A DNA stretch of 63,989 nucleotides, counting the filler, from an uncultured bacterium (GTDB lineage Bacteria; CAZSTA01), in assembly GCA_964609495.1 (NCBI GenBank). It is 5 parts of 5 records of this genome, joined end to end, with 100 filler letters (N's around TTAATTAATTAA, not from the genome) between each part and the next. Parts side by side here need not be neighbours in the genome. Positions count along the whole stretch, not along the records: positions 1 to 14,606 come from CAZSTA010000085.1; 4 more parts are not named here. One strand, 5' to 3'. The stretch's first letter is position 1. Every line of letters starts with the position of its first letter. This document shows positions 1 to 63,989 of the stretch, one piece after another. The notes under the pieces are model-generated. The model made no database searches and was not told where the DNA came from. It saw only the letters and a program-made list of their open reading frames with translations. A program made the position numbers and the translations under genes.

Positions 1-222
1 CTCCCACGAGGGGAGAGGGAACACTGAGATTGAACTAAAGCCCTTTAGTTCCCCCCTCCCTTGATGGGAGGGGGTTAGGGGGAGGGTGATAATTAACAAG
101 ATTCCTTGATAGCCTTATTAATTCAGCAAAAACCAAGATGGGAGGGAGTAGGGGAGAGTGGTTTAAAGTGAGTTCAAGACCTAGTCCGATCTCGAATATA
201 TCGGACAAAAATTTTGAAATTA
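1..222 (+). repeat. Family A (BoxC/REP-like) composite palindromic repeat, truncated at window start
   Basis: CTCCCACGAGGGAGAGGGAAC...CCCTCCCTTGATGGGAGGGGGTTAGGGGGAGGGTGAT; about 1-150 matches the reverse complement of 10740-10918, and 170-222 matches 28318-28370 and 38328-38381. Confidence 0.9.
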
Positions 223-276
223 CTTAAAGAGCTAGCAAACTTTACTGAAGTTACTTAGCTTAGAGGAGAAAGGATA

Positions 277-2328
277 GTGCCAAGGAAAGTCATAGGCATC
301 TTAGGAGGAAAGAGCTCGATAGCTACTGCTGATCTGTTTCGAAGGATAGTGGATCTCGATCTAAGCTCCGAATATCAAGATAGCTTGAGGATAATAGTCG
401 ATAATAATCCTGAGCTAACTGACTGCTCTAGGGCGATAATGAGAGGAAGAGAAGATCCCCTTCCTATTTTGAGAGAGGCGATCACAAATCTTAAAAGCTC
501 GGGAGCCGATTTTATAGTTGTTCCCGAAGTTTGCGCGCATCACTATTTGAGACAGATCTCAAACGAGGTTCGCATCCCCATGTTGAATGTTGTTCAAGAG
601 ATCGTCGAGGCTCTAAAAGTAAGGTATCCTCAGATTAATAGAGTGGGGCTATTAGCGACTACCGCTACCTTAAAAGCAGAACTTTTTCAGAAGGTCTGTC
701 AGGAGCTGGATATTAAGCTTATATTTCCCAGCAGAAAAGTGCATAAAGAACTTATTATGAAGGCTATCGAGGGGATTAGAGCTAAGGGGAAATCATTCGC
801 TTTGTTAGAGGGAAAAGAAGCTCTTAAGAAAGCCTGTGTTTATCTGAGGGAGAAGGGAGCAGAAGCGATAATCGCTGGTTGTGCCGAGCTTTCTTTAGCT
901 CTCTCTGCCTCCGATATAGATCTGCCCCTGATAAGCTCCAATAGAGTCTTAGCGCAGGTCGCTCTGGAGTTCGCTCGCTCCTCAGCTCCCCCTGTTCGGA
1001 AGAGGGAAAGGGTCGCTGAAGTATTGGACAAGATGGGAAAAAAGATCGAGGCTAAGCCGAATCTCGCCATTGTCCTTACCGGGGCTTATGGACAGGATAA
1101 TGTCCCAGCCGAGATGTTTAAATGGGAAAAACTTTTCTTAGCGGCGGGATACGAAACTCTTCTCTTGACAGGGGAGAAGTTGCAAACCGATATCGACAAT
1201 TTAGCTTTACCAGAACTATCTTTTAAGAATTCGAAGGTAGGGAAGATATACTTCGCGGCTTTTAATAGGCAATTGAACGAGAGAGATGAGAATAGGTTAT
1301 TAAGCGCGATAGATGATCGAGCTCGAAAGTTGAAGCACAGTCTGATAGATATTATAAAAGATATGGATATCGAGATCATCTGTGTGGAAAACGCGCTTTC
1401 TCTGCCCTTGAATCTCCCCTTGGGTATGGCTTTATGGGAGCTTATAATCGAGCTTGATCTTCCGACTATAGCGCGTCATCACAACTTCTATTGGGAAAAT
1501 AAGTATTTCGAGGATAGCAATGTCGAACGCTTATTGAACGTGGCCTTTCCTCCAGATACGCCCTCTATAGAACACGTAACTGTTAGTCTGGAGGCTAAGC
1601 GATCTTTGAAGGAGAGGAGGGGGATAGAATCTACTTATATCCCGAACGCAATGGACTTCAGTTCCCCTCCCACTTTGGATGATTATAATCGGGATTTCAG
1701 GAACTCCCTCTCCATTCAAGAGGGCGAGATCGTGATAATACAGCCAACTGTTATCTCCGGGGAATTAGGGATTGAGAATTCGATCCCTCTGCTTGCCAGA
1801 TTGAAACGGAATTATGATCTCGATATCGTCTTGATAATAGGTGAAATCTTGAACGATGAGGATAAGAGATATGTCAAGTTCGTCGAGGATTTGGCGAAGG
1901 GCGAAGGTTTGAGAGCGATAATTGCTTCTCAGTATATATCCCCGGAACGACGTTTAGAGAGGGGCAAGAAGGTATATACCTTGACCGATGCTTATGTTAA
2001 CTCCGATCTCATAATATTTCCTAATGGCGATCTCGTATCCTTCAAGCATATCTTACAAGGCATATTAGCTAGGAAACCCCTCTTAGTTGCTCAAGGGAAG
2101 GCTTTAGATGAGGCTATGGGACATCAACTCTCTTTAATAGCCCTTGGAGAGGAGATAGGAAGGGTGGAAAGGAAAATACGCGAGGTTCTGGCTAAGAAGG
2201 AGAAGAGGGAGGGTGTGGTATCAAACAATTTTCAAATGGCTTATCAATACTTCTCCGAGGAGAGGGTGCAGGAGAAGTTAGCCTCGCTTCTGGAAAAGCT
2301 TAAAAGTATGGTTAGGAGAACCGCTTAA
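277..2328 (+). CDS. Fusion: Asp/Glu racemase-family domain + GT4 (MggS-like) glycosyltransferase domain, both with degenerate motifs
   Basis: N-half IGILGG..ATADLF, VGLLATTAT, IIAGCAEL (racemase fold); C-half EMFKW, ENALSLPLNLPLG, RHHNFYWE resemble the mannosylglucosylglycerate synthase-like GT4 family; GGAG RBS before GTG. Confidence 0.75.
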   Translation: MPRKVIGILGGKSSIATADLFRRIVDLDLSSEYQDSLRIIVDNNPELTDCSRAIMRGREDPLPILREAITNLKSSGADFIVVPEVCAHHYLRQISNEVRIPMLNVVQEIVEALKVRYPQINRVGLLATTATLKAELFQKVCQELDIKLIFPSRKVHKELIMKAIEGIRAKGKSFALLEGKEALKKACVYLREKGAEAIIAGCAELSLALSASDIDLPLISSNRVLAQVALEFARSSAPPVRKRERVAEVLDKMGKKIEAKPNLAIVLTGAYGQDNVPAEMFKWEKLFLAAGYETLLLTGEKLQTDIDNLALPELSFKNSKVGKIYFAAFNRQLNERDENRLLSAIDDRARKLKHSLIDIIKDMDIEIICVENALSLPLNLPLGMALWELIIELDLPTIARHHNFYWENKYFEDSNVERLLNVAFPPDTPSIEHVTVSLEAKRSLKERRGIESTYIPNAMDFSSPPTLDDYNRDFRNSLSIQEGEIVIIQPTVISGELGIENSIPLLARLKRNYDLDIVLIIGEILNDEDKRYVKFVEDLAKGEGLRAIIASQYISPERRLERGKKVYTLTDAYVNSDLIIFPNGDLVSFKHILQGILARKPLLVAQGKALDEAMGHQLSLIALGEEIGRVERKIREVLAKKEKREGVVSNNFQMAYQYFSEERVQEKLASLLEKLKSMVRRTA

Positions 2329-3212
2329 TGTATGAAGAGTTATTAACTCGTCTTCACCGAGAATATGAGGAGAAATATGGCTTTGCTCTATTCAAAGTCG
2401 ATATAATTCCTGTTGAGGGGGGGTTAAGATTAACAGGGCAGGTCTTACTCGAAGCTCAGAAGAATAGATTAGAGGAGGAGTTGAGAAAGATCACCCAACT
2501 AAGTATCGAGAACTATATCGAGATTTTAGCTGATCCCGAAGGCAAGAACGAGTTGGGATGGGGAGGAGTCGAGAAGGGGATAGTTGATGTTTGGCGTAAA
2601 CCCGCCTCGATTCGGAAAGGTGGGAAGGAGCTGAATACTCAGCTTATCCCTCAAGATGAGCCATTCAGGATCTTGACTGAGCGGGATAACTGGTATCTAA
2701 TTCAGACGATAGATTTCACTTTGGGTTGGGTGAATAAAGGCAAAGTCCTACTAGATAGAGAAGCTGACTCCTCTTGGGAAAGGACATTTCGAGCGCAGAG
2801 GGGAAGCACGGTAAATTTGGATGGAGATACCTCGAGGTTGATCGAGGTTGCCGAGCGTTACGAGGGAGTGCCTTATTTGTGGGGAGGGACTACTCTTGAC
2901 GGGATCGATTGTTCAGGATTAATTCAGAGGATATATAAGGAAGCTTATGGATTGATTCTGCCTAAGCACTCTTCGCCACAGAGGAAGATGGGCCTCAGGA
3001 TACCTTTAAATGATATAGCTGTCGGAGATATAATCTCACTTACCCTCAAGGAGAGGAGGATATCCCACGTGGGATTATACTTGGGGACTGATAGGGTGAT
3101 TCACGCTTGTGTGCGCAAGGGGAGGGTGATAATAGAGGATTTCGGGGAATTGCTCGATTTCTATATATTTGCTGGGGCGAGGAGAATAGCCCTATTTAAG
3201 GATAGAAAATAG
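2328..3212 (+). CDS. NlpC/P60 (C40) cysteine peptidase with N-terminal SH3-like region (YkfC-like)
   Basis: PYLWGGTTLDGIDCSGL, HVGLY and VIHA give an intact Cys-His-His triad; TAATG stop/start overlap with the upstream gene. Confidence 0.9.
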   Translation: MYEELLTRLHREYEEKYGFALFKVDIIPVEGGLRLTGQVLLEAQKNRLEEELRKITQLSIENYIEILADPEGKNELGWGGVEKGIVDVWRKPASIRKGGKELNTQLIPQDEPFRILTERDNWYLIQTIDFTLGWVNKGKVLLDREADSSWERTFRAQRGSTVNLDGDTSRLIEVAERYEGVPYLWGGTTLDGIDCSGLIQRIYKEAYGLILPKHSSPQRKMGLRIPLNDIAVGDIISLTLKERRISHVGLYLGTDRVIHACVRKGRVIIEDFGELLDFYIFAGARRIALFKDRK

Positions 3213-3266
3213 AAGCTGGTGTATTTTCCGATCACCGATTTTGATTTTCCAAATTGAGAGGAATTT

Positions 3267-4748
3267 ATGAATTTACTAGATCTAGAGAAACTGAGGGATA
3301 AGAAAGTTCATATAGTTGGTCTCTCCAGCGTGGAGGGCAATGCGGTGGCTAACTTTCTGATCGAGTATGGTTTCACCAATTTAGTAGCTCATGATTTCAA
3401 GAGACGCGATGAATTTGAGCGAAGCTTTAAGTTAGTTCACGTGGGGATGTCCAAGAAGGATAGAGAGATAGCCTTCGCGAGGTTAAAGCACTTGCCGATC
3501 AAGATAAACTATAAGGACATCTATCTCGAAGGTATTATGCAAGCAGACGCCATCTTTGCTACGCAGGCTTGGTTTATATATGATTGTAACCTACCTAAGC
3601 TGGAGGAGGCTAAGAAGTCAGGGATACCATTTTACACTATGACCGAACTCTATTTCGATCTAGCCCCTTGCCCGATAATAGCGGTAACTGGAACGAATGG
3701 GAAATCCACCACGGCTAAGATGATAAGTGAGATAATGTTCGCTAGTCCCTTCAAGACATATTTTGCTGGTAACGATAGGCACAGCGTTCAGGTCTTAGAT
3801 AAGCTGGAGGAGATGAGGTCGGAGGATTTCCTCATCCTAGAGGTCAGTAATCGCCAGCTTAGGGAGTTAGAGAAGAGTCCTCATATCGCAGTAATAACTA
3901 ATGTCTATCCGAATCACTTAGATGAGCATACTTCTTTTGAGGATTATATAGAAACTAAAGAGCGTCTTATAAGGTATCAGGGTGAGGATGACTTTGCAGT
4001 GCTTAACTATGATAATGAGATCACGCGAGGTTTTATCGAAAGATGCTCCTCGCAGGTATTTCCTTTTAGTAGAAAGGAGATTCTCAAGCAGGGAGCTTTT
4101 ATAAAAGATGGATATATCATGGTTAGAATAGGAGAGGAAGAGACTGAGATATGCTCTCTCTCCGATCTGGGAGTGAGGGGCGAGCATAATCTGGAGAACG
4201 CTTTAGCCGCGGTTATGGCGGCCTCTCTTGTCGGCGTGGAGGCTGAGATTATAAGCTCTACCCTACGGAAGTTTCGAGGATTGAAGCATCGCCTTCAACT
4301 TGTATTGAGAGTGAAGGGAGTTGAATATTACGATGATCTCAATAGTACTACTCCTCAGGCGGCTATAGTCGCTCTTCGTTGCTTCAACTCTCCTGTGATC
4401 TTAATAGCCGGCGGAGATGATAAGGATTTGGATTATAACGAGCTGGGCAGGATAATCGTAGATAGAGCTAAGCTCCTGCTTCTTCTCCCAGGCAAAGGAA
4501 CTGAGAAACTAGAGAGAGAGGTAAGTCGCTGGAAATCTCGTTTGGAAGTGGAAAACCCAATTATCGAACATTGTGAGAGCTTGGAGGAAGCTGTCAAATT
4601 AGCTCACATTTCTGCTCAATCTGGGGATATAGTTCTTCTATCTCCAGCCTGCCCTTACTTCTTCCGAATGTTCTATCTATCTGATGAGGGAGGCAATAGG
4701 GGTTTCAAATCGCTAGTTAAGGAGATAGCGCTTGGTAAGAAACGATAG
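3267..4748 (+). CDS. murD: MurD-family Mur ligase (divergent paralog)
   Basis: AVTGTNGKSTT P-loop, LEVS, NHLDEH, GEHNLENALAA, HRLQ, LIAGGDDK, GDIVLLSPAC. Confidence 0.8.
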   Translation: MNLLDLEKLRDKKVHIVGLSSVEGNAVANFLIEYGFTNLVAHDFKRRDEFERSFKLVHVGMSKKDREIAFARLKHLPIKINYKDIYLEGIMQADAIFATQAWFIYDCNLPKLEEAKKSGIPFYTMTELYFDLAPCPIIAVTGTNGKSTTAKMISEIMFASPFKTYFAGNDRHSVQVLDKLEEMRSEDFLILEVSNRQLRELEKSPHIAVITNVYPNHLDEHTSFEDYIETKERLIRYQGEDDFAVLNYDNEITRGFIERCSSQVFPFSRKEILKQGAFIKDGYIMVRIGEEETEICSLSDLGVRGEHNLENALAAVMAASLVGVEAEIISSTLRKFRGLKHRLQLVLRVKGVEYYDDLNSTTPQAAIVALRCFNSPVILIAGGDDKDLDYNELGRIIVDRAKLLLLLPGKGTEKLEREVSRWKSRLEVENPIIEHCESLEEAVKLAHISAQSGDIVLLSPACPYFFRMFYLSDEGGNRGFKSLVKEIALGKKR

Positions 4749-4774
4749 ATAATGTCTGCTATCTTAAGATAACT

Positions 4775-4927
4775 CTACTTCTCTTCCTCTTCAAAGACTT
4801 CTAGAATAGGTGGATCCTTGCTTATCACCTCTAACTCATCGCCACAATTGGGACATTCTATTATCTCACCCACCTCTAAAGGATCGGGAAGTGATATCTC
4901 GCATCCACATCTTGGGCACTCATACAT
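4775..4927 (-). CDS. LysW-like small zinc-ribbon protein (50 aa, not in ORF track)
   Basis: Manual translation MYECPRCGCEISLPDPLEVGEIIECPNCGDELEVISKDPPILEVFEEEEK*; two CxxC motifs, GGAGG RBS and a consensus promoter upstream. Confidence 0.85.
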   Translation of the reverse strand: MYECPRCGCEISLPDPLEVGEIIECPNCGDELEVISKDPPILEVFEEEEK

Positions 4928-4972
4928 ATATATTTTACCTCCTTGCTTTGAGATCGAGATGATCTATAATAG

Positions 4973-5001
4973 ATTATAAGATAAGAATAGGGATTTGTCA
5001 A
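4973..5001 (-). promoter_or_regulatory. Sigma70-type promoter for LysW-like gene
   Basis: Minus strand TTGACA-17 nt-TATAAT, perfect consensus. Confidence 0.8.
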
Positions 5002-5047
5002 GATTAATAGATATTATATCAGCAAACTAAAATAGGGAGATGATTAA

Positions 5048-6304
5048 ATGATGACCTCAAGGGAGAGAGTCAGAAAGGTGATCGATCACGAAGTTCCAGA
5101 TAAAGTTCCCCTTGACTTTGGGGGGATTGGTCTAACTAGTATCTCAGCGAGCGCTTATGCTCAATTGAGAAAAGCTCTTGGACTTCCCCATAAGAGGGTG
5201 AAGGTCGTGGATACCTTTCAGATGTTGGGGGAAGTCGAGCCAGAAGTTGGGGAAATGCTCGGGGTCGATACCACTGGTATCGGGTTAAGATCTCCGAATG
5301 AGAAGTGGAGGGAGTGGGAGCTATTTGATGGCACAGAGGTCCTGGTCCGCGAGAGCTTTAATCCAGTTGTGGACGAGAACGGAGATCTTCTGCTATATCC
5401 TGGAGGAGACACCTCGGGGCAACCAAGTATGCGGATGCCAAAGGGGGGCTACTATTTCGATGCGATCGTCAGACAAAAGCCGATAGATGAAGATAATCTC
5501 GATCCAAGAGAATGGCTCGAAGGTCAACTTTTTATCTATCCAGAAGAGTTGCTTCGCCATATTGAAGATAGGGTAACGGATTTATTTAATAATACCTCGC
5601 TCTCTATCATTGGTTTCTCCACCCACAGCAGCTTTGGAGATGTAGCGGCGGTGCCTGGGATGAATCTTAAAGATCCGAAGGGGATCCGTGATCCTAAGGA
5701 GTGGTATATAGCCCATATAACTCATCCAGAGTATATCAGGGGTATCTTCGAGTTACAATGCGAGGCATCCTTAAAGAATCTGAAGCTTTTCCGTCAAGCG
5801 GTGGGCGATAAGATCGATGTTATTATAATAAGCGGCACTGATTTCGGCTCGCAGAATGGGCCATTCATCTCGCCAGATATGTATCGGGATCTCTATATGC
5901 CTTTCCACAAGAGGATAAATGACTGGATACACGAGAATACGAATTGGAAGACGTTCTATCATAGCTGTGGCTCTGTGGTAGATTTCCTTGACGACTTCGT
6001 CGAAGCAGGAGTTGATATTCTCAATCCCGTGCAATGCTCCGCCGCCGGGATGGATCCGACCTTCCTCAAGGAGAACTATGGAGATAAACTTGTCTTCTGG
6101 GGTGGTGGGATTGATACCCAGAAGACTCTACCATTTGGCACTCCTGAGGAGATAAGGCAACAGGTGAGGGAAAGGATGAGAATATTTGGTAAGGGCGGTG
6201 GATTCGTCTTCGCCGCGATTCACAATATCCAGCAAAAAACACCTCCCGAGAATTTGAAAGCTCTTTTTGATGCGGTCGAGGAATTTCGCACGTTAGATGA
6301 ATAA
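5048..6304 (+). CDS. Uroporphyrinogen decarboxylase-family protein (methylcobamide methyltransferase-like)
   Basis: MTSRERV, PDKVPLDFG, GTDFGSQNGPFISP, FYHSCG, FWGGGIDTQKTLPFGTPEE, HNIQ. Confidence 0.85.
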   Translation: MMTSRERVRKVIDHEVPDKVPLDFGGIGLTSISASAYAQLRKALGLPHKRVKVVDTFQMLGEVEPEVGEMLGVDTTGIGLRSPNEKWREWELFDGTEVLVRESFNPVVDENGDLLLYPGGDTSGQPSMRMPKGGYYFDAIVRQKPIDEDNLDPREWLEGQLFIYPEELLRHIEDRVTDLFNNTSLSIIGFSTHSSFGDVAAVPGMNLKDPKGIRDPKEWYIAHITHPEYIRGIFELQCEASLKNLKLFRQAVGDKIDVIIISGTDFGSQNGPFISPDMYRDLYMPFHKRINDWIHENTNWKTFYHSCGSVVDFLDDFVEAGVDILNPVQCSAAGMDPTFLKENYGDKLVFWGGGIDTQKTLPFGTPEEIRQQVRERMRIFGKGGGFVFAAIHNIQQKTPPENLKALFDAVEEFRTLDE

Positions 6305-6905
6305 GGAAAGAGTCTTAGTAGTTCGTAAAGATATATTATGCAGACTAGGGTATTTTCAGGGAGTATTAACTGAAGATATAGAGCGTTATTATAGGGAGAT
6401 ATTGAGAAGTTATATCTTCAGAGATAGGAGCGAGGTTGAAGAAGACCCTAGTTTCAAGCAGATCATCCCCTATATACTACTATTTTATCGGGATAGAGAT
6501 AGCGATTATTTCTTCTTAACGAAGAGGAGAGATGATTGTGCGGAGAGACGTCTCAGCTCAAGATACTCCCTGGGCATAGGAGGACACATTAACGATTATG
6601 ATCTGGAGGATACAGGAGATATAATTCGGAGGGGGATGTTTCGCGAGCTTGAGGAGGAGATAGAATTAGACCTCGGCGACATTATCTCAAGTAGGCTTGT
6701 GGGAATGATAAACGATGATTCTAACCTTGTAGGGAAGGTTCACTTAGGTTTGGTCTATAAGATCGAGACTAGAAATAGAGAAGTTAGGGTAAGATCTGAA
6801 TTAGAGGAGGGATTATTTGTTAAGAGGGACGATTTGATCGATTATTATGAGGGTATGGAAGGGTGGTCGCAGTTGGTCTATAAGAGATATATTGCTGGGG
6901 AGTGA
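6297..6905 (+). CDS. NUDIX-superfamily phosphoesterase (COG4112/YmaB-like)
   Basis: EEDPSFKQIIPY, SLGIGGHIN, RELEEE, GMINDD..VGKVHLG, EGWSQ. Confidence 0.85.
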   Translation: MNKERVLVVRKDILCRLGYFQGVLTEDIERYYREILRSYIFRDRSEVEEDPSFKQIIPYILLFYRDRDSDYFFLTKRRDDCAERRLSSRYSLGIGGHINDYDLEDTGDIIRRGMFRELEEEIELDLGDIISSRLVGMINDDSNLVGKVHLGLVYKIETRNREVRVRSELEEGLFVKRDDLIDYYEGMEGWSQLVYKRYIAGE

Positions 6906-6973
6906 AGTTGATAAGGAGAAACCGATATCGACCTTGTAAGCATGTAGAATATCGTGCTAGCAGATTTGGATTT

Positions 6974-7124
6974 CCTTAAATCACCCTCCCGTCAAGGGAG
7001 AGGAGCTAAAGAGATCGAGCTTATCTCGATGTTCCCTAAAAGGTAACTTTTTTGCTTCAAATAGAACTCATGGTTAAAAAAGTTACCTTTTTCCCCTCGT
7101 GGGAGAGGGTTAGGGTGAGGGGGA
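6974..7124 (-). repeat. Family A repeat carrying a nested family B element (7038-7092)
   Basis: Reverse complement of 38170-38325; GGGAAC/GGGG core interrupted by AAAAGGTAACTTTT...AAAAGTTACCTTTT. Confidence 0.9.
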
Positions 7125-7227
7125 GAATTATATTCCCCAGCACAAACAAAGTTTACATGCTTCGATCGACCTTTGATTCGATTTGAGCTATTTTTCGGGT
7201 ATCATCAACAAGGGGAAGAGAGATGAG

Positions 7228-8229
7228 ATGAATAAGCTAACTACCTTGGCCAGGATCGGCCTAAATTATAAATTGGCTCGACCGATATGCGATTATCGTC
7301 CTATCCGCCTTTGGATAGAGCCAACCAATGTTTGCAATTTGAGATGTGTAATGTGTCCTAATAGTTCGATCCCCTCTATAAAAAGGGGATTTATGGATCT
7401 CGAGCTCTTTAAAAAGATAGTGGATGAGGTGGCAGGATTCGCTACTAATGTCAATCTCCATCATCGGGGCGAGTCCCTTATGCATCCCGATATTATCGAG
7501 ATGATCGCCTATACGAAGTCCAAGGGGATCGAAAGCAGGCTCCATACCAATGCTAACTTGATGGATAGGGATATGTCCGAAGCTATATTAGAAGCGGGAT
7601 TAGATATGATATCATTCTCCTTCGATGGATATGATAAGGAGACCTACGAGAGCATAAGAATTAGGGGCAACTTCGAAAAGACGGTCAGCAATATATTAAC
7701 CTTTCTAGAGTTGAAGGAGAAGATGAGAAAGAATACCTATACTATATTCGAAACGATAGAATTTGAGACTCCTGATGAGGAACAGCTGGCCAAGAGACGG
7801 GAGTTTAGGCGACAATTCGAGGGACTCCCCTTAGATAAATTCGTGGTGAAGAAGCCTCATAACTGGGCAGGTAGAATGGAGATAAAAGGGATGTCGCTTG
7901 AAAAACAGAAACGGAAGTTCTCTCCTTGCACCCTGATCTGGTATTCTCAGACCATATTTTGGGATGGGACAGTCGTTCCCTGTCCTCAAGATTTCTTCGG
8001 AGAATATCCTGTAGGGGATGTCAATAACTCCACTTTAAGCGAGATATGGAATGGGGAGAGGATAGTCGAGTTGAGGAAGAAGATGAATATCAGGGATTAT
8101 AAGACCGTTAATCCCTGCGTTGATTGTGATAGGCTTTGGAAGAGGAAGCTCGCGGGTATCCCAGTGCAGAATTTGAAATCGTTCTTTAGAGAGAATATAT
8201 TAGGTTTTAATAAGTTATTGACGAAATGA
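7228..8229 (+). CDS. Radical SAM protein with SPASM/twitch domain
   Basis: IEPTNVCNLRCVMCP (CxxxCxxC); C-terminal PCTLIW..DGTVVPCPQD..G...PCVDC. Confidence 0.9.
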   Translation: MNKLTTLARIGLNYKLARPICDYRPIRLWIEPTNVCNLRCVMCPNSSIPSIKRGFMDLELFKKIVDEVAGFATNVNLHHRGESLMHPDIIEMIAYTKSKGIESRLHTNANLMDRDMSEAILEAGLDMISFSFDGYDKETYESIRIRGNFEKTVSNILTFLELKEKMRKNTYTIFETIEFETPDEEQLAKRREFRRQFEGLPLDKFVVKKPHNWAGRMEIKGMSLEKQKRKFSPCTLIWYSQTIFWDGTVVPCPQDFFGEYPVGDVNNSTLSEIWNGERIVELRKKMNIRDYKTVNPCVDCDRLWKRKLAGIPVQNLKSFFRENILGFNKLLTK

Positions 8230-8262
8230 ACAGATAAACTTCTTTCCAAGGAGGTTATAACC

Positions 8263-10725
8263 TTGAGGATACCGAGACGCTATAATCCAAAAGAAGCAGA
8301 GCCTAAATGGCAGAAATTCTGGGGAGATAACGGAATCTACAAGTTTGATCCAAAGGGCGATAAGCCGATCTATTCCATCGATACTCCTCCTCCAACCGTA
8401 TCTGGAGCGATACATATAGGGCATATATTCTCCTATGTCCAAGTCGATGCTGTTATCCGCTTCTGGCGGATGAAGGGTTATAACATCTTCTATCCCTTTG
8501 GCTTCGATGATAATGGATTGCCAACGGAGAGATTCGTTGAGAAGAAGATGGGGGTTAAAGCTCGCGATGTTCCCCGGGAAGAGTTCATAAAGATGTGCCT
8601 TGCTACTACCGAGGAGACGGAGAAAGAGTTCAAACGCCTATGGCAGAGTTTAGGATTAAGCGTTGATTGGTCGCTCATCTACTCGACTATAGACGACTAT
8701 GTTAGAAAGACCTCCCAGAGATCGTTCATAGAGCTATTTCAGAAGGGCGAGGTCTATAGGAAGCTAGCTCCTACGCTTTGGTGTCCCGAATGTCGCACCG
8801 CTATCGCTCAAGCTGAGACGGAGGATAAAGAAAAAACATCGAACTTCAACGATATTCTCTTCGAGTTAGACGACGGGAAGAAAGTTGCTATCGCTACCAC
8901 TAGGCCGGAGCTAATACCTGCCTGTGTAGCAGTTCTCGTTCATCCAAACGATGAACGATATACGGGATATATAGGAAGAAAGATGAAAGTTCCCCTCTCC
9001 GATAGAGAAGTCCCGATCATAACCGATGAGAAGGTGGATCCAGAGAAGGGGACTGGAGTAGTTATGTGCTGCACCTTTGGAGATATTACCGATGTTGAAT
9101 GGTGGCAGAAATACGATCTTGACCTGAGGATAGTGATCGACGAAAAGGGAATAATGAACGAGCTAGCCGATTCTTATCAAGGATTAGATCTTAAGGAAGC
9201 GCGTCGGGCTATAGTCAGAGATCTCAACGATGAGGGATTGCTAGCCTCACGGGAGGAGATCACCCATACCGTCAATGCCCACGAACGTTGTGGCACTGAT
9301 CTGGAGCTATTGGTTACTCCCCAATGGTTTATAAAGGTTCTCGATAAGAAGCAGGAATTACTTGAGATGGGCGATAAGATCAACTGGTATCCTGAGTTTA
9401 TGAAGGTTCGTTACGTCCACTGGGTAGAGAATCTCCAGTGGGATTGGTGTATCTCCCGCCAGCGGTATTATGGAGTTCCCTTCCCACTCTGGATATGTAA
9501 GGAGTGCGGAGAGATAATCTTAGCTGATGATGATCAACTGCCGGTCGATCCCACTGTCGCTTCCCCTAAAGAGCCTTGTCGTTGCGGAAGCACTGAGTTC
9601 GAGCCTGAGAGGGATATAATGGATACCTGGACTACCTCCTCTATGACTCCTCTTATAAATGCTCGTTGGAAGGAGGACGAGAAATTCTTCCCGAAGCTAT
9701 ATCCTATGGATCTACGTCCTCAAGCTCACGATATTATCCGCACCTGGGCTTTCTATACGATAATCAAGGGGATGTTACATACTGAAGATATCCCTTGGAG
9801 AGATATTATGATCTCAGGACATGCTTTAAGTCCTGGACGCAGGAAATTAAGCAAGTCAAAATTAAAGAAAGTGGAAGATGACGTAGCGGGTAATCCCAAG
9901 CTCGCTATCGAGAAATACTCGGCTGATGCGGTAAGATACTGGTCCTGTGGAACGAGATTGGGGACTGATTGTATCTTCAGTGAAGATGTGTTGAAGCAAG
10001 GTAAGAGGTTAGCTACTAAGCTCTGGAACGCCTCCAAGTTTGCTATAACTAATCTGGAAGACTACAACGGAGGAAAGCCTGATGAATTGCGGGATATAGA
10101 CAAGTGGATGCTAACCAAGCTCTCTCGAACCCTGGATAAGGTCAACAAGGGATTCGACTCTTATGAGTTCAGCATCGCTAGAGATGAGACGGAACATTTC
10201 TTCTGGCACTACCTATGCGATAACTATATAGAGATCATAAAGGAACGTTTGAATAAGCCAGGGATATATCCTGCTGAGGCTCGTCTTTCCGCCCAATATG
10301 GGCTATATCAAGCGGTGTTGAGTGTTCTGAAGATGATGTCTCCCTTTATGCCTCATCTCACCGAGGAGATATTCCATCTATACTTCTCGGAGAAGGAGAA
10401 CGAGGAGACCATTAATCTATCCCGCTGGCCAGAGGTAGAAGATGGCTGGTTCGATGAAGAAGCGGAGGAGTCAGGGGATCTAGCGGTGGAGGTTATTACC
10501 GCGGTTAGAAAGCGTAAATCGGAGGCGAATGTTTCGCTTAGAACGAAGGTAGCAGATTTAACCGTAGCTTGTTCCCTTGATTATGCGGAGAAATTAAAGC
10601 GGGTTTCTCTCGATATATTAGCTCCTTCTAATGCCGACGAAATCCTCTTTGTAGAGGAAGCGACCGAGGAATTTATGGATACCTCCGATCCCGAGATCAA
10701 GGTCAGGGTGAAATTGGAAGAGTGA
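8263..10725 (+). CDS. valS: Valine--tRNA ligase (short, type-2/archaeal-like)
   Basis: [48 protein letters not shown]. Confidence 0.96.
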   Translation: MRIPRRYNPKEAEPKWQKFWGDNGIYKFDPKGDKPIYSIDTPPPTVSGAIHIGHIFSYVQVDAVIRFWRMKGYNIFYPFGFDDNGLPTERFVEKKMGVKARDVPREEFIKMCLATTEETEKEFKRLWQSLGLSVDWSLIYSTIDDYVRKTSQRSFIELFQKGEVYRKLAPTLWCPECRTAIAQAETEDKEKTSNFNDILFELDDGKKVAIATTRPELIPACVAVLVHPNDERYTGYIGRKMKVPLSDREVPIITDEKVDPEKGTGVVMCCTFGDITDVEWWQKYDLDLRIVIDEKGIMNELADSYQGLDLKEARRAIVRDLNDEGLLASREEITHTVNAHERCGTDLELLVTPQWFIKVLDKKQELLEMGDKINWYPEFMKVRYVHWVENLQWDWCISRQRYYGVPFPLWICKECGEIILADDDQLPVDPTVASPKEPCRCGSTEFEPERDIMDTWTTSSMTPLINARWKEDEKFFPKLYPMDLRPQAHDIIRTWAFYTIIKGMLHTEDIPWRDIMISGHALSPGRRKLSKSKLKKVEDDVAGNPKLAIEKYSADAVRYWSCGTRLGTDCIFSEDVLKQGKRLATKLWNASKFAITNLEDYNGGKPDELRDIDKWMLTKLSRTLDKVNKGFDSYEFSIARDETEHFFWHYLCDNYIEIIKERLNKPGIYPAEARLSAQYGLYQAVLSVLKMMSPFMPHLTEEIFHLYFSEKENEETINLSRWPEVEDGWFDEEAEESGDLAVEVITAVRKRKSEANVSLRTKVADLTVACSLDYAEKLKRVSLDILAPSNADEILFVEEATEEFMDTSDPEIKVRVKLEE

Positions 10726-10739
10726 AAAAAAACATCTCA

Positions 10740-10918
10740 TCCTCCCCCTAACCCCTCCCATCTTGGTTCTTGCTGAATTAATAAGGCTATCGAAGAATCT
10801 TGTTAATTACCACCCTCTCCCTAACCCCCTCCCATCAAGGGAGGGGAAAGTCAAAGATCAAGGAAGCCTCTCAATTACGTTCCCTCTCCCCTCGTGGGAG
10901 AGGATAGGGTGAGGGGGT
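10740..10918 (-). repeat. Family A repeat
   Basis: CCCTAACCCCCTCCCATCAAGGGAGGGG and GTTCCCTCTCCCCTCGTGGGAGAGGATAGGGTGAGGGG; mirrors 1-150. Confidence 0.9.
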
Positions 10919-10977
10919 AATACGAAGTATAGACTATTATATCTTGAGCTAATAATCGATTTAAAGGAGAAAGCGGG

Positions 10978-11922
10978 TTGAAGAGATTAATCTGGCAGGT
11001 AGCGAGAATAATTATTAGTGTGTCCTTAATAGCCTATATCTTCTACAAGATCGGTCTCTCAAATCTATGGGGCGCGTTAAGCTCCGCCCACCTAGGCTAT
11101 CTGATAATAGCTTTGCTTCTCCATCTTGTAGGTTTATTGATCAGTGCCTATCGCTGGCAGATGCTCCTAGTAGGTCAAGGAATAGAGTTCTCTTTGAAGG
11201 ATATAATAGCTATGTATCTAGTGGGGTTATTCTTTAACACCTTCCTTCCCACCAGCATAGGAGGAGATGTCGTTCGAGCTTATGATACTGCTAGGTTCAG
11301 TCGAAGAGGGGCTAAATCGGTGACTACAGTGATAGTGGAGAGATTAATTGGGATTTTTTCCCTGATAGCGATCGCGGGGATAGCTTTATTGTGGAGTTCG
11401 AGGTGGTTAAGGGATATAAGAATAGCCTGGATAATCCTTATATGCGCCGTGATATTTATCCTGATCCCCTTTATTCTACTGAATAGATCGATCTCGCGCA
11501 AAGTTGGATTATTATTCGATCTGCCTTTTCTCAAGAGGGTTAAAGGAAAGGTTCAGCAGGTATATGAAGCGATAGATGTTTATCGAGAGAGAAAGGATAT
11601 AGTCGCTGAGGTGCTACTTCTATCCTTTCTCTTACAGCTAAATGTTATCCTCTACTATTATGTAATAGCTCTATCTCTAGGTATAAACTTATCTTTCATT
11701 TACTTCTGTCTGTTCGTTCCTGTAATCTTAGTTATCTCGATGCTTCCTATCTCTATAAGTGGATTGGGGATAAGGGAGAATGCCTTTGCTCTATTCTTCG
11801 CTCCTCTGATACAACCTCCAGAGGTGGCATTTGCCGCCGCGGTATCGTTGTCCTTGTTGGGATATATCGTGCAGGTGGTGTTTAATTCCATTGGGGGGGT
11901 GGTATATATGCTCCGAAAGTAG
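10978..11922 (+). CDS. Lysylphosphatidylglycerol synthase-TM / UPF0104 flippase-like membrane protein
   Basis: RWQMLL, FFNTFLPTSIGGDVVR, VERLIG, LPISISGLGIRE; multiple TM helices. Confidence 0.88.
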   Translation: MKRLIWQVARIIISVSLIAYIFYKIGLSNLWGALSSAHLGYLIIALLLHLVGLLISAYRWQMLLVGQGIEFSLKDIIAMYLVGLFFNTFLPTSIGGDVVRAYDTARFSRRGAKSVTTVIVERLIGIFSLIAIAGIALLWSSRWLRDIRIAWIILICAVIFILIPFILLNRSISRKVGLLFDLPFLKRVKGKVQQVYEAIDVYRERKDIVAEVLLLSFLLQLNVILYYYVIALSLGINLSFIYFCLFVPVILVISMLPISISGLGIRENAFALFFAPLIQPPEVAFAAAVSLSLLGYIVQVVFNSIGGVVYMLRK

Positions 11923-12013
11923 CCGAGAATCGGGGGTTTCCTTTTTAGAGAGTATATGTTACAATTAGGTGGATATATTTTTAGTTAAGGAATAGAAAGG
12001 AGGTGTTTAAATT

Positions 12014-12877
12014 ATGAGGAGATATATTTTTCTCATCTTGTTATCGGTTATCCTAATATCAGGGATGGTTTCATCTGCTCTAACGGCAGAGGAGAAGAAA
12101 TCCGAAGATGAAACGGCAGTCTTGGAATTGGAGGGCGAAGCGCCACCGGGTATGGTCTTTGTGCCAGCAGGGGAGTTTCTGATGGGGAAGGATGAAGGAG
12201 ATGATGAGAAGCCACTGCATAAGGTCTATGTAGATGCGTTCTTCATAGATAAGTATGAGGTGACGTATGCAGAATATGCGGAGTTCGTGGAAGCAGGAGG
12301 ATATAGTAACAAGAGTTATTGGAGCGAGGAGGGATGGAGCTGGAAGGAGGAGAATTATATAACTGAGCCAGCATATTGGAACGATAGCACCTACAACCAG
12401 CCGAATTATCCGATGGTGGGGATAAATTGGTATGAAGCGGAGGCTTATACTAGGTGGTGTGGGAAGAGATTGCCGACGGAAGCGGAATGGGAGAAAGCTG
12501 CGAGAGGGACAGATGGGAGAAGATGGCCTTGGGGAGAAGACTTTGAAAGTGATAAGGCGAATATAATTGGAACAGAAGATGGATACGAATATACAGCTCC
12601 GGTGGGGAGCTACCCCTTAGGAGTGAGTCCCTATGGCTGTTATGATATGGCGGGGAATGTGTGGGAGTGGTGTGCGGATTGGTATGAGGCTGGATATTAT
12701 GCGAATTCTCCGAGTGAGAATCCCAAGGGTCCTGATAGTGGGAGTTCACGAGTTATTCGTGGTGGCTCGTGGTTCAACTATTTGGAGTTCAGTCGGTGTG
12801 CCGATCGTAACTACAACTTTCCCAATTATAGGAACAACATCCTAGGTTTTCGTTGCGTCCTGTCAGTAGCCCCTTGA
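12014..12877 (+). CDS. Secreted FGE-sulfatase/SUMF1 (C-type lectin fold) domain protein; candidate DGR target
   Basis: Signal peptide; MVFVPAGEFLMG, FFIDKYEVT, RLPTEAEWEKAARG, DMAGNVWEW, RGGSW...GFRC. Confidence 0.9.
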   Translation: MRRYIFLILLSVILISGMVSSALTAEEKKSEDETAVLELEGEAPPGMVFVPAGEFLMGKDEGDDEKPLHKVYVDAFFIDKYEVTYAEYAEFVEAGGYSNKSYWSEEGWSWKEENYITEPAYWNDSTYNQPNYPMVGINWYEAEAYTRWCGKRLPTEAEWEKAARGTDGRRWPWGEDFESDKANIIGTEDGYEYTAPVGSYPLGVSPYGCYDMAGNVWEWCADWYEAGYYANSPSENPKGPDSGSSRVIRGGSWFNYLEFSRCADRNYNFPNYRNNILGFRCVLSVAP

Positions 12878-12914
12878 TATTTGTGTTATTGGGCTCTTAA
12901 ATGTTAATTTTTCC

Positions 12915-12950
12915 TATCGGTGAGGAAGAATCCAAAATTCCTCACCGATA
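12915..12950. other. Perfect 13-bp inverted repeat (hairpin/cruciform) downstream of FGE gene
   Basis: TATCGGTGAGGAA-10 nt-TTCCTCACCGATA. Confidence 0.75.
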
Positions 12951-13090
12951 TTATTGATCCCAGTTAGAGCTTCCTCTTTCCCCCTCTTAACCCACCTTTT
13001 GAAACTTTTCCCCTTTAATAAACTATGATAGAATAGATTTCTTGATATCTACTTGCTTAATAAGTTAGAATCGGAAGGAGGGGCGATAAG

Positions 13091-13309
13091 ATGAAAAATT
13101 TGGGGATTATCCTGTTGCTGATCGGTCTCGCTATAGTCATAATCTATGCAGGTTATCACTTCATCATCGGTTTCCTCCTAGCTTCAAATATACCAGTCAT
13201 ATTGAGGATAGCTGTTACAGTGATGATATTGGGAGTCATCTTTATTCTCATAGCTCTAATTAGCGAGAGGGTTAAGGAGAAAGATAAATTTAAGGGGGTG
13301 GAAAGATGA
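13091..13309 (+). CDS. Small two-TM membrane protein
   Basis: GGAGG RBS, two hydrophobic helices, ATGA overlap with next gene. Confidence 0.75.
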   Translation: MKNLGIILLLIGLAIVIIYAGYHFIIGFLLASNIPVILRIAVTVMILGVIFILIALISERVKEKDKFKGVER

Positions 13310-13620
13310 TAATCACAACCTCGGAAAATATCGAGGGAAAGAAGATAGTGAGGACTTTAGGATTAGTTAGAGGGAATACGATCAGAGCTAGGCATATAGG
13401 AATGGATATCGTTGCCGGCTTGAGGAATATAGTGGGAGGAGAAGTGAAGGAATACACGAAATTGCTAGCCGAGTCCAGGAATGAGGCTTCGGAGAGAATG
13501 ATCGAACAGGCGGAGAAGATGGGAGCTAACGCGATAATAGCGGTTCGATTTGCCACCTCTCAAGTGATGCAGAATGCCGCTGAGATGCTGGTTTATGGCA
13601 CTGCGGTAGTGGTCGAATAA
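13306..13620 (+). CDS. UPF0145/YbjQ family protein
   Basis: MIITTSENIEGKKI, GLRNIVGGEVKEYT, GANAIIAVRF, YGTAV. Confidence 0.93.
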   Translation: MIITTSENIEGKKIVRTLGLVRGNTIRARHIGMDIVAGLRNIVGGEVKEYTKLLAESRNEASERMIEQAEKMGANAIIAVRFATSQVMQNAAEMLVYGTAVVVE

Positions 13621-13780
13621 TAAGGATAAAGAGCATATTGATCTTTATCCCTTGATCGCTTATACTTGGAGCTAGTGTCATTCCCGTCGCTTCCGCTCCA
13701 AGTATAATAAAACTTTATTGATTTTATAGACAGTTATGGTCTTTTATAGTCATATATTATGTTGAATGGATTATCATAAT

Positions 13781-13809
13781 TTGACAAAGTTCTACTTTTA
13801 TAGTATAAT
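13781..13809 (+). promoter_or_regulatory. Sigma70-type promoter of TA operon
   Basis: TTGACA-17 nt-TATAAT, perfect consensus. Confidence 0.8.
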
Positions 13810-13873
13810 TCGGTTAATTATAACTGGGTAAGCAACTTGGCGTCCAGGTTGTTCCAGTAAGGAGATTCTAAAT

Positions 13874-14110
13874 ATGGCAAGGATAACCAAGACCATTACC
13901 ATATCTCTTCCTCCAGAGATGGCCGAGAAGATAGAGGAACTAATGAAAAAAGAAGGAAAAACAAGAAGCGAACTTTTTAGAGAGGCATTGAGAAGATACT
14001 TTGAAGAACAAGAGTGGAAGGAAATTTTAAGATATGGGAGAATGAAGGCAAAAGAAAAAGGAATTAGTGAAGACCAAGTAGAAGATATTGTTGATGCCTA
14101 CCGTAAATAA
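13874..14110 (+). CDS. CopG/ribbon-helix-helix antitoxin
   Basis: TITISLPPEM...TRSELFREALRRY; overlaps PIN gene. Confidence 0.88.
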   Translation: MARITKTITISLPPEMAEKIEELMKKEGKTRSELFREALRRYFEEQEWKEILRYGRMKAKEKGISEDQVEDIVDAYRK

Positions 14111-14534
14111 GAAGCTGAAGGTAGTAATAAATACTAATGTTTTTATCTCGGGTCTAAATTTCGCTGGGAAACCAAGCGAGGTTTTAGAGTTGTTTATCAA
14201 AGAGGAAATAGAAGTTTATATTTCCCCCTTTATTTTAAGGGAGCTGGAGAGGATCCTTAGGGAAAAATTTGAATGGGACGAGGAAAGGATCACGAGAGTT
14301 CTAAGTTACATAAAAGAAAAAGCGATTGAAGTTCAACCTAAATTCAAACTTTCAGTAATTAAAAAGAAAGGAGAGGACAACAGAATCCTTGAATGCGCTC
14401 TTGAAGGGAGGGTTCAATATATTATCTCTGGTGATAAACGCCATATCTTGCCATTGAAAGAGTATGAAGGGATAAAGATTCTGTCACCAACTGAGTTTTT
14501 AAGGCTTTTTGAATTAAACTTCACACCTCCTTAA
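14094..14534 (+). CDS. PIN-domain toxin (VapC-like, TIGR00305 type)
   Basis: VVINTNVFISGL, EDNRILECA, IISGDKRHILPL, ILSPTEF. Confidence 0.88.
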   Translation: MPTVNKKLKVVINTNVFISGLNFAGKPSEVLELFIKEEIEVYISPFILRELERILREKFEWDEERITRVLSYIKEKAIEVQPKFKLSVIKKKGEDNRILECALEGRVQYIISGDKRHILPLKEYEGIKILSPTEFLRLFELNFTPP

Positions 14535-14547
14535 TATCAAAACATTA

Positions 14548-14606
14548 GTGAATTCAAGATATAAATTTCCCCCTCACTCTATCCCTCTCCCACGAGGGGA
14601 GAGGGG
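14548..14606 (+). repeat. Family A repeat truncated at contig end
   Basis: TTCAAGATAT..CCCCCTCACTCTATCCCTCTCCCACGAGGGGAGAGGGG followed by Ns. Confidence 0.85.
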
Positions 14607-14706
14607 NNNNNNNNNNNNNNNNNNNNNNNNNNNNNNNNNNNNNNNNNNNNTTAATTAATTAANNNNNNNNNNNNNNNNNNNNNNNNNNNNNNNNNNNNNN
14701 NNNNNN
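14607..14706. other. Artificial contig linker
   Basis: 44 N + TTAATTAATTAA (stops in all six frames) + 44 N. Confidence 0.97.
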
Positions 14707-15933
14707 TGGATGGATAAACGCACTATTCCCCAATGCGATGCTATATTGAAAAAGATAAGTCGAGAAGAGCTATTTAAGATAACAGGTCTGAGGCTCGATC
14801 CTGCTTTCTCACTAGCTAAGTTACTATGGATAAGGGAAAATCAGGCCGATATATATAAGCGGACTTATAAATTCCTTCAGGCTGAGGATTACATATTATC
14901 TAAATTATCTGGTGAATTTGTTACCGAACAGTCGGTAGCCTCTCGCACTATGCTTTTAGATGTATCCGATAGAGATTGGTCATCAGCTATATCGGATAAA
15001 TTCTCAATAGAGCAGGAGAAACTTCCCCAGCTTTTAGAACCAGGGACTCCCTTGGGAAAGATCAGGAAAGAGACCGCTTCCGAGTTGGGATTAAATTCAG
15101 AGATGATGGTGATCGCTGGAGGAGGGGATCAGCAGTGTGCCGCCTTAGGAGTGGGAGCGATAACTCCTGATATAGTCAGCATCGGTCTGGGAACTGCCTC
15201 AGCTTTGAGCATCACTTTGGATAAGCCTATCTTAGATGGGAAGATGGAGATTCCCTGCTGTTGCGCCGCCGCAGCAGGGAAATGGGAATTTGAACCGCCG
15301 ATATGGACTACTGGAGCCCTTCTCAGATGGTTCAGAGACAACTTAGGGACTGACGAGATAGAATCCGCTCAAAAGCGAGGTATCGATCCCTACGAAGTCA
15401 TGACCAAGGAAGCCGAATCGATCTCCCCAGGTGCAGAGGGATTGATAACTCTGCCCTACTTTATGGGAGCAGGTGCGCCCAATTGGAACTCTCAAGCTCG
15501 AGGAGCTATCATTGGTCTTACCCTAGGGCATAATAGAGCTCATATAATTCGTTCCCTTATGGAAGCGGTAGCCTATGAGATCTCTTTGAATATAGAGACG
15601 ATAGAGGAATTAGGCAACGAAATAAAGGAGATCGCTCTAAGTGGAGGAGGATCCCGTAGCACCCTCTGGCAGAAAATAATTTGTGATGTCACTGGTAAAG
15701 AGATAAGCCTTCCCTCGACTGAGGATGCACCATCCTTAGGAGTGGCGATGTTAGCCAGTGTAGGAGTCGGTCTCTATCCCGATCTCAAAACCGCTGGCGA
15801 GAATATGACCTCGGTTAAGGGTAGGGTTTATGCTGATGAAGATAGGAGAAAGATATATAATAGATTGCTTAAAGTATATAGAACCGCCTATAGCGGATTA
15901 CTCGATACCTTCTCCAAGTTCAACCAGTTATAA
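14707..15933 (+). CDS. FGGY-family carbohydrate kinase (xylulokinase-like), 5'-truncated by contig edge
   Basis: WMDKR, KLLWIRE, ASRTMLLD, AGGGDQQCAALG, LGTA, PYFMGAGAPNWN, SGGGSRS. Confidence 0.88.
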   Translation, partial: WMDKRTIPQCDAILKKISREELFKITGLRLDPAFSLAKLLWIRENQADIYKRTYKFLQAEDYILSKLSGEFVTEQSVASRTMLLDVSDRDWSSAISDKFSIEQEKLPQLLEPGTPLGKIRKETASELGLNSEMMVIAGGGDQQCAALGVGAITPDIVSIGLGTASALSITLDKPILDGKMEIPCCCAAAAGKWEFEPPIWTTGALLRWFRDNLGTDEIESAQKRGIDPYEVMTKEAESISPGAEGLITLPYFMGAGAPNWNSQARGAIIGLTLGHNRAHIIRSLMEAVAYEISLNIETIEELGNEIKEIALSGGGSRSTLWQKIICDVTGKEISLPSTEDAPSLGVAMLASVGVGLYPDLKTAGENMTSVKGRVYADEDRRKIYNRLLKVYRTAYSGLLDTFSKFNQL

Positions 15934-15983
15934 AAGGAAACTTTTGCAGTCAATAAAACTCAAGGTTCAAAAGTTTCCTTTTT
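15932..15983. repeat. Family B miniature inverted-repeat element (short form)
   Basis: AAAAGGAAACTTTTG...CAAAAGTTTCCTTTT terminal inverted repeats. Confidence 0.85.
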
Positions 15984-16025
15984 AAGGGGGAGCAAGCCCC
16001 CTTCTATACAAGGAGGAAGGAGGCT

Positions 16026-16364
16026 ATGTACCTTTTAGTAGCTGTGTTCAAAGAGAAACACCTAGATGAGGTCCTAACGTCTTTCCTTGAGAATGGTATT
16101 ACGGGAGCAACTATCTTGGATAGCGTAGGTATAGGAAGAGCTACCGATGAGGATGAGGATATTCCCATTCTAGTGAGGTTAAAACATAGATCGTGGAGAA
16201 ATAGGCCTTATAACCAAACAGTATTCTCCGTCCTCGAGAGCGAGGAAGAGGTAGAGTTAGCTATGCAGATCTTAAAGGATATCTGTGGGGATTTCACTGT
16301 GCCTGGAACGGGTATAGCCTTCTCCATCCCTATTCATAGAGTTGAAGGCATGCCCCGTAAATAG
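16026..16364 (+). CDS. PII-like signalling protein
   Basis: GITGATILDSVGIG, PYNQTVFSV, PGTGIAFSIPI; 112 aa. Confidence 0.8.
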   Translation: MYLLVAVFKEKHLDEVLTSFLENGITGATILDSVGIGRATDEDEDIPILVRLKHRSWRNRPYNQTVFSVLESEEEVELAMQILKDICGDFTVPGTGIAFSIPIHRVEGMPRK

Positions 16365-16374
16365 GAAGATAATC

Positions 16375-16884
16375 ATGAAGAGAAACAGGAAGATCATAAG
16401 GATAATCGAAACCTTCGCATTTTTAATATTATTTTGGTTGCTCTGCACTCTCAATCTGAGTCCTTCTTCCCTCATATTGGGTATATCCTTCTCCCTGATA
16501 ATAGCTATTTTCACCTATGATATATTTATAGACGAGTCCGAGCTAATAGGAAGGAAGAGCTTTATTCCCAGAGTTGAGCTTCTGCTTGTCTACTTCTTCG
16601 TCCTATTATATGAGATGTTTCTGGGCAGTATAGATGTAGCTTATCGGACTATAACTATGGATATTAATCCTGGGGTGGTAAGGATCAAGACGAGGCTCCA
16701 GTCAGACCTAGCTGCGACGATCTTAGCTAATTCGATCACTCTAACCCCTGGAACGATAACCTTAGATATGGAGGGAGATTACCTCTATATCCACTGGATA
16801 AATGTTGAGACCTCTCATATGAACAGGGCGGGAGAATTAATAAAATCCCGCTTTGAAATGTGGTTGAAGAGGATATTTGAATAG
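16375..16884 (+). CDS. mrpE: Na+/H+ antiporter subunit E (MbhA-like)
   Basis: INPGVVRIKTRL, LANSITLTPGTITLD, LYIHW. Confidence 0.92.
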   Translation: MKRNRKIIRIIETFAFLILFWLLCTLNLSPSSLILGISFSLIIAIFTYDIFIDESELIGRKSFIPRVELLLVYFFVLLYEMFLGSIDVAYRTITMDINPGVVRIKTRLQSDLAATILANSITLTPGTITLDMEGDYLYIHWINVETSHMNRAGELIKSRFEMWLKRIFE

Positions 16885-16902
16885 CTAAGGGGATTTTGAG
16901 AT

Positions 16903-17160
16903 ATGATAAACTTGATAATTATAGTATTAATATTATCTTCGATAGCCTGTCTATATCGAGTGCTCCTAGGCCCCACTCCCCCGGATAGGGTAGTGGGATT
17001 AAGCGTTATGACCTCCAATGTAACAGCCCTCCTGGTCGTTCTAGGCTTGAGCTTCGAGCGTCATATATATCTGGATGTAGCTCTAGTATATGCTATGCTC
17101 AGTTTTATCAGTGTTATCGCGATCTCAAAATATCTGGAGAGGAGGGAATTTCACGAATGA
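16903..17160 (+). CDS. mrpF: Na+/H+ antiporter subunit F (MbhB-like)
   Basis: YRVLLGPTPPDRVVG, YLDVALVYAMLSFI..ISKYL. Confidence 0.92.
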   Translation: MINLIIIVLILSSIACLYRVLLGPTPPDRVVGLSVMTSNVTALLVVLGLSFERHIYLDVALVYAMLSFISVIAISKYLERREFHE

Positions 17161-17468
17161 TCATAATAAATATCCTATTAGGGATCGGTATATTGCTTAT
17201 GATCTTTGGAACTATCGGGATCTTAAGGTTTCCCGATGTCTATACCAGAATGCATGCCAGCTCGAAGTGTGGAGTAGCAGGGATCATAGTTCTATTTATA
17301 GGCTTAGCTCTCCTAGCGATCAGGGAAGGATTTACCGCCTCCTCGATCAAGATAATTCTAATAGCTTTATTTATCTTGGTAACCTCCCCTGTTGCCTCTC
17401 ATGCCACAGCTAGGGCGGCTCTCTTCGAGGGAATAGAGCCCTGGCATAAGTCGGGGAACAGGAAGTAG
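17157..17468 (+). CDS. mrpG: Na+/H+ antiporter subunit G (MbhC-like)
   Basis: GILRFPDVYTRMHASSK, TSPVASHATARAA. Confidence 0.92.
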   Translation: MIIINILLGIGILLMIFGTIGILRFPDVYTRMHASSKCGVAGIIVLFIGLALLAIREGFTASSIKIILIALFILVTSPVASHATARAALFEGIEPWHKSGNRK

Positions 17469-17479
17469 AAGCGAAGCTT

Positions 17480-17722
17480 ATGATAAAATTTACAGTCCAA
17501 TTATTTCTAATCGCTCTAGTCATAATGGCTATAGCAGCGATTGAGATGAAAGATCTCTTGAATTCGGCTATCGTTCTGGCGACCTTTAATTTAACTTTAT
17601 CCTTCATCTTTTATTATCTTCATGCCCCAGATGTAGCTATCGCGGAGGCTGCGATCGGAGCTGGGGCTGGAACAGCCATCTTCGTCATAGCTATAAGTAA
17701 AACCGAGAGGAAGGAGAAATGA
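17480..17722 (+). CDS. DUF4040 / MbhD-like antiporter subunit
   Basis: HAPDVAIAEAAIGAG. Confidence 0.88.
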   Translation: MIKFTVQLFLIALVIMAIAAIEMKDLLNSAIVLATFNLTLSFIFYYLHAPDVAIAEAAIGAGAGTAIFVIAISKTERKEK

Positions 17723-17994
17723 GCAGAATCCCTTCGATAATCGTCATATTCGTATTGGGATTACTCTTCTGGCAAGCGTTCGATCTCTCCTATGGGGAAG
17801 GAGTAGAGGGTATATCGGATTATTATATAGAGCAGGGGATCAAAGATACTGGCTCTATAAATATCGTAACCGCTATTATCTTGAACTATAGAGCCTATGA
17901 TACGCTAGGAGAGACGATGATCCTCTTTGCCGCGATAACTGGAGTAGCGGCCCTAGCTTTGAAGGGGGTCAAAACTGATGTCAACGATAATTAG
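17719..17994 (+). CDS. MbhE-like antiporter subunit
   Basis: NIVTAIILNYRAYDTLGE. Confidence 0.88.
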   Translation: MSRIPSIIVIFVLGLLFWQAFDLSYGEGVEGISDYYIEQGIKDTGSINIVTAIILNYRAYDTLGETMILFAAITGVAALALKGVKTDVNDN

Positions 17995-18406
17995 AACTAT
18001 CTCTCGGAAACTATTTCCTTTTATCCTCTTATATGGGCTATATATAATTACCTATGGCCATCTATCCCCAGGAGGGGGATTCCAGGGCGGAGTAGTGTTA
18101 GCCTCGGGAATTATACTTCTATGTCTATCTCAGGGGGTGCTGGAAACAAGAAGATCGATAACTTACGAGCTCTGTGGCTTTCTGGAGGTGGGAGGTATTT
18201 TCATATTCATTATGTTAGGGGTGATAGCTATCCTCTTAGGATATAGTTTCCTCACCAATGTCCTTTCTCTAGGAGAAGCTGGAGGAACTTTCAGCGGAGG
18301 ACAAATCTTGTGGCTAAATCTAGCGATAGGTTTGAAGGTAGGAGGAGGGATATCCACCCTCTTTTATGTTATGGCTGGATTCAGGGGAATAAATGGTGAT
18401 AGATAA
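17978..18406 (+). CDS. mrpB: Na+/H+ antiporter subunit B (MbhF-like)
   Basis: GHLSPGGGFQGG, NLAIGLKV. Confidence 0.9.
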   Translation: MSTIIRTISRKLFPFILLYGLYIITYGHLSPGGGFQGGVVLASGIILLCLSQGVLETRRSITYELCGFLEVGGIFIFIMLGVIAILLGYSFLTNVLSLGEAGGTFSGGQILWLNLAIGLKVGGGISTLFYVMAGFRGINGDR

Positions 18407-18746
18407 TATCATAAATAGCACTAATGTCGGGATAATACTCTTTCTAATTGGATTATATGGATTAATAAGCAAGAGAAATATAATTAAGATGATAATTGCT
18501 CTTAACGTAATGAATGGAGGGGTGACCTTATTCTTTATTGGCTTAGGATATCGATTCGAGGGGACTGCTCCCATACTTGACGAGGATATCATGAGAAGGG
18601 CGAAGGAGATAGTCGATCCAGTGCCTCAAGCACTTATGCTCACCGATATAGTGATCAGCTTTTGCCTCACAGCCCTAGCTCTCTCCTTAGCCATAAAGAT
18701 CTATCAGAAGCTCAGGACTTTAGAATTGGATGAATTGGGGAAGTGA
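18393..18746 (+). CDS. mrpC: Na+/H+ antiporter subunit C (MbhG-like)
   Basis: GLYGLISKRNIIK, VDPVPQALMLTDIVI. Confidence 0.92.
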   Translation: MVIDNIINSTNVGIILFLIGLYGLISKRNIIKMIIALNVMNGGVTLFFIGLGYRFEGTAPILDEDIMRRAKEIVDPVPQALMLTDIVISFCLTALALSLAIKIYQKLRTLELDELGK

Positions 18747-20401
18747 TTATGCTCACAGCTCCTATTTTATCTATAGTTATTCCCCTCATAGCCTCCTTTC
18801 TCGTGGTGTTGCTTAGGCTGGTCAGACCAAAGGTTGATATCTCCAAGAGCTGTGGGATTATATCTATAATAGCTACTTCTATCTCCTTCGTCCTGCTTTT
18901 GAACCTATTACCAACCGTATGGAGAGGGGGAATGATAACTTATTCTCTGGGGAATTGGCCTCCCCCTCTGGGCATATCCCTCGCGGTTGATGGCCTTAGC
19001 GCTTTCGTAGCTCTAACAGGATCTTTTATAAGTCTTATGGCGATCATCTACTCCTTAGCTTACAAGGAGTATGAGGCGAGATACTACTCACTACTCCTTC
19101 TCCTTATAGCTGGGATGTTGGGAGTCATCCTCACTGGCGATATCTTCAATATGTATGTCTTCTTCGAGTTATTATCGGTTGCCTCTATAGGTCTGATAGC
19201 TTTGGGAGGAGAGGAGAAAGCTTTAACAGCTAGCTTAAATTATCTCTTTATAAGTAGTGTAGGAGTTCTGTTCTTTCTTATGGGTATCGGTCTGCTCTAT
19301 GGCTATACAGGAACTTTGAACCTCGCTCATCTATCGGAAAAATTGCCCCCGATATTCGAAATTCAACCAGCTAAGATCGTTCTTCCCATCTCTCTGCTAC
19401 TGACTGGAGCGGCGATAAAGAGTGCGCTTATCCCTCTTCACGTTTGGCTTCCCGATGCTCACTCTTATGCTCCTTCTCCCATCTCCGCGATCCTCTCTGG
19501 ATTTATGGTTAAAGTCGGCATCTATATGATTATAAGGATATCCTATCTCCTTCAAGGCTCATTGAGTTTTAGGGATGTGTATCTATGGATGGGAGGGATA
19601 TCAGCTCTAGGAGGGGTGCTAATAGCTCTTACTCAGTATGATATAAAGCGGATATTAGCCTTTCATACTATATCCCAGTTGGGCTATATATCCCTGGCTT
19701 GGGGAGTTGGGACCTCGTGGGCGAGAAGTGCTTCTATTCTCCACCTCTTCAATCATGCTCTCTTCAAAAGCTCGCTCTTTCTCTGTGCTGGTAGTGTGAT
19801 CTACATCACCGACTTAAGAGATGTTAGAGAGATCAGAGGTTTAGGAAGAAGAACCCCAATCCTAGCAGCCGCCTGTATTGTGGCTTCGCTTTCCATATCG
19901 GGGATACCGCTATTTAATGGCTTCGTGAGTAAATCTCTTATCTCATACTCTCTTAATGAAGATCTACTGGGAAAGATTGTTATAACTCTGGCAGGGATAG
20001 GGACTGTTGCCTCCTTCTTCAAATTGAATCAGATCTTCTTTGGAAGAACTAGGGGAGAGATCAAGAGAAAGATCTCTTATTGGATGTATATACCGATGCT
20101 CTTTTTAGCTCTATTATGTATTCTCTTTGGGATATTCCCTCACCTAGGGTTGAGGTTAGTCGTGAATTCGATCCTCGAGGAGGGGAGCAAGATAATGAAA
20201 TTCGACTTTTGGAAGCTGGATAAGCTGATAGATGTTATGATAACTTTAGTGCTAGGATTTGGCTTATTTAAATTAGTAACTACTAAACTTAAAGGTATTA
20301 CCCTAAGACTCTCCAAGATAGAGATCAACTTGAGTACTGGCCTTATGCTTATAGTGTTATATCTAATAGGTATAATATTGATCTTTAATCTTGGGAACTA
20401 A
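18743..20401 (+). CDS. mrpD: Na+/H+ antiporter subunit D (MbhH-like)
   Basis: GNWPPPLGI, TGDIFNMYVFFEL, PLHVWLPDAHSYAP, KRILAFHTISQLG, NHALFK. Confidence 0.92.
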   Translation: MIMLTAPILSIVIPLIASFLVVLLRLVRPKVDISKSCGIISIIATSISFVLLLNLLPTVWRGGMITYSLGNWPPPLGISLAVDGLSAFVALTGSFISLMAIIYSLAYKEYEARYYSLLLLLIAGMLGVILTGDIFNMYVFFELLSVASIGLIALGGEEKALTASLNYLFISSVGVLFFLMGIGLLYGYTGTLNLAHLSEKLPPIFEIQPAKIVLPISLLLTGAAIKSALIPLHVWLPDAHSYAPSPISAILSGFMVKVGIYMIIRISYLLQGSLSFRDVYLWMGGISALGGVLIALTQYDIKRILAFHTISQLGYISLAWGVGTSWARSASILHLFNHALFKSSLFLCAGSVIYITDLRDVREIRGLGRRTPILAAACIVASLSISGIPLFNGFVSKSLISYSLNEDLLGKIVITLAGIGTVASFFKLNQIFFGRTRGEIKRKISYWMYIPMLFLALLCILFGIFPHLGLRLVVNSILEEGSKIMKFDFWKLDKLIDVMITLVLGFGLFKLVTTKLKGITLRLSKIEINLSTGLMLIVLYLIGIILIFNLGN

Positions 20402-20446
20402 TCAAACTTTTTCTTACCCTATCTTTTGAGAAAAGGAGGAAGAATT

Positions 20447-22447
20447 ATGTATCTAGGAGCCGATTACTATCCTGAACATTGGGATAAAGAAAGATGGCCT
20501 AAGGATGCGGAGATGATGGCTGAGGCCGGACTTAATGTAGTTCGCCTGGCAGAATTCGCTTGGTCGAGATTAGAGCCTCAGGAGGGTGTCTTCGATTTCA
20601 ACTGGTTAGATGAGGTGATCGAGATATTATCTGGAAAGGGGATAAGTGTGGTTATGTGCACTCCCACCGCTACTCCTCCCCAATGGATGTATAATCTGCA
20701 TCCTGATATTCTCCCAGTCGATAGGAATAGGATCAGGAAGAATCAAGGGAGCAGAAGACATTACTGTTTGAATAATCCCACCTATCACGACTATACTAGA
20801 AGGATAGTGGAGAAGATGGCGGCTCATTATAGCGATAATCCGGCGGTGATCGGCTGGCAGATCGATAACGAGTTCGGCTGTCATAATACCACTCGTTGTT
20901 ACTGCGATTACTGTTTAAGGGCTTTCCAGGAGTGGGCGAAGGATAAGTATGGGAGTTTGGAAGCACTTAACAAGGCTTGGGGAACTATCTTCTGGAGCCA
21001 GGTATATATGGACTGGGAAGAGATCCCTCTGCCCTGGAGCACTCCAGCCGCCCTTAATCCCAGCTTGACCTTGGACTTCTTCCGCTTCTCCTCAGATTCT
21101 AACGTCAGATATCAACAGCTTCAGATAGACATCCTTCGTCGCTTGGCAGGCGATCAGTTTATCACTCATAACCTGATGGGACTGTTCGATGAGATAGATT
21201 ACTTCGCTCTCGCTCGTTCCTTGGACTTCGTTGCCTGGGATAACTATCCGGGATTGAACCTCAGTGGAGAGGCGAATTCGATAAGAGTAAGTTTATCCCA
21301 CGATCTTATGCGAGGGTTGAAGAGAAGCAATTTTTGGGTGATGGAGGAACGGAGTGGACAGCCGGGAGGGGATTATATATTCCCAGCCACCCGTCCAGGT
21401 GATATTCGTCTGTGGACCTATCAAGCGATAGCTCACGGAGCGGATGCGGTAGTGTACTTCAGATGGCGCACCTGTCGCTTTGGTGCAGAGGAGTATTGGC
21501 ATGGGATAATCGATCATAACGGCAAGGAGAATCGGAGGTTCGAGGAGGTTAAACGGATCGGGGAGGAGATAAAGAAGGTTGGAGAGCAGATAGAGAGATC
21601 GCAGATCAAAGCGGAGGTAGCGATCCTATTATCTTATGACTTCCGTTGGGCTTTCAAGATTCAACCTCATACCCCTGCTTTCAATTATGAACAGCATCTG
21701 TTGAACTACTATACCTCTCTTCACAATGCTAATATACCGGTGGATATAATATCGCCTCGAGAGGATCTATCCCAATACAAATTGGTGATAGCGCCAACTC
21801 TATTCCTGCTCGATGATGAGATCGTAGCTAACTTATACCGTTATGTGGAAAATGGAGGAATCCTAGTAACCACCTTCCGTTCTGGAGTGAAGGATTGGAG
21901 CAATGTTGTCACAGAGAAGGATCTGCCCGGAGAGTTGAGCAAGCTATTTGGAATAGTCGTTAGGGAATATGATCCTCTACCTACAGGAAAAACTAATACG
22001 ATCAGATTAATTCATCCCGAGCTGGAGCCATGGGAATTAGAGGCTAAGGTATGGTGCGATGTGATTTCAACTCAGCAAGCTGAGGTGGTCGCAGAATACA
22101 CCCAGGATTATTATGCTCAATCTCCAGCGGTAACCATAAACCAATATGGAAGTGGATATGCGGTTTATGTAGGGACCATCGGAGAGGATAAGTTTTACCA
22201 AACTTTGCTCAGTTGGCTGTCGAATAAGGCAGGAGTGAGATATCTATTAAGGACTCAGCTGGGAGTGGAGGTTACTCAGAGGGTTAAGGATGATGTGGCT
22301 CTACTCTTCTTGCTTAACCATAATCAGGAAGCAAGAATGGTAAATATCGATGGTCGGTATGAGGATCTCTTAACGGGAGAGAAGGTTGAAGCTAATGTAT
22401 CTCTTTCTCCTAAAGGAGTGAGGATATTAAGACCGATCAAGGAATAA
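20447..22447 (+). CDS. Beta-galactosidase, glycoside hydrolase family 42
   Basis: YLGADYYPEHW, AEFAWSRLEP, TPTATPP, WQIDNEFG, FWVME, YFRWR. Confidence 0.95.
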   Translation: MYLGADYYPEHWDKERWPKDAEMMAEAGLNVVRLAEFAWSRLEPQEGVFDFNWLDEVIEILSGKGISVVMCTPTATPPQWMYNLHPDILPVDRNRIRKNQGSRRHYCLNNPTYHDYTRRIVEKMAAHYSDNPAVIGWQIDNEFGCHNTTRCYCDYCLRAFQEWAKDKYGSLEALNKAWGTIFWSQVYMDWEEIPLPWSTPAALNPSLTLDFFRFSSDSNVRYQQLQIDILRRLAGDQFITHNLMGLFDEIDYFALARSLDFVAWDNYPGLNLSGEANSIRVSLSHDLMRGLKRSNFWVMEERSGQPGGDYIFPATRPGDIRLWTYQAIAHGADAVVYFRWRTCRFGAEEYWHGIIDHNGKENRRFEEVKRIGEEIKKVGEQIERSQIKAEVAILLSYDFRWAFKIQPHTPAFNYEQHLLNYYTSLHNANIPVDIISPREDLSQYKLVIAPTLFLLDDEIVANLYRYVENGGILVTTFRSGVKDWSNVVTEKDLPGELSKLFGIVVREYDPLPTGKTNTIRLIHPELEPWELEAKVWCDVISTQQAEVVAEYTQDYYAQSPAVTINQYGSGYAVYVGTIGEDKFYQTLLSWLSNKAGVRYLLRTQLGVEVTQRVKDDVALLFLLNHNQEARMVNIDGRYEDLLTGEKVEANVSLSPKGVRILRPIKE

Positions 22448-22537
22448 TCTTAGCGGTAGATCATCAGAATTGCTCTACATAGCTTGAGATCGGATCCTCA
22501 GATGGGGAATTTGACCGCTACGGAGTTTAGATGAGGA

Positions 22538-23518
22538 GTGCTTACAATGGATGTGTCTCTTTTTATCAATTTCCTACGAATATTCATATTCATCAATATG
22601 CTATTGGGATTGATCCATTTGAGATGGCGATATATAAGTAGGCTTCGTCGTATTACTTGGCTCACCCTTTGGTATCTGTGGATATTTCTCTGTATCTTAA
22701 TCATTTCAACCTCAAGGTATGTAAATGGGGTGGAATTAGTAAAACGGATAAGGAGTCCCTTGAATATCGCTTTAGCCTTTCTTATGCTCTTTATCATCTG
22801 GGGATGTATCAGATCCATATTGCTCAGCAGATCAGCTAAAACAAACGGAGAAGTGGCTATGCAGAAAGGGGATTATAAGAAAGCGGCTTCTGAGTATTGG
22901 TGGGCTTCAAGGTTGAATCCAACAGATGCTGATGCTAGATACAAACTATCATATCTATATTGCCTTTTAAACAGATTTGAGGAGGCGAAGGATGAATTCG
23001 ATAAATATTTTATAAGCTTTCCCACCTCTCACAATAGGCAGGAGGCAGTCGCTCAATTCATCAGCTTGTTGATATGCCAGATGCTTCTACATCGCCTTGA
23101 TAAGGCTCTGCAGGAAGCTTATGGTTTTGAACCTTCCGAAGATCACAAGACTAACAGATTTACTTTGCTCTACAATGATCATAAATTCGTCTTTAGAGTG
23201 TTCTCTCGAGATAACAATATCTATTATCTCGAGATAAAGGGTTGTGTCGTTAGAGAGGGAGATAGAGGAGGGGCTAAGCAGGAGGAGAGAAAGAAGCAAT
23301 TTCAAAGTATAATGCAAGGCTTAAAGATGACGACCTTAGATTATCACCTCGAGAGCGGATACCTGAGAAAGGAGATAGAACTTGGAGAGATGGTTGCTAA
23401 AGGGACTCCAGCTCCGCTCATAGAGAAAAAGCTCGATGATATCTGGGAGGCTTTTAAGAGATTCGAGAAGATAGTCGGAGCTGAAAGCGAGGAGGAGATA
23501 AGAGCAGTCCTCAATTAG
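22538..23518 (+). CDS. Membrane protein with TPR repeats
   Basis: Three N-terminal TM helices; GDYKKAA..NPTDADARYKL TPR-like segment. Confidence 0.65.
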   Translation: MLTMDVSLFINFLRIFIFINMLLGLIHLRWRYISRLRRITWLTLWYLWIFLCILIISTSRYVNGVELVKRIRSPLNIALAFLMLFIIWGCIRSILLSRSAKTNGEVAMQKGDYKKAASEYWWASRLNPTDADARYKLSYLYCLLNRFEEAKDEFDKYFISFPTSHNRQEAVAQFISLLICQMLLHRLDKALQEAYGFEPSEDHKTNRFTLLYNDHKFVFRVFSRDNNIYYLEIKGCVVREGDRGGAKQEERKKQFQSIMQGLKMTTLDYHLESGYLRKEIELGEMVAKGTPAPLIEKKLDDIWEAFKRFEKIVGAESEEEIRAVLN

Positions 23519-23582
23519 CATCTTCTCAAATGTATCGATAGCGATCGAATTGGCATTAGTTAAGACAACAGGAGGTATCAAG

Positions 23583-24698
23583 ATGGATTGGTCTGCTTTA
23601 AGAGAGGAATTTCCAGTTACTAAAGAGGATATTATATTTTTCAACCATGCGGGTGTTTCTCCTCTCCCCCGCTATGTGGTCAAAGGTATAACCGATTATC
23701 TTGAACGGGTTGTTAGGGGAGATTTCAGCAAAGATATGGATATAATGGAGGAGACTAGAGCGAAGATAGCCGAACTCATCAATGCTGATGAAGATGAGAT
23801 AGCTTTTGTAAAGAATACAAGTTCTGGAATTATACTCGCGGCTGATAGTATAGATTGGCGAAGTGGGGATAATGTTGTTACCGTCGAAGGGGAATTTCCC
23901 GCTAATGTCTATCCTTGGCTCAGCAAGGAGCAAATTGGAGTAAAGACGAAATTCGTCTCCAGACGTAATGGGAGAATATCGGTGGAGGATTTGGAGAAAG
24001 CGATCGATGATCGCACTAGGGTATTGGCTTTGAGCTTCGTTCAGTTCACCAATGGTTTTCGTAGTGATATGAAGACGATAGGGAAGATGTGCCGAGAGCG
24101 GGGAGTTCTATTTGTGGTAGATGCTATACAAGGACTAGGCGCTCTCAACTTCGATGTGAAGGAATTCTCGGTGGATATGATGGCTTCTGGAGGACATAAG
24201 TGGTTGATGAGTCATTCCAGCCTCGGCTGTTTCTATTGCTCGAAGGAGATACTGGATGATCTCGTTCCCGCAAATATAGGGTGGAACAGTGTTGCTGACT
24301 ACGATAACTATCTGAAGTATGATCTAACCCTTCGTCCAACCGCTAGACGCTTCGAGGAGGGATCACCCAACGTGGTTGGGACTAGTGGACTCTCCGCCTC
24401 TCTGGATATGATCTTCAAGTTAGGAATAGAGAACATAGAGAAGCGCATAATCTATCTCACCGATCTTCTCATCTCCAAGCTCAAGGGTAAGGGGTATAAG
24501 ATCATAAGCTCTCTTAAACCCGAGGAGAGATCAGGGATCGTAAACTTTAATAGCGATAAACATTCTGTAGATGAGATAATAGAAATATTGAAGGAAAGGA
24601 AAATAGTGGTTCGTAAGAGGGAGAGTGGGATTCGCGTCTCTCCCCATTTCTACAATTCCGAAGGGGATATAGAGAGATTAATATCTGCTCTACCTTAG
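23583..24698 (+). CDS. Class V PLP-dependent aminotransferase (cysteine desulfurase/selenocysteine lyase-like)
   Basis: FFNHAGVSP, EFPANVYPW, VDAIQGLG, GGHKWL, IRVSPHFYN. Confidence 0.9.
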   Translation: MDWSALREEFPVTKEDIIFFNHAGVSPLPRYVVKGITDYLERVVRGDFSKDMDIMEETRAKIAELINADEDEIAFVKNTSSGIILAADSIDWRSGDNVVTVEGEFPANVYPWLSKEQIGVKTKFVSRRNGRISVEDLEKAIDDRTRVLALSFVQFTNGFRSDMKTIGKMCRERGVLFVVDAIQGLGALNFDVKEFSVDMMASGGHKWLMSHSSLGCFYCSKEILDDLVPANIGWNSVADYDNYLKYDLTLRPTARRFEEGSPNVVGTSGLSASLDMIFKLGIENIEKRIIYLTDLLISKLKGKGYKIISSLKPEERSGIVNFNSDKHSVDEIIEILKERKIVVRKRESGIRVSPHFYNSEGDIERLISALP

Positions 24699-24873
24699 TG
24701 TGTGTCAGATATGACACATATCTGCTAGTTATGATTGAGAAATATCGATATCGGAAAAGGTCTCCTCCTGCGACTTCAAGGGGACTTTTTTCATTTAATA
24801 GGAGATGGTATAAAAGTTGCTCTCTTAATAATAGATGTTTACTGATAATATGTGTGATCGAGGTGTGATAAAT

Positions 24874-26130
24874 ATGGATAAATTCATAATTCATGGCGGG
24901 GCAAAGCTTAAGGGAGAGGTAACGATAAGCAAAGCTAAGAACGCGATCCTATCCATCATTGCTGGTTCTCTGCTTGCCGAAGGGAAGACTATCCTTCATG
25001 ATGTTCCCAAGCTCAAGGATGTTACGACTATATGTGAAATAATAACTCGCTTGGGAGTGAAGGTAGAATATATCGAGGGTGGCGCGTTAGCTATAGATAC
25101 TACAGAATTATCGGGTTATGAAGCCCCTTATGATCTGGTAAAAACGATGCGAGCTTCATTTCTAGTTATGGGCCCTCTCTTAGCCCGAATGAAGAAGGCG
25201 AGAGTATCCCGCCCGGGAGGGTGTGCCTTTGGGCCTCGCCCTGTAAACTATCATCTTAAAGGGTTTTCCTCTTTAGGAGTGGAGATAAGCGAGGAGCATG
25301 GTTATATCCAAGGGGAAACGAATAAATTAAAAGGAGCTAATATCTATCTGGATTTTCCCACAGTTACCGGCACAGAGAACATAATGATGGCGGCGGTATT
25401 AGCTGAGGGAACAACAGTTATCGAGAATTCAGCTAAGGAGCCAGAGGTTATGGATTTGGCTCACTTCCTTAAGAAGATGGGAGCAGACATGGAAGGAGAG
25501 GGAACAGGCACTATAACTATAAAGGGGGTCGATAAATTAAATCCAGTCGATTATAGTGCTATCCCCGATCGCATCGAAGCGGCGACCTTTATAATGGCGG
25601 CTGGTATTACTAAGGGGAACATTAAGATCAAAGGGATCAAGCTAGATCACCTGAGAGCTGTTATCTCTAAGCTAGAGGATATGGGGATAAGTATGTGGGA
25701 GGAAGGAGATGTATTTAGAGTGGTTGGTCCCCCCCAGCTTAATCCTATTAAAGTCACGACCCTCCCTTTCCCTGGCTTCCCTACCGATCTCCAGCCTCTA
25801 ATTATGGCTCTAACCACGATCGCCAAGGGGACCAGTATGATCACTGAGACTGTCTATAAGAGCCGCTTCATACACATTGGGGAGTTTGCCCGAATGGGTG
25901 CGGATATCGATCTGGATGGGAAGAGCGCGGTTGTTCGAGGGGTGGAAAAATTAACTGGCTCCCCTGTTATGGCAAACGATCTTAGAGCTGGAGCCGCTTT
26001 AGTCTTAGCGGGATTAGTTGCCGAGGGAACAACCGAGGTAAATAGGATATATCATATTGATAGAGGATATGAGCACTTTGAGGATAAGCTATCGCAATTA
26101 GGAGCCTCGATCGAGAGGGTTAGGGAATAA
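24874..26130 (+). CDS. murA: UDP-N-acetylglucosamine 1-carboxyvinyltransferase
   Basis: AKNA, MRAS, PGGCAFGPRP, PDRIEA, PGFPTDLQ, DLRAGAAL, HIDRGYE. Confidence 0.97.
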   Translation: MDKFIIHGGAKLKGEVTISKAKNAILSIIAGSLLAEGKTILHDVPKLKDVTTICEIITRLGVKVEYIEGGALAIDTTELSGYEAPYDLVKTMRASFLVMGPLLARMKKARVSRPGGCAFGPRPVNYHLKGFSSLGVEISEEHGYIQGETNKLKGANIYLDFPTVTGTENIMMAAVLAEGTTVIENSAKEPEVMDLAHFLKKMGADMEGEGTGTITIKGVDKLNPVDYSAIPDRIEAATFIMAAGITKGNIKIKGIKLDHLRAVISKLEDMGISMWEEGDVFRVVGPPQLNPIKVTTLPFPGFPTDLQPLIMALTTIAKGTSMITETVYKSRFIHIGEFARMGADIDLDGKSAVVRGVEKLTGSPVMANDLRAGAALVLAGLVAEGTTEVNRIYHIDRGYEHFEDKLSQLGASIERVRE

Positions 26131-26227
26131 AAAATTGGAGCTTCCCTTTTAATTAATATAACTTTTCTTATAAGTTTGATCTTTGAGATATTAATCGAAG
26201 TATCAAATTCTTGGTCTTCGCTGAGGG

Positions 26228-26368
26228 ATTCAAGATATGATTCCCCCCTCACCCTAGCCCTCTCCCACGAGGGGAGAGGGGACATCGAGATAGAGCTTAA
26301 GTCTATACTTCGCATTACCCTTCAGTTCCCCCGCCCTTGATGGGAGGGGGTTAGGGGGGAGAGTGATC
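26228..26368 (+). repeat. Family A repeat
   Basis: TTCAAGATATGATTCCCCCTCACCCTAGCCCTCTCCCACGAGGGGAGAGGG...CCCTTGATGGGAGGGGGTTAGGGGG. Confidence 0.9.
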
Positions 26369-26458
26369 AGTCTATACTTCGTATTAACTCGAATCTACTT
26401 AGATGTTAGATCTCAGATTTTATATGCTTCCGTAGAGTGAAGATAATAAAATAGAACT

Positions 26459-26488
26459 GGAGCTGGGAAGCTAAATTCCCCAGCTCCA
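26459..26488. terminator. GC-rich hairpin between convergent genes
   Basis: GGAGCTGGG...CCCAGCTCC. Confidence 0.55.
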
Positions 26489-26517
26489 ATCCCTATTTGC
26501 CACTTATCTTTAGGAGA

Positions 26518-27030
26518 CTATTCTTCCCAGATCCAACGGTGATTACAGCAATCGTCCCCTTGCATTAAAGTTTTGGTGCGAATCATTTTTATTTTTGGGT
26601 TGAAGCCCTGACAAAAAGCGTAATCTGGATGGCAAATTGTAGCGTATCCTATATCTGAAGCATCATTCTCACGAAAAGTCTTCGCATAAAGGCACTCGGT
26701 GACTTTGATCTCGAAAGCTTTATCTGTGTCTTCAACAATATCCAAGGTCAAGAAGTGTTTCCAGAAGTTAATACTATCCCTCGCCCATGCAGCGAAATTT
26801 GCAAAATCATTATTTGGACGATCCTTTGCTTCGTTTTGCCCATTTTGTAAAGCGGCTTCATAAGCAGCTCTTTTCAAGATTTCTATGAAGCTGTCTTCTT
26901 TAAGTTCCTTTGCAAGATTCTTTATAATCGGAATAAAGCTATCTTTAAAGGCAAAATCATAAATTTCTTTAAAAGTCATCCCTGAATCTTCCAAGAACTT
27001 ATGCTTGTCAGAAGACTTAGTTTCCATCAT
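26518..27030 (-). CDS. L-2-amino-thiazoline-4-carboxylate hydrolase-like (ATC hydrolase family) protein
   Basis: VTECLYAKTFR, IGYATICHPD, RTKTLMQGDDCCNHRW; GGAGG RBS; TTGACA-16-TATAAT at 27127-27100. Confidence 0.82.
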   Translation of the reverse strand: MMETKSSDKHKFLEDSGMTFKEIYDFAFKDSFIPIIKNLAKELKEDSFIEILKRAAYEAALQNGQNEAKDRPNNDFANFAAWARDSINFWKHFLTLDIVEDTDKAFEIKVTECLYAKTFRENDASDIGYATICHPDYAFCQGFNPKIKMIRTKTLMQGDDCCNHRWIWEE

Positions 27031-27334
27031 AACCTCCTTTTGTTGCTCCTTCCTATGTTTTTGGGCATGGCCGCCCAACTTTTTATTATACTGCTCTATA
27101 TTATACCAAATATGAAGCGATTGTCAAACTTCTATAGTAGATATAATTTTTCTTTATCTGACCTTCTCAGGACTGATAAAATCCCTTGACACGAGAAATT
27201 TTTGTCATAACATAAGAACATCTATTCCCAACTTATTATGTTTTTTAAATTTCTTGACTGAAAATTGAGCGATTTGGGTATAATATAGATACAACTAGTT
27301 ATTGTTAAGTTGCTGAACAAAGAAGGTGAAAGCG

Positions 27335-27775
27335 ATGGGAGAAAATCACTCTAAATCTCTGCTCTTGGACAAAGTGGAGAGATATTTAGATAGAGGATTA
27401 TACGATGAAGCTATAAAGGAATTGAAGGGAGCATTGAAGCTTCACCCTGATTATCCTGAATTCCATAACGCGCTAGGGAGGGTATATTATCTCAAAAATA
27501 TGTTAAAGGAAGCCTCAATTGAGTTCGATAAAGCCATTCAACTCGATCCAAACTACGGTGAAGCTTACTTCAACCTAGCTACCCTTCTGAGCGAAGCGGG
27601 GTTATACGAATCAGCTTTTTCCCTCTATAATAAATACATAACGTTATCCTCAGGGAAAAATCTGGCTAATGCCGACTTTCCCGAGAATAATCGCTTGTCT
27701 AGTGAAGAGCTAAATAAGTGGAGATATATATCCATTTGCTCTGAGGATGTCTCTAAAGTTCATCGCTCCCACTAG
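27335..27775 (+). CDS. Tetratricopeptide-repeat protein
   Basis: HPDYPEFHNALGRVY, DPNYGEAYFNLA. Confidence 0.8.
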   Translation: MGENHSKSLLLDKVERYLDRGLYDEAIKELKGALKLHPDYPEFHNALGRVYYLKNMLKEASIEFDKAIQLDPNYGEAYFNLATLLSEAGLYESAFSLYNKYITLSSGKNLANADFPENNRLSSEELNKWRYISICSEDVSKVHRSH

Positions 27776-28185
27776 ATGAGAATAATCCAGATCAGACTCA
27801 GTCCTATTATTATCCACTGATGAATGGCCGCCCTTGCTGATAACTTGTTTCCATGGGGAAGAAGATCGTTATGAGTAGGAAAAAGAAATATCCTCCGAGA
27901 GTTTTTGAAGGCTTTTTGGGCGTGCTCAAAGTCAGGAAGAATCCCTCCTAAAGCTCCTGCCACTATCGTCCATCTACTTTTATCATTCAGCATAAATAAT
28001 ATAATTAATAATACTGCTGTGCTTAATATATCGAGCCCTATGTTAATTAAATTCTTCTTATATTCATGATGAGGAAGCATATCCAATACCCCATGAGATA
28101 CTAAACCTGCTATGAAGGAAAGAGGAACGTTATTTAACGAAGCTCCAATCGCCGCCCCAACCGCTAAATGGGTGATAAGATACAC
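27772..28185 (-). CDS. Membrane-bound metal-dependent hydrolase-like protein
   Basis: THLAVG, SHGVLDMLPH, GILPDFEH; TM helices. Confidence 0.7.
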   Translation of the reverse strand: MYLITHLAVGAAIGASLNNVPLSFIAGLVSHGVLDMLPHHEYKKNLINIGLDILSTAVLLIILFMLNDKSRWTIVAGALGGILPDFEHAQKAFKNSRRIFLFPTHNDLLPHGNKLSARAAIHQWIIIGLSLIWIILI

Positions 28186-28237
28186 TGAATCATCTCCTTG
28201 ATTCTAAGTAGATTCAAATAAATAAATTCCTATTACT

Positions 28238-28370
28238 AGTTCAAGACATAATCCTCCCTCTCCCACCAGGGGAGAGGGAACATAATTGAGAGGGGTTAGG
28301 GGAGGGTGATTTAAGAGAAGTTCAAGACCTAGATTCCTCTCAAATATCTCCGACAGAAAATTTTGAAACT
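28238..28370 (+). repeat. Family A repeat (internally deleted)
   Basis: CCCTCTCCCACCAGGGGAGAGGGAAC..GGGGTTAGGGGAGGGTGATTTAAG..TTCAAGACCTAG. Confidence 0.85.
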
Positions 28371-28390
28371 TTCGGTTTAAAGCTATTTTT

Positions 28391-28801
28391 CTACTTTTCC
28401 TCGGCTATTCTCTTTATTCTATTGAGGGTCCCTTTTGCATATTCTATCAAGCGTGACTCGGTAGGGACTATCTTATAGGTGCCTCCTTCCCTCTTATATT
28501 CGGTGATCACAATTGACATAGTGGTCTTACCGTATTTCTTGGGAGTGAGATAGATAGTCATATCATATCTAGTACTCTCATCCCGCTGACCAGTAACATC
28601 GATCACGCCCTCCTCTTTGCTAGAGGCTGAGGTTATGAAATCAGTGGTATAAGAAAAATGGACCAAAGCGGCCTCATAGACTGCATTCTTAGGGGCATTT
28701 ACTACTATATAATACTCTCCTGGTCCTGATCTTCTTGGTGCTGAGGAACAACCCCCGACCAGAAGGATTATCAGAGCTGATAATATTATCGCCTTTCTCA
28801 T
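28391..28801 (-). CDS. Hypothetical lipoprotein
   Basis: MRK + hydrophobic core + LVGGC lipobox; GGAGG RBS. Confidence 0.75.
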   Translation of the reverse strand: MRKAIILSALIILLVGGCSSAPRRSGPGEYYIVVNAPKNAVYEAALVHFSYTTDFITSASSKEEGVIDVTGQRDESTRYDMTIYLTPKKYGKTTMSIVITEYKREGGTYKIVPTESRLIEYAKGTLNRIKRIAEEK

Positions 28802-28952
28802 CTGATTTTACCTCCCTTAATATCTCGAAGTAAAGACTCGCTCACAAGATAAACCAATTTACCTCACCTACTTTATTATATTTTACCCGATCTAAAAGGA
28901 GAAAGCAAATCTTTATGATATCTGAATAGAGGTGAGGTCTAATCAACTTCTG

Positions 28953-28981
28953 TTGACTTTTCCCTCGATCAGTGCTATAAT
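28953..28981 (+). promoter_or_regulatory. Sigma70-type promoter
   Basis: TTGACT-17-TATAAT with extended TG. Confidence 0.7.
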
Positions 28982-29027
28982 TTGTATAGATTCATTCTGA
29001 GTTGATATTTCGATCAGGGAGTATAAA

Positions 29028-29174
29028 ATGATCCCCTTTATCCTCGATCTCACTGAGAAGTCGCAATCCACCTACGAAGTCCGCTTGGCTGATGGCGATA
29101 TCGCCAGTGAATTCGAGCTACATCTGGATTGGAATCCAGTTCAACAGAAGTTGAATAGTATTATCCGTAGCCTC
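29028..29174 (+). CDS. Hypothetical protein, 3'-truncated by contig end
   Basis: GGGAG RBS and promoter upstream; reading frame open until the Ns. Confidence 0.55.
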
Positions 29175-29274
29175 NNNNNNNNNNNNNNNNNNNNNNNNNN
29201 NNNNNNNNNNNNNNNNNNTTAATTAATTAANNNNNNNNNNNNNNNNNNNNNNNNNNNNNNNNNNNNNNNNNNNN
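29175..29274. other. Artificial contig linker
   Basis: N44-TTAATTAATTAA-N44. Confidence 0.97.
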
Positions 29275-29316
29275 GTATCATATTCTTAGTTCTTCGTTAG
29301 GGAGTTAAAGACTAAT

Positions 29317-29437
29317 TCCCCCTCACCCTGGCCCTCTCCCACGAGGGGAGAGGGAACGTCGAGATTGAACTAAAGCCCTTTATTCCCCCTCCCTCGATGG
29401 GAGGGGGATAGGGGGAGGGTGATTTAAGGGAAGTTCA
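29317..29437 (+). repeat. Family A repeat
   Basis: CCCCCTCACCCTGGCCCTCTCCCACGAGGGGAGAGGGAAC...CCCTCCCTCGATGGGAGGGGG. Confidence 0.9.
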
Positions 29438-29483
29438 ATTTCCCGGCATGGAGTTTTATATGCTTCCTCACTCCTTGGCTATA

Positions 29484-29512
29484 TTGACTTAAAAGAACCT
29501 TTGTGTTATAAT
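29484..29512 (+). promoter_or_regulatory. Sigma70-type promoter; predicted +1 coincides with the ATG (leaderless)
   Basis: TTGACT-17-TATAAT with extended TG; ATG 7 nt after the -10. Confidence 0.72.
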
Positions 29513-29518
29513 TAAAGT

Positions 29519-30106
29519 ATGATAGAGGAGAGAATTACTCAAAAAAATTTCAAATTGATGAGAACTCTATTGACGGTAGGAATAATATTCGCCTTAACTC
29601 TATTGATCATCTTCATAATTCATCAAAGTAAAGAGCGGAAGATCGAGAAGATTGAAGACTATCCCCAGATAGAATCGACCTTGAAAGGTAGCGAGATCTT
29701 GATCTGGAGCAAAGGGAGAAAGCTGGGAGCCCTGTATTCTTCATCCGCTGAGATGGATTTCGACACTCAGGTAACCACTTTGGATAATATAAAGGATGGA
29801 GTGATCTTAGATAACAAAGGAGAACCTGCTCTATCCCTTAAGGCTGATAAAGGATATTATTATGGAAATACCGAAGATGCGACGATGGAGGGAAGCGTCG
29901 AACTTAAGGATATTAAAGAAGGAACGACTTTAAATACCGATAAGTTAGAGTGGAAAGCCAAAGATGAGAAAGTATTAGTTCCTGGGAAGTTGAAGATAAC
30001 GGATAAAGACTATGCCCTGACTGGCGATTCTATGAAATCGGATAGCAAGATGGAGAATATAGAAGTAGAGGGAAGTGTAGAGGCTACCATAATTTTGAGC
30101 GATTGA
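29519..30106 (+). CDS. LptC-like periplasmic beta-jellyroll protein
   Basis: Single N-terminal TM, then LKADKGYY, MEGSVEL, LNTDKLEW, LTGDSMKSD beta-strand repeats. Confidence 0.7.
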   Translation: MIEERITQKNFKLMRTLLTVGIIFALTLLIIFIIHQSKERKIEKIEDYPQIESTLKGSEILIWSKGRKLGALYSSSAEMDFDTQVTTLDNIKDGVILDNKGEPALSLKADKGYYYGNTEDATMEGSVELKDIKEGTTLNTDKLEWKAKDEKVLVPGKLKITDKDYALTGDSMKSDSKMENIEVEGSVEATIILSD

Positions 30107-30119
30107 AGAAAGGACTGCT

Positions 30120-31244
30120 ATGAGATCTAACAATGAAGCTTCTTCCTTAGAACCACGGGAGAAAGAGATAACGAGTGAGCAAAGCTATCTGGATATATGG
30201 AGAGCTACTGCGGAGGAGATATTGGAGACTGGCGGTATCTCTATGGTTCTTGGAGGTACTGATACTGGGAAGACTACTTTCTTCGCCTTCCTAGCCAACA
30301 CCCTTCTTAGAGCGGGGAAAAGGGTGGCTTTGGTAGATGTCGATATGGGGCAATCGGATATCGGCCCTCCTACCACTATCGGATTGGCGATTCTTGATAA
30401 GCCATTTGGTAGTTTAGATGAAATAGCCCCCGATGCTCTATACTTCATCGGCTCTACATCTCCTCGGGGTCATCTTCTACCTACCGTTGTAGGAACCAAA
30501 AAATTAGTGGATAAGGGGCTAGCTAAAGGAGCCGAGCTGGTAATTATTAACACCACTGGTTTAGTTCATGGGAGTATGGCTAGAGCTCTCAAACATCACA
30601 AGATTAACTTAGTTCGCCCTCAGCACCTGATAGTTCTTCAGCGAAATAACGAAATAGAGGCTATAGTCAGCCCCTGGGAAGGAGTAACTGGATTCTCCAT
30701 TCATAGACCTCCCATCTATCAGAAATTGCGGATGAAATCCCAGCTCGAGCGAAGATTTAACAGAGAGACAAAGTTTAGGAGTTATTTTACCTCCGCAAGA
30801 CCTGTTGAGATATCCCTAGAGAGGGTTATAAGTTCACGTAACATCTTCCGCTCTGGCCGAGAGCTAGCTGAGGCTCAACTTAAACAGATAGGCAATCTAT
30901 TGGATTGTAAGATATTGTATGGAGAAAAAGAGAATAAAGAACTCTTCCTGGTGACTGAAGTAGATTGTGGAATAAGGGAGCTATTCCGAGTTCGGAGTCA
31001 ATTCGGAGTGGAGAAGATATATGTAAATACTCCTGAGGATTTCTCCGATCTATTAGTGGGGATCTACGATCGAGAGAATGAACTTATAGCTATTGGTATC
31101 TTGGAGAAGATCGACTTCAGCAAAAGGGAGATCAGGGTCATTACTCCTTTAGATAATGATAGATCGATAGGTAGGATAGAGCTCGGTCTATTGAGGATAA
31201 ATTCTCAAGGGGAGGAGCTAGGGCGACTGAATAGAAGGCTTTAA
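30120..31244 (+). CDS. Clp1/Grc3-family polynucleotide 5'-hydroxyl kinase
   Basis: GGTDTGKTT, DVDMGQSDIGPPTTIG, YFIGSTSP, INTTGLV, RRFNRE lid motif. Confidence 0.88.
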   Translation: MRSNNEASSLEPREKEITSEQSYLDIWRATAEEILETGGISMVLGGTDTGKTTFFAFLANTLLRAGKRVALVDVDMGQSDIGPPTTIGLAILDKPFGSLDEIAPDALYFIGSTSPRGHLLPTVVGTKKLVDKGLAKGAELVIINTTGLVHGSMARALKHHKINLVRPQHLIVLQRNNEIEAIVSPWEGVTGFSIHRPPIYQKLRMKSQLERRFNRETKFRSYFTSARPVEISLERVISSRNIFRSGRELAEAQLKQIGNLLDCKILYGEKENKELFLVTEVDCGIRELFRVRSQFGVEKIYVNTPEDFSDLLVGIYDRENELIAIGILEKIDFSKREIRVITPLDNDRSIGRIELGLLRINSQGEELGRLNRRL

Positions 31245-31310
31245 GGGGTTGATTCTCAGTCCAGATATGAAGGGAAACTTTTTGATTCACACTTTAATAA
31301 GGGAAAAGTG

Positions 31311-31340
31311 GAGCCCCTAAAGCTTGGGGTTTTTTCTTTT
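31311..31340 (+). terminator. Putative intrinsic terminator
   Basis: GAGCCCC-loop-GGGGTTT followed by a T-run. Confidence 0.5.
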
Positions 31341-31369
31341 CTAGCTTTAATAAGGAAAGGAGTTTTATT

Positions 31370-32080
31370 ATGAGAATCAGAAATCTTCATCGGTGGAATG
31401 TCTCTCCTCAAGAGGCTATGAAGATCCAATCTCAATTGAAGGAAGAGCTAATCCTAGAAAATGGCTTCGACAAAATAGATAAGATCGCTGGAGCTGATAT
31501 ATCATATTCCAAAGGGAGCAATGAGCTATATGCGGCTGTGCTTGTATTTTCTTATCCTTCTCTGGCGGTTATAGAGAGGGCCGAGGCGGTCGCTACCGTT
31601 GATTTCCCTTACATCCCTGGCCTTTTAGCCTTTCGAGAGGGACCACCTTTACTAAAAGCCTTCGAGAAGATCGAGCAGGAACCAGACCTCATTATCTTCG
31701 ATGGGCAAGGGATAGCTCACCAAAGAGGATTAGGGATAGCCACTCATATGGGAATATTGTTCGATAAACCTACAATCGGATGTGCTAAGAGCAGACTAGT
31801 GGGGGAGTATAAAAAGCCAGATTTAGAGAAAGGATCCAATACCCCCTTAGTATATAAGGGAAGGGTTATAGGAGCGGTCGTAAGGACCAGGGATAACATA
31901 GAACCGGTTTTCGTCTCCCCGGGATTTAAGATAGATGTTAAAACTTCGGTGGATATAGTCCTAAGTTGCTGTCAAAAGTATAAGCTTCCCGAACCCAGTA
32001 GGCAAGCTCACATCCTGGCTAATAGAATCCGAGTTGAGGGAGAGAAGCGAGGAGATTCGATCCAACAAAGTTTATTTTGA
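31370..32080 (+). CDS. nfi: Endonuclease V (deoxyinosine 3' endonuclease)
   Basis: AGADISY, FPYIPGLLAFRE, FDGQGIAH, GCAKSRL, PVFVSPG, KLPEPSRQAH. Confidence 0.96.
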   Translation: MRIRNLHRWNVSPQEAMKIQSQLKEELILENGFDKIDKIAGADISYSKGSNELYAAVLVFSYPSLAVIERAEAVATVDFPYIPGLLAFREGPPLLKAFEKIEQEPDLIIFDGQGIAHQRGLGIATHMGILFDKPTIGCAKSRLVGEYKKPDLEKGSNTPLVYKGRVIGAVVRTRDNIEPVFVSPGFKIDVKTSVDIVLSCCQKYKLPEPSRQAHILANRIRVEGEKRGDSIQQSLF

Positions 32081-32209
32081 ACAGCGACTAGTTAAGTTAT
32101 CAAATGAACTTTCCCCTCGCTAATCTTGTCAAATCTTCTTTTTTTTGATATACTAAATGAGGATATAAAGCCATTTCATCTTGATATCATACCCAAAGGA
32201 GTGATCGAG

Positions 32210-32509
32210 ATGCCCAGACGAGGTTTAACCCGCTTAGTAGGAGAGGCTATAAATGATGATGATTGGTTTGAGGAATTTTCAGCCCAATACACTTCTAAAT
32301 TAGCAGAGTGGTATCAAAGGACGTGTAGAGAAGTTAGTGGCTGGGATTTCTCGGTAGCCCTAGGAGAAGCTTTGGAGGATATTCCTGGTTTCTTCTATAG
32401 CGATTATGAAAGATGGATGAGAGCCTATGAGAAGTGGAGGAGAAGGTTGGAGAGGGAGAAACAAGTATTAAGAGAGAAGCGATTGAAAGAGGAGGAATAC
32501 TATTACTGA
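32210..32509 (+). CDS. Hypothetical protein
   Basis: AGGAG RBS; TTGTCA-17-TATACT promoter at 32126-32154; charged helical C-terminus. Confidence 0.65.
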   Translation: MPRRGLTRLVGEAINDDDWFEEFSAQYTSKLAEWYQRTCREVSGWDFSVALGEALEDIPGFFYSDYERWMRAYEKWRRRLEREKQVLREKRLKEEEYYY

Positions 32510-32539
32510 TTTAACAGAGAGGAGTGACTCAAGGATAAG

Positions 32540-33862
32540 ATGATAGAACCCCGCATTCTGAAAGGCACTAGAGATCTATTACCTGAAACGATGCAGATTC
32601 GCCAATATGTCATTGGCGTGCTAAAGGAGATATTCGAGAGATTCGGTTTTGAGCCATTAGAGACTCCCGCGATAGAGTATGCAGAGACCTTCGAGGGCAA
32701 ATCTGATGAGGAGACAGATAAACTTATCTACAAATTTAAGGATAGGGGCAACCGTCGCATAGCCCTACGTTACGAGTTAAACGTTGCCCTCGCTAGGGTG
32801 ATCGCTATGTATCCGGAGTTGGTTAAGCCTTTCAAAAGATACCAGATGGGTCCAGTTTGGCGAGCAGATAAGCCCCAGAAGGGACGATATAGAGAGCTTT
32901 GGCAATGCGATATCGACTCTGTTGGCACCTCCAGTATGCTCGCCGATGCCGAACTGATCATCATAGTCTATGAGGCTCTAACCAGGCTCGGCTTTGAACA
33001 CTTCACCATAAAGATTAATAATCGCAAGATCCTCTCCTCTCTCGCTCAATACGTTGGAGTCCCAGAGACCCAATCGGGGAATATCTATCGCGCTATAGAC
33101 AAATTGGAGAAGATCGGGGCGGAGGGAGTGCGCGCCGAACTGATAAATACGGGCTTGAATGAAACCATAAGCGATAGACTACTAGATTTAGTTCAAGAGA
33201 AGGGTGATAATGAAAAGCTCATCGCTGAGATGAAGGAGAAGTTAGTCGGCTTCCCCAAGGGCTTGGAGGGAGTTATCGAGCTGGAAGGGATAATAAACTA
33301 TCTCGAGGATGCCGAGGTGTCGGATAAGTATTATCAGATCGATCTCAGTATGGTGCGAGGTTTAGGATATTATACTGGTCCTATCTTCGAGACGGTGGTG
33401 GAGAAGCCTAAAATCGGGAGTCTCGGCGGTGGGGGAAGGTATGACAATCTGGTGGGCATCTTCAGCAAACAGAATTATCCAGCTACTGGATATAGCTTCG
33501 GATTGGAGAGGATCATAGATGTTATAGAAGAGTTGAATATGATCCCATCTAGCGTGGGAAAAACGATAACTCAAGCTCTAGTTACCACCTTCGATTCGGG
33601 ATTAGCGGGGGCCTCTTTGAACTTGGCTAATAAACTGCGAGATAAAGGAATTCGAACCGAGATGTATCTGAAAGAGAATGACAACTTGGGCAAACAATTT
33701 AGATATGCCGATCGGAAGGGAATACCCTATGTGCTTATCCTAGGTCCTGATGAGAAGAGGGAAGGTTCGGTAACCGTAAAGGATATGAAAAGTGGGGAGC
33801 AGATCAGCTTATCTGAGGACAAGGTAGCTGATTTCATTAATAATAAATTATCATCAGTCTAG
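32540..33862 (+). CDS. hisS: Histidine--tRNA ligase
   Basis: KGTRDLLP, ALRYEL, WRADKPQKGRYRE, VRGLGYYTG, GGGRYDNL, FGLERI. Confidence 0.97.
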   Translation: MIEPRILKGTRDLLPETMQIRQYVIGVLKEIFERFGFEPLETPAIEYAETFEGKSDEETDKLIYKFKDRGNRRIALRYELNVALARVIAMYPELVKPFKRYQMGPVWRADKPQKGRYRELWQCDIDSVGTSSMLADAELIIIVYEALTRLGFEHFTIKINNRKILSSLAQYVGVPETQSGNIYRAIDKLEKIGAEGVRAELINTGLNETISDRLLDLVQEKGDNEKLIAEMKEKLVGFPKGLEGVIELEGIINYLEDAEVSDKYYQIDLSMVRGLGYYTGPIFETVVEKPKIGSLGGGGRYDNLVGIFSKQNYPATGYSFGLERIIDVIEELNMIPSSVGKTITQALVTTFDSGLAGASLNLANKLRDKGIRTEMYLKENDNLGKQFRYADRKGIPYVLILGPDEKREGSVTVKDMKSGEQISLSEDKVADFINNKLSSV

Positions 33863-33921
33863 TTAGGTAAGTATTGATATGGAAAGCAGAAACTCAAGAA
33901 AAGGAGAAAAAGAGAAGATTA

Positions 33922-36900
33922 ATGAAAAACAGAAGAAGTAGGATAGTAATCGGTTTATTAATTCTCTCCCTAATTTTGACCCTCTCCAGCCTGACCTGGG
34001 CTCGCCCTCAAGAGGGTGCAGAAGAGGTTTCCGATAATTTCGCTAAAAGTAGTTTTGAATTTATCTCAGAAGGCAGGACTCCTCGTCCTCTACCCATCAA
34101 TTTACCAAAACAATATTTCCATATCGTCTCTGACGAACCCTTTAATACTATAGTTGATGGTCCTATGAACGCCTTAGTAGTAGAAATAGACGATGCAAGT
34201 GATGATCAGGCAGTTAATAGAGCTATCAAGGATGCCCTTTGGAGGGCTAAAGGAACTCTCGATCCAGATATAGCCAGAGATGATATGATTGATATAATCG
34301 TGATGCTTATGGAGAAGGGCAAGCTACTCCTCCCCGATCTCGAGATGGCTAGAATGGGAATGAAGGCGCTAGGGGATCCAGAGAACGAAATCCATCTGGT
34401 CTTCTTAGATTGGGAGCCTGCGGATGAGGATGCTTGGTATGTCTTCTTCTATGGCCCAGATCACGAGATCGGCGGTGATGGATTAGGGATATATCCTCTT
34501 ATGAAGAAGATATATGGATCTCCCGGCTTCGATATCACGGTAACTGTCATCAGAGATAACGATATGCCCCCGGGAGTAGCCGCCTATACGATCCCCGCCC
34601 GCAATGAGGTCCATATGCCCGATTTCGAGAAGATGCAGGAGTGGGGATATACCCTCGATCAATTCAGGCAAGTTCTAGTTCACGAGTTAATCCATGATTT
34701 TCACGATGATCTGGTCTTTGCGATGGATGCTTGGGAGGAGGGTTTCACCGAAGGGGCTTCGGTGATGGCCATGAATCTCTATAAATATAGAGATGATCCC
34801 AATACTCTCGAGACCCTTCATTTTGGCTCTTATGATTCTTGGAATCAACCTGGAATAGGAGGATGTTTCCGCTTCAGCTACTTCGGTATAGATCGTTTGG
34901 CAAGGGAGAGATACGATCAATCCGCCGCCGCTTGGCAGAAGGTTGTATTGGGGTATCCTAACTTCTGGAAGAAATTCAATGCTCAATATTATCAAGATGC
35001 CGCTACCGCTCCTTATCTTCCGGGTGATACTCCCGCTCTGAAGAAGATCGCGGCTAATTATGCCCCTATCGTAGAGGGGCTAGCTTTCTACGAATGGTAT
35101 GGAAGGCAATATATCTTGAATACCAGCCCTCCCCCCAACTTTACTGATAGGATATTCATCAACAACTTACCTCAACCTCTCGATTCCCCCTCCTCCTTGC
35201 CAACTCCAATCGAGTGCCTACCTGAAGGAGAGCAGGGATTAAGTGTTGAGCTATTCTGCTGGTGGACTTATGATCAATACGAGATCGGTAATGGGGGAAC
35301 TGGAACTCTGACCTTTACCGATGCCGCGGGAGGGGAAATTGGGAAGGATACGATGGATTTCATAAGTGGTAATAATGTGATCGCCGCGGGAGGAACGACC
35401 GATTCTAATTGTGGATTCTATAATAGACGTTTTTATGCTATACCTGAGGGATTAGATCCTCAACGAATAAAGATCGATTTAGATGTTATGACCGAGTTCG
35501 ACACCGAGCTAGCGACCTCCGTCTATTATGAGCATAAAGTTTATGAAAACAAAGATGCAGGTGTATACGGCTGTATAGTTGGAGAAGACGGAGGAGAGGT
35601 GACGGTCTTCGCGGACACTTCCGCGACCGCTACTTATACAGCAGAGGTCTCTAAGGGAGTCTTCGAGCTTCCTGACACCCTTATGATAGATAAGCCCCAG
35701 AAGTTGAATATAACCTATGCCCTTCCCGATGGGAATACAACCTCTTGGAAGAGAAATACCGGTTATGAATACTATCGACTCCAGGTATGGCCTCAGGGGT
35801 TATCTGCTATCCTTCAAATCCTGGGCTATCCAGAGATAAGCGATGGATATATCGATGATCAGGGAAACTTTGTTGAGGGAGATGGAGATTTCTCCTCTGG
35901 TGACGTAGTTCGCGTCAACTTCAAACTAACGAATGTTGGAACAGCCGATGCTCAAGGAGTAGTTATAGACTTCTCCGAGGTTGATAAGAATCTATATCCT
36001 ATGGGACATATCGAGGTAGGGGATTTTCCAGTTAACGCGATAGGGGAAGCTACGGTATATTTCATTATCGAATACAGCGCCCCCGATAAATATACGTTGC
36101 CGATAAAGATAAAGGCTACCGATGTTTTGAGCAGAGAGTTCTGCTTAGTTGACACCTCCGTGGTAATCACCGATAAGACTCCTCCTATTCCCACTGTGGT
36201 TACCACTGATCCTAAGTTCGTTCCTGTAGGAAGTTCGGGAACGATAACGGTGGAGGGATTGATAGATGGCTCTGGAGTCGCTCTGGTAAAGGCGATACTC
36301 GAAGATCCAACCGGGGTCAATCCAGATGTGGAAATAGTATTAACAGAGAGCGCAACAGCTCAAGGTGGTGTCTTCACGGGTAGCTTTACTCCCCCAGTTG
36401 AGGGCAACTGGGTTGTCGATATCAGCACCAAGGATGGAGTCGGAAACAAGGGGAACTTCTCCGACATGGCAGGAATGAGCAGTCGCGAACTTCAAGATAG
36501 TGCTGATCTATTCCTCATCCTCCCACCAGAGACTTATGATATCGCCCTTGATGCGGTTGCAGATGTCCGAGATTACTACCAGGATGCGCTAAAGGCTAAT
36601 TCGTTCGATTACGAGGTATGGGATAGCTGGTTCCGAGGGAATATGGACATAGATGTTTGGCAAGGCAAAGAGTATAGGGTAACGATCTGGGTTGCCCCTG
36701 TTCCTGGAGCCACCTCCTTATGGGATCCATCCTTAGTCGATGGGCTTAAAGATTATATGAGCAAAGGTGGTCGTCTCTTCATCACTGGACAGGATATCGG
36801 TTGGGCCGCCTATGAAGGACATATAGATGCGGAATTTTATGAAAAGTTCCTCTCCGCCAAGTTCATTGAGGATTCGAGTAGCGACTTTTGCCTCGTGGGG

Positions 36901-38136
36901 ACTGATATCATAGGCGATATTCCGCTTACGATCGAGGGTGGAGATGGGGCAGATAATCAAGAGTATCCGAGCGTGATCGATACCGTTGATCCAGCCAGGG
37001 ACATCCTGAGCTATGCCACTCAAGGAGGGATCGGAGCGCTTCGAGTCGATAGGGGATGGTGGAAGACGGTCTATCTAGCCTTCGGTTACGAGGCTATAGA
37101 TAACGCGACCGATAGAAACCTCGTTATGAAGAAGATCATCGATTGGCTATTAGCAGTCAACTACGATGTGGGGATCGATCTGGTAGCGACCGACCCCTAT
37201 CCCTTTGCAGTCAATACCAGTCCTGATATTCTGGTGACCGTATCCAATCAGGGCGATACGAGAGAAGAGACCGACCTCAAAATTCGAGTTTATGCCGATA
37301 ACTCCCCAGTAGGAGATGAACAGACCATAGCTGAGTTGAAACCGCATGAGAGCAAAGTTCTGACCTTCACTGGCTGGAAAGCAGGTAATACTAGTAAAAA
37401 GGTTACCCTTAAGGCTCTCATCACCAGTCCACCAGTCGAAGGGGAGGAGGATCTTGTTGATAACGAGGTTATCCTCGAGGTTCAGGCTGTATCCACCGAT
37501 ACAGTGCCTCCGGTGATCACCAGAGCGATGGTCAACCCCAACATTTTCACTCCAGATAAGTATGGAACTAGGTTCACCACTCTCTCCTTTTCGCTGTCCG
37601 AACCTAGCTTGGTCACTGTAGGAATTTATGATAAATCGGAAAATTTGGTTAAGATTCTGGCGGATAAGGAGGCAGTCGAGAAGGGATCCTACTCGACTAC
37701 CTGGGATGGTGCGAGCGATCAGGGTCAGATCGTTGCTGAGGGGGTATATACCATCAAAATCGAGGCTCAGGATATCCTGGGCAATCAGTCCAACCCGATT
37801 CAAATCGAGGTGGAAGTGGTAAGCGGGGCCATAAAGATAGTTAACCTCCATCCCTCCCCGAACCCCTATAATCCCGATAGGGGCGCCTTGAAGATTATAT
37901 ACACTCTGACGGTCGGAGGACACGATATAGAGGTTAGGATATACAATACCGCCGGAGAGTTGATCCGAGAGCTATCTGAGATAGGACAGCCTTACGGAGA
38001 TAACTATATCGAGTGGGATGGCACTGATGAGGATGGAGAGACGGTGCTAAACGGACTCTACATCTTCCAAATCAGGGCGACCGATGTGGATAACAACACC
38101 GCCTCCAAGATCGAGACGATCGTAGTTATAAAGTAG
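33922..38136 (+). CDS. Large secreted gluzincin-type metalloprotease with CARDB/Ig domains and two C-terminal FlgD-Ig domains
   Basis: Signal peptide; HELIH...WEEGFTE; NPNIFTP..WDGASDQGQIVAEGVY and PSPNPYNP..WDGTDEDGETVLNGLYIF. Confidence 0.8.
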   Translation: MKNRRSRIVIGLLILSLILTLSSLTWARPQEGAEEVSDNFAKSSFEFISEGRTPRPLPINLPKQYFHIVSDEPFNTIVDGPMNALVVEIDDASDDQAVNRAIKDALWRAKGTLDPDIARDDMIDIIVMLMEKGKLLLPDLEMARMGMKALGDPENEIHLVFLDWEPADEDAWYVFFYGPDHEIGGDGLGIYPLMKKIYGSPGFDITVTVIRDNDMPPGVAAYTIPARNEVHMPDFEKMQEWGYTLDQFRQVLVHELIHDFHDDLVFAMDAWEEGFTEGASVMAMNLYKYRDDPNTLETLHFGSYDSWNQPGIGGCFRFSYFGIDRLARERYDQSAAAWQKVVLGYPNFWKKFNAQYYQDAATAPYLPGDTPALKKIAANYAPIVEGLAFYEWYGRQYILNTSPPPNFTDRIFINNLPQPLDSPSSLPTPIECLPEGEQGLSVELFCWWTYDQYEIGNGGTGTLTFTDAAGGEIGKDTMDFISGNNVIAAGGTTDSNCGFYNRRFYAIPEGLDPQRIKIDLDVMTEFDTELATSVYYEHKVYENKDAGVYGCIVGEDGGEVTVFADTSATATYTAEVSKGVFELPDTLMIDKPQKLNITYALPDGNTTSWKRNTGYEYYRLQVWPQGLSAILQILGYPEISDGYIDDQGNFVEGDGDFSSGDVVRVNFKLTNVGTADAQGVVIDFSEVDKNLYPMGHIEVGDFPVNAIGEATVYFIIEYSAPDKYTLPIKIKATDVLSREFCLVDTSVVITDKTPPIPTVVTTDPKFVPVGSSGTITVEGLIDGSGVALVKAILEDPTGVNPDVEIVLTESATAQGGVFTGSFTPPVEGNWVVDISTKDGVGNKGNFSDMAGMSSRELQDSADLFLILPPETYDIALDAVADVRDYYQDALKANSFDYEVWDSWFRGNMDIDVWQGKEYRVTIWVAPVPGATSLWDPSLVDGLKDYMSKGGRLFITGQDIGWAAYEGHIDAEFYEKFLSAKFIEDSSSDFCLVGTDIIGDIPLTIEGGDGADNQEYPSVIDTVDPARDILSYATQGGIGALRVDRGWWKTVYLAFGYEAIDNATDRNLVMKKIIDWLLAVNYDVGIDLVATDPYPFAVNTSPDILVTVSNQGDTREETDLKIRVYADNSPVGDEQTIAELKPHESKVLTFTGWKAGNTSKKVTLKALITSPPVEGEEDLVDNEVILEVQAVSTDTVPPVITRAMVNPNIFTPDKYGTRFTTLSFSLSEPSLVTVGIYDKSENLVKILADKEAVEKGSYSTTWDGASDQGQIVAEGVYTIKIEAQDILGNQSNPIQIEVEVVSGAIKIVNLHPSPNPYNPDRGALKIIYTLTVGGHDIEVRIYNTAGELIRELSEIGQPYGDNYIEWDGTDEDGETVLNGLYIFQIRATDVDNNTASKIETIVVIK

Positions 38137-38154
38137 CAGAAAGGGAGAGGAGTA

Positions 38155-38381
38155 GTGAATTCAAGATATGATCCCCCTAACCTATCCCACGAGGGGAAAA
38201 AGGTAACTTTTTAACCATGAGTTCTATTGACTGCAAAAAAGTTACCTTTTAGGGAACATCGAGATAAGCTCGATCTCTTTAGTTCCCCCTCCCTTGACGG
38301 GAGGGGTTAGGGGAGGGTGATTTAAGGTGAGTTCAAGGACTAATCTGCTCCCGAACATCCCAGACAAGAAATTTTGAAACT
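38155..38381 (+). repeat. Family A repeat with nested family B element (38197-38250)
   Basis: CCCACGAGGGG[AAAAAGGTAACTTTT..AAAAGTTACCTTTT]AGGGAACATCGAGAT. Confidence 0.9.
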
Positions 38382-38405
38382 GCTTGAATAGGAGGATTAA
38401 GATAG

Positions 38406-39275
38406 ATGACGAAGCTCGTTAAGATCTCGCTGGTGGGAATTTTATGGTTATTTCTTCTGATGCAAACCTCGAACGCGGTGGAGGAGGGAGCTTTCGCTCG
38501 CATCGGGGTGGGAGCTAGACCTCTAGGTATGGGAGGAGCCTTCGTCGCGGTAGCTGATGATGCCAATTCCGTATATTGGAATCCTGCTGGCTTAACCTCC
38601 CTGGAGGGTATGGAGTTCACCAGTATGTATTCTCAGCAGTTAGGAATCATTGATTACAACTTCTTAGCCTTTGCTTCCCCCTTCGAAAATATTGGGAATT
38701 TTGGGATAAGTTGGATAGGTTTAAGTGCAGATACGATCTACAGTAGTGGAGCGGGAACCTACAGCGAGAACACCATCGCTATATCCTATGGNNNNNNNNN
38801 NGGACGAGAGGTAATACGCAATCTCTCCGTTGGTGGCAACTTGAAGTTTCTCTCAGTCTCAGCAACAAAAACGAGTTCGGGTTTTGGCTTAGATATAGGT
38901 GCACAGTATAGAGCAATGGACAAACTCGAAGTGGGACTTATGCTCGTCGATCCCATCTCAACTATAAAATGGGAGGAATCGGGAACGAGTGAGAGTCTAA
39001 AGAGCTTATATATCTTAGGAGCGGCTTACGAGGTTATAGATGGTCTAACCCTAGCTTGCGATATAGAGGATCTCGACCTCGCTAAGCTTCATCTAGGAGC
39101 CGAATATTGGTACTTCTATCCCCAATTGGGAAGCCTGGGATTAAGAGCTGGCAGTGATAGAGGTAACCTAGCGGTAGGGGCTAGCTTGAGGATCGAGAAT
39201 TTCGACTTCGATTATGCCTTTATGTCCCACGATATAGGGAACTCTCATCGCCTCTCTGCCACTGCTCGCTGGTGA
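38406..39275 (+). CDS. PorV/PorQ (UPF0164)-family outer-membrane beta-barrel
   Basis: IGVGARPLGMGGAFVAVADDANSVYWNPAGL; FGLDIG, FDYAF, HRLS; C-terminal W; in-frame 10-N scaffold gap. Confidence 0.85.
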   Translation: MTKLVKISLVGILWLFLLMQTSNAVEEGAFARIGVGARPLGMGGAFVAVADDANSVYWNPAGLTSLEGMEFTSMYSQQLGIIDYNFLAFASPFENIGNFGISWIGLSADTIYSSGAGTYSENTIAISYXXXXGREVIRNLSVGGNLKFLSVSATKTSSGFGLDIGAQYRAMDKLEVGLMLVDPISTIKWEESGTSESLKSLYILGAAYEVIDGLTLACDIEDLDLAKLHLGAEYWYFYPQLGSLGLRAGSDRGNLAVGASLRIENFDFDYAFMSHDIGNSHRLSATARW

Positions 39276-39297
39276 ATCATTCTATCTAACGAGATAT

Positions 39298-39352
39298 GTT
39301 CCCTCTCCCCTCGTGGGAGAGGGATAGGGTGAGGGGGATCATATCTTGAACT
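39298..39352 (-). repeat. Family A repeat (single module)
   Basis: GTTCCCTCTCCCCTCGTGGGAGAGGGATAGGGTGAGGGGGATCATATCTTGAA. Confidence 0.88.
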
Positions 39353-39394
39353 AATAATCAAGAAACTAATAAATAGTGTGAAAGGAGATCAGAT

Positions 39395-41209
39395 ATGTCT
39401 TCCCAAAAGTTAGAGAGGATATCCGATAACATATATCTTTTTCGCGATATATGTAACGTCTATTTAATAAAGGACGGTGATAGAGGGCTACTAATAGACT
39501 CTGGTTCAGCCTCGATCCTTCCCTTTCTAGGGGAGGTCGGGGTCGATCAGTTAGAGTGGGTTCTCCATACCCATCATCACCGCGATCAATGTCAGGGGGA
39601 TCGAACCCTGAATAAGAGAGGTGTCAAGATCGCAGTTCCTGCTGAGGATTCGACGCTCTTCACCGAGGTAGATAACTTCTGGAAGAACAGGGACCTCTTC
39701 GATAACTATGATACTCACTCCGATTATATGACTTTGGCGGAGAGCATCGAGTGTGAGCGAGAACTCGAAGATCACGAGACCTTTCAGTGGGGACCATATA
39801 GCTTTTATATCCATCCGACTCCGGGGCATACCAAATACTCGACTACTTTCATAACTGAGATAGATGGAAAGAAGATCGCCTTCACTGGGGATCTGATCCA
39901 CTCTCCGGGCAAGGTTTGGAATCTCTATGATTTGGAGTGGAGCTATTCCAATAACTCCGCTTTAAACGCGGAGTTATTCTCCCTGCAATCGCTCAAGAGT
40001 CTCTCGCCAGATATGATATTGCCGAGCCATGGCGATCCGATCGATAATCCAATTGAGGCTATAGATGCTACCTATGAGAATCTGATGGCTATCTTCAAGC
40101 TGGCCTACGAGACCACTCCTCTGATGCAGAAGATGATCCCCTCCTCCGAAGCCACTATAACTCAGTTCTCGCCCCATCTTCTAGGCAATATCTCTGCGGT
40201 TTCCAACTTCTACTGTCTCCTCTCCGATAGTGGTAAGGGTCTCTTTATCGACTATGGTTGGCCTAGCGGCGCTCATTTCACCTCTTTTAAGTTTGTGGAG
40301 CACTCTATAGATATCCTCAAAGAGAGATATGGATTGAAATCCATCGAGGTGGTCATCCCCAGCCATTATCACGACGATCATATAGGAGGGATCCCCTATC
40401 TTCAGAAGAACTACGGCTCCAAAGTTTGGGTCTATGAGAATATGAAATATATCTTAGAGAATCCGATGGCTCTGAATCTAAACTGCACTCTAAGTGTACC
40501 GATCTCGGTAGATAGGGCTTTTAAGGATGGGGAGAAGGTCAAATGGGAGGAGTATGAGCTGACTTTTCACTACTTCCCTGGTCAGACGGAGTATGCCACA
40601 GGGGTCTCATTCATAGTCGATGGCAAGAAGGCGATGGTTGTAGGAGATAATATCTATATCTTTAAGGAGGGCTGGAGGGGGAGCTTGATCTGTCGCAACT
40701 ATGTTCGCGTCGATACCTTCATCGACTGCGCCTCTAAACTCAAGGAGGTCGCTCCAGATATCCTGATAACTGGGCATTGGGGAATAGAGGAAGTAACCCC
40801 GCAGAAGATCGAGGCCTTTTGGGAATGGGCCCAGAGATGGCGTCAATCGCTTATAGCTGTAGCTGTTCAGGAAGACCCCGATTTTGGATTAGACCCGGGG
40901 TGGGTGAGTATAAAGCCTTACTATCTCGAGGCAAAAGCAGGAGATTCGCTCAGAGTAGAAGCGATAATTAATAATCACGGAAGCTCTGCTATAGAGGGGG
41001 AGATCGCCCTTAATGTTCCGAGAGACTGGAAGGTCAATCCCGAATCTGGTAGGTATAACGTTGAAGCTAAAGAGATAGGCTCCCTCCCCTTTGAGATCTC
41101 GATATCTCCTCGTGCTGAGTCTGGAACTCGAAAAATCCTGACTCTCGAAGTTGGTCTCAAGGGGCAGGAATTGGGCCAGATCACTGAGGCGGTAGTGGAT
41201 ATAAGGTAG
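39395..41209 (+). CDS. Tandem metallo-beta-lactamase-fold hydrolase with C-terminal NEW3/Ig-like domain
   Basis: THHHRDQ..TPGHT..GD..PSHG, then a second SHYHDDH..PGQT..GD..TGH. Confidence 0.85.
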   Translation: MSSQKLERISDNIYLFRDICNVYLIKDGDRGLLIDSGSASILPFLGEVGVDQLEWVLHTHHHRDQCQGDRTLNKRGVKIAVPAEDSTLFTEVDNFWKNRDLFDNYDTHSDYMTLAESIECERELEDHETFQWGPYSFYIHPTPGHTKYSTTFITEIDGKKIAFTGDLIHSPGKVWNLYDLEWSYSNNSALNAELFSLQSLKSLSPDMILPSHGDPIDNPIEAIDATYENLMAIFKLAYETTPLMQKMIPSSEATITQFSPHLLGNISAVSNFYCLLSDSGKGLFIDYGWPSGAHFTSFKFVEHSIDILKERYGLKSIEVVIPSHYHDDHIGGIPYLQKNYGSKVWVYENMKYILENPMALNLNCTLSVPISVDRAFKDGEKVKWEEYELTFHYFPGQTEYATGVSFIVDGKKAMVVGDNIYIFKEGWRGSLICRNYVRVDTFIDCASKLKEVAPDILITGHWGIEEVTPQKIEAFWEWAQRWRQSLIAVAVQEDPDFGLDPGWVSIKPYYLEAKAGDSLRVEAIINNHGSSAIEGEIALNVPRDWKVNPESGRYNVEAKEIGSLPFEISISPRAESGTRKILTLEVGLKGQELGQITEAVVDIR

Positions 41210-41247
41210 CTTATAATTATAAAGATTTGGATAAAGGAGTTCAATAT

Positions 41248-42699
41248 ATGGCTGATAAGGAAACCGAATTCGTAAAAGAGATCACTTCCAAGAGCGAAGA
41301 CTTCTCTCAATGGTATGTAGATGTCATCATAAAAACTGAGCTAGCTGACTACTCAACCATCAAAGGTTGTATGGTCATTAGACCTTATGGCTTCGCTTTG
41401 TGGGAGAACATCAAAGCTGGACTGGATAAGAGGATAAAGGCTTCTGGGCATGAAAACGCCTACTTCCCTCTATTCATACCTGAAAGCTTCCTTAATAAGG
41501 AAGCCGAACATGTCGAAGGATTCGCTCCTGAAGTTGCTTGGGTGACTCATGGCGGGAATCAGAAGTTAGAGGAGAGGTTGGCAATAAGACCCACCTCAGA
41601 AGCGATAATATGCAGTATGTATGCCAAGTGGATTCGCTCTTGGCGAGATCTACCACTTCTTATAAATCAGTGGAGCAATGTAGTGCGCTGGGAAAAGGTA
41701 ACTCGCCTCTTCCTTCGCACGACTGAATTTCTCTGGCAAGAGGGGCATACTGCTCATCGCACCTATGAGGAGGCTGAGGAAGAAACTCGAAGGATGTTAG
41801 ACATATATCAAGATTTTGTCGAGAATGATCTAGCAATACCAGTTATCCCCGGAGTTAAGACGGACCAGGAGAAGTTCGCTGGTGCTGATAGGACCTATTC
41901 GATAGAGGCTCTGATGTCAGATGGAAGGGCTTTACAGGCGGCAACCTCCCACAACCTAGGTCAGCACTTCGCTAAGGTGTTCGATATCAAATTCTTGGAC
42001 GAGGATCAACAGGAGAAGTTCGTCTGGCAGACCTCTTGGGGATTATCCTCACGCATCATCGGTGCTTTGATAATGACTCACGGGGATGACTCTGGCTTGA
42101 TTATTCCTCCCCGAGTCGCTCCTATTCAGGTTATAATCATCCCAATTCTCTATGAGAAGACGAAAGCCGAGGTTCTCCAAAAAACCGAGGAATTATCTGC
42201 TCAACTCAAAACCCATTTTAGGGTTAAAGCTGATGTCAGGGATGAATATACCCCTGGTTGGAAATATAACGAGTGGGAGATGAAGGGAGTTCCCCTAAGG
42301 TTGGAGATAGGACCCCGTGATATTAAGAATAAGCAGGCGGTCCTAGTGCGGAGAGATACCAGGGAGAAGGTTATAGTCACGGAAGAGGAATTAGAAGCGA
42401 CCATCGAGAATTTGCTAGTTGATATTCAGAATAATCTCTTCCAGCGAGCTGAAGAGTTCAGGGAGAATAATACCTATCTAGCAAGCGATATGGAGGAGTT
42501 CGAGAAGATAATAGGCGAAAAGAGAGGATTTATTAAAGCCTATTGGTGTGGAGGAAGCGAGTGCGAGAATAAGATTAAGGAGAGAACTTCTGCCACTATC
42601 CGCTGTATTCCTCTCTCCGCAGAAGAGGACGGAAAAGGCAACTGTATCTATTGCGGTAAAGAAGATGGAACTATAGCCTACTTTGCTAGAGCCTATTAA
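41248..42699 (+). CDS. proS: Proline--tRNA ligase (eukaryote/archaea-like type)
   Basis: IRPTSE, FLRTTEFLWQEGHT, SHNLGQHF, QTSWGLSSR, C-terminal zinc-binding domain ending FARAY. Confidence 0.97.
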   Translation: MADKETEFVKEITSKSEDFSQWYVDVIIKTELADYSTIKGCMVIRPYGFALWENIKAGLDKRIKASGHENAYFPLFIPESFLNKEAEHVEGFAPEVAWVTHGGNQKLEERLAIRPTSEAIICSMYAKWIRSWRDLPLLINQWSNVVRWEKVTRLFLRTTEFLWQEGHTAHRTYEEAEEETRRMLDIYQDFVENDLAIPVIPGVKTDQEKFAGADRTYSIEALMSDGRALQAATSHNLGQHFAKVFDIKFLDEDQQEKFVWQTSWGLSSRIIGALIMTHGDDSGLIIPPRVAPIQVIIIPILYEKTKAEVLQKTEELSAQLKTHFRVKADVRDEYTPGWKYNEWEMKGVPLRLEIGPRDIKNKQAVLVRRDTREKVIVTEEELEATIENLLVDIQNNLFQRAEEFRENNTYLASDMEEFEKIIGEKRGFIKAYWCGGSECENKIKERTSATIRCIPLSAEEDGKGNCIYCGKEDGTIAYFARAY

Positions 42700-42725
42700 C
42701 GTGACGATTAAAAATCCCACTTAAT

Positions 42726-42791
42726 AAAGGAAACTTTTGCAGGCAAAAATATATAAGGTTAAAAAGTTACCAGAATTAAAAAGTTTCCTTT
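42726..42791. repeat. Family B element (deletion derivative)
   Basis: AAAGGAAACTTTTG...AAAAGTTACCAGAATTAAAAAGTTTCCTTT. Confidence 0.8.
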
Positions 42792-42810
42792 AAAAGAAAG
42801 AGAGATAATA

Positions 42811-43311
42811 ATGAAAATAGCCATTTCTCCCGGTAGTTTCGACCCTATAACCAATGGGCATCTCGATCTGATAGAGCGAGCGATCAAGATCTTCGATAAG
42901 ATCATCGTCGCGGTAGCTAAAAATCCCAGGAAAAAGACCTTGTTCACTCTTGAGGAACGAATGTATATGCTGGAGGAATCCTTAAAAGAGCTTGATGATA
43001 TCGAGATAGATGCTTTTGAGGGACTCCTAGTCAACTTCGCGCGAAGCAAGGATGCTCACTTCATAGTGAGGGGATTGAGAGTCATTTCCGATTTCGAGTT
43101 CGAATTTCAGATGGCCTTGATGAATAGAAAGTTAGCTAAGGATATAGAGACAGTGTTCTTAATGACCAGTAGGCGATACTCCTATTTGTCCTCAAGTATG
43201 GTAAAAGAGGTGGCCTCCTTAGGAGGCTGTATATCCGACTTAGTGCCAAAGGTAGTAGAGAGTGAACTTAAAAGAAAATTTAGCCAGATAGCTGAATATC
43301 AGGAAGCTTAA
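42811..43311 (+). CDS. coaD: Phosphopantetheine adenylyltransferase
   Basis: PGSFDPITNGHLD, VRGLRVISDFEFE, LSSSMVKE. Confidence 0.97.
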   Translation: MKIAISPGSFDPITNGHLDLIERAIKIFDKIIVAVAKNPRKKTLFTLEERMYMLEESLKELDDIEIDAFEGLLVNFARSKDAHFIVRGLRVISDFEFEFQMALMNRKLAKDIETVFLMTSRRYSYLSSSMVKEVASLGGCISDLVPKVVESELKRKFSQIAEYQEA

Positions 43312-43322
43312 TTGTGATGGAC

Positions 43323-43378
43323 AAAAGGAAACTTTTGCAGGCAATAAAACTCAAGTGTTCTGGTAACTTTTGCTTCCA
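43323..43378. repeat. Family B element truncated at contig end
   Basis: AAAAGGAAACTTTTGCAGGCAATAAAACTCAAGTGTTCTGGTAACTTTTG. Confidence 0.8.
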
Positions 43379-43478
43379 NNNNNNNNNNNNNNNNNNNNNN
43401 NNNNNNNNNNNNNNNNNNNNNNTTAATTAATTAANNNNNNNNNNNNNNNNNNNNNNNNNNNNNNNNNNNNNNNNNNNN
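43379..43478. other. Artificial contig linker
   Basis: N44-TTAATTAATTAA-N44. Confidence 0.97.
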
Positions 43479-43577
43479 CTTTGCTAATTAGTATTTACCT
43501 CAATTATATCTAATTGAGGTAAAATTATCAAATAATTTATAGCGAGTCGATGCGTGTAAATTAGGAACTTCAACCCC

Positions 43578-43606
43578 TTGAAAAATTGATTAAAATATGA
43601 TATAAT
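43578..43606 (+). promoter_or_regulatory. Sigma70-type promoter of peptide ABC operon
   Basis: TTGAAA-17-TATAAT with extended TG. Confidence 0.7.
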
Positions 43607-43881
43607 AACAAGCTAAGCGGATTACTATTTCAGAATAGCTTATTAGGAGGTGAGAGGTTTAAATCGTAGGTTACAGAGAGATCTTTTATCCTGAAAGTAA
43701 ATTATCCTTTTTAATTACTGGCTGAAAGGTTTCGCTATTCCTAGTAGGGATACCCAGGATTTGCCTTATAGACGATTCTGGATAGATGAGATTAGGAGAA
43801 GATAAGAAGATCAAAACTAGCTGGTTTAGTAACAACGCAAAGTTCGATTAATTAAAAGATGTAAGGAGGTTGATTGAGTTT

Positions 43882-45486
43882 ATGAGAAAAAAATTATTTC
43901 TCATTTTGTTGGTTTGTACTTTCAGTTTAGTCACCTTTACTTTAGCTTCTGCTGAGGAGCCTCAGTATGGTGGCATCTTAAATCGGGATCTAGGACCATC
44001 TGATGTTCCGACCTTGGATCCGGCTTATGTCACCGATACCTCGTCTGCCGAGGTGGCTCGTCAGATCTTCGACGGGCTAGTTGAGTATGATATAGATGGT
44101 AATGTAATCCCCATGATAGCAAAGTCCTGGGAACCTTCAGAAGGTGGACTTAGCTGGACTTTCTATTTGAGGGATGACGTCTATTTCCAGGACAGCTATG
44201 GAGATGGGACTCCCACCAAGAATGGAGGGAGGCAGGTAACTGCCCATGACTTCGTCTGGTCTTGGAATAGAGTGATTGATCCCGCAACTAAATCCCCGAG
44301 AGCGGGCTTCTTTGAGCATATCGATAAGTTCGAGGCTCTTGATGACTTCACCTTCAAGATAACTCTGAAGCAACCCTTCACTCCATTCCTAGCCCTCCTA
44401 GCTTACAACTGTTTCTACGTTCTTCCGAAGGAGGATGTAGAGGCTTGGGGAGAGGATTTTACTTTCCATCCAGTAGGGAGTGGTGCTTTCAGGTTCAAGG
44501 AGTGGAGACACGATGAATATATCGATCTCGTAGCTAACGAGAACTATTTCAAAGGAAGACCATATCTTGATGGAGCCCGTGTCAGCATCACCTCTGATGA
44601 GGATGTTCGCTTCCTCAACTTGAAGATGGGAGATCTGGACTTCGGTGACATACCTGACCCCCATTGGGATGCTACTTGGAACGATCCTCAGTATAAGAAG
44701 CTGATCGTCCGCCGTCCTGTCTTGGGAGTCTACTACATCGGATTCAATGTTACCATGGAGCCATTTACTGGTGAGAAGGGAAAGCTACTTAGAAAAGCCT
44801 TTAACTATGCTATCGATAGGGAATTCATCGTCAATGTAATTAGGAGAGGAAGAGCAACTATAGCTACTGGTATTCTTCCACCTGTTATGCCGGCCTTCAA
44901 TCCCGATCTAAAGGGTTATGGATACAATCCTGAGAAGGCGATGGAGTTGTTAGCTCAGGCTGGATATCCCAATGGCGAAGGATTGGAAACTATCGAGCTA
45001 TGGCATAACACTAGCGCTAGCCATAGAAGAATCACCGAGGCTATTCAGGACAGCTTGAAGGAGATCGGGGTGGATGTCAAGCTTAATAACCTCGACTGGG
45101 GAGCCTATATTGAGAAGGTAGATCAGGGTGGCTTCCAGATGTTCCGACTCGGATGGATTGCCGACTATCCTGATCCTGAGAACTTCCTAACCGTTCTACT
45201 TCATTCCAAGAACAGAGGACCTGGTGGAAACGGTGCTTTCTATAGCAATCCCGAAGTAGATGCTCTACTCGATAAGGCTGATGTTGAGACCGATCAAGTT
45301 AAGAGGACCGCTCTTTATCGCCAAGCCGAGGAGATGATTATGGATGATGCTCCGTGGATGCCCATTTATTACTATCAGTCCGATTTCTTCGTCAACCCTT
45401 GGTTGAAAGAATTCGCCATCCCCTCGATGGGCATTCAAGATTTAGCTTATAGACAGCTCTGGATAGACGAAAGCGCGATAAGGTAA
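43882..45486 (+). CDS. Peptide ABC transporter substrate-binding protein (family 5), copy 1
   Basis: Signal peptide; TLDPA, IFDGLVEYD, PVGSGAF, GWIADYPDPENFL. Confidence 0.92.
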   Translation: MRKKLFLILLVCTFSLVTFTLASAEEPQYGGILNRDLGPSDVPTLDPAYVTDTSSAEVARQIFDGLVEYDIDGNVIPMIAKSWEPSEGGLSWTFYLRDDVYFQDSYGDGTPTKNGGRQVTAHDFVWSWNRVIDPATKSPRAGFFEHIDKFEALDDFTFKITLKQPFTPFLALLAYNCFYVLPKEDVEAWGEDFTFHPVGSGAFRFKEWRHDEYIDLVANENYFKGRPYLDGARVSITSDEDVRFLNLKMGDLDFGDIPDPHWDATWNDPQYKKLIVRRPVLGVYYIGFNVTMEPFTGEKGKLLRKAFNYAIDREFIVNVIRRGRATIATGILPPVMPAFNPDLKGYGYNPEKAMELLAQAGYPNGEGLETIELWHNTSASHRRITEAIQDSLKEIGVDVKLNNLDWGAYIEKVDQGGFQMFRLGWIADYPDPENFLTVLLHSKNRGPGGNGAFYSNPEVDALLDKADVETDQVKRTALYRQAEEMIMDDAPWMPIYYYQSDFFVNPWLKEFAIPSMGIQDLAYRQLWIDESAIR

Positions 45487-45534
45487 ATAGATTACCTAAT
45501 TGTTGTACTAAACGGCTAGTTTGACGAGAGGAGG

Positions 45535-45583
45535 TGGCTAGGTGGTAGTGGCCTATAGTCGCTAGCGCCTAGCCATTGTTTTT
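45535..45583 (+). terminator. Long imperfect hairpin followed by a T-rich run
   Basis: TGGCTAGGTGGTAGTGGC-CTATA-GTCGCTAGCGCCTAGCCA-TTGTTTTT. Confidence 0.6.
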
Positions 45584-45733
45584 ATACCACTTTATCACCT
45601 AGAACTTTTTGATTATCTTCTTTATATCGCAATCTCCTTTCCCACGCGACTTAGTTACTACAAATTCTTAGAATATTCGGGTTTGTTTTATTCATTATAA
45701 GCGATCAAAATAGTAAAATTGGGGGGGTTATAA

Positions 45734-47344
45734 ATGAAAAAGCTGCTTACTTTTACTCTCGTGTTATTTTTTATCTTAGTCATAGGTACTCTCTCCTCCG
45801 CAGAAGAACCTCGGTATGGAGGAATCTTAAATAGAGACCTCGGTCCTTCGGATATACCAACCTTGGATCCAACCTATATAACTGACACCTCCTCCTCCGA
45901 GATCGCTCATCAGATATATGATGGGCTGGTGGAATATGATCTAGATGGTAACGTGATACCAGCTATCGCCGAATCATGGGAGGTATCTGAGGATGGATCG
46001 ACTTGGACATTTCATCTGAGGGATGATGTCTATTTCCATGATACTTATGGAGATGGAACTCCCACTAAAAATGGAGGGAGGAAGACTACCGCTTATGATT
46101 TCGAGTGGTCTTGGAATAGGATCCTCGATCCTGCTATCGCCTCTCCAAGAGCGAACTTCTTCGCCTCGATCGATAAATTCGAAGCGGTGGATGATTCGAC
46201 CTTCAAGGTCACTCTGAAGCATCCCTTCGCCCCTTTTAAATCTCTCATAGCTTATACCTGTTTCTATGTGCTTCCTAAGGAGGATGTGGAAGCTTGGGGA
46301 GAGGATTTCGCCTCTCATCCAGTAGGAACAGGTGCTTTTAAGTTCAAGGAGTGGAGGCATGATGAATACATCGATCTGGTAGCCAACGAGAAATATTTCC
46401 TAGGACGACCTTATTTAGATGGGGTTCATATCACTATCACTTCTGATGAGGATGTTCGCTTCCTTAACTTAAAGATGGGGAAACTCGATTATGGTTTGAT
46501 CCCAGATCCTAATTGGGACGAGGTGAGGAACGACCCCGATCTTAAAGATTTGATCGTGAGTCGTCCAACTCTAGGTCTTTATTATGTGGGCTTCAATACA
46601 ACTGGGGAACCATTCGTTGGGGAGAAGGGCAAGCTCTTGAGGCAAGCTATTAGCCACGCGATAGATAAGGAATTCATCACCTATATCGTCAGGAGAGGAA
46701 GGGTAACCGAGGCTTATGGAATTCTCCCTCCAAGTGTGCCCGGCTTCAATCCAGATCTTAAGGGCTACGATTATGATCCTGATAGAGCCGAGGAGTTATT
46801 AGCGGAGGCTGGTTATCCGAATGGTTCAGGACTAGCTCCCATAGAGTTTTGGCATAATACAGGAGCGGGACATCGAAGGATCGCTGAGGTCATTCAAGAT
46901 AATTTGAAGAACATCGGGATAGAGGTTAAGCTCAATAACCTCGATTGGGGGGCCTATCTTCAGAAGCTGGAGCAAGGGACCTTTCCGATGTTCAGATTGG
47001 GTTGGGGAGCGGATTATCCTGATCCTGAAAACTTCCTAACCGTTCTGCTCCACTCCAAAAACAAGGGTGCTGGGGGAAATAGAACCTTCTATGATAATCC
47101 CGAGGTCGATGTGCTACTCGATGAAGCTGATACTAGCACTGATACCGAGAAGAGGTTGAAACTCTATCAGCAAGCGGAACAACTCATAATGGATGATGCT
47201 CCAATAATCCCTGTCTATTATTCTACTGCTTATCTACTTGTTCATCCCTGGGTTCATGAATCGAGCGTCCCCAAATTCAAGATCCCCACTATGGACAGGA
47301 AAGATCTACCCTATAGGATTTTGTGGTTGAGTGAGAGGGAGTAG
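45734..47344 (+). CDS. Peptide ABC transporter substrate-binding protein (family 5), copy 2
   Basis: Close paralog of 43882-45486 (shared YGGILNRDLGPSD, GDGTPTKNGGR, ADYPDPENFLTVLLHSKN). Confidence 0.92.
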   Translation: MKKLLTFTLVLFFILVIGTLSSAEEPRYGGILNRDLGPSDIPTLDPTYITDTSSSEIAHQIYDGLVEYDLDGNVIPAIAESWEVSEDGSTWTFHLRDDVYFHDTYGDGTPTKNGGRKTTAYDFEWSWNRILDPAIASPRANFFASIDKFEAVDDSTFKVTLKHPFAPFKSLIAYTCFYVLPKEDVEAWGEDFASHPVGTGAFKFKEWRHDEYIDLVANEKYFLGRPYLDGVHITITSDEDVRFLNLKMGKLDYGLIPDPNWDEVRNDPDLKDLIVSRPTLGLYYVGFNTTGEPFVGEKGKLLRQAISHAIDKEFITYIVRRGRVTEAYGILPPSVPGFNPDLKGYDYDPDRAEELLAEAGYPNGSGLAPIEFWHNTGAGHRRIAEVIQDNLKNIGIEVKLNNLDWGAYLQKLEQGTFPMFRLGWGADYPDPENFLTVLLHSKNKGAGGNRTFYDNPEVDVLLDEADTSTDTEKRLKLYQQAEQLIMDDAPIIPVYYSTAYLLVHPWVHESSVPKFKIPTMDRKDLPYRILWLSERE

Positions 47345-47354
47345 AGTTTGATAT

Positions 47355-47454
47355 AAAGGAAACTTTTGAATTCTGGTAACTTTCTAACCTTATATATTTC
47401 TGGAAGCGAAAGTTACCAGAACACTTGAGTTCTATCGCCGGCAAAAGTTTCCTT
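47355..47454. repeat. Family B element, long nested form
   Basis: Outer IR AAGGAAACTTTTG/CAAAAGTTTCCTT encloses inner IR TTCTGGTAACTTT/AAAGTTACCAGAA. Confidence 0.85.
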
Positions 47455-47480
47455 ATAAAGTGTGAGGTGACGGTGAAAAT

Positions 47481-48419
47481 ATGACGATTTATATCATTAG
47501 AAGGATTATCTCTATGATACCAGTGCTCTTCGGAGTAGCAACTATAACCTTCATTCTCTTTTTCATAGCTCCGGGAGATCCAGCGCGTATCCTAATGGGA
47601 CAACGCGGAGATCCGGAGACTATCGCGGCTATCAGAGCGGAGTGGGGTTTGGATGATCCCATTTACATCCAATACTTCCGCTTTATGTGGAGGATTATTA
47701 GATTAGACTTCCCTCGCTCTTTCAAGACCAGGCGAGAGGTATTACCTGCTATATGGGAGAGACTCCCCGCAACGGCAGAATTAGCTATCGCTTCTATGGT
47801 TATCGCTGTTATTTTGGGCATCAGTGCCGGGATCATCTCGGCGATTAAACAATATTCGATCTTCGATTATTCGAGTATGATCGGGGCGCTACTAGGTGTA
47901 TCAGCGCCGATCTTCTGGGTAGGGTTGCTACTGATCTACATCTTCGGCTATAAACTGCGGATAGTGCCGACCGGAGGATTTGGGAGAGGCGACATAGCTA
48001 CTAACCTCCATCATTTGATCCTACCAGCTATTACCTTGGGCTTAAGACCAGTGGCGACCATAGCTAGGTTGACGAGGAGTAGTATGTTAGAGGTTATCAG
48101 GCAAGATTACATAAAGACCGCTTACTCGAAAGGATTAAAGGGCAGGGTTGTTATCTTCAAACATGCTCTGAGGAACGCTCTCATCCCGGTGGTAACTTAC
48201 ATTGGCTTGATGTTAGCTGCTTTGCTTGGAGGAGCGATAATAACTGAAAGTGTCTTTTCGTGGCCGGGGATCGGAAAACTGGCGATAGATGCAGTGAACT
48301 CTAGGGATCTACCTCAATTAGAGGCAGTTACTATCTTCTTCGCCTCTTTATATGTATTTGCTAATCTAATAGTTGATATCTCTTACGGATTCTTAGATCC
48401 CAGGATTAGATATGATTAA
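47481..48419 (+). CDS. oppB: Peptide ABC transporter permease (OppB/DppB)
   Basis: APGDPA, GLDDP..QY, RLPATAEL, RSSMLEVIRQDYIKTAYSKGL, HALRNA, LDPRIR. Confidence 0.93.
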   Translation: MTIYIIRRIISMIPVLFGVATITFILFFIAPGDPARILMGQRGDPETIAAIRAEWGLDDPIYIQYFRFMWRIIRLDFPRSFKTRREVLPAIWERLPATAELAIASMVIAVILGISAGIISAIKQYSIFDYSSMIGALLGVSAPIFWVGLLLIYIFGYKLRIVPTGGFGRGDIATNLHHLILPAITLGLRPVATIARLTRSSMLEVIRQDYIKTAYSKGLKGRVVIFKHALRNALIPVVTYIGLMLAALLGGAIITESVFSWPGIGKLAIDAVNSRDLPQLEAVTIFFASLYVFANLIVDISYGFLDPRIRYD

Positions 48420-48439
48420 TCAGGAGGAATATTAAAAAG

Positions 48440-49645
48440 ATGGCTGTAGCAGAAGCAGAAATGAAATACAGAAATCCTAAAGTTGCGGCTGTTCTATCCT
48501 TAATCTTGCCTGGATTAGGTCAATTGTATGTGGGGAAATCCTTAAACTTGGTTTCTCTCATATCCTATATAGCTATCTGGATATTCAGTATCTTTCGCGT
48601 CTTCAACGAAGGATTGGATTTTACCAAAAATATACCCCCTAGACATGCGGTTTATCCCTATTGGCAGGCGGTGCTGTTCTTAGCCGGCTGTGCGCTGGCT
48701 ATACTGATCTATAGCGCAGTCGATGCTTATCGCTCGGCAGTGAGGTTCAATAATCCTATCTTAGAGAAGGAGTTGGGAAGGAGCCTCTGGACCGATGCTT
48801 GGATCAGGTTGAGGAGGAATAAGCTCGCGATTCTGGGAATGTGGCTAGTTGTCCTTTTGGTGACTGTGGCTAATTTAGCTCCCTATCTCTCCCCCCATGA
48901 TCCTATAGATATCCCCACTAAGGTCATAAAGCAGAGGGTTAGAGAGGGACAGTATCCTCCTTTTCCTCCGGACGCTACCTTTCCCTTGGGAACCGATGAT
49001 GTGGGGAGGTGTATCTTAAGCCGTATAATCTGGGGCTCGCGAATATCGCTTATGATTGGTATCCTAGCTCAAGTCATCTCCGTGATTATTGGAGTGTTAA
49101 TCGGAGCTTTGGCTGGATACTACAACAAACTTGATAATTTGCTTATGCGACTCACCGATGTCTTTATGGCTTTCCCCTTTGTGCTCTTCGTAATCGTCCT
49201 AGTCAACGTATTGGGACCTAGCTTATGGACAGTGATGTGGGCTATTGGTGTCTTGGGATGGATGGGGACAGCTAGAATCGTTCGTGGTCAGATACTCTCC
49301 CTTAAGGAGAAGGAATTCACCGAGGCGGCTCGGGCTTTGGGTGATGGCGATTGGCGTATAATCTGGAAGCATATTCTCCCTAATACCCTCTCCCCGATCA
49401 TCGTTTATGCTACTCTAGGAGTTGGTGGCGTGATTATGACCGAGGCGGCTCTATCCTTCCTAGGTATGGGGACTCAGCCTCCTACCCCTAGCTGGGGCTT
49501 AATGGTCAATCAAGGTAGAAGTTACTTAGCTCCTGCCCCTTGGATATCGATCACCCCTGGAATAGCTATTATGCTGGTGGTCTTTGGATTTAACCTCTTC
49601 GGGGACGGTCTGAGAGATGCTCTAGATCCAAGGTTAAAGCATTGA
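48440..49645 (+). CDS. oppC: Peptide ABC transporter permease (OppC/DppC) with extra N-terminal membrane domain
   Basis: LGTDDVGR, ARIVRGQ, EFTEAARALG, HILPN, GDGLRDALDPR. Confidence 0.92.
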   Translation: MAVAEAEMKYRNPKVAAVLSLILPGLGQLYVGKSLNLVSLISYIAIWIFSIFRVFNEGLDFTKNIPPRHAVYPYWQAVLFLAGCALAILIYSAVDAYRSAVRFNNPILEKELGRSLWTDAWIRLRRNKLAILGMWLVVLLVTVANLAPYLSPHDPIDIPTKVIKQRVREGQYPPFPPDATFPLGTDDVGRCILSRIIWGSRISLMIGILAQVISVIIGVLIGALAGYYNKLDNLLMRLTDVFMAFPFVLFVIVLVNVLGPSLWTVMWAIGVLGWMGTARIVRGQILSLKEKEFTEAARALGDGDWRIIWKHILPNTLSPIIVYATLGVGGVIMTEAALSFLGMGTQPPTPSWGLMVNQGRSYLAPAPWISITPGIAIMLVVFGFNLFGDGLRDALDPRLKH

Positions 49646-49653
49646 GGTGAAAA

Positions 49654-50361
49654 ATGAAATACAGAGAGGAAATGATCTCTATTCTGAAGAGGGCGAAACT
49701 TTTCCTTCTAGCTTTCTTATTCCTACTAGTGATAGTAGTGTTGCTGGGCGGATGTGTCACTGCTGACAGAACTTTTGGCACTAGTCAGTTGGGCAATAGG
49801 ACTCAGGCAAGAGGTATGAAGGTACAGAGCGATGTTAAGGCTCCCCTCTCCTTTCTCCAGAAGGTAGCGATCTTCAAGATCGCGGATAAAAGGGGTAGAT
49901 CTATTCAGTACCCTAAAGCGGCTAGCGAATTTCGGGCGACTTTAGTTGCAACTATAGACAGATACGAGAATCTCAGAGTGATAGATGAAGAAATCACCGG
50001 CAAAGTTTGGAAGGAGTATGCGAGCAGAAGCAAGTTAGGTGCTTCTGATACTATGAAGATGAGGGATATCTTAGGAGTCGATTGTGTGATTACGGGTTCT
50101 CTACGAGAATATAAGGCTTATAAGCCATCTCTCTTCGATAAGCGAGTCATAACTTTAATCGAGGTCGAACTCGCCATCAGGGAGACTAGGGGAGGAGAGA
50201 TCCTATGGAGTGATATCCTTCGTTCCGCTAGGTTACTGGATGTAGGAGATACTGATTTGTCTCAGGCGAAGGGGTTAGAGTGGGCGGCTCTAAAGGAAAG
50301 TGAAAGAGAGATAGCGAATTATGTGGTGGGTTTGTTTCGGATGTGGTCTTCTTCAGAATAG
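49654..50361 (+). CDS. Putative lipoprotein (CsgG/LpoB-like fold)
   Basis: LLGGC lipobox; KVAIF, LGVDCVITGSL, GEILWS. Confidence 0.6.
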   Translation: MKYREEMISILKRAKLFLLAFLFLLVIVVLLGGCVTADRTFGTSQLGNRTQARGMKVQSDVKAPLSFLQKVAIFKIADKRGRSIQYPKAASEFRATLVATIDRYENLRVIDEEITGKVWKEYASRSKLGASDTMKMRDILGVDCVITGSLREYKAYKPSLFDKRVITLIEVELAIRETRGGEILWSDILRSARLLDVGDTDLSQAKGLEWAALKESEREIANYVVGLFRMWSSSE

Positions 50362-50380
50362 AAAATAGGAGGGATATAAT

Positions 50381-50860
50381 ATGAGAAAAGTCGTTATAGT
50401 TATTATGTTGGGGGTATTGCTACTATCCGTAGGCTGTGAGATAATCATCCCGGATGGTCTTATACCTCCTCCAAAAGCTCGATTGAGTGTGACCTTTAAT
50501 CCTAATCCAGTTCGTTATGCTAAATGGGATTTTAATCACTGGAATTGGGCTTGGAGTTCGGAGATAACTCTCTTTGAGACAGGAGGGGTGGATGTAGATT
50601 TAGAAAATGTCCAGTTAAGATACTATGAGGATGGTAAGTTCATCGAGGAGCTAAATACCAATCCTCGAGATTATTTCAGTACTACACGTATCTATGCCAA
50701 CACTAGTATCAAGGGCGACTTGTATATAATTTGGGTAGGATCAAGCGTCCTCTTACCCTACAAGATCGATATCTATATAACTATAACGGGAAGAGATCGA
50801 AATGGAAATATGGTCTCTGTAACAGAGATTTTGGAGTGCTACGGGTCTTACATATTATAA
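50381..50860 (+). CDS. Hypothetical lipoprotein
   Basis: LSVGC lipobox; GGAGG RBS; beta-rich sequence. Confidence 0.65.
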   Translation: MRKVVIVIMLGVLLLSVGCEIIIPDGLIPPPKARLSVTFNPNPVRYAKWDFNHWNWAWSSEITLFETGGVDVDLENVQLRYYEDGKFIEELNTNPRDYFSTTRIYANTSIKGDLYIIWVGSSVLLPYKIDIYITITGRDRNGNMVSVTEILECYGSYIL

Positions 50861-50987
50861 TAGTTGAGGGAGCTAAGACAATAGGATTTTATGGGAGAAG
50901 GGGAGTGGTAAATACCGATACCGAAAAAGATGTGACGTGGTTATCTATAGGCTTTGAAGTTGGAGTAGCTGAGGAGAAAGTCGAATA

Positions 50988-52580
50988 ATGGTTAAGAAAT
51001 TACGGGTATATCTCCCTCCTATAACCATCCTCATCATCGCCTTTGCCTATCTCTTTTTATTCTTCAACAAGAGGATCAACCTGTTAGATGAGGGATTATC
51101 CCTCTATGCCTCGGAGAGGATTCTGAAGGGGCAAGTTCCCTACAGAGATTTCTTCGTTATGGTCACCCCTGGAACGTTCTATTTTCAAGCTTTGCTCTTC
51201 AAGATATTCGGATCAAGTGTGATCTTGGGAAGGTGGATCGTGCTTATCGAAGGAGCATTGACTACCATGCTCCTCTATCTAGTGGCGAAGAGGGTAAATT
51301 CCATCATATATGCCGCGCTGGGAGCGATACTCTTTCTCCTCTGGGAATTTCCTCAGTGGATGTCAACCAATTACTCCTGGTATGGCATAATCCTTGCCCT
51401 ATTAGTTATCCTATCCCTAAGCGCCTATCTCGTGAAGCAAAACTATCACTGGCTTCTCCTAGCCAGTATCCTCGCTGGATTGACGGCGTTTTTCAAGCAG
51501 AATATGGGATTTTTCTCCGCGCTTACGATCTTTCTCATCATTATATTGAGGAGGATAATCCTCGCTTTTAGGGAGACGAATCCTCCTTTAGCGGAGGAGA
51601 CTCAATTTAAGGGATTTCTGAAGGAGATAGGATATTTAGCCCTGGGTATTTTGATAATCTTCATTCCCCTCATCATCTATATGGTGAGCAAAGGCGCATT
51701 ATTGGTGATGTTCAAAGATGCTGTCTATTATCCTACTTTCCTCTATAAAGAGGGGGCGGCTTTGCCCTTCCCCGAATTGCTTCCCATCAGAGCGGAATCT
51801 GTCTTGTCCTATCTGCCACTCATCACCTATCCACTTACCGCTCTAATCGTGATTATTCGAGTGATCCTCAAGCTAAATACCGAGAGGGATATAGAGTTAG
51901 TGATGCTCGCTATCTTTGGCTCCCTCTTCTTTCTCGCCTCCTTCCCTCGCGCTGACTTTATTCACGTATCCTTTGGAATTATGCCCCTCTTTATCCTCTT
52001 CCCCTATCTTCTCAACTGGATCTTCGATATGTTAAGCACCGGTTTGAGTTGGTTGTTCAAAGCCGAAGAGGGAGCAAAGCTTAGGATAATCCAAGTGGTG
52101 GTAGTGATGCTGACTCTGATCGGTCCTGCTTTTCTTGTGAGAGATGGGATTGTGATTAATCAAGAGAGATACAAATGGCAACAAGCTTCGATATCAGATG
52201 TAAACAGGGCTGGTGATATATATCTGAGCCATTACGATGCGCTCAAAATCAGAACGATAGTAAGCTTTATAAGGGAGAATACTAAACCAGAAGACCCCAT
52301 CTTTGTCGTTCCCTGGGCAGTTATGTTCTACTTTCTAACGGAGAGAGATAATCCTACTCGCTGGGATCTAATCATACCCACTAGTTTGTTCAACTTAGAT
52401 GAGATCATAGCAACCTTAGAGGAGGTTAAGCCCCGTTATGTGATCTGGGGCTATGAGTGGGATGTGGATGGGAAGAAATTTGAGGTTTACGCTCAAAAAC
52501 TCGCTAAGTATATCTTCGATAATTATGATACGGTGGAGTTCACCAATAAATATGAGATATTAGAGCGGACTTCCGATTAA
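50988..52580 (+). CDS. GT-C fold glycosyltransferase (ArnT/PMT-like)
   Basis: DEG after first TM, GQVPYRDF, FKQNMG; many TM helices. Confidence 0.8.
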   Translation: MVKKLRVYLPPITILIIAFAYLFLFFNKRINLLDEGLSLYASERILKGQVPYRDFFVMVTPGTFYFQALLFKIFGSSVILGRWIVLIEGALTTMLLYLVAKRVNSIIYAALGAILFLLWEFPQWMSTNYSWYGIILALLVILSLSAYLVKQNYHWLLLASILAGLTAFFKQNMGFFSALTIFLIIILRRIILAFRETNPPLAEETQFKGFLKEIGYLALGILIIFIPLIIYMVSKGALLVMFKDAVYYPTFLYKEGAALPFPELLPIRAESVLSYLPLITYPLTALIVIIRVILKLNTERDIELVMLAIFGSLFFLASFPRADFIHVSFGIMPLFILFPYLLNWIFDMLSTGLSWLFKAEEGAKLRIIQVVVVMLTLIGPAFLVRDGIVINQERYKWQQASISDVNRAGDIYLSHYDALKIRTIVSFIRENTKPEDPIFVVPWAVMFYFLTERDNPTRWDLIIPTSLFNLDEIIATLEEVKPRYVIWGYEWDVDGKKFEVYAQKLAKYIFDNYDTVEFTNKYEILERTSD

Positions 52581-52596
52581 AAAGAAGGTGAAATAG

Positions 52597-53145
52597 ATGC
52601 CGCTAATAGCGATCTATTTGATACCGATAGGCGAAATAGAGCCAGATATTATGGAATATCTATCCTCCGCTTTAGAGGAAAAATTCAAAGTCGAGTGTTC
52701 ATTAGGAAAACCCCTGGAAGAGCCTGATTACGCTTATAATCGGAGGAGAAAGCAATATCTCTCCTCACCGATCTTGGATGAATTAAGAAAGAAGAAACCT
52801 CCCAAGGCCTCCTATGTATTAGGAGTAATTGACAAGGATTTGTTCGTCCCTCCGCTCAATTTCATCTTTGGTGAAGCGGATATGATAGATAAAGTGGCTA
52901 TAATCTCTTTGACTAGATTAAGGCAGGAGTTCTACGGAAATCCCGAGGATGAGGCTCTCTTCAAGCTGAGGGCATTGAAAGAGGCGGTCCATGAGCTAGG
53001 ACATACCTTCGGCTTGAGACATTGTCCTAATCCCACTTGTGTGATGCACTTCTCCAATAGTCTAGCGGATACGGATATTAAAGCCGACGATTTCTGTCCA
53101 GATTGTCGGAGTAAAGTGGAATTTTTATTTGGGGAAGAAAGATAG
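52597..53145 (+). CDS. amzA: Archaemetzincin zinc metalloprotease
   Basis: HELGHTFGLRHCPNPTCVMHFSNS...FCPDC; LNFIFGEA. Confidence 0.93.
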   Translation: MPLIAIYLIPIGEIEPDIMEYLSSALEEKFKVECSLGKPLEEPDYAYNRRRKQYLSSPILDELRKKKPPKASYVLGVIDKDLFVPPLNFIFGEADMIDKVAIISLTRLRQEFYGNPEDEALFKLRALKEAVHELGHTFGLRHCPNPTCVMHFSNSLADTDIKADDFCPDCRSKVEFLFGEER

Positions 53146-53174
53146 CTATCATAATCCCTCACCAGATAGATTCG

Positions 53175-54413
53175 CTAAGAGTACCTCAAAGCCTCAACTG
53201 GCTCTAAGTTAGAGGCTACAATAGCTGGATAAAGGCTGGATAATAGAGATACCCCTAAAGCAGAGAGGAAAGGGAAGGCGATATAAGTTAGGGTGATATA
53301 AGGGTAAATAGTGGCAGCTATCCCTCCTCCAGGAGGGATAAAAGTTATCCCCCTCATTCCTAAATACTCTACGATGAGTGATCCAACTAGAGACCCGATG
53401 ATTGCTCCTATAAGCCCTATAACTAGAGCTTCCAACATAAAGAGCCTCCTGATTTCTCTCCTATCGATCCCCATAGACATAAGTAACCCGATCTCCCTGG
53501 TCCTCTCGAAGACTGCCATCAACATTGTGTTTATGATGCTAGTCGCTACTACTATGAAGAGGACGAGAGCTATCGCTCCAAGCACCATCTTTTGAATGGA
53601 GATAACTGTTACAAAGAAGGGAGCTATATCCTTCCAAGAATCAGCCTCTAGGTTCATACCAGCACCTTTAATTTTGTCCCTAAGTTTCTCCATCACCTGA
53701 TCTACCTTATTTGGATCCTTAATTCCGATTGCTATCTCGGTAACCTGATCTTCCATATCCAGCAGGATTTGAGCTTGCGTTAAATTAGCATAGAGCAAAT
53801 TAGCTGGAGCAAATAGAGAATTAACATCAAGCAGTCCAGCTATGATAAAATCAAGGGCATTTATCGCTTCACTAGAGGTATAGGTTACCAAAGTCAAGGT
53901 ATCACCGATCTCGACATTTAAACTATCCGCTAGATCCTTAGAGATGAGAATGGTATTTGGCTTATCATCCTCTAGGTAATCGCCCTCTGTTACCATCTCC
54001 TTCTCTTTATAAAGAACCTCTCCCTCTCGGCTGGGCTGGATTGCTATTCCTATAAAGGGTATGGTATCCTCTCCATTGCTGACCATTCCATTGAATTTGA
54101 TGCGAGAGGCTATCTGCCCTACATCTCTTAGGCTATATATCAATTTCTCTACTTCCTCTAAATTCTCGATGGGCATATCAAGAGGTAATTTCTGCAACTC
54201 CTTCATATACCCAGCAGTATGCACTTGGATATCACCAGTAGTGGTTCCAGTGATCATATCGATTATTCCCCCGTGCAATCCTCCCATAAAACCTCGGACT
54301 ACAAGGGTAGTTACTACTCCAATAAATATAGCTAATATAGTAATTATAGTTCTTCGCTTATTCCGCCAGACATTCCTGAAAGCTATCTTGAAAAAGATAC
54401 TCATAACTTTCAC
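53175..54413 (-). CDS. FtsX/MacB/LolE-family ABC permease
   Basis: AFRNVWRNKRRT, NTMLMAVFERTREIG, LYPA..PVEALR. Confidence 0.9.
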   Translation of the reverse strand: MKVMSIFFKIAFRNVWRNKRRTIITILAIFIGVVTTLVVRGFMGGLHGGIIDMITGTTTGDIQVHTAGYMKELQKLPLDMPIENLEEVEKLIYSLRDVGQIASRIKFNGMVSNGEDTIPFIGIAIQPSREGEVLYKEKEMVTEGDYLEDDKPNTILISKDLADSLNVEIGDTLTLVTYTSSEAINALDFIIAGLLDVNSLFAPANLLYANLTQAQILLDMEDQVTEIAIGIKDPNKVDQVMEKLRDKIKGAGMNLEADSWKDIAPFFVTVISIQKMVLGAIALVLFIVVATSIINTMLMAVFERTREIGLLMSMGIDRREIRRLFMLEALVIGLIGAIIGSLVGSLIVEYLGMRGITFIPPGGGIAATIYPYITLTYIAFPFLSALGVSLLSSLYPAIVASNLEPVEALRYS

Positions 54414-54435
54414 ATCCTTTTCCTTTAAAAGCTGA

Positions 54436-54467
54436 GACTCCCTTCAGCTTATGTGCCGAAGGAAGTC
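54436..54467 (-). terminator. 13-bp hairpin between hydrolase and permease genes
   Basis: Minus strand GACTTCCTTCGGC-ACATAA-GCTGAAGGGAGTC (two G-U pairs). Confidence 0.45.
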
Positions 54468-54505
54468 CTTTAGCTATATTAGCATATAGAGCAAATTCCT
54501 TACAA

Positions 54506-56206
54506 CTACTTTAACGTTTCCTTCAACCACTCGATCATCGTATTCAAGACGTCCTCGCTCACCTTTCTGCTAGTGTCAAGATAAGATGCTACTGTGGATT
54601 CCCCCTCTACATACTTAAAGAGATGATCGAGATTGGGGAAGATAGCGATCTTGTGAGGTTTGCCCGCTTCGTTTAGAGCCTGAGCCAACATTTTCGCATC
54701 CTTGTCAACGAGAACTTGGAAATCCTTCTCTCCCTGAAGGATGAGAACATCCGCGTTCACCTGAACGATGGTCTCTAAGGGATTATGGTTTATATGCTCC
54801 CGCCACCAAGCGGCTAGAGGGATGGGCTGATCGTTCAGAGTATCCTCGCCCTCCCGAATAGCCTCCAGCATCTCCTTTTGAAGCTCAATACCCTCTTGGA
54901 TCAACTTCTCATCATCTATCCCGCTTATAGCATAAGCATAGCGAACCTGATCTTCAACCACTTCATCCAGAGGACGGGCAGTTCCAGCCATCAGCACGAT
55001 AGCTTTTATCATCGGATCACGAGCGGAGACTATAGGAGCGATGATGCCACCTTCACTATGCCCTACTAGAGCTATGCGGTTCATATCTATACCAGGCTGA
55101 CTTCGCATAAATCTCACCGCCGCTTGGACATCATTTACCAGATCAGTGAGAGTAGCCTTAGAATAATTTCCAGTGCTCTCTCCGATACCGCGCTTATCAT
55201 AGCGAAGGACGGCAAATCCTGCCTTCGAGAGGGCATCAGCGATTTCCGCAAAGACGTTGAGCTTTAACCCTCCCGGAACATTCTCGTCTCGATCTACTGG
55301 ACCGGATCCATGGATTAAGATCACTCCAGGGGGCAATATCTCCCCTTCGGGGATCGTTAAAGTCCCCGCCAGAGTAACTCCATCACTTGTGAAGGTGACT
55401 TCCTTAGCGGTATATCCTTCAGGGATGATCTCTTCTTCCTCCTCCTCAGCTCTTTCCAAAGGAGCTATCTCCGCTACCTTTTCGCCTACTTCTATTCTTT
55501 CCAGTTTAGTTTCCATTGTGCCTCGGACAGTCTCCGATATGCTTTGGAGGATATATGGCTCATCCAAACTATACCAGTTGGTGCCCTTCACATTAAAGCT
55601 ATCAAATTCCCATTTCATAGCCGCAAAATCTCCCGCGGGAGTGGAGATGGTCTCCTCTCCGATGAACTTATAGGTGGTAGGTCCCATCCCCACCACTTTG
55701 ATCGTATATTCCTTGCTCTCCTCCAATTCCCGAGTAAGGGGAAGGATATCAGCAGTGATGCTATCGACTATCCCCTCTCCGAGTTCCTCTTCAACCGTTA
55801 TCTTATTCTCCCCCATCTGCTGGGTGATGAAGATTTTACCTGTCTTATAATCAAACTCATACGTAACTTTAACCTGCTGAATCTTTACATCCTGATCTAT
55901 TAGATAGAGGATAGGCTTCATATCCTCAAGCTCGATAGTTACCTTTTCTGTTACTTTGCTTCCAGGAGGGAGACCAGGCATACTATCGAAGGTCTGCAAT
56001 CTTGATATATCCAATACTTGTTTACCATCTTCCTCTCGTGGCTCTCCAAAGGTTAAAACGAAGATGCCGATCTCTTCTCCATCTAAGAGTATAATATAGT
56101 GAAAGGACTTACCAAAAGGTAGCTCGGCAGACCAACCTACAGTCGAGGTTAAAACCACAGCAAATATCGTTATTACAAGAATGATGATCTTTTCTCTGGT
56201 ATTCAT
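54506..56206 (-). CDS. Secreted alpha/beta hydrolase with N-terminal DUF3108-like domain
   Basis: IHGSGPVDRDE, RYDKRG, GHSEGG nucleophile elbow, GEKDFQV, LDHLF. Confidence 0.88.
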   Translation of the reverse strand: MNTREKIIILVITIFAVVLTSTVGWSAELPFGKSFHYIILLDGEEIGIFVLTFGEPREEDGKQVLDISRLQTFDSMPGLPPGSKVTEKVTIELEDMKPILYLIDQDVKIQQVKVTYEFDYKTGKIFITQQMGENKITVEEELGEGIVDSITADILPLTRELEESKEYTIKVVGMGPTTYKFIGEETISTPAGDFAAMKWEFDSFNVKGTNWYSLDEPYILQSISETVRGTMETKLERIEVGEKVAEIAPLERAEEEEEEIIPEGYTAKEVTFTSDGVTLAGTLTIPEGEILPPGVILIHGSGPVDRDENVPGGLKLNVFAEIADALSKAGFAVLRYDKRGIGESTGNYSKATLTDLVNDVQAAVRFMRSQPGIDMNRIALVGHSEGGIIAPIVSARDPMIKAIVLMAGTARPLDEVVEDQVRYAYAISGIDDEKLIQEGIELQKEMLEAIREGEDTLNDQPIPLAAWWREHINHNPLETIVQVNADVLILQGEKDFQVLVDKDAKMLAQALNEAGKPHKIAIFPNLDHLFKYVEGESTVASYLDTSRKVSEDVLNTMIEWLKETLK

Positions 56207-56811
56207 AGCTTCTCCTCCTTATAACGTTTTTCTAGAATCTGGTAAACTGGTTCTCCAGTTATCTGCTCTATCTCTGAGCAGATAAGCAAAGCTCTCTTTT
56301 CATTCTCATCTATCCAACTTGGCCACTTTCCATCTTTATCCTTATATTTATCTCTAAGACCCTCAACCCTCTCCTCTATAGTAACTAGATCATATCGTAT
56401 CATAGTATCTGCCAAAGCTACTATCTTCTCTTCTAGCGTTAATCTGCTATAGTTATCATCTTTAAGCTTTGCCAAGTCCTCATCTGAGAACATACCTTCT
56501 GCAACAGCTTCGACTGGTGAGCGTCCCTTCAGGACATGAACTAGAGAGACCCGAGCTAGCTCATAATAACCAAGCTCATTAAGGATCAGATATCCCTCTA
56601 ATCCATGCAAGGAGGGGTGATGTGTTCTGCATCTTCCTATATCGTGAAGAAGTCCAGCTATCTCCACAAACTCAATGTCTATTGGATATCCCCTCTTGTG
56701 GATCTCACAAGCTATGATTCGTGAGGCTCGAGAAACTGCTAAACAGTGCTTATATACCGCATCGGAAGGGATAGAATCTTCCAGCAATCGAAGCGCCTCT
56801 TGATAATTCAT
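56203..56811 (-). CDS. HD-domain phosphohydrolase (HDIG)
   Basis: HCLAV, LLHDIG, HGLEG, EEKIVALAD. Confidence 0.88.
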   Translation of the reverse strand: MNYQEALRLLEDSIPSDAVYKHCLAVSRASRIIACEIHKRGYPIDIEFVEIAGLLHDIGRCRTHHPSLHGLEGYLILNELGYYELARVSLVHVLKGRSPVEAVAEGMFSDEDLAKLKDDNYSRLTLEEKIVALADTMIRYDLVTIEERVEGLRDKYKDKDGKWPSWIDENEKRALLICSEIEQITGEPVYQILEKRYKEEKL

Positions 56812-56842
56812 TGTTGGACTCCATCCTCCTTGAACTTTCGGA

Positions 56843-57340
56843 TCAATCCCAGGGAACATATACAACAGCAGCTATACAAGAGCCAAACATATTCTCACTT
56901 ACTTCCATAGTATCCACTTTAGTATAAGCCTCTTCAACCACTAATCCTCTTATTTCAGCCATGCGATCCAATTTTCTCATCAACTCATTCTCCAGATACT
57001 TCTCGCTCTTATGCCCATGCTCCTCAGCCACGATGCCGAAGCGTCCGGTTCCATCCTTTCGCTGACACCAGGCCCAACCTACTCCCGCCCCGATTAAATC
57101 TCCAGATGATCCTTCTTGATGAACTAGGACTAGGAAGGTTATCGTTCCCGGAGCTATCTCAACTGGTTCAACTTCCTCAGCCTCGGAAGGGATTATAGAT
57201 GATATCGGGATAAGGTTACATTGAGCGATCCCGCCCTCCATCAGAGCCTTATCGAAGGCATTCAGGGCTGACTCCTCGTGTTCGGCATGACCGGTTACGA
57301 CAAAGAACTGTTTCGGCAGGAATCTACCTCCTATTGGCAT
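56843..57340 (-). CDS. pdaD: Pyruvoyl-dependent arginine decarboxylase
   Basis: NAFDKAL..GIAQCNLIPISSIIP (Ser-Ser self-cleavage site); CIAAVVY. Confidence 0.88.
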   Translation of the reverse strand: MPIGGRFLPKQFFVVTGHAEHEESALNAFDKALMEGGIAQCNLIPISSIIPSEAEEVEPVEIAPGTITFLVLVHQEGSSGDLIGAGVGWAWCQRKDGTGRFGIVAEEHGHKSEKYLENELMRKLDRMAEIRGLVVEEAYTKVDTMEVSENMFGSCIAAVVYVPWD

Positions 57341-57427
57341 CAAACTTCACTCTCCTTCTTATAGTTTGGTTTTTGAAATATTAATAGTAATATTGAAGAT
57401 TCTTCTCCTGTTAGATCTCGAGCCTCT

Positions 57428-57444
57428 CTTAAATCACCCTCCCC
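57428..57444 (-). repeat. Family A repeat end, truncated at contig break
   Basis: TTAAATCACCCTCCCC followed by Ns. Confidence 0.6.
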
Positions 57445-57544
57445 NNNNNNNNNNNNNNNNNNNNNNNNNNNNNNNNNNNNNNNNNNNNTTAATTAATTAA
57501 NNNNNNNNNNNNNNNNNNNNNNNNNNNNNNNNNNNNNNNNNNNN
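57445..57544. other. Artificial contig linker
   Basis: N44-TTAATTAATTAA-N44. Confidence 0.97.
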
Positions 57545-57607
57545 ATTAAAATAAAAAGACTCGAAGATCTACTACTGATCCTCGAGCCTTAGCTAATTCT
57601 CCTTATC

Positions 57608-58669
57608 CTAACTCACTACAGAAAGCTCCTCCACGATCATATCCCCTATCTGATCAGTTGATAATCCGCTCCTCGTAGAGAGATCGGGGATGCGACCGCT
57701 CCCTAAAACAGAGATTATCGCCTTCTCGATCATATCCGCGGCTTCCTTCTCCCCCAGATAGTCCAACATCATCTGAACGGCACAGATCGCCGCTAAGGGA
57801 TTGATCACGTTCTTGCCCTTATACTTAGGTGCAGAGCCATGAATAGGCTCGAACATCGAGACCCCTTCGGGATTGATATTGCCCGAAGCGGCGATGCCCA
57901 TTCCCCCTTGGATCATAGCCCCAAGATCGGTAATGATATCCCCGAACATATTGCAGGTTACGATAACATCGAACCACTCTGGATTCTTCACCATCCACAT
58001 CGTAGTAGCATCTACAAAGGCATAATCCTTCTGAATATCGGGGTATTCCTCTCCTACCTCGTTAAAAGTCCTTCGCCAGAGATCATGGCCATAAGTCAAC
58101 ACATTAGCCTTATCGCATAGCGTCAACTTCTTATCCTTATTTCTCCTGCGAGCCAGCTCATAAGCGTATCTGATACAACGTTCCGTGCCTTTCCTCGTAT
58201 AGACCATCTGCTGGATAGCAACCTCGTCAGAAGTTCCTTTCTTCAAAAATCCACCCACCCCAGTATATAGACCCTCCGTATTCTCTCGCACGACTACGAA
58301 ATCTATATCCTCTGGGCCCTTATCCTTAAGCGGCGTCCAAACTCCGGGATATAGCTTAATTGGTCGCAAGTTTATATATTGATCCAATCCGAAGCGAATC
58401 TTCAGAAGGATGCCCTGCTCTAAGATCCCTGGCTTGACCTCGGGATGTCCGATCGCCCCTAGATAGATAACATCCATCTGACGAAATTCATCGAGCGCCG
58501 AGTCGGGCAAGATCTCTCCTGTCCTCATATAACGTTCCCCACCGAAGTCATATTCGACCAGTTCGTATTTGAATCCCATCTTCTCCGAGGCCGCCTTCAT
58601 AACTTTGAGTCCCTCCCTCACGACCTCGGGACCTATCCCATCTCCAGGCAATACCGCTATTTTATACAT
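57608..58669 (-). CDS. leuB: 3-isopropylmalate dehydrogenase
   Basis: PGDGIGPEV, NLRP, VRENTEG, DKANVL, NMFGDI, EPIHGSAP; leu cluster context. Confidence 0.93.
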   Translation of the reverse strand: MYKIAVLPGDGIGPEVVREGLKVMKAASEKMGFKYELVEYDFGGERYMRTGEILPDSALDEFRQMDVIYLGAIGHPEVKPGILEQGILLKIRFGLDQYINLRPIKLYPGVWTPLKDKGPEDIDFVVVRENTEGLYTGVGGFLKKGTSDEVAIQQMVYTRKGTERCIRYAYELARRRNKDKKLTLCDKANVLTYGHDLWRRTFNEVGEEYPDIQKDYAFVDATTMWMVKNPEWFDVIVTCNMFGDIITDLGAMIQGGMGIAASGNINPEGVSMFEPIHGSAPKYKGKNVINPLAAICAVQMMLDYLGEKEAADMIEKAIISVLGSGRIPDLSTRSGLSTDQIGDMIVEELSVVS

Positions 58670-58741
58670 AACAGTTCTACTCCTTTCTAGGTGTCTGGAT
58701 CACTCCACCTCCAACCCTTATCGATTCTAACTAGAGGATAA

Positions 58742-59144
58742 TTATTTAATTTTTCCTTCAGTGAAGCTAAGGATCTCCTCAGCATAGTTGTAACACTCTT
58801 CGGCTAGGTTTTCATCATAGAAGCTATGAGGATATCCAGAGGCTAAACCACTGGGATATCTGGTTTGAATATAATGTGAATCTAGCTTCTTTCCAATGTT
58901 GAAGAGATGNNNNNNNNNNATGTTCAGGGATAGCTACAAAGTCTCCGACTCTCTCCAGGAGGTTAACGATCATATTTTCTCTAAGCAGAAGATTTTGAGA
59001 GCTGAGGTAGGCTTTTAACGATTTCTCAGCGGCTTGTTGGGATTGAAAACAGCTCCATTCATAATTTCCAGCCTTCAGGCTATCCTTGGCGGCTTTGAGA
59101 TCCCATCTCGCTTGCTCCAGCCAATCTTTATACCTACTAGCCAA
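58742..59144 (-). CDS. HEPN domain protein (frame broken only by a 10-N gap)
   Basis: DWLEQARWDL, WSCFQSQQAAEKSLKA; after the gap HLFNIGKKLDSHYIQTRYPSG...IK*; gap flanks overlap by ATG. Confidence 0.85.
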
Positions 59145-59147
59145 TTC

Positions 59148-59781
59148 TTATCTCTCCTTCATCCTCTCGCTTACATAATTCATTAGCCCTCCCGCGGCGA
59201 TCAACTTCTGCATAAATTCGGGAAAAGGAGCGGCTTTATATACCTCGTTCTTCGTGATATTCTTGATCTCACCGATCGTCGCGTCTATCTCCACTTCGTC
59301 TCCCTCCTCGATTCTTTGGGCAGCCTCCGAACTCTCGAAGATCGGCAGACCGATATTGATCGCATTGCGAAAGAATATGCGCGCGAAACTGCGAGCGATC
59401 ACCGCGCTGATGCCGGACGCCTTTATCGCTATCGGCGCGTGCTCGCGCGAACTGCCGCAGCCGAAGTTCTCGCCCGCGACGATGATGNNNNNNNNNNATC
59501 GCATTGCGATAGAAGATCCGCGCAAATGAGGGAGCGATAACCGCGGAGATGATTCCTTTGAGAGCGATCGGGGCATGCTCGCGGGAGGATCCACATCCGA
59601 AGTTCCTATCCGCTACGATTATATCAGCCTTATTCACCTTAGCCACGAAATCGCTTCTGATGTCCTCTAGGCAATGCTTCGCTAACTCCGCTGGATCAGA
59701 GGTATTCAGATAGCGCGCGGCAATTATCTCATCCGTATTAACGTTCTCTCCAAACTTCCAAGCTTTTCCCTTAAACTTCAT
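59148..59781 (-). CDS. leuD: 3-isopropylmalate dehydratase small subunit (assembled as two overlapping variant halves across a gap)
   Basis: [20 protein letters not shown], SFARIFxRNA, GGLM. Confidence 0.9.
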
Positions 59782-59797
59782 AATCTCCACTCCTTTC

Positions 59798-61063
59798 TTA
59801 GCGAACTATCTCCGCGGGAGAGGTTATCCTTCCCTTAATAGCTGAAGCGGCTGCTACCACTGGATTGGAGAGGTAAAGCTCGCTCTTCGGATGTCCCATA
59901 CGGCTCACAAAGTTACGATTCGTGGTGGCGATAGCTACTTCTCCCCCCGCAAGGACCCCCATATGTCCACCTAAACAGGGCCCACAGGTGGGAGTGCTTA
60001 CCGCGGCTCCTGCCTTGATAAAGGTTTCAATCAATCCTTCCTTTATCGCTTGGAGATATATAGCTTGAGTAGCAGGTATTACGATCAATCTCACATAGGG
60101 ATGAACCTCATTTCCCTTTAGCACCTTTGCGGCCTCACGTAGGTCCTCAATTCGTCCATTAGTGCAAGAACCTATGACCGCTTGATCTATCTGAATAGCA
60201 CTTAATTCCTCAACAGGCTTGACATTTTCCGGCAGATGAGGACAGGCAACCTGGGGAGTGAGCTTGCTAATATCATACTCTACAGTCTTCTCCACCTCGG
60301 CATCATCATCGCTCTTATAAAGTTTATAAGGGCGTTTAGCTCTCGTCTTAACATATTCCAAAGTCTTATCATCCGGGGTAAATATCCCGTTCTTCGCCCC
60401 AGCCTCGATCGCCATATTCGCCATCGAAAAGCGCCCGTCCATATTCAAGTCTGTGATAGCCTCTCCAACAAATTCCATCGATCTATAGAGAGCTCCATCC
60501 ACTCCAATATCACCGATGGTATATAAAATGAGATCCTTGCCCCCTACCCACTGGGGTAATTTGCCCTTATAGATGAATCTCATCGTTGCTGGGACTTTGA
60601 ACCAGATCTCCCCCGTGATCATCGCGGCGGCAAGATCGGTGCTTCCCACCCCAGTTGAGAATGCTCCCAATGCTCCATAGGTGCAAGTGTGCGAATCTGC
60701 TCCGATCACCAAGTCGCCTGGAAGCACGATCCCCTGCTCCGGAAGTAGGGCATGCTCGATCCCGACTCGTCCCACCTCATAATAGTGAACTATATCCTGT
60801 TCGCGAGCGAAATCCCGAAGGATCTTAGATTGCTCGGCTGATTCGATATCCTTGTTAGGGGTGAAGTGATCTGGGATCAGGACAACCTTCTCCCGATCGA
60901 ACACCTTCTCGGCAGAAGCCTCTTTGAACTTCTGGATAGCTATTGGAGCGGTGATATCGTTCCCCAAAGCTATGTCGATCTTGGCGTTTATCAACTGCCC
61001 CGGCTTGACTTCCTTCTCCCTTGAATGCACAGCCAATATCTTCTCGCTGATAGTCATTCCCAT
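59798..61063 (-). CDS. leuC: 3-isopropylmalate dehydratase large subunit
   Basis: [32 protein letters not shown]. Confidence 0.95.
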
Positions 61064-61085
61064 CCTTTTACAACCCCTTTCCTCC

Positions 61086-63581
61086 TCACGCAACAATATT
61101 TATCAACTTATTTGGCACATAGATAATATTCTTAACTTCTTTCGAAGCGATCCACTTTTGGACTCTATCACTGCCTAAAGCGATCTCCTCGATCTCTTCT
61201 CTCCCTAGCTCGCTCGATACTTCTATACTAGCTCGAACCTTCCCATTGACCTGGATTACGATCGTTACCCTCTCGCTCTTCATCGCCTCCTCATCATACT
61301 CGGGCCATCTCTGCCGATAGACGCTCTCCTCCCGTCCGATATCGTGCCACAATTCCTCGGCTAAATGTGGCACGAAGGGAGAAAGTAATATGATCATCCT
61401 CTCTATAGCTTCGCTGAAAACGAAGGCGGATTGAGAATCCTTGTTGAATTTCCCCTCCTCCTCGAATTGAGAGATAGCTCTGGTTAGCTCCATTATCGCG
61501 CTGATAGCTGTGTTGAAGTGGAAACGATCCTCGACATCCTCAGTGACTTTCTTTATCGTCTGATGCAACTTTCTTCTCAAGGCGCTCTCGCGAGAATTTA
61601 ATTTCGTTGGATCGAGCTTATCAATCCAATCACTTCTGAAGCGATCTAAGTTGCTCTGAACCAATCGCCAAACCCTGTTCAAAAAGCGCCAACAGCCCTC
61701 TACACCCCTGTCATTCCACTCCGCATCCAGCTCCGGAGGTCCTATGAAGAGGACATAGAGACGAGCAGTGTCCGCTCCATATCTCTCGATGAGATCATCA
61801 GGGGTGACAACATTTCCCTTTGATTTGGACATCTTCGCCCCATCTTTATAGATCATACCTTGAGCGAAAAGATTCTGGAAAGGCTCGGTGAAATTTATCA
61901 TTCCCAGATCATAGAGGACTTTCGTGAAGAAGCGGGAATAGATGAGGTGAACGGTGGCATGTTCGATCCCACCGATATATTGATCTACTGGTAGCCAGTA
62001 ATCTACATCTTCCTTCACAAAGGGAGCATCGCCATCTTGGGGATTAACATATCGTAAGAAGTACCAGGAAGAGAAGACGAAGGTATCCATTACATTTGTC
62101 TCTCGTTTTGCTGGTCCTCCACATTGGGGGCAAGTGGTATTGACGAACTCGGGAGAACGAGCCAGTGGTGGAGGAAAGCCTGGCGTGAAGTCGATTCCTC
62201 TGGGCAATAACACTGGCAATTGATCATCAGGGACTGGCACCATTCCGCACTTCTCACAATAGACAATCGGGATCGGTGCTCCCCAATAGCGCTGACGAGA
62301 GATACACCAATCTCTCAGCTTGTAACTGACTGTCCTTCTCCCGATTCCTCTTTCCTCCACAAAATCAGCGATCCGCTCCTTCGCTTCCTCGTTAGGCAAT
62401 CCATTGAACCTATCGGAATTGACCTGAATTCCAGCCTCAACATAAGCCTCGGTCATAGTATTAGTATCTGGATCGAGCCTTCCCTCGGGAGGTTCGATAA
62501 CTATCTTCACCGGTAGGTTATATTTCCGAGCGAACTCCAGATCGCGCTGATCATGAGCGGGAACTCCCATCACAATACCGGTCCCATAATCCATCAACAC
62601 ATAGTCGGATATCAAGATAGGGACTCGCTCTCCGCTTAGTAGGTTGATGGCATAGGCCTCGGTGAAGATCCCTTCCTTTTCCACCCCAACGGTTCGCTCT
62701 ATCTCGCTCTTCATCTTTGCCCTTTCGATGAAGGCGGAGATCTCCTCCTTACGAGATGAGCTGTGAGCCAACTCCTCCGCTAGCGGATGTTCTGGCGCTA
62801 ACACCAGAAAGGTTACTCCATAGATCGTATCAGGGCGAGTGGTGAAAACAGTGAATCTCTCCCCTCTCCCCTCGAGCTCAAAGGCGATCTCGACGCCTTC
62901 GCTCTTTCCGATCCAATTCTCCTGCATAATTCGGACTCGCTCAGGCCAATTATCCAATAGCGATATATCCTCTAACAGTCTCTCGGCATATTCCGTTATC
63001 TTCAAGAACCAATTATCTACATCCTTTTTAACGACAGGAGTGTCACATCGTTCACATAATCCCTCTATGACTTGTTCATTCGCCAAGACCGTGGCACACT
63101 TGGGACACCAGTTCACCGGCCATTTCTTCTTATAAGCCAATCCCTTCTCCCAAAATCTCAAGAAGAGCCATTGCGTCCATCCATAATAGTCGGAGCTAGA
63201 GGTATCTATCTCCCGCTCCCAGTCATAGCTGATACCCAATCTTTTAAATTGACGCTTCATCGTCGCTACACATTTGGGATTCCACTCTGCGGGATTGATT
63301 CCTCTTTCCAATGCGACGTTCTCGGCTGGTAATCCAAAGGAATCCCATCCCATCGGATGAAGCACCTCATAACCCGCCATTCTTTTGCAACGAGCCACTA
63401 CATCGCCGATGATATAATTTTTGACATGCCCCATATGTAGCTCTCCCGAGGGATAGGGATACATCTCCAGACAATAGTATTTAGATGTCCTATTCTTCGT
63501 GTCCACTCGGAAGAAATTGTTTTTCTGCCAATACTCCTGCCACTTCTCCTCTATAGCTTGAGGATCATATTTCTTATCCAT
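61086..63581 (-). CDS. leuS: Leucine--tRNA ligase
   Basis: [48 protein letters not shown]. Confidence 0.97.
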
Positions 63582-63608
63582 ATTTTCACCTCCAAGCGAG
63601 CAGATTTT

Positions 63609-63638
63609 TAGGTGGCGAGTTTTCGGACTCGCCACCTA
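63609..63638. other. 12-bp GC-rich hairpin between leuA and leuS
   Basis: TAGGTGGCGAGT-TTTCGG-ACTCGCCACCTA; no U-tract on the transcribed strand. Confidence 0.65.
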
Positions 63639-63642
63639 GCAA

Positions 63643-63989
63643 CTAGCTCTTACTTCTCCGATGCAACATCTTATTTATCGCGTTGACATATCCCTTAGCG
63701 CTAGCCTCAATGATATCGGTGGATACACCTTTTCCCGTAAAGGTATTGCCATTATCCCTTATCTTTACTACTACCTCTCCCTGGGCATCCTTCCCTCTTG
63801 TAATCGCCTGGATAGAGTATTCAATAAGTGTCGTTGGGATACCCGTTATCCTATCGATAGCACGATAAGCGGCATCAACCGGACCATCTCCATTAGACGC
63901 ATCTTGGAGGATTTCTTCCCCTTTCTTTAACTTGACCGTAGCCATAGGAACGAGGGTCGTTCCGCTACTGACATGGATGTATTCAAGGG
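63643..63989 (-). CDS. leuA: 2-isopropylmalate synthase C-terminal regulatory domain (partial; gene starts beyond the window)
   Basis: ATVKL, GDGPVDAAY, AITRGKDAQGEV, STDIIEASAKGY. Confidence 0.9.
   Translation of the reverse strand, partial: LEYIHVSSGTTLVPMATVKLKKGEEILQDASNGDGPVDAAYRAIDRITGIPTTLIEYSIQAITRGKDAQGEVVVKIRDNGNTFTGKGVSTDIIEASAKGYVNAINKMLHRRSKS

Follow-up and report, generated by a model that had tools for sequence, protein, structure and literature searches.

A recurring pair of an NlpC/P60 peptidase and a distinct MurD-family ligase, with a possible role in the building or salvage of cell-wall peptides

Canonical MurD, a three-domain Mur ligase, is encoded in the dcw cluster, where the normal murD slot lies between mraY and ftsW. 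Peptidases of the YkfC/dipeptidyl-peptidase VI type, which are gamma-D-glutamyl-L-diamino-acid endopeptidases, are cytoplasmic and combine one or more N-terminal SH3-like domains with an NlpC/P60 domain; YkfC is accompanied by the recycling operon genes ykfA, ykfB and ykfD. A comparable architecture is that of glutathionylspermidine synthetase/amidase, which unites a papain-like amidase and an ATP-dependent amide ligase in one fusion protein. Finally, in the MurD2/MurL pathway of Xanthomonas the ligase resembles MurD but its Glu pocket is altered, and accessory genes are encoded alongside (PMC8788868, PMC5808125). There the L-Glu stereospecificity of MurD2 is set by Glu197 and Arg358, and MurL has no known domain or model. 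The pocket residues of E. coli MurD named in PMC8788868 include D182, K348, A414 and L416.

The locus considered here lies in a window (the whole stretch of DNA that was analysed, 63,989 nucleotides from an uncultured bacterium) made up of five contigs joined by runs of N. As a first-pass annotation had proposed, three co-directional genes, the first two translationally coupled, encode a racemase-glycosyltransferase (GT) fusion, an NlpC/P60 peptidase and a MurD-family ligase (Table 1). The annotation had also seen no dcw genes nearby. None was seen on the 14.6-kb contig 1-14606 or on the other four contigs of the window, but since the contigs are merely joined end to end, the statement is valid for contig 1-14606 only and the neighbourhood it describes is limited to 14.6 kb.

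Table 1. Features of the three-gene locus and of the proteins it encodes
Feature	Position	Strand	Basis
Gene 1, racemase-GT fusion, 683 aa	277..2328	+	ORF
Asp-racemase-like domain	aa 4-233 of gene 1		PF01177 match aa 13-228
GT-B/GT4-fold domain, after linker	about aa 266-683 of gene 1		NF041101 match aa 273-669
TAATG, gene 1 stop overlapping gene 2 start	2326..2330	+	sequence read
Gene 2, cytoplasmic NlpC/P60 peptidase (predicted), 294 aa	2328..3212	+	ORF
N-terminal alpha/beta domain, then putative SH3-like, then NlpC/P60 domain	gene 2		order along protein
GAGAGG, ribosome-binding-like site, 5 nt 5' of ligase ATG at 3267	3256..3261	+	sequence read
Gene 3, cassette-type MurD-family ligase, 493 aa	3267..4748	+	ORF

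The window ligase and its rebuilt pocket

Gene 3 matches the Mur_ligase_M and Mur_ligase_C domains and, like canonical MurD, passes the cut-off of the TIGR01087 murD model (265.8 bits against 211.95), in a match that spans aa 110-470 only. All of the Mur-ligase ATP and catalytic motifs (P-loop, Mg-binding Glu, His, carbamylated-Lys position, HN..N, HR and DD) are present. Their retention, already noted in the annotation, extends to the ligase clade: in a 20-sequence alignment the P-loop TGTNGKST, E192, H217, K231, H307/N308/N311, H341/R342 and D356/D357 are invariant, positions taken here as the counterparts of the E. coli catalytic residues.

The canonical D-Glu pocket, by contrast with canonical MurD, is absent. 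The window ligase reads PNHLDE, DDLNSTTP and SPACPYFF against the canonical [PE]DHLDR, [ND]DSK[AGS]TN and SP[AG]C[AS]SFD[MQ]F, and the altered motifs first reported for this gene are borne out both by alignments to solved MurDs, in which DSK[AS]T becomes DLNST and SPACAS-xDMF becomes SPACPYFFRMF, and by a 75-sequence motif table. N216, N359 and P463-Y464-F465 thus stand at the canonical D182, K348 and A414-S415-L416 positions, S415 being a pocket residue as well. Two of the four pocket changes of MurD2 (the A414P and L416F equivalents) are shared, but both positions tied there to L-Glu specificity, those of Glu197 and Arg358, are occupied by Asn. The partners differ too. The window ligase neighbours the racemase-GT fusion and the NlpC/P60 gene, the partners of its relatives are NlpC/P60, PLP and ATP-grasp enzymes rather than MurL, and the taxa differ from those named for the pathway (PMC8788868, PMC5808125).

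The N-domain of the ligase also departs from canonical MurD, with VGxSxxEG, HDF and [TS]QxW instead of SPG; at the SPG motif itself, cassette ligases read [TS]Q[AGN]W and the window TQAW. Moreover, PF21799 (MurD-like_N) gives no match in the window ligase at E<=0.01, whereas a control dcw MurD (L113) is matched. With SPG replaced and no MurD-like_N match, the acyl substrate could therefore differ. In the family tree the window ligase lies apart from canonical MurD, in a 26-row subclade (SH-aLRT 99) within a 57-row cassette-type clade (SH-aLRT 94).

A conserved peptidase-ligase cassette

The conserved unit is a pair, in which an SH3/NlpC-P60 peptidase precedes, or is fused to, a ligase of this distinct MurD-family branch. 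The peptidase is upstream of or fused to the ligase in all 13 metagenome loci with upstream DNA, and among the 120 best homologs 7 fuse peptidase and ligase in the gene order of the window. These results support the functional link between the two genes that the annotation proposed. A threonine-synthase-like PLP enzyme (PALP) lies downstream of the cassette in 17 of 18 metagenome loci, followed in 11 by an ATP-grasp ligase, the neighbour identities having been confirmed by Pfam on 16 loci. In the tree, the 30 rows whose cassette context is known all group in a single clade; the cassette label requires a single change, a value as low being reached in none of 500 shuffles. The window cassette stands apart from dcw genes and carries neither the PLP nor the ATP-grasp gene. 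In the closest cassette locus, L114, there are D-glutamate-cyclase-like genes upstream. The pairing recurs widely in bacteria, and it may mark an undescribed route for building or salvaging cell-wall peptides.

The NlpC/P60 domain of the window peptidase (PF00877, aa 180-271, E 8e-22) has the catalytic Cys-His-His positions (DCSG, SHVG, IHAC), which are kept in all 8 cassette peptidases; the SH3_3 and SH3_4 Pfam matches fall below their cut-offs. Read from the sequence, the protein starts with a charged, helical stretch and lacks a hydrophobic leader. In Foldseek searches with the model (pLDDT 88), the best whole-length PDB matches are of the dipeptidyl-peptidase VI/YkfC type: 3NPF, 4R0K and 3PVQ (TMq 0.54-0.55, rmsd about 8 A), 2HBW and 2EVR (TMq 0.53), and also 3H41. 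Like those enzymes it would be a cytoplasmic protein with a putative SH3-like and an NlpC/P60 domain. Its identity to them is only 17-23% (TMq 0.53-0.55). It differs in an additional N-terminal alpha/beta domain and in its gene context, in which the cassette peptidase goes with a Mur ligase, as neighbour or as fusion partner, and not with ykfA, ykfB and ykfD.

One soil subclade has a co-directional operon of GNAT, MshA-like GT4, HAD phosphatase, P60, ligase, PALP and ATP-grasp genes, the MshA-like GT4 scoring 393-400 bits on TIGR03449 against a cut-off of 462.5. This operon looks like small-molecule chemistry. Together with the position of the window cassette away from dcw genes, the remodelled ligase N-domain, and the fold, the family and the hydrolase-fused relatives of the window GT domain (see below), it is the ground for a different reading: outside Patescibacteria, window included, the cassette would couple a synthetase and an amidase that act on a small amide-linked metabolite, for instance a glyco-amino-acid conjugate, with the ligase forming an amide bond and the NlpC/P60 enzyme breaking one. 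Such a couple might be likened to glutathionylspermidine amidase/synthetase and to the GT4-phosphatase-ligase-acetyltransferase logic of mycothiol. These parallels, however, are analogies, and the ligase fold of the glutathionylspermidine enzyme is ATP-grasp-like, not Mur. Moreover, the MshA/HAD/GNAT association is limited to one 7-row subclade of the tree, the window GT domain is devoid of donor-binding and EX7E residues, and the cassette ligases, dcw-embedded sole MurDs among them, make up one clade. We consider a metabolite couple unlikely.

Patescibacteria and the second stem-peptide residue

Relatives of the window ligase do occupy the murD slot of the dcw cluster. In three Patescibacteria genomes (loci L131, L133 and L137) the cassette sits between mraY and ftsW, a position the window ligase does not share. 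The gene order in L137 is MraY-P60-ligase-PALP-ATP-grasp-FtsW-MurG; in L131 and L133 the cassette core lies between MraY and FtsW-MurG, with MurC and MurB next in L131. No MurD-type enzyme other than the cassette ligase was found in these three genomes. The cassette ligase is the sole TIGR01087-type match in G205 and G206, where the cassette is outside the dcw cluster, and the sole such match at E<=1e-35 in G257, G282, G306 and G225. MraY and MurA are present in all six of the latter genomes; G257 and G306 have exactly four Mur_ligase_M proteins each, and the G257 cassette is on a 1.14-Mb contig, about as large as the whole assembly. By our reading, none of the 101 Patescibacteria genomes sampled has, among the matches listed, a full-length canonical match together with a long-N-type match. 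The replacement of murD by the cassette supports the tie between the ligase family and the peptidoglycan stem peptide that had been proposed at the outset. Hence, with the cassette in the murD slot and its ligase the sole MurD-type enzyme, most likely the ligase still adds residue 2 to UDP-MurNAc-L-Ala, via the rebuilt pocket.

The ligase would use ATP to activate UDP-MurNAc-L-Ala at its L-Ala carboxylate and join to it a second stem-peptide residue, held by a pocket that dispenses with the canonical Lys. As candidates for this residue we rate D-Glu and a close derivative of it about equally likely. The peptidase would cut gamma-D-glutamyl-type bonds of cytoplasmic peptides, as a salvage supply or an editing step for the ligase, and in the window the racemase-like domain might stand in for the PLP enzyme by supplying a D-amino acid. 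That the cassette ligase adds residue 2 while the peptidase supplies or edits its substrates is, overall, the explanation we favour, with moderate confidence. Counted for it were the kept motifs, the TIGR01087 score, the cassette linkage, the fusions, the single clade, the dcw placement, the sole MurD-type status, the presence of MraY and MurA in those genomes, the peptidase fold matches and the D-glutamate-cyclase-like genes of L114. Counted against it were the non-dcw positions in the window and in G205/G206, the absence of the peptidase from L130/L135/L136, the soil operon, the remodelled N-domain, the missing link to D-Glu sources, and the racemase and GT domains, which deviate at catalytic positions.

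A two-component amidotransferase like MurT/GatD, in which the cysteine hydrolase would split a gamma-glutamyl amide and the ligase would pass the ammonia or amine so released to an ATP-activated carboxylate, would also suit two observations: hydrolase and ligase are tightly coupled, at times as a fusion, and the ligase has lost the residues by which the carboxylates of the incoming amino acid are held. If the ligase did no more than amidate, however, genomes with no other MurD-type enzyme would lack an enzyme for residue 2. Three of the 10 Patescibacteria cassette ligases (L130, L135 and L136) have no peptidase beside them, and we know of no NlpC/P60 glutaminase. An amidotransferase is highly improbable.

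The annotation had read the altered pocket as a sign that a residue other than D-Glu is added. The alteration stands, but the inference is weakened by the dcw-type sole MurDs of Patescibacteria, which have also lost the Lys (EDSS[AS]CNP) and adjoin a racemase gene in 3 of the 5 genomes tested; loss of the D-Glu-binding Lys alone is therefore no proof of a new substrate. No link was found between carrying the cassette and lacking the known sources of D-Glu; several Patescibacteria genomes with a canonical MurD likewise have no racemase or D-amino-acid aminotransferase.

The racemase-GT fusion

Gene 1 is a lineage-specific, one-off fusion of an aspartate-racemase-like domain and a degenerate GT4-fold domain. 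The former scores 88.8 bits on PF01177 (cut-off 31) and 150 bits on TIGR00035 (cut-off 93.1), and aligns over its full length with PLP-independent aspartate racemases of archaea and bacteria, the best PDB match being that of P. horikoshii (2DX7/1JFL, E 7e-40). Of the two catalytic Cys motifs of such enzymes (PCNTAH and GCTE), the second, GC[AT]E, is retained with its Cys, since the window reads GCAE. The first reads PEVCAH against PCN[TS]AH or PCNSVD in 10 of 10 homologs, with Glu at the position of the catalytic Cys and a Cys two residues on; the fused GT-B domain is a further difference from 1JFL/2DX7.

These features bear on the model first put forward for the locus, in which the peptidase would cut the stem peptide, the racemase would convert the amino acid, released or free, and a non-standard residue, for instance D-Asp, would be religated at position 2 by the ligase. 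An aspartate racemase as best solved relative, a pocket without the canonical MurD Lys, Asp and Ser, and the translational coupling of the racemase-GT and peptidase genes are all consistent with it. However, the fusion is confined to the window contig: there is no second full-length example among 8000 scored candidates, and no PF01177-like racemase in 21 other cassette loci. The first catalytic Cys is displaced, the Lys is lost as well from dcw-type sole MurDs adjoining racemase genes, and to our knowledge no peptidoglycan has D-Asp at position 2. The model is improbable, and both D-Asp at position 2 and a cut-racemise-religate cycle are speculative. What survives of it is the peptidase-ligase link and the tie to the stem peptide; a conserved three-gene linkage is not supported by the neighbourhood comparison, nor is activity of the racemase and GT domains by their motifs.

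The 'GT4' label is right for the fold and wrong for the catalytic motifs. The GT part of gene 1 matches NF041101 alone (152 bits against a cut-off of 640) and no Pfam GT model at E<=0.01, whereas all 13 homologs tested match one. The model (pLDDT 91.9) has a GT-B fold, with BshA, sucrose-phosphate synthase and MshA as top PDB folds (TMq 0.60-0.66). Seven positions that are nearly invariant in the family (consensus R238, R242, K243, E332, G333, G335 and E340) are occupied in the window by V, E, L, L, V, F and Q; in retaining GT4 enzymes such Arg and Lys residues bind the donor phosphate, and EX7E is the motif of these enzymes. Rather than a glycosyltransferase, the domain is probably a module for binding or regulation. 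Its family, of the mannosylglucosylglycerate-synthase-like GT4 type, comprises 749 representatives at E<=0.001; on NF041101 the homologs reach 179-240 bits, they also have matches to Pfam Glycos_transf_1, and some members are fused to GH63 and GH125 hydrolases.

Gene layout and motifs of the ligase

Three co-directional genes and altered MurD motifs had been read from the sequence by the first-pass annotation, and both observations hold. Gene 1 overlaps gene 2 at TAATG, and GAGAGG precedes the ligase ORF. The window consists of five contigs of one bin, separated by spacers that each comprise two 44-N runs, and arguments from neighbourhood are therefore valid only within a single contig; the locus lies on contig 1-14606, which, as was also claimed, carries no dcw gene, nor did any appear on the remaining four.

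Coordinates of features in the window
Feature	Position	Remark
G-rich direct repeats (GATGGGAGGG..GGGGAG)	63-84, 137-158	82% alike
C-rich arm	54-67	partly complementary to the G-rich repeats
Gene 1, racemase-GT fusion protein, 683 aa	277-2328	ORF; co-directional with the other two
Gene 2, peptidase, 294 aa	2328-3212	ORF; co-directional
Gene 3, ligase, 493 aa	3267-4748	ORF; co-directional
Three genes 3' of the ligase	5048-8229	past a 300-nt gap
ValRS	8263-10725	contig 1
LptC-like gene	29519-30106	
1420-aa protein	33874-38136	
LeuRS	61086-63635	contig 5
Inter-contig spacers (paired 44-N runs)	14607-14706, 29175-29274, 43379-43478, 57445-57544	
10-N runs	38792-38801, 58910-58919, 59488-59497	

The ligase contains the middle and C-terminal domains of Mur ligases; it scores 265.8 bits against a MurD equivalog cut-off of 211.95, with the match starting only at residue 110; the Pfam MurD N-domain model left it unmatched. 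Aligned with solved MurDs, DSK[AS]T becomes DLNST and SPACAS-xDMF becomes SPACPYFFRMF, and the ATP and catalytic motifs are invariant within the clade. In the parts of the MurD2/MurL review consulted (PMC8788868), the E. coli MurD residues near D-Glu are D182, K348, A414 and L416, and their counterparts in MurD2 are Glu, Arg, Pro and Phe. The window ligase has Asn, Asn, Pro and Phe. It thus has two pocket changes in common with MurD2 and lacks the pair that, by the same parts of that review, sets stereospecificity.

A homolog search with the ligase gave 7887 matches among 7999 candidates scored, and in 7 of the best 120 an NlpC/P60 domain is fused to the ligase, the peptidase being the N-terminal part, in keeping with the gene order in the window. 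A motif table of 75 sequences splits canonical MurDs from a superfamily with a divergent N-domain, here called long-N.

Motifs of canonical and long-N MurDs
Motif	Canonical	Long-N
N-domain loop	SPG	[TSG]Q[AGNV]W, with VGxSxxEG and HDF
His motif	[PE]DHLDR	mostly PNHLDE
Lys motif	[ND]DSK[AGS]TN	variable
C-terminal motif	SP[AG]C[AS]SFD[MQ]F..Y..R	variable

The same division appears in a tree of 90 rows (IQ-TREE quick search, rooted at the midpoint only to draw it), where 23 rows are canonical MurDs and 67 form the long-N clade with support of 100. Inside the latter lie a dcw-type clade from Patescibacteria (10 rows, support 100) and a cassette-type clade (57 rows, SH-aLRT 94) into which all 30 rows with known cassette context fall. 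The window ligase belongs to a 26-row DDLN[SA]T subclade (support 99), and its nearest relatives, at about 60% identity, are two proteins from the searches (P0002 and P0003) and the ligase of comparison locus L114. A contig scan with a full-length alignment was dominated by a generic P-loop pattern; among the 80 loci kept, two (L001 and L002) are cassette-type and 20 others inspected are canonical. In a WOR-3 sample, 188 of 201 genomes had a match, none of them a cassette-type ligase; all are canonical-like, at no more than 41% identity and starting near aa 107. None of 301 Actinomycetota genomes had a match at E<=1e-85, and in the protein atlas Chloroflexota and Dormiibacterota are the commonest taxa of near clusters.

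The altered pocket had been taken to mean that a residue other than D-Glu is ligated. The altered motifs stand, but the argument from loss of the Lys is weakened. In Patescibacteria, the dcw-type long-N MurDs have EDSS[AS]CNP here, which means that the Lys is absent there too, and they retain the canonical C-terminal motif; moreover, the Lys is retained in some peptidase-fused cassette ligases (P0094, P0108). Thus, Lys loss alone is not evidence for a non-D-Glu substrate. Pocket residues differ strongly between cassette subclades (LN, TQ, SA, LF, LK, VK), and variation this wide could be consistent with such a substrate. A PF01177 racemase gene adjoins the dcw-type long-N murD in three of five genomes tested; at loci L125, L127 and L132 (genomes G272, G219 and G247), the EDSS[AS]CNP MurD next to such a gene is the sole MurD-type match in its own genome.

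The peptidase and the conserved neighbourhood

The window peptidase has an intact Cys-His-His set and, as read from its sequence, no hydrophobic leader. In a structural model (pLDDT 88), its best whole-length matches, at TMq 0.53-0.55, are dipeptidyl-peptidase VI/YkfC-type and cyanobacterial gamma-D-glutamyl-L-diamino-acid endopeptidase structures; the description "YkfC-like" is supported for the predicted architecture. A complex prediction for ligase and peptidase gave no answer (score 0.00) and weighs neither way.

Scanning metagenomes with a C-terminal alignment specific to the clade yielded 22 loci, 18 of them with a cassette-type ligase. Neighbour genes were assigned by Pfam on ORF calls at 16 of the 22 loci, and an HMM scan built from the cassette proteins was concordant, being partly circular for loci used in model building. 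The peptidase is immediately upstream of the ligase, or fused to it, in all 13 metagenome loci with upstream DNA, and cassette peptidases are orthologous along their entire length. Immediately downstream of the ligase, in 17 of the 18 loci, is a threonine-synthase-like PLP enzyme (PALP), resembling threonine synthase only distantly (E 6e-15), and an ATP-grasp protein comes next in 11 of the 18; a search among solved structures gave no informative relative for the latter. A PF01177-like racemase occurs in none of the 18. Of the three-gene unit proposed by the first-pass annotation, the coupling of peptidase and ligase therefore survives, with the fusions as further support, but the trio containing a racemase does not.

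The cassette is extended in some places. In a soil metagenome subclade, locus L110 (4908-13090) holds a seven-gene co-directional operon in the order GNAT (Acetyltransf_6), MshA-like GT4, HAD phosphatase, P60, ligase, PALP, ATP-grasp, and similar operons are found at L101, L103, L105, L106, L107 and L111. The MshA-like GT4 of these soil operons scores 393-400 bits against a cut-off of 462.5, and its similarity to the window GT domain is not significant. At L114, the closest cassette locus, D-Glu_cyclase (PF07286) and GLUCM-like_C (PF14336) genes lie directly upstream of the peptidase (6299-8045), and an Opp-like ABC transporter is on the opposite strand.

Patescibacteria and the link to peptidoglycan

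A connection to the cell wall comes from Patescibacteria. The tie of the ligase to the stem peptide, proposed earlier from the motifs, is upheld by three loci in which the cassette takes murD's usual place. L137 reads MraY-P60-ligase-PALP-ATP-grasp-FtsW-MurG; the same core is flanked by MraY and FtsW-MurG-MurC-MurB in L131 and, on the other strand, by MraY and FtsW-MurG in L133. A protein of 377-387 aa of unknown character and an Amidohydro_3 protein separate mraY from the cassette in L131 (2568-6095) and L133 (7193-9937), joined in L131 only by a Cu-oxidase_4 protein, a family that we take to be YfiH/PgeF-like. The four-gene cassette is also present in two genome loci, from Patescibacteria and Gracilibacteria (G205, G206), where it lies outside the dcw cluster and its ligases are the only MurD-type matches above cut-off. 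G257 and G306 each encode exactly four Mur_ligase_M proteins, and MraY and MurA are present in all six cassette genomes tested. In 3 of 10 Patescibacteria cassette loci, no peptidase gene adjoins the ligase.

Across a sample of 101 Patescibacteria genomes, 81 had a MurD-type match. By our reading of the matches listed, 22 genomes have only a match that starts at HMM position 31-141, and none has both such a match and a full-length canonical one. Sixteen of the 22 were classified: 7 cassette-type, 6 dcw-type long-N, 2 canonical-like and 1 unclear. The idea that the cassette replaces MurI was discarded, since racemase and Aminotran_4 presence across genomes shows no clean pattern: a PF01177 racemase is found in 2 of 6 cassette, 1 of 5 canonical-MurD and 4 of 5 dcw-long-N genomes, and Aminotran_4 in 5 of 21. 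Searches of the genomes for Ddl and Alr were likewise uninformative.

On balance, we lean towards a MurD-type ligase of non-canonical kind that serves position 2 of the stem peptide, paired with a gamma-D-glutamyl-type peptidase, with the window form reduced and detached from dcw. For carriers outside Patescibacteria, the two proteins might instead form a synthetase/amidase pair acting on a small molecule; we consider this alternative unlikely. More specifically, and only tentatively, the peptidase/ligase/PLP/ATP-grasp cassette could be an undescribed alternative route to position 2, in kind like MurD2/MurL, in which the ligase would install a non-canonical or alpha-substituted D-Glu derivative made by the PLP enzyme and ATP-grasp or, in the window, supplied by the racemase-like domain, and the peptidase would edit or salvage. 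If so, it would be a second alternative early peptidoglycan pathway after MurD2/MurL, and the pocket variation among subclades would reflect different residues or substituents in each lineage. A literature search with thin coverage of subscription journals found no description of the cassette.

MurD is regarded as a drug target, and the step that it catalyses in making the cell wall as essential and uniform. Here is an entire MurD branch with a rebuilt substrate pocket, tied to a cytoplasmic peptidase and usually to two further enzymes, one PLP-dependent and one an ATP-grasp ligase, and in some Patescibacteria the rebuilt-pocket branch replaces murD in the dcw cluster. Cassette ligases in uncultured phyla are routinely annotated as ordinary MurD; if plain D-Glu is not what the ligase adds, or if ligation is coupled to peptide salvage, inference of cell-wall chemistry from such genomes changes.

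The racemase-GT fusion and the setting of the locus

The racemase domain of gene 1 is closest to the P. horikoshii aspartate racemase (E 7e-40). Its second Cys motif is retained, and the first reads PEVCAH, displacing the leading Cys that 10 of 10 homologs keep as PCN[TS]AH or PCNSVD. The C-terminal domain belongs to a GT4 family (749 representatives), with relatives resembling mannosylglucosylglycerate synthase; three of these (P0141, P0181, P0206) carry a fused GH63 MGH1-like hydrolase, GH125 alpha-mannosidase or TIR domain. It is modelled confidently as a GT-B fold, and its nearest structures are BshA, sucrose-phosphate synthase and MshA. Seven positions that hardly vary in the family, among them the R/RK pair and the two Glu of EX7E, have lost their residues in the window domain, and sugar transfer by it is unlikely. 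No second full-length fusion was found, the 11 matches among 8000 candidates scored each covering the racemase part only, and we infer that the fusion is a lineage-specific addition. The racemase-like half may, in place of the missing PLP enzyme, serve as supplier of a D-amino acid.

The G-rich repeats lie upstream of gene 1, within the 276 nt that separate it from the contig end. Rfam matched nothing in window 1-5100 at E<=1 and thus offers no riboswitch clue, and promoter and terminator scans gave no signal exceeding background. Beyond the ligase come genes for a URO-D/MtaA-like protein, a 202-aa protein with no family match that reads like a Nudix box, and a radical SAM/SPASM protein, none of which recurs beside other cassettes by Pfam at 16 loci.

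As for the host, the ValRS is 36% identical to that of two WOR-3-phylum genomes, and the LeuRS is 58% identical to that of the same two genomes and 54% to that of an Actinobacteria MAG; the explanation is either a ValRS of a different type or contigs of mixed origin. The 1420-aa protein carries FlgD_ig, CARDB and a CHU_C type IX secretion sorting domain, and together with the LptC-like gene on the same contig it suggests a diderm of the FCB kind.
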